The notes beneath the pieces were generated by a model. The model was given only the letters and a program-made list of their open reading frames with translations. It was not told the DNA's origin and did no database searches. A stretch of 58,483 nucleotides of DNA, counting the filler, from Squatina squatina (Eukaryota), in assembly GCA_031763465.1 (NCBI GenBank). It is 3 parts of 3 records of this genome, joined end to end, with 100 filler letters (N's around TTAATTAATTAA, not from the genome) between each part and the next. Parts side by side here need not be neighbours in the genome. Positions count along the whole stretch, not along the records: positions 1 to 31,321 come from JARFOE010000004.1; 2 more parts are not named here. One strand, 5' to 3'. This document shows positions 1-58,483 of this stretch, piece by piece; the first letter of the stretch is position 1, and each line of letters opens with the position of its first letter. Position numbers and translations under genes: made by a program.

Positions 1-3000
1 TTAAATTGTCCCAGAGATGTGGGCATCGCTGGCAAGACCAGCATTTATTGCCCAAGGTACTCACTGAAGCAAACTGTGAACTTTCTGGAAATAATTGATA
101 CCCTGTAAATCAAACGCTTAGCCCAACACATAGTATAAATTTTGAAGCATGGAATGCAAGCCTAAATTGCTCACCGTCAAGTTATAACATACTTAATGGA
201 CAATTTGCCAGAATAGTAATCTTCTTGATCATTTAAATTTCCATTATGATAGAGAGGATGATGCTTTCTTCAGGAGAACTTATCCCATAATTACGGAATC
301 TGATCTCGTTGGAACATTTTACCAAAGAAGTTGACATGAGCACTCAACTATGGGGGTGAGATTCATATTATTGATGATGTTACAGGAAGAGTTGGTACGA
401 GTACAGAACCTGCGACCATTTTTTGGTTAAATTACTTACAGAATGTGTTTCACCTCCATTGTCTACATTTCAAGGGATGATGATTTTCCAGGCTTATTTG
501 ACTTTCACGTAGTAAATGGTATACTTTCACTGACAGCACGATTACTAGATGTAAAAGTAGCATGCTTATATCTGTGTGTGTGTAACAAGATGAGTATTAT
601 GTTTATTTGGTTTAGAAGGCAATGGTGTGTTTAAAGCTCAAGACACTCGGAAAGAAACCCAAGGTGCTGCCGAGGTGAGAGAAGATGCAGATATGAGAGT
701 GGATCTACCTATTGATCAGGTTAGAATGTGTGCAATACCATAGTTTTTGTCAATCTTTGACATGCACAGAGATCTTTTTTCTAGTTTGTCCATTTTGTAG
801 ATGCATAATATGATTTTGCAAGATGCATAAAAGGCATACATTATTCCATATTTTTCACCAGATGATGTTGGTGACTATCAACAAGCTATTTCTAAGCAAT
901 TTAATTAATTTTGTAAATTTGCTTTCTCTAAAACTCTTTGCATACATTTGACTGTCTATTTAACCAAATTCCTTTTTCAGGTTAGTCTGTTAGAGGAATC
1001 TACATCCTTGTTCTCTGGTGATTTATTGGTTATTCCTTCTGAGATGCCTGACAGTCCGTTGGAGTCCTGTATCAGAATAACCTAGTGGTCGAATGGGATC
1101 AGAGTTTGTGTTCCCTAGTGCTCTAAGAAGGCTCACTCACTTACCTCTGCTTGGATTAGTCCTTAAAGTTGGACCAACAGGGCTAAAAATTAGGATGTGC
1201 TCTGTTTGGGGGCAGTAACATTCGCGAGACTTTGCGGCAGGCGCAGNNNNNNNNNNNNNNNNNNNNNNNNNNNNNNNNNNNNNNNNNNNNNNNNNNNNNN
1301 NNNNNNNNNNNNNNNNNNNNNNNNNNNNNNNNNNNNNNNNNNNNNNAAATACATCGGAAACATTGTTCAAGCCCTCCTTTTTCCATTTGATCCACATGTA
1401 TTTTACTGGAAAATATTTACTTATTTTAGACCAGGACAAAATGCCCTTCAGTTTGCTGCATTGCAAAATAATTTATCTGTCCTGTTCCTTTGATGAAGTA
1501 GTCTTGGATAACCATGATTGTAAATGGCTTTCTGTACTCTATCATCTAACTTGGCATTGACTGTGATGGATGTGAAAGATAGACCATGGCCTAATAATTA
1601 ATTCACATTGAAGTCATGTGCAAATTTAATTGAATTTTTATGTGCATCAAATTGATAGGGTAGCTATTAGAAGTTGTGTGTCTCTCAAGAGTTACACTGA
1701 ACCTTATGAAGCAATTTTTAAATTGTAAGTACAGCACTTATTTTCATAAGAAACACCATGTGAAAATGCATTTTTCAACATAACTATTTTGTAATGTCAT
1801 TTTTTGATCTAAAAGATTATTCTGCAATGCATGATTTCACAAACAAGATATTTCAAACAATGTACAAATGACCTAACAAATCTGCATGTACTGTGGGTTT
1901 AAAGAAAATGGGTAGGTAGCATTGACTACAGAGATTTTCTTCCCCTATTGCTTACAAACAGTGACCTGATTTTTTGGCTGAATGAATAAAAAGCCAATCC
2001 ACAAGGATAGGCCTCTGGTAGTTTTTAAAGAAATTTAGTTGGACAGCCTAGGCCGATAGACCTGGACATTACGGGGCTGATTATCCTGACCTGGGATCTC
2101 TTTGCTTAGGTGCTANNNNNNNNNNTTAAGCCCTAGTGCAGGCCCGTCCTCTGGCAGGAATGTCAGGAACAGCTGCAACCCTCTCAGGCACGCAGCTGCC
2201 TCTCAGGCCTGGGAGATTGGGACCAATGGAGGTTCGCAGCCAGGAGGTCCCAACTGTCCATGAAAGTTCTTGAGGGAGGTGTTAAGAAAAATATAATGCA
2301 GACTGTCAGCCTGTGCTCCTGGCAGTTCTAAGGAGGTCAGGGGCACATCAGAGTGTCAGCTTTTTCTGGACGCTCCTGTGCTGGGGCACCCTGGTGCTTG
2401 GATGCCCAGCAAGTATCACATCCAGCAATAGAGTGGGAAGGCTGGGACCACACCTCCTCGCCTCATCAGTTTTGTTCTGTCTGGACAGTGCTTCCTACAG
2501 GGGCAGGTCAGGTTCTGCTCCTATAGGAGGTCCTGAATGAGTGACTGTGAGCATCAGACAGTGTGAAATGCTTTACAGTTGAAATTGCCCCTTTTTGTGA
2601 TGCCCGTTAGCACCTGGAAGTGCTAACGGGGCGTGAAACACTTTCCTGCCCAGGGGTGGAAGGTGCACTACTGGCTCCCGCGAAATCACGCAGGAGTTAG
2701 TGGAGGCACTGCCACGGTAGCGCCGTGCCCCGCCAGTAGTGTCCTGGGCCGCCGTGCAACCAGCGATGATGTCATTGCCGTGCACTGTGACCCCTTAGCG
2801 CCATGGGCCGACACCTTTCCGCCCTGTGGTGGATGTTGCTCTGCGCCCCGCGAAGCTGCCGTGAGTGGNNNNNNNNNNNNNNNNNNNNNNNNNNNNNNNN
2901 NNNNNNNNNNNNNNNNNNNNNNNNNNNNNNNNNNNNNNNNNNNNNNNNNNNNNNNNNNNNNNNNNNNNNNNNNNNNNNNNNNNNNNNNNNNNNNNNNNNN

Positions 3001-3300
3001 NNNNNNNNNNNNNNNNNNNNNNNNNNNNNNNNNNNNNNNNNNNNNNNNNNNNNNNNNNNNNNNNNNNNNNNNNNNNNNNNNNNNNNNNNNNNNNNNNNNN
3101 NNNNNNNNNNNNNNNNNNNNNNNNNNNNNNNNNNNNNNNNNNNNNNNNNNNNNNNNNNGAGAACGGATGATANNNNNNNNNNNNNNNNNNNNNNNNNNNN
3201 NNNNNNNNNNNNNNNNNNNNNNNNNNNNNNNNNNNNNNNNNNNNNNNNNNNNNNNNNNNNNNNNNNNNNNNNNNNNNNNNNNNNNNNNNNNNNNNNNNNN

Positions 3301-3364
3301 GAGAATGGATGATGTGTGAGAGGGGATGAAGAGAGAGAGAATGGATGATGAGAGAGTGGATGAA

Positions 3365-3393
<29 letters not shown>
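3301..3393. repeat. Purine-rich simple repeat (GAGAATGGATGAT units, then (GT)n/(GA)n)
   Basis: Directly visible; lies next to assembly gaps. Confidence 0.85.
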
Positions 3394-3395
<2 letters not shown>

Positions 3396-3580
3396 TATCT
3401 GTTAGATTCTAAGCTTTTTTTTGTTTCCTGCACAGTTGTAACCAAGTAGACTCACTGATGGAGCACTTGAAGGTTATTGAACACTTACTCAGTTAAAATA
3501 CTGCAAGGACCTCCATTTGGAGACTATGACAATGGAAAAGCAATTTCTAGCCTAGCAAAAACCAATGTTTTATTTTACAG

Positions 3581-4046
3581 GTCCCTGCTGAAATTGTTTA
3601 TGAGGAAGAAATACCACCTTATGACAATGTTACATCTACAACCAACCATGAAGATCCGCATGATGGAGTGGACGGTTACGGAAATGGAAGAGAGCAGTGG
3701 AATGACCCAAATGGGTGGACAGGAGATGAGGATGGACTAGTTGAAAATGTACAAGAAGACAGTAAAACTAAAGAGGATATCCTGTCCAATAATGTTGATC
3801 GTGATACTCGAATACTAGGAAGTTCAAATGCACTACCTTCAGCAACAGATGGACCTCATAGCAAACAGGAGGACCCAAGGAAAGAAGGCTCTCGCCCAGC
3901 CCATGATGACTACAATGCAGGCATGACCTCAGAACAAAAGAGCTTACAATCTGCTTGGAAAGATCCGGTGTCACATGAATCTGAAACATGGCACGAGCCA
4001 GCAGAGAAACAAGAGCACGTTGATGAAGTCTCAGAGTTGGAAAAGG
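3581..4046 (+). CDS. Probable internal coding exon of an unidentified host gene (acidic, low-complexity region)
   Basis: Acceptor ttttattttacag| at 3580. The frame is open from 3581 (VPAEIVYEEEIPPYDNV...DEVSELEK) and includes ORF 3668..4171. Candidate donors are AAG|gttag at 4046 and AA|gtatgg at 4089. A small upstream exon 3436-3472 (CNQVDSLMEHLK) would splice in frame. Protein not recognised. Confidence 0.45.
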
Positions 4047-6320
4047 TTAGCAATGAAAAGGAACTTAATGAGCTGCAATTGCACTATAAGTATGGAATGT
4101 TTAATTGTTGTGGTGGAGTGTTCATTAAGAATGTACAGTTGGTGCTTTTTAAAAATTGTCTATACCGTTGATTCAAACAAGTTGTGCTAAGCCTCAAAAA
4201 GCAAAATCCAATAATGCAGCAATATTGTGTAACCCATCATAACCTTATGGGAGTAAAAGAATACAATTTGGCAGGTTTGCTACTTATTAGTCGCTTCATC
4301 TTGGGTGTAGACTGAGAGAGGAATAGTTTAGTAATGTAAAATTGAAGACCAAATGGCGATCTGGTTGCGGTACATTTCAAAGAGGGGCTCAAACCTTGAA
4401 TGAGACCCGGAATTGGAATGCTGAAAGAGGCAGGTTTTACTCTATTGTTCCTAGGTTATGGGATGCAGTATTTAGTAAATAGTTAGAAAATAATTACTGT
4501 AAACATTATAAATAGTACAGAACCAATTATTAACAATACAGTTGGAACTTTATTTATTCTGTACATATCAAAATGACTGACTCATTTTATAATGGCCACT
4601 TCTAATGTTACATTACAGCATTAGATTTAAACTCTCTGTATTTTTTATGTCACTATTGACCTTTTTGCAATGCACTCTGTGAATATGCCACTTATAGAGT
4701 ACGAGTCATGATTTGGATTAGTAAANNNNNNNNNNNNNNNNNNNNNNNNNNNNNNNNNNNNNNNNNNNNNNNNNNNNNNNNNNNNNNNNNNNNNNNNNNN
4801 NNNNNNNNNNNNNNNNNNNNNNNNNTGGGTTCAGAATGTTCCAGAGGTGACCCAATGAAGAGGGATAACACCTCTGACTAGTTATGGTTGGCAGAACATT
4901 CACATTCAATGGTTGGGCCAGTTAATAGTAGCTCTAGTTATGCTATAGGTTAAGGAAATTAGAAGAACTGGCTGAAAGACCGTGGTTTACATTCCAGGCA
5001 CCAAAGGGACAGGAGAAATTCAGAAAACTGTTTGGATTTCATTTCAGGAGGTCAGCAAAGTCCAAGGGTAGGTCTTTCAGGTGCACAGACTTGGTAAGAT
5101 TTAGTAATTTCTAAAAACAAGGTGTCAGTTTATTTAGATTTCAGTAGAGATTCAGCAAATGAAATGCAGACATACAAAAAGAACTCTTATTCTGCAAAAG
5201 ATGCTATTGATTTGAATCAGTTTATAGACCTCAATGATACACATTAATCTGTTTAAAAAATGTACTTGCAAAACCCCATGGAATTAGTTCCAAATAAAAA
5301 AGTTGTACTTGAGTATTCATACACAAAGACTGATTCAGCACACGAACTGGATTAACAAGCTTGAAATTAAACAATATAATTCACTTTAGGCAAGTGCGTC
5401 AGCTATTTAGTGCTGCATTTCTGCTGTGCTTTATTCTTCCCTAGATTTTATATGGCAATAAATGAACAAATAACACAAAGCTTACTCAGATAAGTTATCC
5501 AGATTCAGTAAAATGATTCTTCTGTTTTATAAACATCTGGCCACTGCTGCTTCTTTGGTAACAGTATCAGATTTTGGTCCACCATTAATCACATTCGTAG
5601 AAATTAGTGTTAGTGTGTTTTTGTTGAATTAAGAACTTCAATGCATTAGGCTCTCACTAGAAAAAGATGAATTCACTAATCACAAAATACATGTATTAAT
5701 TCACGTCATGCTTTTTCAAGCATGTTTATTAAAATGACTCTGTGCTCTTATGTCGTTTTCAGATGGTTATAAAGATAACAAATGAGGACAGTGTCCCCTG
5801 TTCCAGACCCTAGATGAAGCATATGGTGAGTTTGAATGTTCTCAGGAAGATCTTCCATGGCTTTAAATTAAAAATTCAGAACAACACGGGGTGCTTTAAT
5901 GACTTAACTTTAGGATGCAGCAGCTGAACAACAGTCAGCTCTCCATATTTGAAGCAGGGGTGCTGATTACTGGCGGGAACTAAGCCAGCAACTGTGGAGG
6001 GAAAGGGGAAATGAGCTGTTGTCTGTGAACCCAGCACTCACAATGAATGGAGTTTAATTACCCCTGCATCAATCCAATTAACCTGCTCTGCCTGTTGGTC
6101 TTCGACTTTGAAGGGAATAGTTTACCAAGTGCATTAAATCTGTGCTCTAAAACAACAAGAACAAAATGGGGAGGGAGTACTGTCCCAAATGAAGACAGGA
6201 TGAATAGGCACTTCACACAATGCCAATTGTATATATAAAAAACTAAACTAAGTATCTAGAAATGAACAGGCCCGATAAGTTTAGAATGTTTAACGGGAGA
6301 AAGTACTGAGGGTTTGCTTA

Positions 6321-7073
6321 TTACTGTTCACTTAGACAGGCAGCTACACAGCAGTATAAGGATTTACAAATAGACTTTATTGGACAGCATAGAGTCTCCC
6401 AGAGGTTTTTTTTTGGTGGGGGGGGGCAAAGGGGGTCCCTTTTAACTACTTGGTTACTACCTACCAATGTCAACTTCAACTCCCACCTATAAGGCTCATC
6501 AGGTCCAACTGCCAGCATTTCAGTACAAACAAATACATGATGTACATAGCCCTTCGTCAATATGAAAGTTGTGGATGGAATTAATGGTAGACAACGACCA
6601 AGACCACCACTGTAGCGAGGTTCTCGCCAAATTCTATTAACCAAACCGACCCACAGCCAAGTACAGTACATTGTAGTGATGTGCTGTATGTCTCAGGGTT
6701 TGGAAATGGTTTACAGTACGACACGCTCCCATACATCTATCGCTACATACAAAGGGTCACTCCTGCTTTCTCCCCTCCACCCCATTTAGTCAGGTGAAAT
6801 GAAATGATTGGGATAGCACGGGTGAACTGGAAAAAAAGGAAGCCTAATAATACAGTCCGACTGCCTACACAACGGTTCAAAATTTGGAATCTCAAATACT
6901 TCTGAATGGCAGTGGTCTGTAACAAAGACTGCGAATCTGGACAAGCATTACCTCTCCCTCCAAAACTGATCCCTGTAAGATTCCTTGTACTGTCCCATGT
7001 TTGGCTCTGGCACACATTTAACTGGCCTGGCCCCTCGCCCATTCAATGTCTTTATTGTGTTTTTGGGTTTCAT
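6321..7073 (-). pseudogene. Orphan decayed reading frame (about 250 codons), possibly a retroviral accessory gene
   Basis: ORF 6321..6671 continues upstream in the same frame to an ATG at 7073, interrupted by four stops (TAA x3, TGA x1). It ends in a Cys-rich tail (LCCPIKSICKSLYCCVAAC). No homolog recognised. Confidence 0.3.
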
Positions 7074-7759
7074 CTCTCGCCAGCCATTTATTGTACTTTA
7101 TATGCTTTGGTTAGAATTCATTTGAGGTTGCGAAAGAGTTTGGGGGTGGGGTGGGGGAATCTTGGACACATCTCCTCTTGCCTGAGCTGGCAACTTTTCG
7201 ATCTTTGTCCCTCCATATGTTGCCCACAGCCTGTTCACAGGCACAAGAATCATTCCTTTCAGCATTTAAAAAACGTTTCCTGTCCCCCCCGCCCCTCTTA
7301 CATCCACTGAAAATTAAACATGTAGAGGACTCTGTTGTTACTCTGATATTTTTTAAATCTCCGTGTATTCTTTTTAAAACAGGAAAACTGTACTTCNNNN
7401 NNNNNNNNNNNNNNNNNNNNNNNNNNNNNNNNNNNNNNNNNNNNNNNNNNNNNNNNNNNNNNNNNNNNNNNNNNNNNNNNNNNNNNNNNNNNNNNNTTGC
7501 AGTTGTCAATTGGGAAATCTGTGGAGGGTCACCTCTGGTTCTCTTCCTCTCCCTGGTATTCTGTGCTCTCTTCTCTTGCAAAGGGGTAAGAACAGACCAA
7601 TGAGTGACTGTGGCATGTGTTCATCCGATGGATGGTGTGCATTTGGTGAGGGTGACTATGAGCAAGAGGAATGACATTGCATAAGGATGAGGGTGAGTGG
7701 GAGTGGCGGATGGATATATGGGGATGTGAGGAAGTGCATAGAAAGAGGGGGATGGGTGC

Positions 7760-8240
7760 ACCTACAAGATAACTAGGTGTGAGGAGTGATGTGATGGAGT
7801 AGGCTTGAGAAGGCAGAGTGAGGGGGTGGGGTGATGCGCACAGCAGGGTATAGGTGAATGTGCCACTGCTGTCACCTTTACTGACCTAGTTGGACCACTA
7901 AACCACTTCCTACACTGAATCCCGGAGAGTGGCACTACGCTTCTGCCACTGACCACCTCTGACACCTCCAGCCACGCCTTCTTGGTTTCAGCTGCATGCT
8001 TCTTCCTCCCGTTGCTAGGGGTATCTTTCTCCTACTCCTCACAGCCCCCAACAGCACACCAAGGGAGGCATCAGTAAAGCGGAGCGCAGCCTTTGAGCAT
8101 CTGAACACCATTGCAATACCTCCTGTTCTCTTCCTGCCAACTCCAACTCCTCCAGTTTACATCTTTGGATTGTCCCTTTAACTACTGGAGTTGAGATCGC
8201 GTCATGCGAGTCCACATCACGCTTGCTGCCGCTGATTGGA
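7760..8240 (-). mobile_element. PIF/Harbinger Myb/SANT-like gene remnant
   Basis: Minus-strand pieces across frameshifts read APLYLMP/FTDASLGVLLGAV...ETKKAWLEVSEVVSGRSVVPLSGIQCRKWF, matching the W..V...V......R...QC.K.F pattern of Harbinger Myb/SANT proteins. Confidence 0.65.
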
Positions 8241-9009
8241 CAGGGAACCCAGAAGTAAAATGATAATGAGGTGGCTGTGTTAAAAGGCCACCGATAGACG
8301 CGCTGAACAGGTTTCCCACTCGATATCGGACTCCCCCCTCTGCTCCCAGCATGTCTCCCAATTAATATCAGAGTAATTATTGGACAGAATGTCTGAATCA
8401 GTGCCCAGTACATCGGGTTGTGATCATTTTGCTGGAAATAAAAATGTTAATCGCGCTCAAGTGCTAACCAAGTAAACCAGTTACATCACAAGAGTTTTCT
8501 CCAATTTCTCCATCCTGAAAGACAAATCAATCAAAAATCGTTATAAATCTATTTTTAATGTAGCGCACTTCTAGAGTGCTATAGAGCAAATATTCATGGA
8601 GGTCGATACAAAAACCTTTTTATTTACATTTGTGCAATAAAAAAATGTGTATTCATGGATCTCAATCAACGATCCTCCATATATCATTTCATTACGAGTT
8701 ACTACATTACATCAGAAAGATCACCTCTTAGGCTCCGACAGACATGGTTGGTGTTTTGTTGCAAAGCAGATGAACATCTCCTTGTCCCAAGGTGAGTATC
8801 AGTTTGAGTTTGTCTCCTGTCCCATTTTGTGTGTAATGATCTCTAGCAGGCGATATATAATAACAGAACTATAAGCTGTGTTTGGACTTAGATGTTTTGA
8901 CAAGGAGAAGAATAATTGCAAATGATCACAGTTGAATTGCATGATGTATGTTGGAGCTATTAAGATTATGAGCCAACAAACAACTTTTGTAAACTGAATT
9001 GTCTTAAAT

Positions 9010-9412
9010 CATAGAATAGAATCATAGAATCATATAGCAGAGAAGGAGGATATTTGGCCCATTGTGCCTGTGCTGGCTCTTTGAAAGAGCTATCAAATTA
9101 GTCTCACTGCTCTGCTGTTTCCTCGTTATCCTGCAAATTTTCCCCTTCTTTTATCCAACTCCCTTTTGAAAGTGACGATTGAATCTGCTTCCACCACCTT
9201 TCAGGCCATGCATTTCAGATCATAACAACTCGCTGCATAAATTTTTTTTCCTCATGTCGCCCCTGGTTCTATTGCCAATTACTTTAAATCTGTGTCGTTT
9301 AGTTACCAACCCTTCTATCAGTTTCTCCTCACTTACTTTAACAAAACACTTCATACGTTTGAACACCTCTATTATAAGCTCCCCTTAACCTATTCTGCTC
9401 TAAGGAGAACAA
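9010..9412 (-). mobile_element. CR1 LINE 3' fragment
   Basis: catagaat tail repeats and the CR1 ORF2 C-terminal motif (gaatctgcttccaccaccctttcagg...ttaaatctgtgtc), seen many times in this window. Confidence 0.8.
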
Positions 9413-9771
9413 TATATTTCGATTAGATCACAATTTTCTTGGGTGGAGAGGCAGGCCGAATCTTGCTGGATATAGATGATGATAGCCCTCTGGTATCTCA
9501 TCCAAACAGCTATTCTTCAAGTGTAAATCTGTCCGTCATTCTTCGGAGGCTATTTGTGGGACCAGCTCAGCTGAGGTGGAACCTTTCTTCATCTAGCATG
9601 TGCATACTTTCAGGAAGGGCTGGAATATAGTAAACAAGTGCAGAACCTCTGCTTGATTTCAATCTTCTCCAGCCTAAGATTGCTACAGATAATTGTAATG
9701 CTCCACTGGCACCCATTTTGAGATTGGCTAATTTAGCACTGACAGGATTGGTTAACCTGGCACTAACAGAT

Positions 9772-9955
9772 GTCAGCCTTGGCCCAGTGGTGAAACTGTC
9801 AGCTCTGAATCAGAAGATCGTGGTACACAACACATTCCAGAGTCTAGAACACTGAAGCTAGGTTGACACTTCAATGCAACACTGAGGGAGTGCTACGGTG
9901 CCAGCTTTCTGATGAGACTTCAAATTGCCCTGTCAGGTGGATGTAAAAGATACTG
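9772..9955 (+). mobile_element. tRNA-derived SINE fragment (V-SINE/HE1-like)
   Basis: Head tgtcagccttggcccagtggt...tctgaatcagaag plus core gcaacactgagggagtgct...caggtggatgtaaaagat, shared with the copies at 22155 and 38605. Confidence 0.65.
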
Positions 9956-10569
9956 GGGGCCCAATTGGTGTGTTTTCATGCTCGAGTAGTGCCGACTAGT
10001 GGCGCTATCTGGGCGTGAAATCAACGTAGAGTGAAAAAATCATAAAATGTCTANNNNNNNNNNNNNNNNNNNNNNNNNNNNNNNNNNNNNNNNNNNNNNN
10101 NNNNNNNNNNNNNNNNNNNNNNNNNNNNNNNNNNNNNNNNNNNNNNNNNNNNNATTTAAGCATTTGTTTGTTGATGAATCAATCGAATTACTCAGTTTAA
10201 AAAAAAATGTGTGTCTTCCATTTTATCTCAGTAACAGAAATGTCTATTGGCCAGAATAGGAGTCTAAACAAAATGGTCCCGATTTTGTGGTCAACATCGA
10301 AAGAATAGCGCTTACCGGTTAAGGTCTGCTGAAGCCAGTCATGCAGCACCTTTTCCTGCAAAAGAAAGGAAAGTGTGTCAGTGAGTGTGGTGTTGTGTGT
10401 TTGGATGATGTTGCTATCATGGTTGAATAGCTGACAGTGTGTTCAAGCTGTGAAATGGGGGTGTGAGGGTTGCAGCAGTGGTATGGGGAAGCTATGATTG
10501 TGAGGTATGAGTTGTGTTTGGTAGAGATTGTTGGTAGTTGAGTGATGGGGGTGTACAGTGTTGAGCAGT

Positions 10570-10809
10570 GTGTGAGGCTAGTGTTGCAGATGATGGGATA
10601 TGGCATTTGAAGATGAATTCACTGAGCTTGACCACTCGTGAGATCATTAAACTTCTTCCTGCACTGCATCCACATCCCCAGGCTACACTGCTGGCATTGA
10701 CCACATCGGCTGTCTGCTCCCACTGCACTCTTGCCTGTTGCTTGGAAGGCTTCCTGGCCCCCTGTGAAACGAGAATCTCTCTCCTGGAGTTGATTTCCTG
10801 GACCAAGGC
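10570..10809 (-). mobile_element. PIF/Harbinger Myb/SANT-like gene remnant
   Basis: LVQEINSRREILVSQGARKPSKQQARVQWEQTADVVNASSVA, then a frameshift to WMQCRKKFNDL, the Myb/SANT signature of Harbinger elements. Confidence 0.75.
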
Positions 10810-11707
10810 NNNNNNNNNNNNNNNNNNNNNNNNNNNNNNNNNNNNNNNNNNNNNNNNNNNNNNNNNNNNNNNNNNNNNNNNNNNNNNNNNNNNNNNNNNN
10901 NNNNNNNNNGAAGATTAAAAAAAACAAAATTCTCTGTTCAGATGAAGGATAACACAGAAACCGTTAACCTTTCTCTCTCTTTCAATGGACCTGCTGTGCA
11001 TTTCTAGCAATTTTCTGTTCTAAGTGTTATGCAATATTTTTTTATGACTCATGCAATGGTGGCAGTGCATCGAGGAGACACTCAGGTCAACGAGAGACTC
11101 CTGAAGCTACAATACCATCTGATAAATGGTGCAATGGAACTCTAGCCATTCCTGACATGTTACTACCAATGGCAGAGTGCAGTGGGCATCTTTAGTTAGA
11201 TTTCAATGAACATTAAATCATTATCCTTTATGTTTACCTATAGAATGAAACACATGCATTCATATCACACCTTTCGCAGCTTCAGGACACCCAAAAGCAC
11301 TATACTGCCAATGAAGTAATTTTGAAGTGTGGTCACTGTTGTAAATGTAAGAGGTACAGGCTAGCTTTAAGTAGTGCTAGGCACTAATGATACTGTGTCG
11401 CCTATTAATTCGTGCAGACCAAGCTGCAAGCAGAAATCATGGAAATGAGCAGGCAGCATAAAGTCAGCATCCCCCCTGCAGTGCAATCAACGGGCGTGGG
11501 TCATTCGCACATCGCAATCCCTGTGCCCATTTTCGGGTGTTATCCATTTTAACTCCTCCCCCCCACCCCCGTCTTAACTTTAGAAAGAAATTGGGGGTGA
11601 TTTTAACTTCGGCTGCCAATGGGAAGGAAAATCAGGTTGGGTGTATGACGGATGGCCGATCCACAACTGCCAGTTTTACTCCTACGCTGCAATTACAAAT
11701 TACCCCC

Positions 11708-13249
11708 ATAGTGTCCCGGCAGCCCAGTCTGAAAAACTATACTTTACACTAGAACGTTAATAAAGTCGAGACAGATGTCGGCTTTTGGCATACAAATTGC
11801 ATTTCTTATGATACATTCCCCCGTTGGAGATAAGGAAACATTAATGATAGGAACATCAGATTCAGCTCAGATCAATGCGATCAGGATAGAATCTAACTAA
11901 TTGTAGACATGGAGGTTAAGATTGACTGTCTGTATAGATTGTCCATCAATATAGTTATCACCAATGCCAGGTGCAAGCAGGGCTTTGCCTACTTGCATTA
12001 ATTATCTCTTCGAACAATATCATACAGAAGTACATTACAAGATGCACCTATTAATCCATCTTGAATTGATAAAAATCCCTTTTGTCTTTTGTACTTTAGC
12101 ATTTGGTCTGGCTCGATGAGTCGGACCATAGCTCGGTCTGACAGCTGTGGAGCCAAGGGACCTAACCGCGCCGCTGGCAGGGTGCCAACGAGTACCAACG
12201 GTCCGTCAGGAATGCAGGACCTTTCAAATGGTACGAACCAAATATATATAAGCATCGTGAAAACGGTTAATAGGATTGAAAAATAACGANNNNNNNNNNN
12301 NNNNNNNNNNNNNNNNNNNNNNNNNNNNNNNNNNNNNNNNNNNNNNNNNNNNNNNNNNNNNNNNNNNNNNNNNNNNNNNNNNNNNNNNNTTCACTGACTG
12401 AGAGAGTTGATGTGTACCAACCTCGAGATGGGTGAAAGTGGGCCTCATTGGTAGGGTCCAGGCCAGGGAGTGGTTTGCATCCCTGAGGCACAATTTTTTT
12501 TTTACCAGATTGGCTTGCTTACACAGAGAGCTGAGAAGGACATGGGCAAGGATGGGAGGTTGCTGGGATCCCCACCACAGGAGGCGAGTCCCGGAGTTTC
12601 GGGATATGTGTCTATAGTAGCCATGGTGCCCACCTGCCCCATGCGAATTGGGTTCCCTCCCCAGATCCCACAAATACTAGTGCTGGGAGGCACTAGTGGC
12701 TGCAAAACCAACAATATTTGGGGCTTTAATAGTTAAGCAACTATTGATACAATCCNNNNNNNNNNTGCCATTCAAATGAGAGGTCTGTTATACACAACAT
12801 ACAGTCAGCTGTAGGGTCAGACAGAAGTACTGCTCTTGTGAAAAATGTGTCTCCCCTCCTCTGTATTTTCATGCCTCAGGAGTCCCAGAGGTCGATGCCC
12901 TACATGACTAAGTCAGCAACTGCTTGGGAGTGGACTGGACATGCATCTTCTGCAGATTGATGGGCTATGGGTATAACAGTCCAACATGTTTTAGTGGGTT
13001 ATATTTCAGTCTTATGCCATTTGGATAAATAAATTCTGGTAAGCCATGCCTTCCCGACCCATTCTTTCCTTTCTTCTCACTCTTCATGCAGCAAATATTG
13101 ATGAGGAATTCTTATGTCTAATTGTTCAGCAAGATATATTTGTCCTCAATCAATTATCCACATTGGAACAGGACACTCCTGTGGTGCAATCTGCCAAGTG
13201 ATTTATATTGGCCTGACTACTGAGAATTATGGCCAGCAGACAGCACGAC
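11708..13249 (-). pseudogene. env: Decayed retroviral envelope remnant, foamy/spuma-like
   Basis: Hand translation across stops, frameshifts and gaps gives: hydrophobic SCCLLAIILS, a basic RVRRK site, GLPEFIYPNGIRLKYNP, then a Cys/Pro-rich SU-like stretch. A furin-like KRQK(G) at 12076-12090 is followed by FLSIQDGLIGASCNVLLYDIVRRDN/LMQVGKALL...LHVYN*LDSILIAL. This is in register with the recalled foamy TM N-terminus (LRSMGYALTGAV...DENLQQGIYLL). Confidence 0.5.
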
Positions 13250-13349
13250 NNNNNNNNNNNNNNNNNNNNNNNNNNNNNNNNNNNNNNNNNNNNNNNNNNN
13301 NNNNNNNNNNNNNNNNNNNNNNNNNNNNNNNNNNNNNNNNNNNNNNNNN

Positions 13350-13704
13350 GTGAAGACAGAACCAAAGTATGTATTTAATTGGTCTGCCATTTCTTTGTTC
13401 CCCATTATAAATTCCCCTGATTCTGATTGTAAAGGGACCTACGCTTGTCTTCACTAATCTTTTTCTCTTTACATATCTATAGAAGCTTTTAGTCAGTTTT
13501 AATGTTCCCCGCAAGCTTACTCTCATACTCTATTTTCCCCCTCTTAAATCAATCTCTTTGTCCTCCTTTGCTGAACTCTAAACTGCTCCCAATCCTGAGA
13601 TTTACTGCTTTTTTTGGCCAATTTATATGTCTCCTCCTTGGATCTAATGCTCTCCCTAACTTCCCTTGTAAGCCACGGTTGAGCCACCTTTCCTGTTTTT
13701 ATTT
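13350..13704 (-). mobile_element. CR1 LINE ORF2 fragment; its 5'-truncated end abuts the proviral integrase
   Basis: KSFYRYVKRKRLVKTSVGP...IMGNKEMADQLNTYFGSVF, the typical CR1 ORF2 linker between endonuclease and RT. Confidence 0.9.
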
Positions 13705-14180
13705 TTGAACCACTCTCTGAAGGGAGCGCTAGCTAAAGCTATACAGGAGACCGGACGCGGCTGGGCGGATTTGTTGCCCAGCATACCGATGGGCCGACGG
13801 GCCCCCCGAGCAGGGCGACCGGACTGATGCCGGGCAGGGAGCAATGAGATTACCAGAGGATGTAGTAACAGGAAGCATGGAGGTGGGGCTGGTGACAAGA
13901 GAGAGAGAGGGAGAGAGGTTCGTGAAGGAGCTCTGTATGCAGTTACGTGGGTTAAAGCAGGAGGTGAAGGATCAACAAGCAATTCAGGGCATGGGAAGGG
14001 ATTGGGCGGAGGAGAAAGCCCAGGTACCAGGAGTAGGGGGAGAAGGTGATGGTGAAGATAGTACCAGCCAAAGCCGGGTTCGCCCCCCTCCACGACAAGC
14101 GGTACATGCGCATGCGTAGAGATGGGGGGACGGTGGAAACACTGGTCACAGATAAAACCCCTCACTCTGGCAGTGGAATA
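13705..14180 (+). pseudogene. pol: Integrase core end and C-terminal domain (frameshifted, small deletions)
   Basis: LNHSLKGALAKAIQETGRGWADLLPSIPMG.RA...TGL.P...GRAMRLPED matches the post-catalytic IN motif N.TLK..L.K....W...LP..L...R...TG.SP...GR.M. Then VG.KVMVK..P...F.P and CVEMGGRWKHWSQIKP* (W.H.S..K motif). Confidence 0.85.
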
Positions 14181-14207
14181 ATAAGGTCCCCTGGTGACGA
14201 TCGGGAG

Positions 14208-14227
14208 ATCTCTTCTTCTACCCACAG
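14208..14227 (+). promoter_or_regulatory. env splice acceptor
   Basis: Polypyrimidine tract plus CAG (tctcttcttctacccacag|), about 30 nt upstream of the env ATG at 14259 and just after the IN stop. Confidence 0.6.
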
Positions 14228-14258
14228 ATCGAACAGGCAGGAGCGACGTTTAGAAAGA

Positions 14259-16066
14259 ATGCGGAAGCTCGTAAGCCCCACAATCCTATAGGGATGTCTG
14301 GCAGCGATGACCTTAGGAAAAGGCACGTCTGAGGAGCGCGGAGACATCTGGTGACTGCACTACACGGATTCGAGTGACATCAGCTGCGACCAAGAGTGGG
14401 GAGCGCTAAATGTGACGGTTGATAAGCGGGTGTTCTTACATTGTAAAAGCGGTTTGTTAACATTAGCGAGCGTGGACCCAATCACTGGGGGTGCAGATGG
14501 CGCATACACCGGAGACTATTCCAATGTAGGGATGGAGAATAAGTAGGAGAATATGGCTGAGCTATGTTTCAGTAAAACGGGGGGCTGGGAAACCACTGTA
14601 GATTGCGTAACGACAAATGAGGCAAGGGTAAACTGTGACACTGGATTCACTATGTTCATGTAGAAACTGGCGTAAGAGGGGACTTGTCAATGATGTGTTG
14701 ACAGGAATAAATACGGGAACGTCGTGGTAAATTGGATAGACATCAGAGAAGTAGATAGTAAATTGCAGACCCTGAGGGGAGCCCTCAAGGGGATAAACAA
14801 GCAAGAGCAAGTGATATTGCAGAAAGGGAGCAAGGGAAGCCAGGCTCTGGCTACTTTGATTGGCGACATAGTCACGGTGCCGGAAACACACGCTCACCAC
14901 ATCAACCAGATTATCCACCAAGGCCATGCCGCCTCAAAAGGGAGCAGCTCGAAATGACCTATGCATGGCATATGGGAGCTGGATGGCAGGGGAAACTCGG
15001 GAGAATTTTAAGCTGATAAGCGAAGGTAAGATACCGAATTGGGTCAATGACACCGTCCTACGGGGGTTGGCCGAAGGAAGCCAATTGTTGAATGACTGTC
15101 AGTTGCGTGGATTGTACATACTGCCAGACCACTGTACCAGTATTAAAGGGCAGACATTGATACACTTCCTGGTGACCATACCAGCTTTACCCCAGAATGT
15201 GGGAGCGCAGAAGGTATCTAGAATAGAAAACGTAGGTGTAGAGCAAGGAGGTTATATTGTAGGATATGCACATATGCCAGAGTCTGCAGTCCAGACAGAT
15301 ACAGGGCTGATCAGCACTAGCCTAAAGGGGTGCACCAGAACACCTGCAGCCCGGGTATGTCCCCACCCAATCTACCACACTGACCAATGTGCGGATTTAA
15401 TTCCACAAAGAAGGTGAACTGCACATGGAGGCCATACCTGTCACCATGGTACCCACCAGGATGGCGCACCAGGGGCGCTGATGATACTGCATGAGTACCG
15501 CGGCTGGATACCTGGTCCACAGCGGGCAGATGTGCCCAATACAGAGGAAGGACTACTGTTTCCACCGGTCACAACCAGGGAGGGTCGGAGAAATATCCTT
15601 CAAGGTAATACGGGAACGAAAGGATGAACATTTGAACGTCACCGACAAGATAAAGGGTGACCTACTTAACTATGAGGTGCAGTTCGGTTACGAGATACCG
15701 GACCTCCCTGAACACTTCAGGGAGTTAAGACAGGCAGCCAAGAAGGTGGTCCGACTATTCTATCAGCTAGAACAACGAAGCGCAAGGCTGGAGGAAACGA
15801 CCGAGAGTATCGATGAATCGAGTTGGCGGGATGACCTATGGAACTGGGGCGTAAACTTACAGGTCCACCCCTGGATCAGGATAATATTGCATGTGCTAGT
15901 CATGATGCAGCTTATTTTAGCACTAGGATCCATATATTACACTCGCATACAATGTGGACAGTTTAAGAAGTGGAGAAGGGCACAGGAACACACAAGTATA
16001 AACGGGTATGCGCGGGTGATCAGGAAGAACGCATCAAGGAAGCATGTGCAGATAGCATCGGTGTAA
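14259..16066 (+). pseudogene. env: Envelope glycoprotein with class I F-type layout (decayed: several stops and frameshifts)
   Basis: Signal peptide MRKLVSPTIL*GCLAAMTLG. About 140-aa N-terminal subunit, then furin-type RNWRKR| at 14662-14679 and fusion peptide GLVNDVLTGINTGTS/VVNWID. Heptad-like IREVDSKLQTLRGALKGIN, GKIPNWVNDTVL, a Cys-rich region, a second helix (LRQAAKKVVRLFYQLEQRSARLEETTESI), Trp-rich SWRDDLWNW, TM IILHVLVMMQLILALGSIYY and a basic tail. Confidence 0.85.
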
Positions 16067-16186
16067 ATGGGACATGAACCTGAACTTGGGGACTTGCTGC
16101 CAGTCACCAGGGGAGGGGAAATGTCTCAGACATTACCGATGCCCAGAGCAGTTAGGTTGGCAACCCTGGGTGATTGCCAGGGAGCC

Positions 16187-16199
16187 AAAAGGGGGAAGC
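16187..16199 (+). promoter_or_regulatory. Polypurine tract (plus-strand primer)
   Basis: AAAAGGGGGAAGC immediately before the LTR-initial TG at 16200. Confidence 0.8.
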
Positions 16200-16796
16200 T
16201 GTAGTAGCCATGATGGGGCAAGCAAGTTAAGAAAGAGTTACTAAGTTATGCAAGCCTTGACAAAGCCTTAGCAACCACAGGTAATAAGATAGCAGGGGGA
16301 GGGAGGGGCTCCCTGCCTGACAGCAGCTGTGCTCAAAAGACAAGGGAGCGGAAGTGCAGGTATAAATATGCAGAAACTAGCTGTGGCCTAAAGACAGGTA
16401 ATCAGGCCAGGATGTCCTTGGGCATTCAGTAAGTGAGGTGCGAAATGGGTTCGTTACCGGCCTATAGACAGGTAATCAGGCCAGGATGTCCTTGCACATT
16501 CAGTGATTAACGTGCAAGACAAGAGCCCGATAGTAGCAGAGCAGGATGTGAGGAGCCACGTACCTCTTGTACAAAAAAAATGAGGTAATGAATCAAATAA
16601 GGAAGAAGCATCGTGTCACAAACCCTACAGGAGCATCCCATGTATAACAGCTTGTGTATAAGTGTAGAGGCACGTGCTCTGTAAGTTTAGAACTTCTCGG
16701 GAGACTATTCCAAGGGTTCTCCCTGCTCGAGCTTGAAATAAATGCATTGAAGCCGAAGATCGAGTCATATCTTAATTTGGAAAGATGTTCCCTACA
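16200..16796 (+). repeat. 3' LTR (597 bp)
   Basis: Terminal inverted repeat TGTAG...CTACA; 74-bp-period direct repeat in U3 (16385 and 16459); TATA-like TATAAG near 16657; AATAAA at 16737-16742. Confidence 0.8.
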
Positions 16797-18469
16797 AAAG
16801 TCGGGACTGGTTCTGCTGGGGCCCAATAATGCAAAGACAATCAATGTAACATGGCCTCTGCTGTGTTTTCCTGCTGTTGTCACTGTTCAACCCCAGGAGA
16901 CATGAGCCCAGTCATCAAGCATTTTACGGTGGGTGATGGGGGCCTAGAATTCTTTGGGAACCCAGAGCCTGGGCCAGCACTCAAGGAAATTTGCATTGCA
17001 CAGGCCAAAGAAAGGCTTTTTGTGCAGAGAGAAAGAGAGACAGCACGACTGGAGGCAGTCCACAACCTGATATGAATACATTCATGGCTGAATTTTCCAC
17101 CTAATTTTTTCATAACATTCTCCCAGTAGATTGTGTGCCTTGTCTTAGAAAAAGTCAGAGCTAATAACCATAACTACCCCATTCCTGCCATTAAAAACAC
17201 ATTTATTTTGCCAAAGCATCTTTCTCTTTATGCTGGGTAATAAAGTTGAATAGATTTAATGGATTAACAATTGTGAATTATCATTTTTCATGACCAGAAT
17301 GTTATATTAAATACTTAATTATTCATTGCTAATGCTTGTCGTGGTGAAATATAATTTCCTGTAATTCAGAATACATCAGATGTGGCTTTTCTTCTTTGAG
17401 GTTAATGGACAAGCCCTTAAAACCATTAATGTTTCTAAATATGTCACCTCGTATGTCACAATTTCCTTTGTGAACTAAAGCAATGAAAGAAGCTCAACCT
17501 TTGCAGGCATCTGCAGAGGTCAATGTGGCGTATTGACATTTAACTTGTCTGTAAGGCAAGGCTTCCAAAGGTGACATGAAAGGTTTTGAACGGACACCTC
17601 AAATAGCACATTCAAATACATGTGTAGTTAGATTGAGTCTGTATTTATGCATTAACAATACTGCTTATATTAGCTATATATTCCGATTTAAGAATAATAA
17701 ATGTGTCCAATTTTAATCAACATACTTAATCCAGCATGCCTGGCAGAACCTGGATGCACAGGAAGTTAAAATCGGGGCACCGACTTACCTTTCAGATTCC
17801 GCTACCTTCCCACAGGATCTAATTTTAACCTGCTGTTTTGTGCAGGCAATCAGGGCATCTGCCAGAGGCAGCGGAGTCCTGATTCAAGTATGGAAGCCGG
17901 CTTCCTATGACGACAAATGGATCCGGTGCTAGGGGAGAACAGGAAAGTAAGTTATTTTTTTTGTCTCCTTGTGGGCTAGAAGGAGCAAGAGCGCTCAATC
18001 CATTGACATCCGTTGTCGAGGCTGAAAGGAAGAGAGCCAAGAAGTGAAAAGCTGAAATGAAAGGAACCCCAGTGTAGAAGTATGAGTCTGCAACCAAAGG
18101 TAAAGCAATCTGGGGCCACAGGGCCACAACTCTGGCACAACATCTGATCCTCTGTTTGCTGGCTGTTTAAGTGGAGTTGGCTCCTCACAAGGTGTTTATG
18201 AGGAAGATAGGCCTGTTCGCCATTTCACCTCACCCTCTGCATGCCAGCAAGGAAGTGGAGACGGGTTTCAGGATGCGGCTGACCATTACTGTCNNNNNNN
18301 NNNNNNNNNNNNNNNNNNNNNNNNNNNNNNNNNNNNNNNNNNNNNNNNNNNNNNNNNNNNNNNNNNNNNNNNNNNNNNNNNNNNNNNNNNNNNATTTTAT
18401 AGTTTCATTAGAAACAATGCCTACTTCCTCCTCTGTAACATTAATAACTTTTGACTTTGCCTAAATGCA

Positions 18470-19075
18470 CCTCTTGCTGAAATCCTCATCTATAACTTGC
18501 TTCTCCAAACTTGACTAGTCTGATGCTCTCCTGGCCAGCCTCCCATCCTGTACCCTCTGTAAATTTCATCTCATTCAAAACTATATTGTCTGTATCATAT
18601 CTTGCACCAAATCCAGCTCATTCATAACTACTTTTCTCACTGACATACATTAGATCATGGTCCAGCAACACAGTCAATTGAAAATTCTCATCCTGTGTTT
18701 AAGTCCATTTATGGTCTTGCCCCTTACTATTTCTGTAACCACCTCCAACACTACAACCCACTCCTGGCCTCTTCATTAATATTACTCTGGCCTCTTGTGC
18801 ATCCCCCACCCGTTTGTCCCACCATTGGCAACTATGCTTTTAGCCATCTAGGCCCACACCCTGGAATTCCCTCTTTAAACCTCTCTGGCTTTCTACCTCG
18901 CTCTTCTCCTCAAGACCTTCCTTAAAATTTACCTCCCTGCCCAAACTTTTGGTCTCACTTCCTAATCTCTCCTTCTGGTTTAGTGTATAAGCCTTCTGGT
19001 TTATACCTCTCTGAAACACCTTGGGATGTTTGTCAACATTAAAAGCAGTACATCATTGCAAGTTGTTGCTGTTAT
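18470..19075 (+). mobile_element. L2/CR1-group LINE 3' fragment
   Basis: Decayed ORF2 end (...KLD..ALLASLP...L..IQN...FKILILCLSP...) and a (gtt)n tail; same family as 28445, 30660 and 41020. Confidence 0.7.
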
Positions 19076-19939
19076 GTACCTGTGGTGACAGTTCTGATAG
19101 AAAAGGATTGTACTGTATTTGATTTTGGTTTAGTGAATTCCAAAAAGAACCAAATGGGTAATAACAGACTTGATAACATTGTATAATTTCANNNNNNNNN
19201 NGATGGTCTATTAAGATAGGTGATCTAATGCAGGTTTAAGTCTGAATCATTCACTGTATTGTTGAGACTGACATTCAGTGAGTTTTAAGACTGATTTCAC
19301 TTCATAACGCTTGGTGCAGGAGATGATAAAACCATATGTATCCTGTTCACAACTAGCTCGTGGCAATGTGCCAGTAAATTAATTAACAGCACAAGAAAGG
19401 TGGCAGAAAAGCATAACTACTCTGGAACAAAGCTGAAACTTTTCAGTGATTTTACTTCATGGAGGAAATGTGAGGGAGATGATCAGTTGAAGCGCCACCT
19501 TTACAAAGAATTAGTGAGATTGCTTAACGAAATAGGAATCCTTCAGCTTTAAGAGCACTTGTTTCCCCATGAAATAAAACCTCAACATGACTCCTAGAAA
19601 AACCTCTTAACTTGAGATTGTAGAACAGATGATATTGTAAAAGAATTCAATTCAGATTTTTTACAATTCCATTTTCAAATGCACATAGGTACATACATAT
19701 ATATTAAATTCAATGTTAAGTTGACATAAGAAGCCTTGAAGTAAGGTTTTATGGACAGGGAGTGCACACCATACCCCAGATTGTTAATAGAAAATAGGTT
19801 TTGCGTTTGTCCGGCTAAATTAATGGGCGTAAAATCAATCGGCTCCGCTTGATTTCCTCTATGCGTTCCGCCCAGACTATTATTTATACCCAAGTGCAAA
19901 ATGTGAAAACATGCCCATATTTCCTCAGGTTGGGGAGTC

Positions 19940-20172
19940 ACTCTCTTGGTGATATTTTAAATTGATGAGGGTTCATAAATTTAAAATATCACCAAGAGAG
20001 TGAGGAGAGGGGTTGTGAGAAATTTCTTTACACAGAGAGTTGTTGGAGCATTGAATGCTTTACCACAAAGAATAGTTGTGGCAGATAACATTGCATGTTT
20101 TAATGGAAAAGTGGATAAATATTTCAAGCAGAGGAAAGCACAGGGCTTTCAGGAGAGTGTGGAGCAGGGTGA
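19940..20172 (+). mobile_element. CR1 LINE 3' fragment
   Basis: VRRGVVRNFFTQRVVGALNALPQRIVVADNIACFNGKVDKYF is the CR1 ORF2 C-terminus. Confidence 0.85.
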
Positions 20173-22154
20173 CTGCTTCTATGCTGTAAGCTTCCATAGC
20201 TCTGTTTCTACTTGTTTTGCTAGCTGGAATTCATGTAACATTAGAGATACAAATGTTCAAACAAAGTCGCCCGGGGTATTGAAATTTCGCTTTTGATGCT
20301 TCTGTGAGTTGACAAGAGGAAGAATCGGAAAACATTTAATGCTATTTTCATTTCACTATGGTAACTGTACTGGGCAATGCTGATAATTTCCAGCTCTGTG
20401 GGTCATTGTCAATGCTGTGGATTTTTCCCTAATAACAAGAAGGAAGAGTTAATATTCTGCTCCAGNNNNNNNNNNTTGTGCTGAATGAACAGTGTTCTGC
20501 ATCATTGCTCCTGTGTCCTTCTATTCACAAGTTTAAATGAAGGCCTCAATTATGTTGTGTGAAAGATCTGGACTTGTTCGGTGGTGCCATAGCCTTTTTT
20601 GTGCTCTTAGACACTGCCAGGATCAACCTTGTTAGACAGCTACCCTCACTATAATTGCCTGTAGCTGCACCCTGTTGCTGTGTCATCCAATGTTCAAGAA
20701 ATCTACTGGAATTCCTTTGCTTCCAGTTGGGACAAAAACAAATCCATATTGAACATCAGAAGCTAATTTCTCCACTGGGTTTTTGGCTNNNNNNNNNNNN
20801 NNNNNNNNNNNNNNNNNNNNNNNNNNNNNNNNNNNNNNNNNNNNNNNNNNNNNNNNNNNNNNNNNNNNNNNNNNNNNNNNNNNNNNNNGACAACAATATG
20901 AATTTCCCACCAAATGAGTCATTTCAAGTTTTTGAATAAAGCTACCTAGAATAATAAACTAATTGAATTCCATCAGGTTCTGGCTGTGTATTATCTAGCA
21001 CTATAATCTATTACTGTACGTTAAGTATTTCAATGTAGTGCAACCATCATGCTAACGTATGAATTGGGTTTTTCTTGGGAGCAAGCTCACAATATTTTTT
21101 CTAGTTTTCTCCTCTTTCTTTCCTCTCCTCCTCAAATCTTGTTGGAGTAAAATTCCACAGGCACCGTCAGCCTTCCAGTACCTCACTCAAGCAGCTGTTG
21201 GTCACGCGTGAATCTAAACAGCGAGTACCGCAGACATTTAATTTGTGAGGCCCAGCCTGGTTCTGTCCTTACCTGATATCCGTTCGCAAGCACTTTCCTT
21301 CAGGATAGTGATCGAGTGGAGGAACTCTGGCTGGATTTTGCCATCTGTAACCCAGGGAGGCTGAAATGAATTGCTGTGTCTCAATTGTTACTCCAGCTCA
21401 GACCACCTAACTGATCACCAAATCTAAGATTGAAGGAGTAATCTTCACCATCTGTATGGCTTTATATCACATCATGTTTATTCACTGAGGCACAGGATAA
21501 TCAACTGGTCCTAATTAGCATTTACAGAAATTGTTTCATAAATCAAATAAAATACAGTCAAATTCCTACAATACATGTAACTGAGTCCTTATTCTTATGT
21601 TCCATATAGAGCACATAGCTGAGATATAGAGAGATCAGTCATTTTATAGCAAGTACTGGTTAGCCTGATTTATATGGCGAGCATAAAATGACATTTAACA
21701 GACTGATGAGAGTTCAGGAGACGCATGATTACCCAGTCTGGCTCACATTTAACTCACAAAAACAACATCCTTACAATTAAATGGCAAAGCATATGGACTT
21801 GGATTGTTTAACAGACTGAAGTAAAGAACAAAGAAAACACAAAGAAAAAACAAAGAGAATGCTGCCAGCAAGTCTGAGCAAGACTGACAACTACCGATGC
21901 CGTGCACTGTTATTAGCTGAGTTACTGATTGTCTAACAACTTTACACACTTATCAAGACAATTCACCAAGAAAGTGTATACAGATGCGCACTTTAATACT
22001 AAAATTATAACTTCAATAACAGAAGTACAAGACTCTAACTACTTAGGAATATGTTTTGCACAGTTTTTTGATCGGGAATTGCAGAAAACTTGGAGGTAAA
22101 TCAAAACTACCATTTTTTATTATTTTTTGTGCTGCTCCATGTTTTCCTCCTTAG

Positions 22155-22465
22155 GTGTCAGCTGTGGCTCAGTGGCAGCACTCCTGCCTCTGAGTCAGAA
22201 GGTTGTGGATTCAGATTCCATACCAGGACTTGAGCACATCAGGTATGACCGAGATGTTGGACTGAGGTCTCGTGCTGTGGCACTGTGGAAAGAAGAGTAG
22301 GGAATCCTGACTAACGTTTCTCCCTCAACCAGCAGCACTAAAGTCAGATTAGCTGGTTGTTGTTTGTAGTTTTTAACTGTGTGCAGAAATGGCTTTTGCA
22401 ATTGTCTACATGATAACAATCGCAAAGTAATTAATTGCATTTGGACCACTCTTAGGTGTTTTAGA
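22155..22465 (+). mobile_element. tRNA-derived SINE (V-SINE/HE1-like)
   Basis: gtcagctgtggctcagtggcagcactcctgcctctgagtcagaaggttgtggattcagattcc, with pol III A-box and B-box-like motifs. Confidence 0.8.
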
Positions 22466-22599
22466 TGATTTCTGTTGCAAGTTCGATACCTGACTCCAGG
22501 TTGTGGATGCAACATAATCATTGTATAGGACCAAGCCCAAATACACACAATGGGTCCGGAATTGGGTGCCTCTGCACCTCCTGTTAGTGTCCCAGGGGT

Positions 22600-23172
22600 G
22601 GTGATGACTTCGACTCCCACTGTATTCGGCAGGAGTTTTACGGTGGCACTACAGTGTTCTGCCCCCATCTCCTTCGCCGGAAGATCGTGACGACATCGTC
22701 GTGCGCATCACCCCGGCACCTACGTTGGGTTTTGCCTGCTGAAGTTGTGCCAGGCAATAACAGCTTCTGGGGCCGTTACCGGGGTGAAATTTAAAGGGGG
22801 GAGTAGCCGGCTGCTGCTGCAAACAAATCTGATGTTTCGCTTCCCGCTCCGGTCGTGCATTGGTCGCGGGGTAGGTGCCTCGATCGCTCAGCCCGGATCT
22901 CTGTTTGGGTGCCAGGCTGATCGCGCGGCACCCCCACTCCCTGGTGCTCCAGGTAGGTGCCTTCTTCTTTTGCAGAATCGGTCCTTTCATTTAATTGAGG
23001 GAAGAGCCCCTTGGACGGGGCAGCGCTGAGGTGTCCGGCCAGTCAACGCCCCAGGAAGGAAGTGGAGCGCTTGCCCCACTTCCTTTCGGGGGCGGTAACC
23101 TGAATTTATCGAGCGGGGCGGGACTTCCACGCCTGGCGCAAAATGCCCCGCCTCCCTAAAGTTATTTGCCCC
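22600..23172. mobile_element. GC/CpG-rich non-autonomous DNA-transposon-like repeat
   Basis: Abrupt GC-rich block ending in ...atttgcccc; similar blocks and ends at 2575-2868 and 57903-58483. Family assignment (Harbinger/MITE-like) is inferred. Confidence 0.45.
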
Positions 23173-26100
23173 NNNNNNNNNNNNNNNNNNNNNNNNNNNN
23201 NNNNNNNNNNNNNNNNNNNNNNNNNNNNNNNNNNNNNNNNNNNNNNNNNNNNNNNNNNNNNNNNNNNNNNNNTACATTGAGAGGCTTTAGAGAATTAAAA
23301 CCTTCTTTTCTACTTATTTGCTTAAAGGTGCTCCTCACAGGGGTGTGTCTGCGTGCAGAGAGGGGCAGGTGTTTGTAATCTTTTGGAGGTATGTAAGCTG
23401 ATAATCACCTGAAATAAATGTCATATTAAGTGTCTTCTAAACATGGTATTATGTCTGTTAGAAGTAAATAAAATTTTACAGACTCACTCACAGCATGTCT
23501 GTCTCTGAGGAATGCCTGCATGACTTCCCCAAAATAACAATTTGCTTTTTATTGACAACTTTTAGGTGCTTCACTCCTACACAGTTAACACACATCTGTC
23601 ATCGTTTTCTTAATCCTGCACTGCTAAATCGCCTGAGATTTTTTTTTTGCGAGCAGCCAGATGCCCTTGAGTTAATATGCCAGAAGCCGATGAATAATTT
23701 GTTCTGTTGAGGAGATACATGTAAACTTTGACTACTCACAGGCCCATCTTCACAACTTGAAGTATAAAGGAAAGCATGGCATCCAAGAGACAACAGCAGG
23801 TGAATGTTTTGGGTCTGACCCTTCATAAGCACCGCAGTGATCAGCTAGGAAAATCCCCTTTATATGATTGACAAGTGTGCAGCATTGTCAATGGTAATCT
23901 GTGTATTATGGGGCCAACGGTTTCCTTTTCAGNNNNNNNNNNNNNNNNNNNNNNNNNNNNNNNNNNNNNNNNNNNNNNNNNNNNNNNNNNNNNNNNNNNN
24001 NNNNNNNNNNNNNNNNNNNNNNNNNNNNNNNNCACCCCAGAGATTTGAGTACATAATCTAGGCGGCCAGAGGTGCTGATTTCGAATGAGATACTGAGTGA
24101 GGCTCCTACTGCACTCTCAGGTCAATGTAAAATATCCCCCGGCACTATTTTGTCCAATATTTATCCCTCATCCAACACCAATAAAACACAGATTATCTGG
24201 TATCTCAGTACTGTTTGCAGAATATTGCTGCTGAATCTGCCTACATGACAGCATTTAAAAATTACTTTGGTTGTGAAAAGCTTTGGGGAGTCCTGAGGAT
24301 GTGGAAGGCACTATATAAAAGCTAGTCTGTTCATATAGCAAATTGTGTGGTCACAGGGATTCCCAGCAGCTTTGCAGTGGGAAAAATGGCTATTGACATG
24401 AAAACAAGAAAACGTTGGAAGTACACAGTAGGTCAAGTCAGCATCTGTAGGAGAGTGATGGGTTAACATTTCAACAAGGCCTTTTCATCAGAACTCACAT
24501 CCTGATAAAGGATTGATGTGAACATATTTTTCTCTTTCAATTGCTAACTGAACAGCTGTGAATTCCCAGGATTCTAGGTTTTTAATTCAGATTTCTAAAG
24601 TCAGTGAGACATACCCTCACTGTTGCTGTCTGAAAACAGACATCCACCAATATGAAAGGTCCTTTTATTTCCTAGGCCTTTTAAATGGACCAGGTTAGTT
24701 TATCTTAATTCCTTTAAATTTCCCTTTCTTGCTACCTCTCTCGCATTCTCTGAACGTTTTTCCTGATGATCTGGAATTTTCAATACTAGTTTTCAGAGTA
24801 CTTTCCCTCTGAATCTTTCTTCCATTGAAGCTCAAAAATGTTTAGTTCAGTATGGTTTAATCTCTTTGATTTCCTTACACAGTGCGGACTACTTACTGCA
24901 ATATACACTTGAACATCAATTTGCATTTTTGGAAAATGATCCTGTTTTGGCATGATTTTCTATGCACTCACAAATCGCTTTTATTTTAAGTGTACCTCAT
25001 CTTTTCATCTCCCTCTTCTAAGATGTTTTGTTTAAAGTGCACCTGGACACACACATTATTCAGAACTCACAGCTGAAAAGTACTGGCTTTAACATTTTGT
25101 GCAAAAAAATTTTCTCTTATTTTTAAGTAGGAGAAACAATATGACCTTTGTACAGTATTGTGAAGTGAAGGAAATGTCATTCATCACCTTAAATAGGTTA
25201 TCAGTAATGACCCTCATTAATCAATACAAGGAGCAATGATAATCCCATTATGTCAGGATATGTGGCAGAGGCAGTGTATATATTATTGCACTCCAAGATT
25301 ATGACAGTCAGTTTTACAAAAAAAAGGTGCAGAGCATCCACAATAGACGGGGATGTTACAAACCCTACATCTGTGTATCAAAAAAAAACTTCCAGCGAAA
25401 TATATGAACAATTTTGGAACACGCTACAAACAAATAACTTACTGTTTATCTTATTTATAGATTTTTAGAGCAAGTACCTGTGAATTTGAGTTACGCTTTC
25501 TAGGATCAAATTAGGATTATCTTTATGCTGTCGATTATAATTCTGTTATCTTGCAGAAGGTTAAAGTTCAAAGCATCCATACTTATTTTGGTAGACAGTG
25601 GCAGACTTTGTACTTTTTCTGCCCCACAGCCACAAGGCATAGTTAGCATGGGGACACTATTTCGACTGAATGCTGACTGATCTGAAGCAAAGTGGGACAA
25701 GCACCCTTTAGCAAAGGATGTAAGGATACTTTAATAAGAACAACGACCCTAAAAGATAAACTGAATGTAACCATTTTCCAGAGATGATTAACCTCATTTG
25801 CATTATTGAGTTTATTGACCTGTCCAGCTNNNNNNNNNNNNNNNNNNNNNNNNNNNNNNNNNNNNNNNNNNNNNNNNNNNNNNNNNNNNNNNNNNNNNNN
25901 NNNNNNNNNNNNNNNNNNNNNNNNNNNNNNNNNNNNNNNNNNNNNNNNNNNNNNNNNNNNNNNNNNNNNNNNNNNNNNNNNNNNNNNNNNNNNNNNNNNN
26001 NNNNNNNNNNNNNNNNNNNNNNNNNNNNNNNNNNNNNNNNNNNNNNNNNNNNNNNNNNNNNNNNNNNNNNNNNNNNNNNNNNNNNNNNNNNNNNNNNNNN

Positions 26101-26995
26101 NNNNNNNNNNNNNNNNNNNNNNNNNNNNNNNNNNNNNNNCACTTGGCTCATCATTCACTCACCCCACAGACTCTCATTCTGTGCACTTTACTGTGATACA
26201 GCAATAATGGAGTCTTTTGTGTCATTGACGTGCACTCACCCATTCAGGCAAGTCAACAGAAAATCTTTTTTTTATCAGGAGTTAGCTTCAATTAGCCAAG
26301 TTACAGTCCTGGAATGAATGTCCTTTCTGACCTTCAGCCTGAGTTGTTTTTTTTTCAAAAAAAGATTTAACAAGATTTGACAGTTAAGAGGCCTGACGGT
26401 TGTCTTTAGTTTCTGATGGATGGGAGTATCCTAGGGATAAGACGAGAAAAAAACTGGATGGAATTTCCACCGCATGAAAGCTCTACAGACCAGTAGCTAT
26501 GCAGGTTTCTTTTATATTGTCACTGAGGTTTGAAAGGGTTCACAATGCCCCTGTCTGTCGATCTGTGCATGTATGGGTGTGAATGTAATTGAAACCAACA
26601 GCCCATTATACAGTATATCTCCTATATGAATAAAATGTAGTGAACTATTGGACTATCAGGGGTGGGGAAACTGTTCCATATTGAATTTCATCCTGTCCTG
26701 GTGTTTAAAGCAAAAACAAATTTTAAAAGTTTACCGTTGAGTTACATTTGTTATCTGTGATGTAAGTTTAACCATGTTATCGACTAGATCCTATTTTTAA
26801 AACCATTTGGAAGAATTACACTAACATGCTATTTTCTAAAAATAATGTGCAAAAACATAAACGTTGCCAGTGCAGTGAAAATCCAACCAGGATGANNNNN
26901 NNNNNNNNNNNNNNNNNNNNNNNNNNNNNNNNNNNNNNNNNNNNNNNNNNNNNNNNNNNNNNNNNNNNNNNNNNNNNNNNNNNNNNNNNNNNNNN

Positions 26996-27152
26996 CTTAA
27001 TATCTGTTACATCTCTAACTTTTTCCAGTTCTGATGAAGGGTCACGGACCTGAAACGTTAACTCTGTTTCTCTCTTCACAGATGCTGAGTATTTCCAGAA
27101 TTTTCTGTTTCTTTTTCAGATTTAGAGCGTCCACAGTATTTTGCTTTTATAT
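26996..27152 (+). mobile_element. Penelope-like terminal repeat fragment
   Basis: Near-identical in reverse orientation to 45725-45860, which is the terminus of the GIY-YIG-coding Penelope copy. Confidence 0.75.
27027..27063 (+). ncRNA. Minimal (Penelope-type) hammerhead ribozyme motif
   Basis: AGUU-CUGAUGA-AGGGUC ACG GACCU-GAAA-CGUU-AACU: both core boxes, stem II, a palindromic ACGU stem III and a short stem I. Confidence 0.6.
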
Positions 27153-27468
27153 TGATGTTACTATTATTTGGTTCAGTTTCCTGCCCCTTTTAGTGCCAAT
27201 GAAACATCTCCCTTAGAGATCTCGACCTGTACTTGAGCAGCCTATAGTTAATCCCACTTCTGCATGCTTGTGTGACTGTTATTTCTGAGCTGATGAAAGT
27301 AGCATCAACAAGGCTGACCTTTGACATAATAAGCATTCAGAACATTATAAATGCAGACAAGGATAACAAAAGCAACATGATAGTACACTATGTCTCTCTG
27401 TTAAAGATTCCTCAAACCAAAAACTGGGCCCGTGCTTTGTAACATTTTGCAACTGAGAGAAACAGTCA

Positions 27469-27529
27469 AGAGTACTCAACAGATTAAGTATTGTTCTGCA
27501 ATTACAATACTTAATCTGTTGAGTACTCT
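27469..27529. repeat. Perfect inverted repeat / hairpin (26-bp stem, 9-nt loop)
   Basis: agagtactcaacagattaagtattgt - tctgcaatt - acaatacttaatctgttgagtactct; extends about 8 bp further with one bulge. Confidence 0.95.
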
Positions 27530-28444
27530 GACTGTTTTGATACTTTCTACTCAATGTAGAATATACCAAAGTCAGCTGATTCAGCTGTTTGACTTGATAG
27601 AATGCCAAGTACCAAATCCATTTGCTAACAAGATAACGAAGTGACAGAGGAATGAAAGCCTCATTTGTGATTCTGAGGTCACCCTCGGACATTTGGCTAC
27701 AGGCCACTGCTGTTTATCCTGTGCAGACACAGCGATCGCAACACCNNNNNGGGTTGGGCATGTATGCATTTGTATCAGCCCATAATATCAGCCCTGTTTC
27801 TTGCCATTTCGAGATATGAGCTCATTATGAGTAATGGGCTGTCTCATTTGCAATGTAATGTGCATTTCATGAAATGCCATGCATTAATCAATGACAAAGG
27901 ATCAGACAGGGAGCCGACAGCCCTTACAAGAAGGTCTGAAGAGGGATACTCATTTCATAATCCCTGATAATTATAATATTTTAAAGCTTCAGTGGTTCAT
28001 TACAGCAGATCTGGGATTTCAGTACCCTTACATAGTGCTTGCGCCCTCCCAAAATTCTCAATTTTTATTTCACGATATACTAAGCTGAACACTTCACTTA
28101 TTATCAAAGTTGAATGCAAAGCAACTTCTTTCTCTTAGATTTAGGTGTAGCCAGTAGTCCTGATTTTATATTTTTGCAAGGCTATTAAAATGTATTTGTT
28201 CCACTTAACTCTGTTATTTTACAAATGAAGGCCTAGGGATTCGGCTGGTGAAAACTGGACACAGGGAACAATCCCAAACGGATTGGCCCAAGGTACACCT
28301 AACATTGGATCTTGGGCTCCATTATCATCAAACTGGAGAATGCGGACACGTAATGGGCATCTCCAGGCAGCTCGGCGGAGAAGAGTCCGAGAAGATCAGG
28401 CCACTGTTTTGTCGGCAGTAGTCCTCAGAAAAGGGACTGGGAGA

Positions 28445-28691
28445 GGGGGACGACAACTACTTGTATTTATATAGCGCCTTTAATGTTGTAAAACGTCCCA
28501 AGGAGCTTCACAGGAGGGTTATAAGAAAAACATTTCTCACCACATAAGGAGAAATTAGTGCAGATGATCAAAAGCTTGGTCAAAGAGGTAGGTTCTAAGG
28601 AGCATCTTAAAGGAGGAAAAAGAGGTAGAGAGGCAGAGAGGTTTAGGGAGGGAAATCCACAGCTTAGGGCCTAGGCAACAGAAGGCACGGC
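28445..28691 (-). mobile_element. L2/CR1-group LINE 3' tail
   Basis: Reverse complement of the element tails at 30660-31100 and 41335-41465. Confidence 0.75.
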
Positions 28692-28791
28692 NNNNNNNNN
28701 NNNNNNNNNNNNNNNNNNNNNNNNNNNNNNNNNNNNNNNNNNNNNNNNNNNNNNNNNNNNNNNNNNNNNNNNNNNNNNNNNNNNNNNNNNN

Positions 28792-28953
28792 ACCGTGCGG
28801 ACGCTGCTCCGGTCGCTCCCGACTCTCTCTCCGCTTCCGGGCTTCTGTAAAAACAAAGCCCCGCGCTCAGTTTTATGCTTATCCCGCGGACGCTGCTCCG
28901 GTTGCTCCCGACTCTCTCTCCGCTTCCGGGCCTCTGTAAAAACAAAGCCCCGC
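28792..28953. repeat. CpG-rich tandem repeat, 89-bp period, about 1.8 copies visible
   Basis: gcggacgctgctccggt.gctcccgactctctctccgcttccggg...aaacaaagccccgcg at 28797 and 28886; runs into a gap. Confidence 0.85.
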
Positions 28954-30659
28954 GTTTGAAGGGCTGTGTCTGAAAATTTGGAGGCCCTTGCCGTCCTTGT
29001 CTCCACAGCTGCCATTACTAAATTAGGAACAGGCAAGTTCAAACTGGAACAACTCCAATGGAGATGCCAAGAAGCTGGTGTATCACTGACCTAAGTAGTG
29101 GCTGTGTGTGCAAAAGGATCCCCTTTAACGGCTGAGGTGGCCTGACAGTTGATTATTGGCCATTAAATAGTTTGTGCAATTGGCCTGCTGAAAGGAGTCA
29201 AGTTCAACTCGCGCCCATGAGGGACCGATTCGTGCTGAGATTTGCACGAGTTTTCAAGATGCCAGGAATTTTGTTTCAAAGAGCCCAAAAGCCTGATTTA
29301 AAGAGGTAGCGCTAAATGGGCACTAAAATGACAGTTTTTGTCCCCTTGCGCTACAAACTAAGCGCAGACCAATTGGGCACCCAAAATACTCAAGTGAGAT
29401 TTGGTTATCTTATGCACTATACCTGGCCTTGATAAAATATAATATATATGGACAAAACACATGGCAACAACTTATAATACAAGAGGACTGCCAATCAACA
29501 GAGACAGCATGTTAAGCAACAGATGCACGCCATGGGGATCCCTTTGACTGCATCATTGGAGCAAATCCTCTTGACTCTTTAATGCAGCAGATGGATTCCA
29601 CCTATGGCTCTATGAAAGAGCTATTAAAATACGATATTTTAGAAGGAATACATTTCTTACATAAATAAGTAAGTATGTGGAACACATCTATCTGTAAATC
29701 CACTGTATGCTAAGTCCTTTCCCCCTACCTTGACATTTTTTGTGAGGTGTGCCCTGTTTTTTTCATATGGGTTTAGGTTTGCATTTGCACTTGTAATGGT
29801 TGTTTTTGACCTTTTGACCCAGAATCTGATAGGGTGAGTAGAAGTGAAGGAAGTGCCAACTAGATGATAGTGGATATTCTGCATTTTAAAATGATATATA
29901 TCACCTCTCAATTATAGTAGTAGAGACTATTACAGCAAGACAATGTAGGTTTTCACTTCATTACACATGTTGATATTTCAGATTATCGATCTTTTCTTGT
30001 AGAGTTACCAGAATGAAGAAAACATCACCATAGCATCTTTCACATATTATTATATAACTTAAGATGTACAGTGTGATATTAATCTATGAGGGCCTGATGC
30101 AGATGCAATTATGTAATCCATTGCCTTATTTATCTTAATGAAGGTTTTAACCTACCTTCGTGCAATAATATCCCACACGGTGATTTCCAGGCTAATCGGA
30201 CCTAACGCCACCTTTATCTTTCTCGCCCTTTTATCTATCTAATTCACAAACTTCATTCGTCTGGGGATAGAAGGATATCGCTAAAGAAATGGCAGCCAGC
30301 GAATCAAGCAAGCTTTAGTAATAAATCTACACATTGCACTGAATATTACACTACAAATGGTTTTAATAAAATGAATTTCAGTGACACACAAGGCAGTAAC
30401 GGAAGTGAGGAACTCCTGACAATCTCTGCAGCTTTGTTCTTGTGGTTTGGGTCATCAGGACCCAGTAATCTCCATGTATTTCACTTTCATTACATCACCA
30501 GCTGTGGTATATAAGTGAGGTATATAACCACAGACAATGGACTCCAACACACAAACAGGCTCAGCCACACGCAATTAACTCACCGATGAGTCAACCCGAG
30601 TTCTCCATCGAACAGTCTGTCAGTTAAAATTTTTTATCTTTGTCCTGAAATGAAGGACA

Positions 30660-31102
30660 TCCCCGATTTTCATCGCTCCACCATTGGCTGCCGTGCCTTC
30701 AGCTGCCCAGGCCCTAAGCCCCGGAATTCCCTCCCTAAACCTCTCCGTCTCTCTACCACTCCCTCTCCTATATTCGGACGCTCCTTAAAGGCATTTGATA
30801 TTAAAGGCATCAGGGAATACGGGGCTAGTGCAGAAAAATGGCGTTGAGGTAGAAGACCAGCCATGATCTAGTTGAATGGCGGAGGAGGCTCGAGGGGCCG
30901 AATGGCCTACTCCTTATCTTATTTCTTACGTTCTTATGTTATGTCCTTAAAACCTACCTCTTTGACCAAGCTTTTAGTCACCTGTCCTAATATTTCCTTA
31001 TGTAGCTTGGTGCCAAATGTTGTTTGCTAATGCTCCCGGGAAGTGCCTTGGGGATGTTTCGCTATGCTAAAGGTGCCATATAAATGCAAGTTGTTGTTGT
31101 TG
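30660..31102 (+). mobile_element. L2-like 3' tail interrupted by a CR1 3' end (about 30790-30940)
   Basis: The host element ...ctccttaa resumes as ccttaaaacctacctc... after the CR1 terminus ggctcgaggggccgaatggcctactcc...ttcttatgtt. Confidence 0.75.
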
Positions 31103-31321
31103 CTCTCAAATGATGAATTTCCCATTCGAATAAAGTGCTTCATGCTGAGGTGCACAGCATCAATGAATTGTAACGCTTCTTCAGTCATGCACCCCTCCAA
31201 AAAAAACCATCACACTCAGTAAAAGAAGGAAACAGCATTTTGTGTATGAGTATCACATTTGTTTTCTAGCCTTCAACAGACTCAGACGATGGCATTGGCC
31301 TAAACTATGTTGACATTTTTA

Positions 31322-31421
31322 NNNNNNNNNNNNNNNNNNNNNNNNNNNNNNNNNNNNNNNNNNNNTTAATTAATTAANNNNNNNNNNNNNNNNNNNNNNN
31401 NNNNNNNNNNNNNNNNNNNNN
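31322..31421. other. Artificial scaffold-concatenation linker (N44-TTAATTAATTAA-N44)
   Basis: Palindromic six-frame stop linker at 31366-31377 inside an N run; identical copy at 44607-44618. Confidence 0.97.
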
Positions 31422-34400
31422 GGCACGGTACCCAGAACTGAACGCAGTACGCCAGATGAGGTCTGACCAAGACTCTATACAATTGAAGCACAGGTTCTTG
31501 CCCTTTGGAGTCAAGTCCCCTTGACATCAACAGATTCACTTAAAAATAAATGAGTGCCTCTGTTAAAATAGCGTACAGGGAAGTGTCATACAAATGTGAT
31601 AAGCTTCTGTCTGCGAATGTTCCCCCTCCCCATCGCTATCCATAGACTCCAAATGAAGAAAGTGCAGTGTCATTTCTACATTAACAAATAGTTTGGATTA
31701 ATACTTAATGCTCATTTGAATACTCTGATTGGTATTTAGTCCAAGTGAATGTTTAGCCCCTGCTTGGATCAGATTAGCTCAGCCTCAATCAGTGAGTGTC
31801 CCAGCTCAGGCCAAGCTGTCTCTGTCCAGGGTTGTCACCTGCTTCCTCCCCTTCTGCTGATTTTCTTATCCATTTTATTTTTTAAAGGTTTCTGCCTTCA
31901 CCCTCAGTCCCACCCTTTGGTTCTCACGCTGCCCAGCCCTGCTAAAAGCAGTAATTAGTTGCTGTGTGCTNNNNNNNNNNNNNNNNNNNNNNNNNNNNNN
32001 NNNNNNNNNNNNNNNNNNNNNNNNNNNNNNNNNNNNNNNNNNNNNNNNNNNNNNNNNNNNNNNNNNNNNNAAAAGCGCAAGAGGCAAGATGCTAAAACAA
32101 TAATTTCATTTCATCTGAAGAATTCAAAGCACACATCAAAATAGCAAAGAAAAAGCTGTTGCCTTAATGAGGTTCGAATCAAAGTATCAAAGCTATTGTT
32201 GTTGGCAAAAGGCAAAATGCTTTCTTTATTTGTGCGTGTGTAGATGGAATATTTTAACCTCCTGTTTCATCAGGGGCGGATTTAACTGTGTAATTACAAT
32301 TCGCAATTTAATTGGAATTTCGCTGAAATGATAAGCAGCGGGAGCTGAGCTTACAGGTGTTCCCACAGACACGACGGCTCAGAATTTGCTGGAGCGGGCA
32401 ATCTTGCGGCGATCTCCATGCGTTGGGTTCTTTCTCCTTGCCTTTTGGCCCCCGGTTGTTTTTTACGGCGTGGCTTTTGCCAGAAGTCCGAGCTGTTAAC
32501 GGCACGGTGATGGCTACGGGGGATCTGGGACCTCACTCAATGGTGGAGCCAACAGTCTATCTCCTTAAACCAAATAAGATTCAAGGATGGAGAAAGAAGC
32601 AGAGCCAATGGCGGAGATGGACATCGAGTCAAATTAGATACAGATAGCGAGGGAAAGTGAGTGGATTAAGAGTGAGAGGGGAAAAAAAGAGACAGAAAGG
32701 AAAAGTAAGAAAAATATTGAAAAGTTAAAAAGTGAGNNNNNNNNNNNNNNNNNNNNNNNNNNNNNNNNNNNNNNNNNNNNNNNNNNNNNNNNNNNNNNNN
32801 NNNNNNNNNNNNNNNNNNNNNNNNNNNNNNNNNNNNGCTACAAAGAATCACGCACGGACTGCAGTGGTTCAAGACGGCCCACCGACCACCGACCACCTTC
32901 TCAAGGGCAACTGAGGGGTGGATAATAAAGGCTGGCCTTGCCCACGCCCCTAGAATGAAAAAAAGAACACGGGCACGGAAGCTGCCGGAAATTCCCCGCA
33001 CACCTCAATGACTTTTGTGCCCCAACTCCCGATCCACTCCCCTCCACTGTGAGGGAAACTTCACAAATAATTGGTGAAAGTATCCCGAACGAGTCCTGAC
33101 TGAGGTGAATCGCTGTCAGGTAAAATTGAGCTGTGTTGAGAAGCGCTGTGGAATTATTTACAAGACAAGGAAAAACCAGCACCCGCCTCCAATAGACGTT
33201 TGATTTATTTTTAACCTGTTCTTGAGCTCTGGAATTTAAACTCAGGGTAGAAGTTTCGCAATGGCTGTGAGGCATCAGCCTGCAGCGCGTTCCATTATAA
33301 AATAATTACTTGTACTACACAGAAATACTGTTAAATGGCCTCCCGTGCTGATTGGCCAGGCAGCAATAAATAGGGCTCTTTAATCTTATGCAGGAGCATC
33401 TGTCAATGGCTGACGTCCTCGGGCTGTCATTATCTCTGTCTTTCTTCAGAGCCCTCTAATGTGGTCNNNNNNNNNNNNNNNNNNNNNNNNNNNNNNNNNN
33501 NNNNNNNNNNNNNNNNNNNNNNNNNNNNNNNNNNNNNNNNNNNNNNNNNNNNNNNNNNNNNNNNNNTCAGTCCCACTGCATTGAACAAACCAGTTCCCAT
33601 TCAATCTCACATAGAGAGTTCCTAATCATGACATAAAATGATTGGCAATTATCCACTTTATAATACTTTGTACACTAAATATAATTAGTCCATTACTGAA
33701 TTTTTTGTGGAGGTATCTACCTACTTCTGTGGAAAACAGATGCTAAGTGTTTTCTGTAGTTTCTGTTTCAATTTAATCACTGAACGTCTGATTAACTGGG
33801 CTGTGGTACAAAGATTTGCCAATCGCCTATTTTTATCTGTACTTTGCAGAAACCCTGACTCAAGCATGATCCTGATCCAAGCACAGCATTACTTGGCAAA
33901 CTGCTTACATTCTTATCAAGATCCAACCTTTAAGGGTGCTGTAACAGTGCAGTTAGCTCAGATCTTCTACGTCAATGAAGACAGATGAGTCTGAGGCCAG
34001 GACCAAGAACTCAGGATGAGTGTTGCAACAGCCAACCTTACATCAGAGCTGTGAAGGTTTGCAGTACCGTCCTTTCGAAAAGACGCTAAACCGAGGACAC
34101 ATTTGCCTGTTCAGATACATGCTAATGGTATTGTGGCACTTTTCAAAGCAGTTCTTCCTGACTAACATTCCTCCCTCAACCAATAGCACAAAAAGCAGAT
34201 TGGCCAGTCATTGCCACTGACGGGATCTTGCTGTGTGGCAAATGCCAGTCACTGCACTCCAAAGGTGCACTACGGAGCGCTTTTGACAAAGTAGCAAGGC
34301 TCGATGTCTGGGCGAGTACTTCTTTCTTTCTTAAAAGCACTGAGGTGGGGTTCATGTGTTGCCTGTCCATCAAACAAAAAACAGTGCTTGTGGAGACTCC

Positions 34401-34433
34401 TCTGGAGACCCAGCATAAATGGGCTGGCAGCAT

Positions 34434-34644
34434 CATAGAATCTTACAGCACAGAATGAGGTTATTCGGCCCATCGTATCCGTGCAGGATCTTAGAAAGAG
34501 TTCTCCAAATAGTCCTACTCCCCTTCTCTTTCCCCATAGCCCAGCATGTTTCTCTCTTTCAAGTATTTATCCAATTCCCTTTTGAAAGTTACTATTGAAT
34601 CTGCTCCCACCGCCCTTTCAGGCAGCGCGTTCCAGATCACAACA
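34434..34644 (-). mobile_element. CR1 LINE 3' fragment
   Basis: VVIWNALPERAVGADSIVTFKRELDKYLKERNMLGYGER. Confidence 0.9.
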
Positions 34645-35317
34645 NNNNNNNNNNNNNNNNNNNNNNNNNNNNNNNNNNNNNNNNNNNNNNNNNNNNNNNN
34701 NNNNNNNNNNNNNNNNNNNNNNNNNNNNNNNNNNNNNNNNNNNNAGCACAGGACCACTATTTTGTCAACTTTCTCCGGGACATATTCCAACACACCCATA
34801 ATGCAGTTCAATCATTGGAATTGTGTCTCATAGAGAAACGTTGGCCCTTTCGAACATCATATAAGCTTATAGTTTAGCAGAAAACTTGTGGCGGTTAATT
34901 ATTGTTGGCATGTAGTTCAATTTATTAAAAACTTCTTCAGTCAGATTTAAAGTGGATGGAAAAGACTGCATTCTGACAAGATCCAGAATGGGTTTCCCTG
35001 ACTGAAGGGAAGAGATTATTTATTCATTCCAGAATCTTTTCTCCAAAGGAGTATTTTTCTCATTCACTGATCTGAAACAAATATTTTCTCTTTGAAATCA
35101 ATACTTTTAGCAGTGGTTACAATTATAGTCAATCTTAAAGGAATCTAGGCCATAAAATAGGGAACTCCACTCCAAATAAAAGTGAATGAGATAAAAGCCA
35201 CTAAAAAGAGACCAAGAAGCACTCATGTTTTTTCATTAGTTGTGGTGAAATTTCAAATAAGATCAGTTTGGAAAGAAAATGGAAGACAAGAGTTTGGGGA
35301 TATAATCCACATGAGAT

Positions 35318-35955
35318 AGAGTCACAGAGTCATTACGGCACAGAAGGAGGGCAATCGCCCCATCGAATCCATGTTGGCTCTCTGTAGAGCAATCCAGTCA
35401 GTCCCATTCCCCACTTTATTCCCTGTAGCCCTGCGAGTTTATTTCCCTCAAGTGTCTATCCAGTTTCCTTTTGAAATAATTGATCGTCTCCGCTTCCACC
35501 ACTCTCACAGGCAGCGAGTTCCAGGTCATCACCACTCGCTGCGTAAAAAGGTTCTTCCTCACATCCCCCCTGTATCTCTTGCCCAAAACCTTAAATCTGT
35601 GTCCCCCAGTCCTTGTACCATCAGCTAATGGGAACAGCTTTTTCTATCTACCTTATCCAAACCTGTCATAATCTTGCAGACCTCTATCAAATCTCCCCTC
35701 AACCTTCTTTGCTTCTTCGCACAAAGTTTAGTGGAAGTCTGGAACTCTTCCCCCGACCCCACACCCCAAAAAAAAGATATTGAGCCAGGGGGTCAATTGA
35801 AAATTTCCCAACTCAGAGGGATAGATTTATGTTAGGTTAGGGTATTAAGGGTTACGGAACCAAGTTGGGTGGATGGAGTTAACAGACAGACCAGCCAGGA
35901 TCTAATTGAATGGCGGAACAGGCTCGAGGGGCTGAATGGCCACTTGCTGGTCCTA
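35318..35955. mobile_element. Two CR1 3' fragments in opposite orientation
   Basis: Minus-strand CR1 ORF2 end at 35318-35715, joined to a plus-strand CR1 end ending in ggctcgaggggctgaatggcc. Confidence 0.8.
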
Positions 35956-37378
35956 TGGGGAGAGGCGGCAGAATACAGGAATTGTAGGCAGTCAGTGAAC
36001 ACGCAACCTGCAGTGAGGGAGAAAACAAGCCGCAAAGCTGATTTAGAAATATTACCTTTTTCGCTTAATCACGAGTTACTTAGAATCTCCTTAAGTGAAT
36101 GGCTGTTTGCCATTAACTGACCGCATTGTGTTTGTTTGGCCGCTCCACAGTAACAGGAGATCCTTGCCTCAGATAGCTCACCATTTAATGGCTAGAAATG
36201 ATTTTCATATGGGCCCAACTCTCACATAAACACTTCATGGAACATATTGAATAACAAACAGCGACCTCACTTAGCAGCCAATCCAATGTTGTCACGCTCT
36301 GGAAAGTTTCACCCTATCCCCATGATTCTGAAACAACAGGAAGGCTTTTGTGAGCTTCATTTGGACAGCTGTCAGGAGCTTCATTGCTAAATGCCTTGTT
36401 TTTTTTTTGCACTGATGTAGTTACCACCACCGCCCCACCCCCTCACCCCCATGGCCACAGGGGGTAAATGCACCATCTGAAGTCGGGGGGGTGGGGGAGT
36501 GGTGGGGGGTGAACCGTGCAGCTCCAGGAGCAATCGCTTGGGCTCTACTGAATCATCTAATCTCAACCAGGGTGGCATTAGAACTGACCTCAGCACCCAG
36601 AGATTGTGGGGGCAGGGGGTGCCCCAGCCCCCCTCACCACCCCACTGCCCGTCAAACAGNNNNNNNNNNNNNNNNNNNNNNNNNNNNNNNNNNNNNNNNN
36701 NNNNNNNNNNNNNNNNNNNNNNNNNNNNNNNNNNNNNNNNNNNNNNNNNNNNNNNNNNNATTTTTTTGTAGAGGTATATATATATATATATATCGTTGAT
36801 GGAAGGGGTGTTCCAGCTTCTAGTGTTAATCCCAATGGGAAGGGCTTCAGTCTCACAGCAGGTGGGACTGGGCTCTGGAAACAGGGCGTCTATGAGTAGT
36901 ATGTGCTATAGAGCAAAAATCAATTAAAACAAAACTGATCCAGACAAGATTTGTCCTAAACCAGACAAGATTGGCGAGTTAACAAAAAAAGAGTTTGCAA
37001 CTACTCATTGCAATGTGTTTTTTTAAAGATATATATAATTTGTTTTCCACTTGTGCTGTGAATCACAGTATCAAAGGTGATCATTGTTTAATTTTAAAAG
37101 GTTGTTCTAATGTTTGGGGGTAGGGGTGGGATCAGCAAAGATGCATGCCAAAAAAAAAATAACACACATTGTCCCTGTTGTATTCCATTGTGGCTGTTTC
37201 GATCGGCGACGCGGGGAGTGCAGTCAGAGCCTGTCGAACGAGTGTNNNNNNNNNNATAAATTTATTTATTTATTTTCCCCTCTTGGGAAGAGATAGTCGC
37301 GGCAGTATTTCCGAGCGCCTTGGCAGGTAATGGAAGACAGTGTGTGAGGACAGAGAGAGAGGGCGGGGGAGAGGCGCG

Positions 37379-37399
37379 GCTGCTCTCCGTGGTGCTGAT
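37379..37399 (-). promoter_or_regulatory. RE1/NRSE (REST binding site)
   Basis: Minus strand ATCAGCACCACGGAGAGCAGC versus consensus TTCAGCACCACGGACAGCGCC; both half-sites present with canonical spacing. Confidence 0.75.
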
Positions 37400-38227
37400 G
37401 TTTTCAATCCAGTGTTTTTCTTTGCACATTTAATCAGCAGAATCTAATTCTGTCGTTCTCTGAATATACTTTTTTCCCCTCAGTAACAAACAGTAAAAAA
37501 TAGGGAGGGGGAAGTCGACAAACGTGCCAATTGTTGGAATATTATAAATAATGTTTCGGTTTGTATTGTATACTAAATATGCAGAACAAAACAAATATAT
37601 TGAAATATGATCCGCTTCTGTGCCTTGGTTATTTCAAATGTGTCGAAAAAGTTGATATTTTTGGGAGGGAGTGTCTGGGTGTGTGCAGTTGCTGTATTTG
37701 TGTGTGTGTGTGCAATGACTATATATAATGTATGTATCTGTTTCCAATTAATGTGTGTGTATATGTGCGCCTATGGCTGTGTGGAATTGCTATATATTAA
37801 TATATGTATGCACGGGTGCGTATAATTACTATAAGTTTACATGTATTTGGGCTATTACTAAACAAATTGTGTGTTAGCGAGAGAGTATGCTGGGCCCTGA
37901 AGGCGGGGTGCTGTCTGCTGCAAGTGAATGGATTGTGGCCTTAAACTGCCATTTCCATTGCCCCCTTGTCCTTGTGTACTGATTACTGAAAGCAGACTTA
38001 GCACTAATCCTCAGACCTCTGTAATGGAATGAGATTGGAGCTGCATGCAGTACATGCGGGATGACGTCTGTGTTCCTTCACTCGGCTGCTCCCGGGGAAG
38101 GACACAGCATTCGACCTTCGAGTGGACNNNNNNNNNNNNNNNNNNNNNNNNNNNNNNNNNNNNNNNNNNNNNNNNNNNNNNNNNNNNNNNNNNNNNNNNN
38201 NNNNNNNNNNNNNNNNNNNNNNNNNNN

Positions 38228-38572
38228 CGGAGAAAGGGATGTGAGCCAGGTTGCTCTGGAACTTGTAGAGTGCGTGCTCGGTAGTGGAGGGCTGGCAGAC
38301 CTGGGCCAGCCCATGGAAGTCGAACTTGTAGGCGTAGCGCTTGCCGTGGACTTTGGTCATGATGTTCTTGTCGTAGTAGTAGCGCAGCGCTCGGCTCAAC
38401 TTGTCGTAGTTCATGTTGGGCTTGCTCTTCCTTTCGCCCCACCGCCTGGCCACCTCATCCGGGTCGGTGAGCTTGAACTCTCCGTTCGTTCCTTCCCAAG
38501 CGATGCAGTTGACGTTACAGCTGTCGGAGAGCAGCTCTAAGAGGAACTGCCACAGCTGGATCTGTCCGCTGC
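38228..38572 (-). CDS. FEV: FEV (Pet-1) ETS transcription factor, last coding exon (3' end lost in gap)
   Basis: Acceptor cctcgtag| then [115 protein letters not shown]. The post-ETS tail [18 protein letters not shown] is FEV-type, not ERG/FLI1. Confidence 0.93.
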
Positions 38573-38604
38573 CTACGAGGATAAATTAACTCAGTTAAAA
38601 AGGA

Positions 38605-39020
38605 AGAACTATCGCGCCTTTCATACCCAAAACGCTTTACAGCCAATGAAGTGCTTTATTTTTGAAGTGTAGTCACTTGTGTGTAATGTAGGAAATGCGG
38701 CAGCCAATTTATACACAGCAAGGTCCCACAAACAGCACTGAGATAATGACCAGATAATCTGTTTTTTTTTTGTGTGATATCAGTTGAGGGCTAAATGTAT
38801 TAGCCAACTCCCCCGCAAAATACTGCCATGGGATCTTTCGCATTCATCTGAGAGAGCAGACAGGGCCTCGGTTTAACGTCTCATTTGAAAGACATGTCCA
38901 ACAACCCCTTCAGCACTGCACTGTGAGTGTCAGCCTAGATTTTTGTGCTCAAGTGTCGTGAAGGGAGTCCTTCTGACTCAGAGGCAAGAGAGAGCGCTAC
39001 CCACTGAGCCACAGCTGACA
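38605..39020 (-). mobile_element. Near full-length tRNA-derived SINE (V-SINE/HE1-like)
   Basis: Minus-strand head tgtcagctgtggctcagtgggtagcgctctc...tctgagtcagaagga, a central core and a LINE-derived tail. Confidence 0.8.
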
Positions 39021-39936
39021 GTTTAATTGGTGATTGACCTTTATCAATGTCCTAAATCCCCTTTTCCAAAGGTCGCCACCTCCCCAACTTCAATAGCTCA
39101 GTGGTTTAAAGTACAATCCAATGCGCTACTGAGCCATAGAAACCAGGAAGGTCACCAGATCATTGCCAAATCAGGTCTGTGCTGGGTTCGATCATTTCAG
39201 TTGGGGCAATACACGTGGCCTCAGTTTCCATGGGGTAAGGTGTAAATACATCATTTTTGCTGGAGGAATAGAGAAAGAAAGAAAGAAAGAAGTCTTTGCA
39301 TTCTACAGTGTGTTATTATGGCAAAACATCTCACAGTGTTTCATANNNNNNNNNNNNNNNNNNNNNNNNNNNNNNNNNNNNNNNNNNNNNNNNNNNNNNN
39401 NNNNNNNNNNNNNNNNNNNNNNNNNNNNNNNNNNNNNNNNNNNNNACAGCCCTCTTGGGTAGAGAATTCTAAAGATTCTTCTGAGTGAAGAAATTCCTCC
39501 TCATCTCAGTCCTAAATGGCCGACCCCTTATGCTGAGACTGTGTCCCCTGGGTTCTAGACTCTCCAGCCAGGGGAAGCAATCTCTCCGCATTTATCCTGT
39601 CAATCCTCTGCAGAATCTTATATGTTTCAATGAGATCGCCTCTCATTCTTCTAAACTTCAGAGCATATAGCCTCTGCGCTGTTCAATTCAGGATCCTTCA
39701 AACTGATTGTTTAAGGAGACACGCTTTCCCTGTTCATACAGGTTCTGGATGGCCTGTAAGGGGCCTCACAGTGTTTCACTTGCAACTTCCAGTGCAAGAT
39801 CTCATGGAAAATAAACAGGCCAGGGCACCATACATTGACCGGCCACTGGGCCATTGTTCTTTTTGCGAAACTTAGTCTAAACGCGGCAGAAAACCCTCTT
39901 GCGCATGATGGGCAGTCGCACGTGCGAGGTACTCAC

Positions 39937-40135
39937 TTGAGTCTGCGGTGGCTAGATCCGACGAGGTTGCCGTGGTGCCAGTCGGGGATGCAAAGCCTCT
40001 TTTATACTCCTGCCTCGCCCCCAGTGTAAGTGCAGAATGGACACAATCCCTGCAAGCTCAGCAGCGTGCAGCCTTGAAAAGGCCCCGCGTGAGTCAAAAA
40101 GCTTTTGTGCGGAGCCTCAGTGACCATTGTCAGTG
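39937..40135 (-). promoter_or_regulatory. TATA promoter plus short non-coding first exon, crystallin-like (candidate CRYBA2)
   Basis: TATAAAAG at 40006-39999; donor CAA|gtgagt at 39937; MARE-like TGCTGAGCTTGCA (40051-40063); TGAGTCA (40090-40096); SOX-like CATTGT (40125-40130). Lies upstream of FEV on the same strand, as CRYBA2 does in mammals. Confidence 0.5.
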
Positions 40136-41019
40136 GGATCAGCTGTGTTTTTTTTTCTCTCCAAACTTTGCCACAATAGAAAATGCTGTTTCCACGTTTG
40201 ACCCCCGGCCAGGTTACAAGAAAAACAGACTGACACAACACTCTAGTTTGACAGCCAGTGCAATTAGTCACACGCCACTTTGCAAGTACAATGAGCTGGA
40301 TATATAGCAGTGATTTAGAGAGATTATCCTTGTGGAAAGTCTCCCGCTCTCGTCTGCCTTTCTCAGGCAATAGTTCTACGCAACAGCTCACTGTCCCAGT
40401 TGCTTACCTTCATCCAGACCCTTGGAGTTCTGTCCAGTTCGGGTCCAAAGCTTCCGTGGGCTGGGGGAGGGAGGTGGTCCTAGAACCAGGGGTCACCGGC
40501 TCAGAATAAGGGGTCAGCCATTTAGGACTGAGNNNNNNNNNNNNNNNNNNNNNNNNNNNNNNNNNNNNNNNNNNNNNNNNNNNNNNNNNNNNNNNNNNNN
40601 NNNNNNNNNNNNNNNNNNNNNNNNNNNNNNNNTCGCCGACGCTACTGTGGTAAAAGGAACAGATGTCCTTTTTTTCCAAAGTATTGACCTTCCCCTGTTC
40701 ACTGGGAGTTAATATGTCACAGTTCCGGATAAATATTTATCAAACATCGTTAGCTATATTGCACTACCTGGAGCCAATCCTTGCCTTCATTGAGGAGATT
40801 CCCATGGCAACAAAGCCATAATCATTTCTAGTTGCTAAGAAGCCATGAAATGGGAGTGAACAGGTTTCTGTTAAATTGAGCATCGCTTGAGAAGCCCATG
40901 ACAGAGGTTTTTCACATTATCTTCGGATGAATTCAGGCAGGAAACAAAATCTATTTTAAAAAAAAGCTGTTGAAGATTTCACCCCCCGCCCAATTTTCAC
41001 CCCTCTGCTTTGGCCTCCC

Positions 41020-41465
41020 ACCTTCCACCCTGCATATATTTGAGCGCATCGAAAACTCTACTGCCCGAATCCTAACTCGCACCAAGTCCCGCTCTCCCAT
41101 CACCCCTGTGCTCGCTGACCCACAGTGACTCCCAGTCCAGCAACGCCTCAAATTCAAAATGGTCATTTTTGGTCTCAAATCCTTCCAAGGCCTCACTCCT
41201 CCCTATTTCTGTAATCTCCTCCAGCCCTAAAACTNNNNNNNNNNNNNNNNNNNNNNNNNNNNNNNNNNNNNNNNNNNNNNNNNNNNNNNNNNNNNNNNNN
41301 NNNNNNNNNNNNNNNNNNNNNNNNNNNNNNNNNNTTAATACCGTCCTTAAAATTTACCTCCAGTCTGAATATCTCCTTGTGTCTGGTAACAACACTCCTG
41401 TGGAGCACCTTGGGATGTTTTAACTACATTAAAGGAGCTATATAAATGCAAGTTGTTCTTGTTGG
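41020..41465 (+). mobile_element. L2/CR1-group LINE 3' fragment
   Basis: Decayed ARILTRTK...PITPVLADP.*LPVQQRLKFKMVILV and the same tail as 30660-31100. Confidence 0.8.
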
Positions 41466-41520
41466 AGGCATTTACCCTGTGTCCACTAGCACTGACCTTT
41501 TTAACTTCTGCTTTCTTCAG

Positions 41521-41637
41521 CTACTGCAAGCGTTTGAGATTCAGGTGGCCCCCAGCACTGGAACTGTTCCTGCCAAAACCCATGGTCTGCTGGCTCCTGG
41601 AAAGCCTATCGACCTGAAATTTGTGGACAGGAAGTAA
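41521..41637 (+). CDS. CYP27C1: Cytochrome P450 27C1, terminal coding exon
   Basis: Acceptor ttctgctttcttcag| then LLQAFEIQVAPSTGTVPAKTHGLLAPGKPIDLKFVDRK*, matching the recalled CYP27C1 C-terminus (LLQHFEI...AKTHGLLTPGGPIHVRFVNRK*). Confidence 0.85.
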   Translation, partial: LLQAFEIQVAPSTGTVPAKTHGLLAPGKPIDLKFVDRK

Positions 41638-42541
41638 TGTCACTGGCGCAGGGGAGTGCGCAATGGTGGCATGAAGTGGACACCTGGGGAAATGACCTGA
41701 AAATGTGTTGTGAATGAATTCAATTAATAGCACACGACAAGGCTTTCGAGGTAATGCAACTGGGTGCGACAGCGACAGGCTATGAGGGGCTTTTATTCAA
41801 CTCTTTTTTTTTTTAAGTCCCGCGTACAGGTTGGTGCGGAGAACGTTCAGCTGAGTTTATCTCCTGTTTTCCAGTTCAACGTTAAATTGATGCTGAAGGT
41901 CATCGTCGTCCAGTAAACTGCCTGGGTCGAGATTTTTATCCATTTGCGAGGTCATAAGTTTAATATGCTGCCACTCCCCCATCATGTTTTCCTCTTTCTC
42001 TTCTCCCCACCCCCCATTTCCAACCCCTCCCTCCCCTGAATGTATTTGCGGGTGCTGGAGTAAGATTTTGAAGGTGCCANNNNNNNNNNNNNNNNNNNNN
42101 NNNNNNNNNNNNNNNNNNNNNNNNNNNNNNNNNNNNNNNNNNNNNNNNNNNNNNNNNNNNNNNNNNNNNNNNNNNNNNNCCGGCGTGAAAAATGCCAGTT
42201 CCCACCTGTAAGCGCCCCAAAGGGGCGCGAATCCCTTTCAGCCCCCAAGTCTTTCACCAAATATTCACTTCACAGAGACCTGTATATCATAGAGCAGCGA
42301 AGGAGGCTATTTGGCCCATCGGCTCTTTGGGAAAAAAACTCGCCTTCTCTTCCCCCGTAGCCCTGCAATTTTTCCTAATCAAGTATTTATCCAATTCCCT
42401 TTTTGAAAGTTACTATTGAATCCGCTTCCACTGCCCTTTTGGGCAGTACATTCCAGATCTCAACGCCGCTTGCTTTAACACTGGTCCCAGTGGGACTAAT
42501 TTTTCTTTCCAAACTGAAATGACTGACTTTACTTAAAACAG

Positions 42542-42678
42542 GGTTCAACGCCGCCCATGTCGGTGTTTAAAGGCTCAAAGAGACCTTACCTGAAGGAATG
42601 CATTCTCATCGTAAATCACGACACCGGGGAGTATCGACTGGAGAAACTCAGCAGCAACATCACGGTGAAGAAAACCAG
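42542..42678 (+). CDS. EAF2: ELL-associated factor 2, internal exon
   Basis: ag|[46 protein letters not shown]|gt, 137 bp. GSK.PYLKEC and SSNITV favour EAF2 over EAF1, and IQCB1 is adjacent. Confidence 0.88.
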
Positions 42679-43177
42679 GTGGGTATTATGTGGCGTGTGT
42701 GTTGATTCGAGTGCGCCCTCCCACTCTGAGGCATGGTACTTCTGTACAATGGGAAAGGACTCTCTTGCAAAAAAAAAAAAACCCCAATGAATTGGACCGT
42801 TAAAAGGCATCGATTGTCAAATGTGTTTGGGCAGTCTTAACCCAGTTCCTAATCAGGCCTTTGGGAGGGTGGAGAGGAGATGTACTAGAACAAGACCAAG
42901 GATGAGGGACTTGAGTTATGCAGACAGGCTAGAGAATCGGAGGGGTTGTTCTCCTTGGAGCAGAGAAGGTTCAGGGGAGATTTAATAGAAGTGTTTAAAA
43001 TCATGCAGAGTTTTCATAGAATAAAGAAAGAAAGAAAAACTGTGCCCACTAGNNNNNNNNNNNNNNNNNNNNNNNNNNNNNNNNNNNNNNNNNNNNNNNN
43101 NNNNNNNNNNNNNNNNNNNNNNNNNNNNNNNNNNNNNNNNNNNNNNNNNNNNACTGTAGAAGTGATTTACCTTTCAG

Positions 43178-43350
43178 GACAGTATTGTTCTCGGTGAAAG
43201 AGAAAAACATCCGCTTAATTCTGGATGAATTAATTTACAAGCTTTCAGCGACCACCAATCCAGTTATAGGAAGCATATCCATCAAAGTAATGCTGATGAT
43301 AGTGGAGTCCCATCCTCCCACCTTGCAGATGCTCTGCACTTCCTACATAG
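43178..43350 (+). CDS. IQCB1: IQCB1 (NPHP5) internal exon
   Basis: ctttcag|...TVLFSVKEKNIRLILDELIYKLSATTNPVIGSISIKVMLMIVESHPPTLQMLCTSYI|gtatgt; resembles recalled human ILDEVIFKLFSTPSPVIRSTATKLLLLMAESH. Missed by the ORF track. Confidence 0.85.
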
Positions 43351-43717
43351 GTATGTGAAATACAAATTATTTATAGTATTACTCCAGTTAAGGCTCTGCG
43401 TAATTGCATTTTGTAAGGTTGTCTTTGGCAGTTCCCAAGTGCAAAAACTGAACCAGACTAATTTTTTTTTAAAATTTCTTTGAAGAAGGAGCTCCCCAAA
43501 TTGCTCAGGTGTTAACTGCGGTGCATGGTGTTGTACTGAGTCGAATGAACCAGAATCTCCCAAATTCAATTTCTAGCCTGTGATGAGTAATGATGAATGT
43601 TCTGTAAATCCCCTTGCTTGGCTTCAAACCCCAAGGGGGTGAAATTTAGCTTTCGTGATCGCCCAGGGAGCGCCTCTGGGAGGCGCTACCTGGACGATCA
43701 GCTGTTTGCGGTGGCCG

Positions 43718-43855
43718 GCAGTGAATATAGAGAGTTAGGAGGTAAATTAAAAAGTAGGACCTCAAAGGTAGTAATCTCAGGATTACACCCAGTGGCACGT
43801 GCTAGCGAGAGTAGAAATAGGAAGATATATCACATTAATACGTGGCTGGAGAGGT
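43718..43855 (+). mobile_element. CR1 ORF1 (SGNH esterase-like) fragment
   Basis: SEYRELGGKLKSRTSKVVISGLHPVARASESRNRKIYHINTWLER. Confidence 0.8.
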
Positions 43856-44391
43856 AGAAACATAGNNNNNNNNNNNNNNNNNNNNNNNNNNNNNNNNNNN
43901 NNNNNNNNNNNNNNNNNNNNNNNNNNNNNNNNNNNNNNNNNNNNNNNNNNNNNNNNNNNNNNNNNGGGTAATGTAGGAAATTCTGTATTTTATTTATGAA
44001 AAAATAGCCAAATGTTTATGTATGTGGAAAAGTAACTTTTATAAAGTGAGGAGGGAAATCAGGAAGCATTTTTTCATACAAAGGGTAGTGAAAATGTAGA
44101 ACTCTATAGGCTGTGGATGGGCTGGGCCAATTGAACTTTTCAAGACTGCAATCAATAGATTTTTGTTCGGTAAGGGCATAGAGGAATGTGAAAAAATGGC
44201 AGGTGAATGAAGTTGAGGTACAATGATCTCGTGATCTAACAGAATGGCGGAACAGGCTCGAGGGGCTGTATGACCTACTCCTGTTCCTACGTTCTTTGCA
44301 TCTGTATTCTATGGTACATTTAGTATCTGTATGGAATTCTGGCTGTGTTTGCTGAGAACTGATTGTAATCTCACATGAATTGCAATTTAAG

Positions 44392-44534
44392 GGCAAAGCG
44401 TGAACAGGAAATGCAACGGCGAGAGAAGGCGCGAGAGGAGGAGGAGCTTAAACACCAGCTGCGGCTTCGGCGGCACCGAGCTCTACGAGAGTTTCGACAG
44501 CGGCAACTGAGCTTACTGGAAATAGTCCCCGCAA
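44392..44534 (+). CDS. IQCB1: IQCB1 (NPHP5) internal exon, coiled-coil region
   Basis: ag|AKREQEMQRREKAREEEELKHQLRLRRHRALREFRQRQLSLLEIVPA|gtaaat, 143 bp; resembles recalled human EEEDLKLQLQLQRQRAMRLSRELQLSMLEIVHP. Confidence 0.87.
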
Positions 44535-44562
44535 GTAAATGACTTTTCAAAGATTTTGTCTC

Positions 44563-44662
44563 NNNNNNNNNNNNNNNNNNNNNNNNNNNNNNNNNNNNNN
44601 NNNNNNTTAATTAATTAANNNNNNNNNNNNNNNNNNNNNNNNNNNNNNNNNNNNNNNNNNNN
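44563..44662. other. Artificial scaffold-concatenation linker
   Basis: TTAATTAATTAA at 44607-44618 inside an N run. Confidence 0.97.
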
Positions 44663-45724
44663 CCTCCAGGCAAGTTCAAATTATGCTAATCATCAATTAG
44701 GCCCAAAATTGCATGCTAAAACCAACTTTCAAACAGGCATGTCTTATTAGCACAGCACCCATTTAGCACCTGTTTTGGCCCTTTTACAAAAATAGCCCCC
44801 TATGTATTTTATTCACATCTGCAGTGAATGCACCTCACAGGGTAGATGCAACTCTAAGGGTAGCTTTTATCAACTCCCGCTCCCAGCATGGAGCATGATG
44901 TGCTGGGAGTACAGATTAAGAACCTGGGCCCAGAGTTCAGCGAGCCCTGCAGCATGCGCACTCAATGTGTCAAACTTCTCCACGCCAGGAGCGCATGTGG
45001 TCAATGGTATGGTGTGAATAAGGTTTGAAGACCGAGCTGCAACAAGAGGAGCTTTCTCCGGTGAAAGAGGTCCTTACATCAGCTACACTGTAACAGGTGT
45101 CAGACAAACAGATTATCAACTGAACTGGGTCCCATTTTACAAAGAGCTTCTTCAGTTAATAGTTTATCTGTTGTCCCCGAAACTCTTTGTACTGAATCAC
45201 ACAGCTCTTGCCAAGAAAAGGCATTAACTGCAATTGTCAGATTGTATGAGTGATTTGTTTTCAGTCCCTAGTTAATTTTCTTCTCCGAATGAATAGGAAG
45301 CTTTGTGCCTGCGTTCTATAACTTAATAGGCCATTGGGACTGTCTTTCCACAATCCAAATCTCTTAAGCATGGCATTTATAAACAAGGCTAATCAAGTAC
45401 TGAGATGCAGCTTAGAGACATGCGATTATAATTTCATTTCTAGTAATTGGTAAGACTACATTTGTGTCCAATTTTGGACACTGGAGCATAGAATTTCCTC
45501 CGACTGAGTTATGCTGCTGTTGCCCCTTTGAAAACAAACTGCGCCCGATGATGGACTGCTGAAGGAGTTACACACGGGTTACCTGGGTTTGCGCGTATTT
45601 ACAGTCCTTGGAATAAAGCCAGTGCAGAGCTGCATGGACAGTCCTGTGAAGCCTTTAAAAACAATGTTCAGCCTGCACACTTCAGCAGCAGACTAGAGGG
45701 TAAACAGGTAAGAAAGGAACAGTA

Positions 45725-46785
45725 ATAAAAACAGAAAATGCTGGAAAAACTCAGCCGGTTTAGTGGGCAGCATCTGTGGAGAGAGAAACAAAGTTAACGT
45801 TTCAGGTCGATGACCCTTCATCAGAACTGGAAAAAGTTAGAGTATTAACAGGTTTTAAGCAAGTGTTGGGGCAGGGAAAGGGAAGGGAGGAAAGAACAAA
45901 AGGGGAGGTTTGTGATAGGCTGGAAGGCAGGAATGATTAAATGACAAAATGCTGATGAAAGGCAAAAGAAGATAGCAATGGGACAAGTAAAGAAACAAAA
46001 GATGGATCTAAAAGAAGAGGTGCAAATAGGAATAGAAAAATCACTACCAACAGCTGCTGTCTGAAAAAATGGGGGTAGAGGTTATGATCTAAAATTGTTG
46101 AACTCTATGTTGAGTCCAGCAAGCTGTAAAGTACCTAATTGAAAGATTAGGCATTGTTCCTTGAGCTTATGTTGAGCTTCATTGGAATAGTGTAGGAGGC
46201 CGAGGACAGAGAAGTCAGAGCAGGAGTGAGGCGCTGAATTAAAATGGCCGGCAACCAGAAGCTCAGGGTCATGCACGCGGACTGAACGGAGGTGTTCTGC
46301 AAAGCGGTCACTCAATCTACTTTTGGTCTCCAGGAGATCACATCATAAACAGCAAATAGAGTACACTAAATTGAAAGAAGTACAAGTAAATTGTTGTTTC
46401 ACCAAGAAGGAGTGTCTGGGGCCCTGGACAGTAGGAAAAGAAGACGTAAAAGGGCAGGTGTTGCATCTCCTGCGCTTGCACGGAAAGTGCCGTGGGAAGG
46501 GGAGGGGGTGTTGGGGGTGATTGAGGAGTGGACCAGAGTATTGCATCGGGTGTGGTCCTTTCGAAAAGCTGAAGGGGAGAGGGGTGAAGATGTGTTTGGT
46601 GAAGATAGCAGAAATGGCGGAGGATGATATGTTTCATGTGGAGGTTGGTGGGGGTGGAAGGTGAGCCCGATCGTGGTTCTAGGAGGGAGTGAGAGCAGAA
46701 GTGCAGGAAATGGGATGCACACAGTTGACGGCCCCGTCAACCACAGTAGAGGGGAATCCTTGGCTGAGGAAAAAGGAAGACACAT
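45725..46785 (-). mobile_element. Penelope-like retroelement 3' part (Cys-rich linker, GIY-YIG endonuclease, terminal repeat)
   Basis: FPCKRRRCNTCPF...FTCTSFNLVYSICC, then ETK..LSDRFAEHLRSVRVHDPELLVAGHFNSAPHS...EQCLIFQLGTLQLAGLNIEFNNFRS*. Confidence 0.9.
45792..45828 (-). ncRNA. Minimal (Penelope-type) hammerhead ribozyme motif
   Basis: Minus strand AGUU-CUGAUGA-AGGGUC AUC GACCU-GAAA-CGUU-AACU, downstream of the GIY-YIG stop. Confidence 0.6.
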
Positions 46786-46885
46786 NNNNNNNNNNNNNNN
46801 NNNNNNNNNNNNNNNNNNNNNNNNNNNNNNNNNNNNNNNNNNNNNNNNNNNNNNNNNNNNNNNNNNNNNNNNNNNNNNNNNNNNN

Positions 46886-47415
46886 TTACGGCTAAAGGGA
46901 TCAGGGGGTACGGTGAGAAAGCAGGTACGGGGTACTGATCAGCCATGATCACATTGAATGGCGGTGCAGGCTCGAAGGGCCGAATGGCCTACTCCTGCAC
47001 CTATTTTTCTATGTTTCTAAACTGGGATTGTTCTCCTTAGAGCAGAGAAGCTTAAGAGGAAATTTGACAGAGGTGCTCAAAAACATGAACAGTTTTGCTG
47101 GAGTAAATAAGGAGAAACTGTTTCCAGTGGCAGAAGAGTCAGTAGCCAAAGGACACAGATTTAAGGTGATTGGCAAAAGAACAATAGGCGACATGATGAA
47201 AGATTTTTTTGTGCAGTGAGTTGTGATCTGGAATGCACTGCCTGAAAGGGTGGTGAAGGCAGATTCAGTAGTAACTTTCAAAAGGGAATTAGATAAATAC
47301 TTGAATGGAAAAATTGACAGGGCTATGGAGAAAGAGGTGGTGAGCGGTTAGCTCTACCACAGAGTCGGCACAGGCACAATGGGCCAAATGGCCTCCTTCG
47401 ATGCTGTATCATTAT
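46886..47415 (+). mobile_element. Two nested CR1 3' fragments
   Basis: CR1 terminus ggctcgaagggccgaatggcctactcctgc followed by LFSLEQRSLRGNLTEVLK...KGHRFKVIGKR. Confidence 0.85.
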
Positions 47416-47939
47416 ATGATCCCAGAGCTGTAGTAGGTCATTGCTTTCTGACCACTGTGCTGAAGCAGATGTACAATAGATCCAACCGTCTCCACCAATC
47501 ATATCCATCCAAACTGTATAATAACATTACGTATTATTGCAATATCACTATGCATCTAAATGATACAACACAACAGTGTCACTGACACTTTGAACAGCCT
47601 GGGGTAAGGTCTCCCTCCTGCAATCTGTGCATGTGTGGCTAAATAGTGAAGGGCCTGCATCTGTCCACTGGTGCTAACATGACTTTTTATTCTCTGCTAA
47701 ACCCTGCAGCTTGTCAAAGATGATCGAGAGATGGTCCCGTGGAGGAGCCTGCCGTAGCTGTGAAGATTTCCCATGGCTTGGCAGCACCACATACGATTTG
47801 GACCCAGATCACTTGCCCTCTGGGACTCTGATGATGGGGTTTTGGAGTGATTTCAAAGATTTGGATGTGGAAAAATCATTTGTGGAGGCATGAAGGAATA
47901 TTTTCATCAATTGACTTTGGAGTTTCCATAAACATCAGA

Positions 47940-50900
47940 TTTTTACAATAAAACTGTTTATTTACAAGTGCAGTGGAACAAATTATTCTTGTCACACAAT
48001 TAACATATGATGATTTACAAGAATTTACCAACAATTATTAGCCTATAATAAATGGCCTCATGACCGTTGCTATTTTGGCCCTGAATTTGCGATAGCATCC
48101 GGCATGGGGATGCCTCCAATCAAAAAATGTCTATGAACTTACCTGACAGCCCTGGATCCACGTGAGTTTGCGATTATCTTCCCCCACAGCTAGGCATTTG
48201 GATTGGAGCTCTTCTCTTTCGTGGGTAAGTCCTGGAGAGGTCACATGGGAGGCCCCAACCAATCAAGTCTGNNNNNNNNNNNNNNNNNNNNNNNNNNNNN
48301 NNNNNNNNNNNNNNNNNNNNNNNNNNNNNNNNNNNNNNNNNNNNNNNNNNNNNNNNNNNNNNNNNNNNNNNAAGTGCTGGCACAAGAAATGCTGGAAAAG
48401 AAATACATTTAGTTATAAAAAAAAGCCTAACTGGTTAAAAACATCTTGGTAAATGATCTGAAACCAGTTATTTTTATTATTGAACAAAAATGTCAGTAAA
48501 TAAACTGTGTGGCAAACCCCATGTAAACCTACACATAAAAGAAAAGTGAGCGTATCCAGTGGTAGCATAGTTTTATTTTTTTTATATACTTTAGGAAACA
48601 ATATACAAAGCTGAGCTCCACCATCATTTTCCAATGATGGTTGTATGCTCAAATTACACAGATCTAGCGCATTGTGATGGCAAAGAACAGCAGTCAGCAC
48701 CTTACTTGAACAGTTAGCTACAACACAAACATCCTTCAAATTAAATGTGTCAATATAGCATTACAGGTAAACCAAGACTTTACACAAGCCAATTACAGGC
48801 AAGGAATCCAAAATCCTCGTTGGAATTCTTGTTTTAGTCACTGAATCACTTACAAAAAGAAAAAAAAGTTCTTGTGTCATTCATATTTGCACAAAATGGT
48901 CTGTTCTTGAAAGCTAGAGTTCTATACAAAGAAAAACAAGCATCCAACAAGGATTACTCCCAATCAGGTTTGCCAGAGCAGTTCAGCTTCCTATATGCAG
49001 CAACTGAATAAAAAGAAGGGTACCCAGTGCTTTAAACAACAAAAGTTTATTATATTTACATACATCTTTTCATGACTGACCAGCTTTCTTCCATCGTCAA
49101 CAATGTTAGCAAATAACATTGGGCTTCTGTCACTATTCTTGAGTGGCTTCAGCCGCTTAATAAATACACACATGCCCTGTATCAATCTTTCTCTGCTCCC
49201 ATTTTTTTTTGTTTTAAAATAGGGCACAAATGCAAATACACAGCAATTAGGTAGGCATACAAGAAATCAATTTGTACTGTACCTACTTCAACAACCTGTT
49301 TTTTTTTCATACAACAGCACATCACTTATGAACTGCTGTACAGAGGAATGAAAAGTTGGTGAACCCAAGTGCCTTGGCCACAATGCCTTAAGAAAAAAAG
49401 TGTAATTAAAAACGAGTACAACACTGAAGCCACTAAGCAGAATTAAAATGCAACAATTTTAATGTGAAATCACAAAATGTGTCAGCCAGTTGCAAAAGGT
49501 TTATCAAATTACTTGTGCTATAAAACTCTTACACTGGGTGCACCTGTTGGAGTATGCTTTTTGATAAAATAATTATGAACTAGCACTGGCCACACTAAAG
49601 AAACAAAAATAAGCTAAAATACTACACAACTGGCCGCAAGTCCTTACAAATGACAAACTGCCCTTGAAAACTTTCAAAATATGGGGTTTCTGCAAGAATT
49701 TGTTTTCTGAAAGTATCCAACAAGGAAATTGAATTCAATAAAATCGGTTTTTAATAAGTTGTAGTGCAGTTGGTTTAAAACTTTAGGTGGTTCTAGGTTT
49801 CAAGGAGAGAATGACATCCATTCCCCCCCACCAACCAAAAAAGTGGGTTGCCATAACTATCTTCCTTCTTCCATATTAAGTTACAGATTAATTATGGTCA
49901 ATAACCAAAATTACTACTCAAGCCTATTTATCCTCATCACCCCTCCCAGGGAAGAGGCAGAGAAGAAAAGGTTAACCTGCTAAAATCCAAAGTGCTTCAT
50001 GGAGTCAAGAATTTCTGGCAGCAATTCTCATTTATTTTGAACTGCTCGAACCAGCTCCACTTGGCTGGCAGGGCTGGATTTTGCCTATTGAGTTGCAGTC
50101 AGAACCTGCTGAATGCTCAGCTTCTCTGAAAGTGCTGCGCTTGGCTTTTAGCAATGAAAGCAATGCTTAGACAGATTAGAACGCAACTGTTGGCTCTTTT
50201 ATTTTTAAATACACATTAAAGACACCAGACACTCACCAATAGAAAAAAATAACTTCCTTTTATTTACCAAAAAAACAAAAAAAAAAATCCAAATATTGGA
50301 TTGTGTAAACAAAATTCACAATCTGTTCCCTTTGTGCCTCATGGTCTGCATTTATTTTTGCTCCTCACGATCTGTGTCTTAAAATCTGCCTCTGGGTCTC
50401 ACCGTGTCCCTGAAAATGTTCCTTTAAGTTTTATACTGGCAAACAGAGAAGTGGGGTGGATTGAGCGTAACAGAATTAAATCTTCTGAGCCAATTCATTT
50501 CAAAATACCTGGATATATTTTGCGTAGTGTTGTCAATTTTGTTTGTGGTTCGAGGCATTTTACATGAACGTTAATAAGGTCCTGGTAGTCGTGAAGGCTG
50601 CAAAATGTGAAGAAAGTTTTGACGCTGTTCAAAACCCTCTACCTTATGATGTCCCCGCATTCACAGTTAGCTGAAGTCCATCATGCCACCCCCTCATTCA
50701 TTCTCTAATCTCCCTAATGTCTGCCAGCATCACGTCCAGGTGCATTTACACTTATCCCCAGGTCTTGGGAGAGCAGCTCCAGACCAACAGCTCAGCCATG
50801 GTCTCATTGAATGGCAGAGTGAGCTTGAGGGGCTCCTGTTCCTGTGTTCAATATTTTCACGTGTGCGCGCTGTTCTGTGCCTCCACCTTCTGAGACCATT

Positions 50901-51557
50901 GGAGGCTGACTCAGAAAACGGACTCAGGCGCCTAGAAATTCGTCTCGGGCGGTGGTGCAAAAACGGCCGGTATTGGATCGGCCGCCTGTTATATGCAGCA
51001 CCTGATGTTTTCAGTTCCATTGACCGCAATGGAACTGAAAAAGAAAAGACTTGCATTTATATAGCGCCTTTCATGGCCACCGGATCTCAAAGCACTTTAC
51101 AGTCAATGAAACANNNNNNNNNNNNNNNNNNNNNNNNNNNNNNNNNNNNNNNNNNNNNNNNNNNNNNNNNNNNNNNNNNNNNNNNNNNNNNNNNNNNNNN
51201 NNNNNNNNNNNNNTAGTTTGCAGACAAGTTAACATGTAAAAGGCTAGGTATTTAGCCACCTCAGCATTGATTAGTTCAGATGTCAAAGCTCTGATACACA
51301 TGGCTTCCCATGGCTTCACTCTACAAAACATATTTACAACGTGAAGGATACATCTACAAGAAATCTACATTTCAAGGGTTTACAAATCAACCACTTATCT
51401 CCCCTGAATCAGAACCCTCCATTTCCCCTCCCATTCCACCCCTTTGCCCAGCCCCACGGTCCAAAGCCTTCTCAAACGCAGCTCAAATTTTAGTTTAAGA
51501 CTGGGCAAACGTTTACAGTCTCTGGCTTTAAACCATGTGCAATTTCTTCACAAGTTC
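47940..51557 (-). other. WAC: Probable WAC 3' UTR / downstream region (with gaps and repeat insertions)
   Basis: Follows the WAC stop and is U-rich on the minus strand. Candidate AATAAA sites at 50261-50266 region, 48474 region and 47957-47962. True extent is uncertain. Confidence 0.5.
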
Positions 51558-51627
51558 TCACACCATAAAGGAATTTTGATTCTTCAGTTTTTCAAGTTCT
51601 TTAATTTGTTGTCTCAAAAACAGTATC
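51558..51627 (-). CDS. WAC: WAC terminal coding exon
   Basis: tatag|[22 protein letters not shown]. Confidence 0.95.
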
Positions 51628-52486
51628 CTATAAAAGTGAGAGGGGGAAAAACTGACAGTTATCACATTGACATGTCAATTACACTGAATAAGTTTAAAAA
51701 ATACAGCCAAATTGAAAGATAAAATAGGTTTCAGAATATTGTTATGTATCTTGTTGGCTCTGACAAAAGATGATTCACGTTCAGCTCCCATATGAATGCA
51801 TGAAATTAACGAATTTAGAGTATTTGGAACAAGTTACTTAATTATTTATTCTGAGTTTTATAAGTGCACACTTCATCACTACAGGCACAGTGAAGTCAAA
51901 TATGCAGCAGTGAACACACCAGCTACCAATTCACCACTGTCCTTTATTTACTCTTAGTTTAAAATAGGATTTGCCTTCAATTGAGCTCCTATTCTTGAAT
52001 AAAGGTAAGGTAACGTTTTTCTTCTAAAATTCACGTGTAAAACTGCATGCAGAATCAGATGCTGCATATAATCACACATCAAAATTTTCACTTCTCAGTT
52101 CGGTTTTGCTATGTTGAGGACAGGAGCCCGATGGAAGGCAAGCCCAGTGAAAAACAAAGGCTAGATTGTACAGCGGGCAGGTAGGGTCACGCGTTGCCGT
52201 CTCCCGTTGGTGAAGCCGATCTGCAATATAAACAGGTTAGGTGTCACCAACAGAAGTCAGTGCCATAAAATAGTTGGATCTGCAGTCAAATTGCAGCTTT
52301 GACAGTAATTACTGTAACCCACGATCTATCATCTCACATTGTTACTATTGCATTGACCAAAAGTGCACATGGGACAGAACCAAAATTGTTGACAGCTGCA
52401 CAAAAAGCTGGCAATATTCACAGGGGTTTACATCTGTAGCATCATGAGGCTCAGCAGACTAATTGCACACCAATCCAGTTGCTTAC

Positions 52487-52614
52487 CTTTGCTCACGCAA
52501 TGTTGCTTGGATTTCACATACTCGAACCAAAGACCTTAAATTTTTAAGCTCAGTACAAATTTCAGATATGTGAATGCTTCCCATGTTGTGCGCTTCTTCT
52601 CTCAGCCGTGATGC
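52487..52614 (-). CDS. WAC: WAC penultimate exon (coiled coil)
   Basis: ttttag|[43 protein letters not shown]|gtaagc; splices in phase to the terminal exon. Confidence 0.95.
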
Positions 52615-52967
52615 CTAAAAACAAAAAGTTAAGCAGGTATCAAAATCTGTAGTCATAGAAAAAGGACACACACACACACATCTCTGAGATAGCCTAATGA
52701 TTAGACTTGTTGAAAATGTCCTTTTCCCTTTCTCAGTTACTGGGCTCGTTGCATTCTTATTTGCACTTGGACTGATATATATTAGGGAAGGGAACATCTA
52801 TGTACTTGTTTTAATTCAATCTGAATCGACATGACTGCGCCCAATCTTTGTAATAGCCATGATGTGGNNNNNNNNNNNNNNNNNNNNNNNNNNNNNNNNN
52901 NNNNNNNNNNNNNNNNNNNNNNNNNNNNNNNNNNNNNNNNNNNNNNNNNNNNNNNNNNNNNNNNNNN

Positions 52968-53225
52968 AGAAATTTTTTCACGCAGAGAGTAGTGAACCTG
53001 TGGAATTCTCTACCTCAGAAAGCAGTTGAGGCCAGATCATTAAACACATTCAAGAGAGTGTTAGATATAGCTCTTTTGGCTAAAGGGATCAAGGGATATG
53101 GAGAAAAAGCAGGGACAAGGTACTGAATTTGAATGATCAGCCATGATCAAACTGAATGGCGGAGCAGGCTCGAAGGGCCGAATGGCCTACTCCTTCTCCT
53201 ATTTTCTATGTTTTTATGTTTCTAT
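52968..53225 (+). mobile_element. CR1 LINE 3' end in a WAC intron
   Basis: NFFTQRVVNLWNSLPQKAVEARSLNTFKRVLD and a ttctatgt tail. Confidence 0.88.
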
Positions 53226-53934
53226 GGCCCTGTCTCCCTCTCACAGAGACAGCAGCTTGGCCCTTCCCTTTAATGAAAGAGGAGGGCCCTGTCTTCCCGC
53301 CAGCGTTACACGTCCCACCACATAGCACTGGAAACATCACGTCCCTTTGCACCCCGGTCCCACCCCCAAGATGAAGTGGAGCATGATATTTTGCATTCCA
53401 CTTCCTCCCGGAGGTGGTAAGCTCACTATAGCTTGCAGGGTGGGACTTCTGCGTGGTATCGAATTCTCGGCCAGGTGTTTCCTCTACCAGAAGCACATTA
53501 TTAGATAGCTAGTTGTAAAGGTCAGTGGAGGAACGTGCTCAATTATATATGGTGGGTATATTCTATAGGCCCAGTGACTTCCGCACACAATTTTCAGAAT
53601 TGTGCTTCTAGTGGGTTGGTGAAGCTCTGTGACAGGAGTATGACATTTCATTAAATGATAATTAAAATGCACAGCATCTTCTACATTTCTCAAATACGAA
53701 TTAAATGGTGTCGCCAAGAATATGGGCATTTTCAGAGGGTAAAATCATTTTGTTTGATACTTACATTGCAACTCAAGTTAACCACAATACAAATGGCGAT
53801 GATACAACCATGAAACTACTAAAATGAAAACGTAAAAGTATACAATCAACATTAATGTACTGTACCTCCTAAAACTGCATTTTGTAAACCAATATTTAAT
53901 AATTAAATCAGGCATTAACTGATTTTGGATGTAC

Positions 53935-54035
53935 CTTTGGCTGAGACGACACTGGAGGCGTACTCATCAGTGGTTTAAGAGGAACGGTGTTAGTCTGCGG
54001 CGTACTTATCCGAGGAGACACATATGACCTTGGGG
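53935..54035 (-). CDS. WAC: WAC internal exon (5' part in gap)
   Basis: [33 protein letters not shown]|gtac. Confidence 0.92.
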
Positions 54036-55310
54036 NNNNNNNNNNNNNNNNNNNNNNNNNNNNNNNNNNNNNNNNNNNNNNNNNNNNNNNNNNNNNNNNN
54101 NNNNNNNNNNNNNNNNNNNNNNNNNNNNNNNNNNNTCCCCTTTATTTACTTACCTTCATCCAAAAATGTATTGCAAATCTGATGCTCCCCCACTTCATAT
54201 CTCTATTTTGTTACAAGCTATTGACTTTCTATATTGTCAAGCATCAGCAAAGCACAAATCTCTTTTAAAGTCTGTCTTTATCAGTCAGAAAGTTCCTATA
54301 CAGCAATGGTGATTTTTCTTTTAATACATACAAAGAGTTTTGGAGAGGCAGGCTGAAAGACACTTGAATTTTCATGTTACTTGAGAACACAGGAACCCAG
54401 CCCTGAGCAACATCCAAAAGGGAGAGAACGGAGGATCACTAATGTTATAAATATCATCTTTTTTGGATGCCGCTGAATAAACAGAAAAAGCAGCACATAT
54501 ATGCTGTCCTCAAGCCCCATCCTTCAGAAGTAAGAAGGCGCATTAAAACACAAAGCACTTAGCACCCTCTTGAAGGTCTCGCTATTGATGTACGGCCAAA
54601 AGCTCTAACACAGTATGCTCAATTTCNNNNNNNNNNCTTTTCACAAAAGACATAACTGTGCAACAATCTCATTTGGAATGCAAAATTTACCTTTAAACTT
54701 AATCACAGGAGCTGTTGTAACATCTTTCCAATAAATCAGCATGAACAAGGGACAGATGGAAGTTTGAAACACAACTCAGATTCTCCCAAACATCAAAATT
54801 CACTAGTACAAAAGCACACATAAATTTCCACTAGTTTTTAGTTTTTTTTTACAAAATGTTAGTAAAATAAAGCTGTAGCAGGCAAGTTGAAAAATAAATT
54901 AAGTGAATTCAAAGGAGCAACCCCATGATTCAAACCTGGTTTTCAGTTGCAATACCAAAAACTGAGCAACTTGACATTATCACTTAATTGAACATTAGGG
55001 AAAAAAAATCCTTCAATTATGCAATGTCACCTACCCAAAAACTTCAAATTCTTGATAACTTAGCACAATTTTGCAACCAGATGAACAGAAACCAAGTTAG
55101 TATTTTAGAAATTTACTAATAGTTGAAGTACAGCAGTAAGCCATATTTCATTAGTCTAGACACTTAGAAGTGTGATTATTTTTAGTACTATTTCAGTTCA
55201 GCGTTTTCAATATTGGTACATCAGTGCTGTTTAATAATGAGCTCTAGCGCCACTAGTGAACTAAAACGTGCATGAACTCATACAAGTCAAATATACCCCA
55301 GCATACGTAC

Positions 55311-55619
55311 CTTTCTTCTCTGTCTTCTGAATAGGGATGGAAGGTGTGGGTGTAGGCACTTTCGGTACAGTAGCTGCTCCATTAGCATCAAAGGATTTCT
55401 TTGGCTGATGCTCAGGCTGTAGACTAAAAGGACTAGAAGGAACAGTGCTTGGGTTTGTAGTTGGGAGAACCACTGGTTTGACGGGGTGCTGCACTGGGGC
55501 AGCTCCACCAGGAGTCTCTGTTCTGGGCAGTCTGTAGTCTCTGTCATTGTGTCTGTTTGTCTGGGACAAAATATTCTGGGAGAGCATACTACCGGCACCG
55601 CTGGAATGCTTGTCTTCCA
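55311..55619 (-). CDS. WAC: WAC internal exon (309 bp)
   Basis: aag|[32 protein letters not shown]...[10 protein letters not shown]...IQKTEKK|gtacgt. Confidence 0.95.
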
Positions 55620-56892
55620 CTTTTCATGATTCACAAAGGAAATGTGGCAAAAAAAAATAAAAGGGGGAAATGTTGAAATTAGAATGATTATTAGAGCACT
55701 ACTGGCTAATTTATTAACAGTCCCCTTAATTGTTTATAATTAATGTTTTAAAATGCAAGAGTTGTTAGAATCAAAACACCTACTCAGGATACATTAGACC
55801 TTGTATCTTATGGTGTCACAGCTGTGACATCATCCATTTAGTTCCACTTATGTGCTCTACGGCTGCAAAATTTGCAGCCATTTTAGCTCCAAAACATTAT
55901 TTAAATCAGGATGACAAACAGCGATTATCGATCTCAGCACTTTTCCAACACATTTGCACTGGCTAGTGCATGTATTGGAATATCAACCTGAAGAGTTCAA
56001 CGCATGTCCTGTGTTGGACAGGTGTGTGCATCAACGCAAAAGAAACCCAATTCTGAACATAGCTCAATATCCCATAATGAACTGGGCACCAGGAAATCAC
56101 ATCAGTCTGTTCCTGGACATTTATTTAAATCCCAAATTATTATTGCAGGCAATGCAAATATGCAGATTCCTTTTAAACATGCAATAGGTGAAGATTCAGG
56201 GTCATCAGTTCCCGAGGAGCTGCTCTGCGGCAAGTTGGCAACTCTTGCAGGTTACTTTCACCCCCAGACCACAAATGACTTGGTACAGGGAAGACGTATT
56301 TAAAATGAAATCAGTAGCCAGAAGGAAAAAACTCATGTAGATTCCTATTTTTCTTTCAACAGCTCACTAAGTTACATTTACATTTCTGAAACCAGTCATT
56401 CTTTATTGCCTCACCAAGTGAGATTGTGAAAGATAGAGTTCCAGAATATGGACATATGCTTACTCGTGAGTTGAGAAAGACCAAACTAATTTTTTGTGTG
56501 CAAATTCATTGGTAAATGGTGCCTGTGTAAGGACAGGTGTGGACTGAGCCCACTAGGAACTGGGTAAATAGAAAACCTGCATTTATATAGTGCCTTTCAC
56601 AATCTCAGGACGTCCCAAAGTTCTTTACGTCCAATGAAGTATTTTTTTGAAGTGTAGTCACGGTTGTAATGTCGGGTAATGATTTTTCCGACTCGGGACC
56701 NNNNNNNNNNNNNNNNNNNNNNNNNNNNNNNNNNNNNNNNNNNNNNNNNNNNNNNNNNNNNNNNNNNNNNNNNNNNNNNNNNNNNNNNNNNNNNNNNNNN
56801 NNNNNNNNNNNNNNNNNNNNNNNNNNNNNNNNNNNNNNNNNNNNNNNNNNNNNNNNNNNNNNNNNNNNNNNNNNNNNNNNNNNNNNNTGCAC

Positions 56893-57008
56893 CTTTCAAT
56901 CCACTCTTTGGGTTTCTCCCACTGAGAAACTTCTGTCCTGCAGTTGTAGTAGTATTTTTTGCCTGAAGAGCTGATGTGCTCTGACCAGTCATCAGCTGGT
57001 TCATAAGG
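56893..57008 (-). CDS. WAC: WAC WW-domain exon
   Basis: atatag|[39 protein letters not shown]|gtgca. Confidence 0.95.
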
Positions 57009-57902
57009 CTATATGAAGACAAAAAGAGTTCAATCAAAAGACAAAACACAAAGGTAGATAATTGATCTGAGCTTCAGACTGGATTCACTGTACAGCAACT
57101 TAAGGCTTGGAAGCACTTATTGTGCCTACTTTATACAGGTTGTATTTTCTACCTTTAGTTCAAGCAATGATACACTTCCAAAGCAGCTAAAATTATAGGT
57201 AAATTGGTTTCTCATTGCACAACCTAATTTAGCAGTATTTGCAGCTTGCATAATACTTTATACAATGATAGAAGAATAAACATATCCATCATTTTAACAC
57301 TGCACATCTTATCACAGGCTGAGGGCATGATAAAGCTAAAATTGTATTTACAGAGTTGTAAGGAGGATGATGAGTCAAGAGAACACACTTGACATGGTAT
57401 GTTCAAGGAGGTAGTTTCCATCACAGAATATTAAAGGAATAAAATGTGCAAAATTAGTTGCAGCTCAGAACGGTGGTAGGTGAATGGTGGAACTCTCCAA
57501 GGATAATTGTGCTCCAAAACAAAAGTGATTCAATTAAAGCAACTGTTTTGTATTTTACTGGTTAAGAAAGTGTCACATCGCACTGTGTAAACATCAGATG
57601 GGACCAGAGGTTGCTAAAAAAAAATCTATCTGCAGTATATCCAAATAATGTCCTTGTTAGCAATATTTCTTCTGGGCTGATTTCACTGAAAGTCCAATTG
57701 ACGATACCCAATTAAAGAAAAGCCCATACAGGTGTGCTGCTGTTCACCAGGAAGTTTACTGTAACACAGTTCTGTTCCCGAGTTCAAATGCCCCATGTTA
57801 AGCTGTAGATTTAAAACAACACTTCTTAGAGTACCATTTCACCATCTTTGTGTCACTGCAAAGTGGTTACTGGCACCAGTGCATGAACCACAAGATACAA
57901 AT

Positions 57903-58483
57903 GGGGCTGAAATTGGTCTATTTTAATGTCCCATTAGTGCCTCAGCGGGTCGGCACGTAACGTCATTAAGACGTGCGCCAACCCGCACCATGCAGCCGCA
58001 ATGCCCTCGCCCCTCTGTTTGCGTCCCGTGGGCAGAATTCACCCGCGGAAGCGGCCGCAGCGCCGGTAGGTTGCCGCGACAGCAAGGCCTGTTGCTGCAA
58101 TGGCCCTCTTAAAGTGGAATGCCTGTGCGCCTGCGGCCGCCATCTTCTTTTATTGGCTGACTTTGTTGTTGGCCGAACGATGGTGGCCACCGTCCCTTCG
58201 CCTGGCCCAGTTGCCAGGGTCCCTGGTGGCCAAGTGTCGGGCCGCAAGGTGCTGTCAGGGTGGCCGGTGGCTCTCCCCTGGCAGCACTGCTGACATTATT
58301 GCGCAGCGCGCTGAGGCGGCGCAACTGATGTCGCTTGCTTGGCGCTCAGGCCATGCCAGCAAAGTACCAGGCCGGCCGCCCCAGTTCTGCCCAGGAGCAA
58401 GGCCGAAGGCTCTGTGGCTCGTTCCCATCCCGGAACAATAAATTCTGCGACCGGCGAGGTGGGGCGGGAGCCGACGCGAGAAA
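57903..58483. mobile_element. GC/CpG-rich non-autonomous DNA-transposon-like repeat in a WAC intron
   Basis: Sharp compositional switch starting at ggggctgaaattgg, an end motif similar to those at 2578, 43636 and 48078. Confidence 0.5.

What the first reader, a model, noticed from the sequence alone, without database searches (positions are those of the whole stretch)
13705..16796. Lokiretrovirus-like provirus (retroviral IN + F-type envelope + LTR) in an apparent shark genome
Seen: a gap-free run of integrase C-terminus, env, PPT and a TGTAG...CTACA LTR. Known: ordinary retroviral Env is cleaved late, into a long SU and a short TM. Lokiretroviruses, described as a sister lineage of sampled retroviruses, instead carry an Env resembling Mononegavirales (paramyxo/pneumovirus) F proteins. 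As I recall, they were reported from lampreys, bony fishes, amphibians and reptiles, not cartilaginous fish. Inference: this is a chondrichthyan member or a new sister family, which would extend the host range. RT is not in the window, so the lineage cannot be fixed from this sequence alone.
Basis: partly seen in the sequence, partly recalled or inferred. Interest (0 to 1): 0.9.

Follow-up and report, generated by a model that had tools for sequence, protein, structure and literature searches.

The report
Dead shark provirus with F-type envelope
This is the broken rear end of an endogenous retrovirus, probably in a shark genome, whose envelope gene belongs to a family found across sharks and skates that is predicted to fold like the fusion protein of measles-type viruses; that it is a lokiretrovirus is untested, and one intact relative that is 85-88% identical in three shark genera may be a viral gene kept by the host.

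Summary
The anatomy is real: integrase tail (13705-14181), broken env (14259-16066), polypurine tract (16187-16198) and one 597-bp TGTAG...CTACA LTR (16200-16796), cut at the 5' end by a CR1-like LINE. The env's last ORF has 14 relatives among 1.84 billion proteins; all 11 named ones are chondrichthyan (6 genera). A model of one relative matches measles, RSV, hMPV and foamy-virus fusion proteins (best Foldseek E 9e-6; low-confidence model). No gamma-type ISD or CX6CC. So 'F-type envelope' is supported. 'Lokiretrovirus' is not shown: F-type Env also occurs in foamy viruses and errantiviruses, no loki Env was among the named hits, the short pre-cleavage part is probably a deletion in this copy, RT is absent, and the integrase remnant fits loki, SnRV-like and epsilon-like integrases about equally. 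Best reading: a dead copy of a chondrichthyan ERV lineage with its own F-type env family and an unplaced pol. Side result: an intact 739-754 aa member is 85-88% identical in Chiloscyllium, Scyliorhinus and Heterodontus, a candidate domesticated F-type env that published syncytin screens would filter out.

The parts
13350..13708 (-). CR1-like LINE ORF2 fragment that abuts and truncates the provirus; runs into an assembly gap at 13250-13349
   Evidence: Translations; CR1 label recalled from the motif pattern, no Pfam hit
13705..14181 (+). 3' end of pol: last helices of the integrase core, linker and C-terminal domain, frameshifted, GPY/F motif missing; stop at 14179-14181
   Evidence: Three-frame translation; compared by eye with published integrases; no Pfam or PDB hit
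14259..14679 (+). env, pre-cleavage part (about 140 codons): signal-peptide-like start, Cys-containing variable segment, basic site W-R-K-R; 3 stops in 14259-14654; lacks the F2-type segment of relatives
14680..16066 (+). env, post-cleavage F1-type subunit (about 460 codons): fusion-peptide-like start, heptad repeat 1, Cys-rich beta region, heptad repeat 2, Trp-rich membrane-proximal stretch, membrane helix, tail; broken by frame changes and 2 adjacent stops
   Evidence: Profile hits E 1e-27, 4e-8, 1e-52; tblastn; fold of relative P0017
16187..16198 (+). polypurine tract (12 purines), one base before the LTR
   Evidence: Sequence
16200..16796 (+). 3' LTR, 597 bp, 5-bp terminal inverted repeat TGTAG/CTACA, TATAAA 16361, AATAAA 16737
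   Evidence: no second copy in the window
16385..16515 (+). two 57-bp direct repeats (88% alike) inside the LTR, likely U3 enhancer repeats
   Evidence: role inferred

Best explanation
This is a dead, 5'-truncated endogenous retrovirus copy, probably in a shark, whose env belongs to a chondrichthyan-wide family predicted to be class I fusion proteins of the paramyxovirus-F type, and whose pol most likely came from a fish-type retroviral lineage (epsilon-like or SnRV-like) rather than from the described lokiretroviruses. In the live virus Env would have been made with a signal peptide, cut by a furin-type protease at the basic site, and would have driven membrane fusion by refolding heptad repeats 1 and 2 into a hairpin, with the variable N-terminal part as the likely receptor-binding module (all inferred from homology). 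After integration the copy decayed (shown: stops, frame changes), probably lost its F2-type segment and the integrase GPY/F motif by deletion (inferred), and was split inside integrase by a CR1-like insertion; the rest lies in an assembly gap or is gone. It cannot make a working protein.
For: Order IN tail-env-PPT-LTR with 78 nt between pol stop and env ATG and 133 nt between env stop and LTR. 14 relatives at E<=0.001, 22-39% identical; 11 of 14 named, all chondrichthyan: Heptranchias, Heterodontus, Chiloscyllium, Pristiophorus, Rhinoraja, Scyliorhinus. Model of relative P0017: 20 PDB matches at E<=0.001, every one listed is a class I F-type protein (measles F 9.3e-6, RSV F 8.8e-5, hMPV, PIV5, CDV, foamy Env 9.4e-4); second look ranks F proteins in the first five rows, Z 5.4-5.8. 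No CX6CC or ISD motif in the window's three env frames or in 8 of 8 relatives tested. Integrase tail read by eye: 16 residues from the place of the missing GPY/F segment to the W-x-H motif and a 14-residue V...P stretch, the same spacing as epsilon-like CmiERV scaffold 324, against 24 and 18 in Loki-Bsp and 22 and 15 in SnRV-like CmiERV scaffold 2; the S-P-x-x-Y-x-I motif of the latter two is absent. Env/pol swapping is common in anamniote ERVs (bioRxiv 2021.11.23.469661, abstract and parts 1-2).
Against: The fold rests on a relative (25-29% identical to window pieces), not on the window's own broken protein, and the model is poor (pLDDT 53.7, pTM 0.27, TM-scores about 0.2); the wide structural search gave only coiled coils, best Z 6.4. 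No PF00523 hit for window pieces or relatives; the profile match to a paramyxovirus F sequence is E 0.12-0.17. The integrase comparison is by eye on about 130 decayed codons: the core helix matches loki, SnRV-like and epsilon-like sequences at 10, 10 and 11 of 33 positions, the linker length (about 38) is nearer loki and SnRV-like (41) than epsilon-like (32), and the last motif (W-K-H-W-S-Q-I-K) shares 5 of 8 with Loki-Bsp against 4 of 8 with the other two; a deletion could also fake the short spacing. Both published CmiERVs compared carry gamma-type env, so no published element links this env to a known pol. The host is inferred from the relatives' hosts only.
Confidence: 0.55

Rival explanations
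1. It is a true lokiretrovirus, or a sister of the loki/Odin clade, in a cartilaginous fish.
For: Env order SP, basic site, fusion peptide, coiled coil, Cys-rich region, TM as in loki Env (PMC7947760); by eye the family shares the general F-type pattern of Loki-Bsp Env; env about 600 codons, no accessory gene before the LTR; integrase motifs R-A-x-P-x-R-A-T-G and W-x-H-x-x-Q-I-K resemble Loki-Bsp. Only 6 chondrichthyan genomes were screened.
Against: None of the 11 named relatives is from a loki host group, though whether loki Env is in that library was not checked. The family's long heptad repeat 2 and Trp-rich H-P-W stretch are not seen in Loki-Bsp, and 'HPW' occurs in the held supplement text only in two gammaretroviral RT rows (file cut, line breaks could hide hits). 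Relatives have 270-320 residues before the cleavage site against about 118 in Loki-Bsp. Integrase C-terminal spacing differs (see best explanation).
Confidence: 0.25
2. It is an env-carrying Ty3/gypsy element (errantivirus-like) rather than a retrovirus proper.
For: F-type env is widespread in metazoan Ty3/gypsy elements; weak Baculo_F hits, E 0.024 for the window ORF and 0.0011 for P0002, both under the cut-off; ESM Atlas neighbours at 0.91 are arthropod F-like clusters (below the tool's recognition threshold); the R-A-T-G integrase motif is also common in gypsy elements (recalled).
Against: That survey found no intact vertebrate ERV homologous to the invertebrate elements (passage); no named invertebrate protein among the 14 hits; integrase tail is short with no chromodomain-sized extension.
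Confidence: 0.1
3. It is a foamy-like ERV of a cartilaginous fish.
For: Foamy Env shares the F core and is among the structural matches (E 9.4e-4); foamy-like ERVs are reported from sharks (PMC5512871 passages; PMC10699275; PMC9972966 title only).
Against: No room for accessory genes (133 nt before the LTR); no foamy Env Pfam or PDB sequence hit; by eye the integrase end of catshark ERV-Spuma.0-Sca is unlike this one (text with cropped lines); foamy Env ranks below measles, RSV and hMPV F.
Confidence: 0.1

Closest known systems
Lokiretroviruses (Wang and Han 2020, PMC7947760; parts 1-2 of 4 of the text, supplement rows and part 11 of 76 read)
   Same: pol-env-LTR layout without accessory gene; Env with signal peptide, basic cleavage site, fusion peptide, coiled coil, TM and F-type core; several integrase motifs
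   Different: Env family has only chondrichthyan named members; longer pre-cleavage part in relatives, longer HR2 and Trp-rich membrane-proximal stretch; no PF00523 hit; shorter integrase C-terminal domain; RT untested; 0 of 6 chondrichthyan genomes were positive in that paper
Paramyxo-/pneumovirus F proteins (measles 8utf, RSV 3rrr, hMPV 5l1x, PIV5 4gip) and foamy virus Env (8rm1; PMC11468914, passages read)
   Same: Predicted fold and order of elements of the post-cleavage subunit
   Different: 9-17% identity; encoded in a provirus; relatives carry an extra N-terminal, possibly Ig-like, part instead of a separate attachment protein or the foamy receptor-binding insert
Elephant shark CmiERV lineages I (SnRV-like) and II (epsilon-like) (Han 2015, PMC4422223; part 1 of 2 of the text, Dataset 1 parts 1-2 of 3 read)
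   Same: Chondrichthyan ERVs; integrase tails share motifs (lineage I) or spacing (lineage II) by eye
   Different: Both carry gamma-type env with an ISD; different LTR ends
Syncytin-like env of chondrichthyans (bioRxiv 10.64898/2026.05.06.723177, parts 1-3 of 4 read; PMC12813294, passages read)
   Same: Endogenous env genes in sharks, some intact and conserved
   Different: The preprint required ISD and CX6-7C motifs, which this family lacks; its conservation case is between two Squalus species, not across genera of different orders

Membership tests
Lokiretrovirus | RT groups in the lokiretrovirus clade, sister to other retroviruses | not testable with these tools
   RT absent from the window (no Pfam hit upstream); no genome held; no linked loci found
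Lokiretrovirus | gag-pol-env flanked by two LTRs | tested here: inconclusive
   Only pol end, env and one LTR are present; 5' side cut by a LINE and a gap
Lokiretrovirus | Tether plus second RNase H domain | not testable with these tools
   Region absent
Lokiretrovirus | Env with signal peptide, RXKR-type site, fusion peptide, coiled coil and TM | tested here: met
   the window's site reads W-R-K-R, relatives have RTKR, RHRR, RRKR; feature is not exclusive to loki
Lokiretrovirus | Env similar to Mononegavirales F (PF00523) | tested here: inconclusive
   No PF00523 hit; profile to F sequences E 0.12-0.17; fold match for a relative E 9e-6
Lokiretrovirus | Integrase of the loki/CGIN1 type | tested here: inconclusive
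   By eye against one loki sequence and two CmiERVs: mixed signal; the paper's integrase data sets are beyond the held part of the supplement
Gamma-type Env (gamma/epsilon-like ERVs, syncytins) | ISD and CX6CC motif in a short TM subunit | tested here: not met
   Absent from the three env frames and from 8 of 8 relatives tested; post-cleavage subunit about 460 codons
Foamy(-like) viruses | Accessory gene(s) between env and 3' LTR | tested here: not met
   133 nt between env stop and LTR; a deletion cannot be excluded
Foamy(-like) viruses | Env with F-type core | tested here: met
   Foldseek match of relative P0017 to 8rm1, E 9.4e-4; not exclusive
Foamy(-like) viruses | RT/Pol in the spuma clade | not testable with these tools
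   RT absent
Epsilon-like (class I) or SnRV-like (class III) ERV backbone | RT/IN phylogeny | tested here: inconclusive
   Integrase C-terminal spacing equals that of epsilon-like CmiERV 324, some motifs fit SnRV-like CmiERV 2; no tree possible
Errantivirus-like Ty3/gypsy | Ty3/gypsy RT and integrase with F-type env | tested here: inconclusive
   Sub-threshold Baculo_F hits; no named invertebrate relative; RT absent

The most novel reading that the evidence does not exclude
The window's env marks an undescribed chondrichthyan-wide family of F-type retroviral envelopes, distinct from loki and foamy Env, and one member was captured by the ancestor of horn, carpet and ground sharks and kept intact as a host gene: a syncytin-like capture of an F-type fusogen that ISD-based screens cannot see.
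Probability: 0.45. Interest if true: 0.8.

Novelty: new variant of a known kind. Interest (0 to 1): 0.55.

Why it matters
If the pol proves epsilon- or SnRV-like, F-type envelopes are spread over several retroviral branches and are swapped between them, which supports an F-type fusogen as an old retroviral envelope and removes it as a lineage marker. If it proves loki-like, the host range of lokiretroviruses extends to cartilaginous fish, where a screen of 6 genomes found none. Either answer follows from one RT tree of full-length copies. The intact, conserved relative (XP_072333160.1, XP_067889054.1, GCC29952.1) gives a direct test of whether sharks domesticated an F-type fusogen; a 36-species syncytin screen required motifs that this family lacks. 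The copy in this window is itself dead and ordinary.

Tried and rejected
Own-genome search: no genome held. Word-index protein searches with two env pieces, 'longer' lengths: 0 hits among 342 and 370 candidates, weak evidence only. Third search with alignment A1: 2 hits among the 8000 candidates scored. Sequencing runs: none was listed. Viral contigs: alignment too divergent to search; with P0017, 5 pattern matches, none confirmed. Metagenome contigs: 80 pattern matches, none confirmed. ESM Atlas: best 0.91 for the last ORF, below the recognition threshold, and 0.77 for the middle piece. First model (P0013, pLDDT 47.8): no PDB match at E<=0.001 (best hMPV F 4.6e-3, foamy Env 5.8e-3); in BFVD 3 matches at E<=0.001, all chu-like glycoproteins, then walleye dermal sarcoma virus Env at 7e-3 and WEHV1 Env at 0.045, leads only. 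Wide VIA search: coiled coils only. Pre-cleavage part against 5 relatives in 3 frames (15 comparisons): no match to the F2-type segment; three hits at 4-6 of 500 shuffles are one 15-20 residue off-frame match to the three near-identical proteins, treated as chance; a by-eye Ig-like resemblance to P0012 was not significant (234 of 500). hhalign of A3 with the X-read frame 14259-14954 aligned only 34 columns of HR1. Tree of the C-terminal region (15 of 18 rows; P0007 kept, P0009 dropped as a part of P0017, P0012 and P0014 dropped as too short): the window has no supported sister. No Pfam domain in six frames of 1-13712 (long X-rich queries lower sensitivity, no positive control), no tRNA or Rfam hit, no tandem array. 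Target-site duplication, PBS and LTR-pair age: not testable, 5' LTR absent. Ten paper searches found no description of lokiretroviruses or of an F-type env family in sharks; PMC9972966 (cartilaginous fish foamy virus) is not held, Repbase and Dfam could not be checked, and bioRxiv supplements were not seen.
Full report
OBSERVATION. The stretch is free of gaps (no N from 13350 to 18293). Reading 5' to 3' on the plus strand: an integrase-like tail from about 13705 to a stop at 14179-14181; an env from ATG 14259 to the stop at 16064-16066; a 12-purine tract at 16187-16198; and an LTR of 597 bp from TGTAG at 16200 to CTACA at 16796, with TATAAA at 16361, AATAAA at 16737 and a 57-bp internal repeat. 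The internal part is richer in GC (51.5%) and purines (60%) than the flanks (41-43%, 48%). No second LTR or other copy lies in the window. Upstream, a LINE ORF2-like fragment on the minus strand (CR1 label recalled) meets the integrase at about 13705-13708 and runs into a 100-N gap; six frames of 1-13712 gave no Pfam domain.

STATE OF THE COPY. Env is spread over all three frames. Five frame stretches were counted and hold 3, 0, 0, 0 and 2 stops; at least four frame changes separate them. The integrase tail also changes frame and lacks its GPY/F motif. The copy is dead.

THE ENV FAMILY. Pfam gave only a sub-threshold Baculo_F hit (E 0.024), and two word-index searches found nothing. A full phmmer search of 1.84 billion representatives with the last ORF (193 aa) gave 14 proteins at E<=0.001, 22-39% identical. 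Eleven of 14 carry names, all chondrichthyan: Heptranchias perlo, Heterodontus francisci (3), Chiloscyllium punctatum (3), Pristiophorus japonicus (2), Rhinoraja longicauda and Scyliorhinus torazame; three are unnamed. A profile from 7 relatives, without window rows, recovers 14671-15988 of the window in three pieces (E 1e-27, 4e-8, 1e-52). In a tree of the C-terminal region (15 of 18 rows) the window has no supported sister and at most 38% identity to any row, so it is a separate lineage of a diverse family. This is also the only evidence here that the host is a cartilaginous fish; an ETS-domain exon (E 1e-35) shows an animal gene nearby.

FOLD. No ISD or CX6CC motif occurs in the window's env frames or in 8 of 8 relatives tested, and the post-cleavage subunit is about 460 codons, so the env is not gamma-type. 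A model of relative P0017 (448 aa, the post-cleavage subunit; pLDDT 53.7, pTM 0.27) has 20 PDB matches at E<=0.001; those listed are measles F (9.3e-6), RSV F, hMPV F, PIV5 F, CDV F and foamy-virus Env (9.4e-4). A second aligner puts F proteins in the first five rows at Z 5.4-5.8, level with unrelated fibronectin-type domains just below; the wide search returned coiled coils only. Profile searches of PDB sequences align the Cys-rich region to paramyxovirus F at E 0.12-0.17. The F-type call is therefore well supported in rank and consistency but rests on a low-confidence model of a relative.

WHY THIS IS NOT YET A LOKIRETROVIRUS. Wang and Han (PMC7947760; parts 1-2 of 4) define the group by RT phylogeny, a tether domain and an F-like Env, and found 0 positives in 6 chondrichthyan genomes (supplement rows). 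But foamy Env shares the F core (PMC11468914, passages), as do many errantivirus Envs (bioRxiv 2023.10.26.564294, outline and passages), so the env type does not fix the lineage. The early cleavage that looked loki-like (about codon 140; about 118 in Loki-Bsp) is suspect: relatives cleave at 271-322 and share an F2-type segment just before the site (P0012 against P0013, score 81), which none of the window's three frames matches. An F protein needs that segment (established), so a deletion in this copy is the likely cause. By eye Loki-Bsp Env shares the general F pattern but not the family's long HR2 and Trp-rich membrane-proximal stretch. The integrase remnant was compared by eye with one loki sequence, SnRV-like CmiERV scaffold 2, epsilon-like CmiERV scaffold 324 and foamy-like ERV-Spuma.0-Sca. 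The core helix matches the first three at 10, 10 and 11 of 33 positions; C-terminal spacing equals the epsilon-like one; linker length and the final motif lean to loki or SnRV-like; the foamy-like one is unlike it. These counts have no statistics behind them. Lineage odds: fish-type retroviral backbone 0.55, loki or sister 0.25, Ty3/gypsy 0.10, foamy-like 0.10.

MECHANISM. Shown: gene order, termini, breaks, family membership. Predicted: class I F-type fold. Inferred: signal peptide, furin-type cleavage, hairpin refolding, receptor binding by the variable N-terminal part (UniRef calls P0013 'Ig-like domain-containing'; weak antibody matches E 0.05-0.9 at its residues 68-145), integration, decay, LINE insertion.

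SIDE RESULT. P0013 (C. punctatum, 739 aa), P0015 (S. torazame, 754 aa) and P0016 (H. francisci, 754 aa) are full-length members with basic cleavage site, 19 Cys each and a TM. They are 85%, 85% and 88% identical, P0013 and P0015 align over 734 residues with no gap, they form a 100/100 clade with short tips on a long stem, and each was seen on one contig. The three genera belong to three orders that split on the order of 200 million years ago (recalled). This pattern suggests one domesticated gene; recent cross-species spread of an active virus is the alternative. Synteny, dN/dS and expression were not testable. The chondrichthyan syncytin screen (bioRxiv 10.64898/2026.05.06.723177, parts 1-3 of 4) required ISD and CX6-7C motifs; a second survey of 40 chondrichthyans used TM-subunit queries in the manner of syncytin searches (PMC12813294, passages).

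PRIOR DESCRIPTION. Ten searches found no paper that reports lokiretroviruses or an F-type env family in sharks. Also read: PMC12440569, PMC10435555, PMC5512871, PMC8227577, PMC12583693, PMC11521997, PMC11089739 (passages), PMC10699275 (parts 1-2 of 4, supplement part 16 of 20), PMC4422223 (part 1 of 2, Dataset 1 parts 1-2 of 3), bioRxiv 2021.11.23.469661 (outline, parts 1-2 of 6). PMC9972966 and Calcraft et al. 2024 were seen only as reference entries; they, the cut part of the loki supplement, bioRxiv supplements and repeat databases may bear on novelty. Earlier AI notes of this scan report F-type env ERVs in other shark-type genomes, one on a class I pol; these are unchecked leads, and none matched this sequence.

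VERDICT. Real feature; F-type env supported; lokiretrovirus label open and less likely than not. New variant of a known kind; interest 0.55, carried mainly by the undescribed env family and its candidate domesticated member, not by this dead copy.

Noticed in passing
proteins P0013, P0015, P0016 (GCC29952.1, XP_072333160.1, XP_067889054.1); not in the window: Intact 739-754 aa F-type env, 85-88% identical in Chiloscyllium, Scyliorhinus and Heterodontus, no gaps between P0013 and P0015; candidate domesticated envelope gene.
   Followed up: partly
proteins P0002 and P0008: Gene models in which pieces of this env family are joined to host genes (fbxo15 isoform in Heterodontus, cadherin-related family member 5-like in Pristiophorus); either annotation artefacts or exonised env pieces.
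   Followed up: no
window 38229-38585 (-): Exon encoding an ETS domain (Pfam E 1e-35), FEV-like by recall; about 21 kb from the LTR and facing it.
   Followed up: partly
window 3551-4168 (+): 206-codon acidic open frame, probably a host exon; no Pfam hit.
   Followed up: no
window 55264-55623 (-): 120-codon Pro/Thr-rich open frame, possibly a host exon on the same strand as the ETS exon.
   Followed up: no
window 30855-30940, 35889-35974, 44223-44308, 46937-47022, 53135-53220: Five copies of an 86-nt repeat (family D2) that looks like a CR1 LINE/SINE 3' end (recalled); other CR1-like ORF2 fragments at 19985-20293 and 46917-47216.
   Followed up: no
window 31322-31421 and 44563-44662: Two identical gap fillers of 44 N, a 12-base TTAA-type palindrome and 44 N; an assembly artefact, not biology.
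   Followed up: no
BFVD search: Walleye dermal sarcoma virus and WEHV1 Env appear among weak matches (E 0.007, 0.045) to the low-confidence model, a hint that exogenous epsilonretrovirus Env may also be F-type.
   Followed up: no
PMC4422223 Dataset 1, CmiERV scaffold 2: By eye, the integrase of this published SnRV-like shark ERV shares many motifs with Loki-Bsp integrase while its env is gamma-type.
   Followed up: no

Follow-up and report, generated by a model that had tools for sequence, protein, structure and literature searches.

A dead provirus 3′ end in the shark Squatina squatina that carries a likely F-type envelope gene

Does the envelope-like sequence at positions 14259 to 16066 of a stretch of the Squatina squatina genome belong with the F proteins of paramyxoviruses and baculoviruses, and on what kind of element does it lie? 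The stretch analyzed, here called the window, comprises 58,483 nucleotides from assembly GCA_031763465.1, in three parts joined by filler, and the locus falls within the part taken from JARFOE010000004.1. The locus is the 3′ end of a dead, 5′-truncated LTR provirus, in which an integrase remnant, env, a polypurine tract, and a 3′ LTR follow one another. The explanation that we regard as reasonably probable for the whole is that the env of this dead provirus end likely encoded a class I fusogen of F type, from the family to which lokiretrovirus (Loki) Env belongs, and that its carrier was probably no standard lokiretrovirus.

Three-frame translation of the plus strand gives an env-like product of about 602 codons, pieced together from six frame segments, from an ATG at 14259 to a TAA at 16064–16066. 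The env frame is interrupted by five premature stops (14289, 14352, 14544, 15479, and 15482) and by about five slips (near 14640–14660, 14720–14727, 14915–14950, 15380–15390, and 15420), with the last two slips bracketing a short third-frame patch that contains two cysteines. The minimum number of stops and slips that must be crossed to traverse the env region is eight, against 17.2 ± 2.4 in 300 dinucleotide simulations, none of which was as low as eight, and the reverse strand of the same region requires 13. Because of this deficit of breaks relative to simulation the region is taken to be decayed coding sequence, which bears out the claim of a sequence-only reading that an env becomes readable here once stops and frameshifts are bridged.

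The product begins with a signal-like start and an N-terminal subunit (14259–14679, plus strand, as for all env features) of 140 codons with eight cysteines. Its best signal-peptide window, at 14268, is hydrophobic (KD 1.2) but has one of the stops inside it, and so the F-type arrangement of an N-terminal signal peptide and a single C-terminal transmembrane segment (TM) is found here with a stop in the signal window. The length of about 140 amino acids proposed for an F2-like subunit holds, though "F2-like" describes position only, and comparison of the eight-cysteine subunit with lokiretrovirus F2 gave no match. The predicted cleavage motif RNWRKR is present at 14662–14679 and ends codon 140 from the ATG, but it does not match the strict furin pattern R-X-K/R-R, having Trp at P4. 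The putative fusion peptide that follows (14680–14725) had been described as Gly-rich; its first 14 residues contain three Gly, together with Asp and Asn, but are only weakly hydrophobic (KD 0.48), and a frame slip follows them. Cleavage site and fusion peptide share a patch of about 75 nt whose frame differs from that of both neighbors.

Downstream of the fusion peptide lie heptad repeat 1 (HR1) and a following helix (14724–14950; 63% hydrophobic a/d positions), an F1-like core (14950–15700), and heptad repeat 2 (HR2, 15701–15823; 75% hydrophobic a/d positions), the last of which forms a long helix in a low-confidence structural model. The core carries landmarks of lokiretrovirus type, GKIP at 15025, NVG at 15229, C..CP at 15331, and CG..C at 15390, as well as the two slips near 15380–15420 and the stops at 15479 and 15482. 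The stretch of roughly 300 Cys-rich residues claimed between the two helices measures about 310 codons, though its richness amounts to 10 cysteines. The gene closes at 15824–16066 with a Trp-rich juxtamembrane segment, a single TM (15881–15940, the one strong TM window in env, mean KD 2.2 at 15881), a basic tail of 41 amino acids, and the stop, and the distance from the cleavage site to the TM is 400 codons. Thus the two heptad helices and the Trp-rich segment before a single TM were read correctly, and the layout is that of F-type proteins, with a fusion peptide leading into HR1, HR2 preceding the TM, and a core of about 250 amino acids between the two helices. Gamma-type Envs are defined by an immunosuppressive domain (ISD) and a CX6CC motif (bioRxiv 2021.11.23.469661). 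Neither CX6CC nor an LQNR-type ISD motif occurs in any plus-strand frame, as had been stated from the sequence, and env is therefore not gamma-type.

Organization like that of paramyxovirus or baculovirus F is accordingly seen in the layout, but no significant profile or structural match was obtained to go with it. With the separate env segments and two longer read-throughs carrying X at the breaks as Pfam queries, the sole match to a viral fusogen was Baculo_F (PF12259; E = 0.034, 13.2 bits with a cutoff of 24.1), which covers only the HR2-TM part and weakens to E = 0.1 when the longer read-through is the query; a Rop-like match (E 0.23) was likewise below threshold, and Fusion_gly (PF00523) was matched by none of these queries. 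PDB sequence searches with the env segments gave no match, and neither Pfam nor PDB indicated an Ig-like domain in the N-terminal segment. Searches for protein homologues of two open env segments, in longer and near length classes, returned no significant relative among 370, 403, and 6 candidates, a result that is weak evidence since the method requires shared 5-mers, and four scans of viral and metagenome contig collections confirmed no relative. Single-sequence AlphaFold2 models of env reached pLDDT values of 39.3 and 39.4, and Foldseek comparison of these models with BFVD and PDB gave no match at E ≤ 0.001.

Supporting motifs come from the Envs of lokiretroviruses, for which the reference was the supplement of PMC7947760 as represented by 13 of its 23 proteins, some of them partial. 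A chain of landmarks was drawn from six of these Loki Envs, consisting of the basic site, G[KRQ]IP, NVG, C-x8-10-C, and CG-x8-11-C with spacing windows between them. A scan of both strands of the window finds the four-landmark core of this chain a single time, at 15025/15229/15331/15390. None of 3000 triplet shuffles contains the core, and 3 of 3000 contain a two-landmark sub-chain; these shuffle figures are optimistic because the landmarks were picked after the window protein had been seen, and the chain is offered as support for homology to the Loki Env fusion subunit rather than as a clean significance test. The landmark spacings are 115/68/34/20 codons here and about 121/72/36/24 in Loki-Sri, and the 400 codons from cut to TM compare with about 405, the Loki-Sri values being counted by hand. 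Five of six further Loki Envs from the available part of the supplement fit the chain by eye, the exception being Loki-Cne, whose last motif is shorter. Homology of the fusion subunits is thus suggested by motifs chosen post hoc and not by an alignment score. The two Envs also have in common a signal peptide, a short N-terminal subunit, a basic site, a putative fusion peptide, a coiled coil, an ectodomain of about 400 amino acids with GxIP, NVG, C..C, and CG..C in the same order, and a single TM. In the portion of PMC7947760 consulted, its authors report that Loki Env matches Pfam Fusion_gly at E = 2.2e-7, so the relationship of env to F proteins is a transitive one. Given the ordered Loki Env landmarks at matching spacing in the fusion subunit, the product of env was likely a fusogen of class Ib, the F type.

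The order of genes around env also resembles that of lokiretroviruses, in which env comes straight after integrase (IN) and is followed by the polypurine tract and LTR. The C-terminal integrase remnant (13705–14258, plus strand) is spread over three frames, with a core end LNHSLK..WADLLP followed by MRLP, FVKEL, and GEKVMVK, and its likeness to lokiretrovirus IN ends was judged by eye. The remnant gave no Pfam match, and a GPY/F motif was not found in its tail, from which it has possibly been deleted. The last segment of the tail (14037–14288, plus strand) is open and shares the frame of the env ATG, and no pol stop separates the two; the stop may have been removed by a slip, or pol may formerly have read into env. 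A pyrimidine tract followed by CAG at 14210–14227 (plus strand), 31 nt 5′ of the env ATG, is a candidate env splice acceptor. Beyond env, the polypurine tract (16187–16199, plus strand) abuts a 3′ LTR of 597 bp (16200–16796, plus strand) with TGTAG...CTACA termini, TATAA at 16657, and AATAAA at 16737. The LTR boundaries were set by these termini and the polypurine tract because the window holds a single LTR copy, blastn having found no second one within its 58 kb. At 16385–16515, in U3, there is a 57-nt direct repeat (copies at 16385 and 16459, 88% identical), which is likely an enhancer duplication.

At its 5′ break the provirus adjoins a repeat fragment (13350–13704) that is unrelated to it and that may be LINE-like, and a 100-N assembly gap (13250–13349) lies directly upstream of this fragment. 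Pfam families of reverse transcriptase (RT) or integrase were matched neither in the six frames of positions 1–14252 nor among the 107 other open frames of at least 75 amino acids in the window (12 frames of the element being excluded). The window as a whole contains 51 runs of N, and with an assembly so fragmented the absence of proviral parts is possibly an assembly effect. Base composition changes across the element, with G+C rising from about 0.41 to 0.5 and a CpG observed/expected ratio of 0.65 in the element compared with 0.35–0.43 in the flanks, a ratio that fits a partly decayed insert.

Several features of the flanks were also recorded. An identical 11-mer is found at 13239–13249, at the contig end before the 100-N gap, and at 17039–17049, just beyond the element; it could be due to chance, to a larger insert with a duplication on either side, or to a haplotype or assembly join. 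Only about 100 bp past the LTR, and reading in the same direction, a pyrimidine tract with CAG precedes an open frame at 16897–17075 (plus strand) that runs 58 codons to a stop and has ATTAAA and AATAAA within about 170 nt past it. By these features the frame looks like a host last exon, though it matched nothing in Pfam or PDB, and the poly(A) signal of the LTR could cut short a transcript that used it. Elsewhere in the window are an FLI1/ERG-type ETS-domain exon at 38229–38585 (minus strand; Pfam E 1e-35, PDB FLI1 E 8e-66) and an EAF-family exon at 42527–42787 (plus strand; Pfam PF09816, E 2e-9). An Rfam search gave no match.

A rival assignment is a true but divergent lokiretrovirus, which would extend the group to cartilaginous fishes and in which the missing motifs would be the product of decay and divergence. 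The agreement of the Env landmark chain and its spacing speaks for this assignment, as does an IN core end that by eye is like that of Loki IN, and an F-like Env is a stated hallmark of the group (PMC7947760, in the part consulted). Yet in several respects the element departs from the lokiretroviruses of that partial supplement. An N-terminal [PT]GP-x-[ST]G motif present in all 12 Loki Envs with a visible N terminus is absent here, as are the YYD and PSW-x-GP of the integrase tail that all three Loki INs compared possess (both are our own observations, the former not being a published criterion), though decay or deletion in this copy could explain these absences. The N-terminal subunit is longer (140 versus about 116 amino acids from the Met), the fusion peptide is polar where that of Loki Env is rich in Ala, Leu, and Gly, and extra cysteines follow HR1 and occur also in the C-terminal domain. 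A Cys-x2-YGSW motif and a Trp-rich pre-TM segment are present here, whereas neither YGSW nor WNWG occurs in the part of the Loki supplement examined. In the screen of PMC7947760, as far as its text was available, lokiretroviruses were detected in none of six chondrichthyan genomes. Because the N-terminal subunit, the fusion peptide, the pre-TM region, and the integrase tail all differ, and because RT, whose grouping with the Loki clade defines membership, is absent, the element is not filed as a lokiretrovirus and is probably not a standard member of that group; we consider a divergent true lokiretrovirus unlikely.

An improbable assignment is that the element is not a retrovirus at all but an env-bearing Ty3/Gypsy element, errantivirus-like, whose Env resembles baculovirus F. 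The start of the fusion peptide is presumably closer to that of baculovirus and errantivirus F than to that of paramyxovirus F, which we count in favor of a Ty3/Gypsy origin along with the weak Baculo_F match and the wide distribution of F-type env in invertebrate Gypsy elements. However, the landmark chain is derived from Loki Envs, the integrase tail is without a GPY/F motif, and an eLife survey, in the portion seen, records no intact elements in vertebrates with homology to those of invertebrates; the supplements of that survey likewise contained nothing relevant that matched any of five short motifs (four taken from env, plus one variant).

A suggestion in the sequence-only reading that an intact paralog might be a co-opted syncytin-like gene or an active virus finds no support at this locus. 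It is very improbable that either this locus or one of its paralogs is a domesticated syncytin-like host gene, or a remnant of a virus active today. Within 1.8 kb the copy is broken about 10 times, once by a stop as early as codon 11, and it is unable to encode a whole Env; 14259–16066 lacks the intact open reading frame expected of a co-opted env gene, env is still joined to integrase and LTR remnants, and the CpG ratio is that of a partly decayed insert. That the F likeness is coincidental, with a basic site, coiled coils, and a TM generic enough to occur in an Env of another class, would account for the want of a significant profile or fold match but is scarcely credible given an ectodomain of 400 residues in which four landmarks of a non-generic kind follow one another with the spacing of Loki Env.

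If env was an F-type fusogen of the Loki Env family, its mode of action can be sketched by analogy. Following established F-protein biology, the ancestral Env would have been made from spliced RNA and would have entered the ER by its signal peptide, after which cleavage at the basic site by a furin-like protease would have yielded a Cys-containing N-terminal subunit of about 120 amino acids and a membrane-anchored subunit of about 460. On the model of paramyxovirus and foamy virus F-type proteins, as described in the part of PMC11468914 consulted, the cleaved subunits would form a metastable trimer in which triggering would lengthen HR1 and so drive the fusion peptide into the target membrane, and HR2 would then fold back onto HR1 to give a six-helix bundle and membrane merger. 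After germ-line integration, the 5′ part of the provirus would have been lost, or separated from the rest by the repeat insertion and the assembly gap, and the copy would then have decayed neutrally.

Known class Ib systems share parts of this architecture. According to the part of PMC11468914 available, paramyxovirus and pneumovirus F proteins likewise have cleavage near the N terminus, a fusion peptide, HR1, a long globular core, and HR2 before the TM, but unlike them env here lies in an LTR element rather than a negative-strand genome and shows no significant sequence or fold match to them. Foamy virus Env, in the same partially seen source, is also a retroviral Env with an F-like core and without the gamma-type ISD and CX6CC, although it carries a receptor-binding module between its subunits, whereas env here has only about 600 codons and a 140-amino acid N-terminal part. 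The errantivirus ENV and baculovirus F proteins described in the accessible part of PMC13524379 share with env a furin-like site, a putative fusion peptide, an F-type ectodomain, and, for errantiviruses, residence in an LTR element, and the HR2-TM part of env gave the weak, sub-cutoff match to baculovirus F (PF12259); the F-type Env that this source describes as spread across Gypsy elements is, however, reported from invertebrates. In chimaera, SnRV-like ERVs of the CmiERV lineage are known (PMC4977317, seen in part).

The sequence-only reading had presented the locus as a fossil class I fusogen linking retroelements with negative-strand RNA viruses. The layout and the Loki Env landmarks support the fossil fusogen, but the link to negative-strand virus F proteins is already known, having been published for lokiretroviruses (PMC7947760, restated in PMC9040795), for foamy virus Env (PMC11468914), and for errantiviruses (PMC13524379), with F-type Envs reported also from a tunicate element (PMC4977317) and in a structure-wide survey (PMC12583693), all as judged from the parts of these sources consulted. 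The literature searched, which leaves most subscription journals outside it, holds no description of an F-type Env of this kind in sharks, and the portions seen of PMC10699275, PMC11521997, PMC13709493, PMC12440569, and bioRxiv 2024.03.25.586437 contain nothing on such a shark Env. What is new here may be only the host group and the divergence of the N-terminal subunit, perhaps in combination with another pol lineage.

More tentatively, and with less confidence than we attach to the nature of the locus itself, cartilaginous fishes may have harbored a separate retrovirus lineage outside the lokiretroviruses and foamy viruses, with a compact F-type Env and its own Cys-rich, possibly receptor-binding N-terminal head. 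This copy alone is insufficient for an argument about an ancient envelope, since the provirus is dead, RT is missing from it, and no relatives of it could be retrieved. Four scenarios for the origin of retroviral Env are left open by Wang and Han (PMC7947760, in the part consulted), and an F-type Env on a cartilaginous-fish element that is neither Loki nor foamy would favor either great age of the F-type envelope or repeated exchange of env genes, and would close the gap in hosts left by the chondrichthyan genomes of that screen. If such a lineage existed, the F-type Env would be present in a third retroviral branch and could be considered as the envelope that retroviruses had ancestrally.
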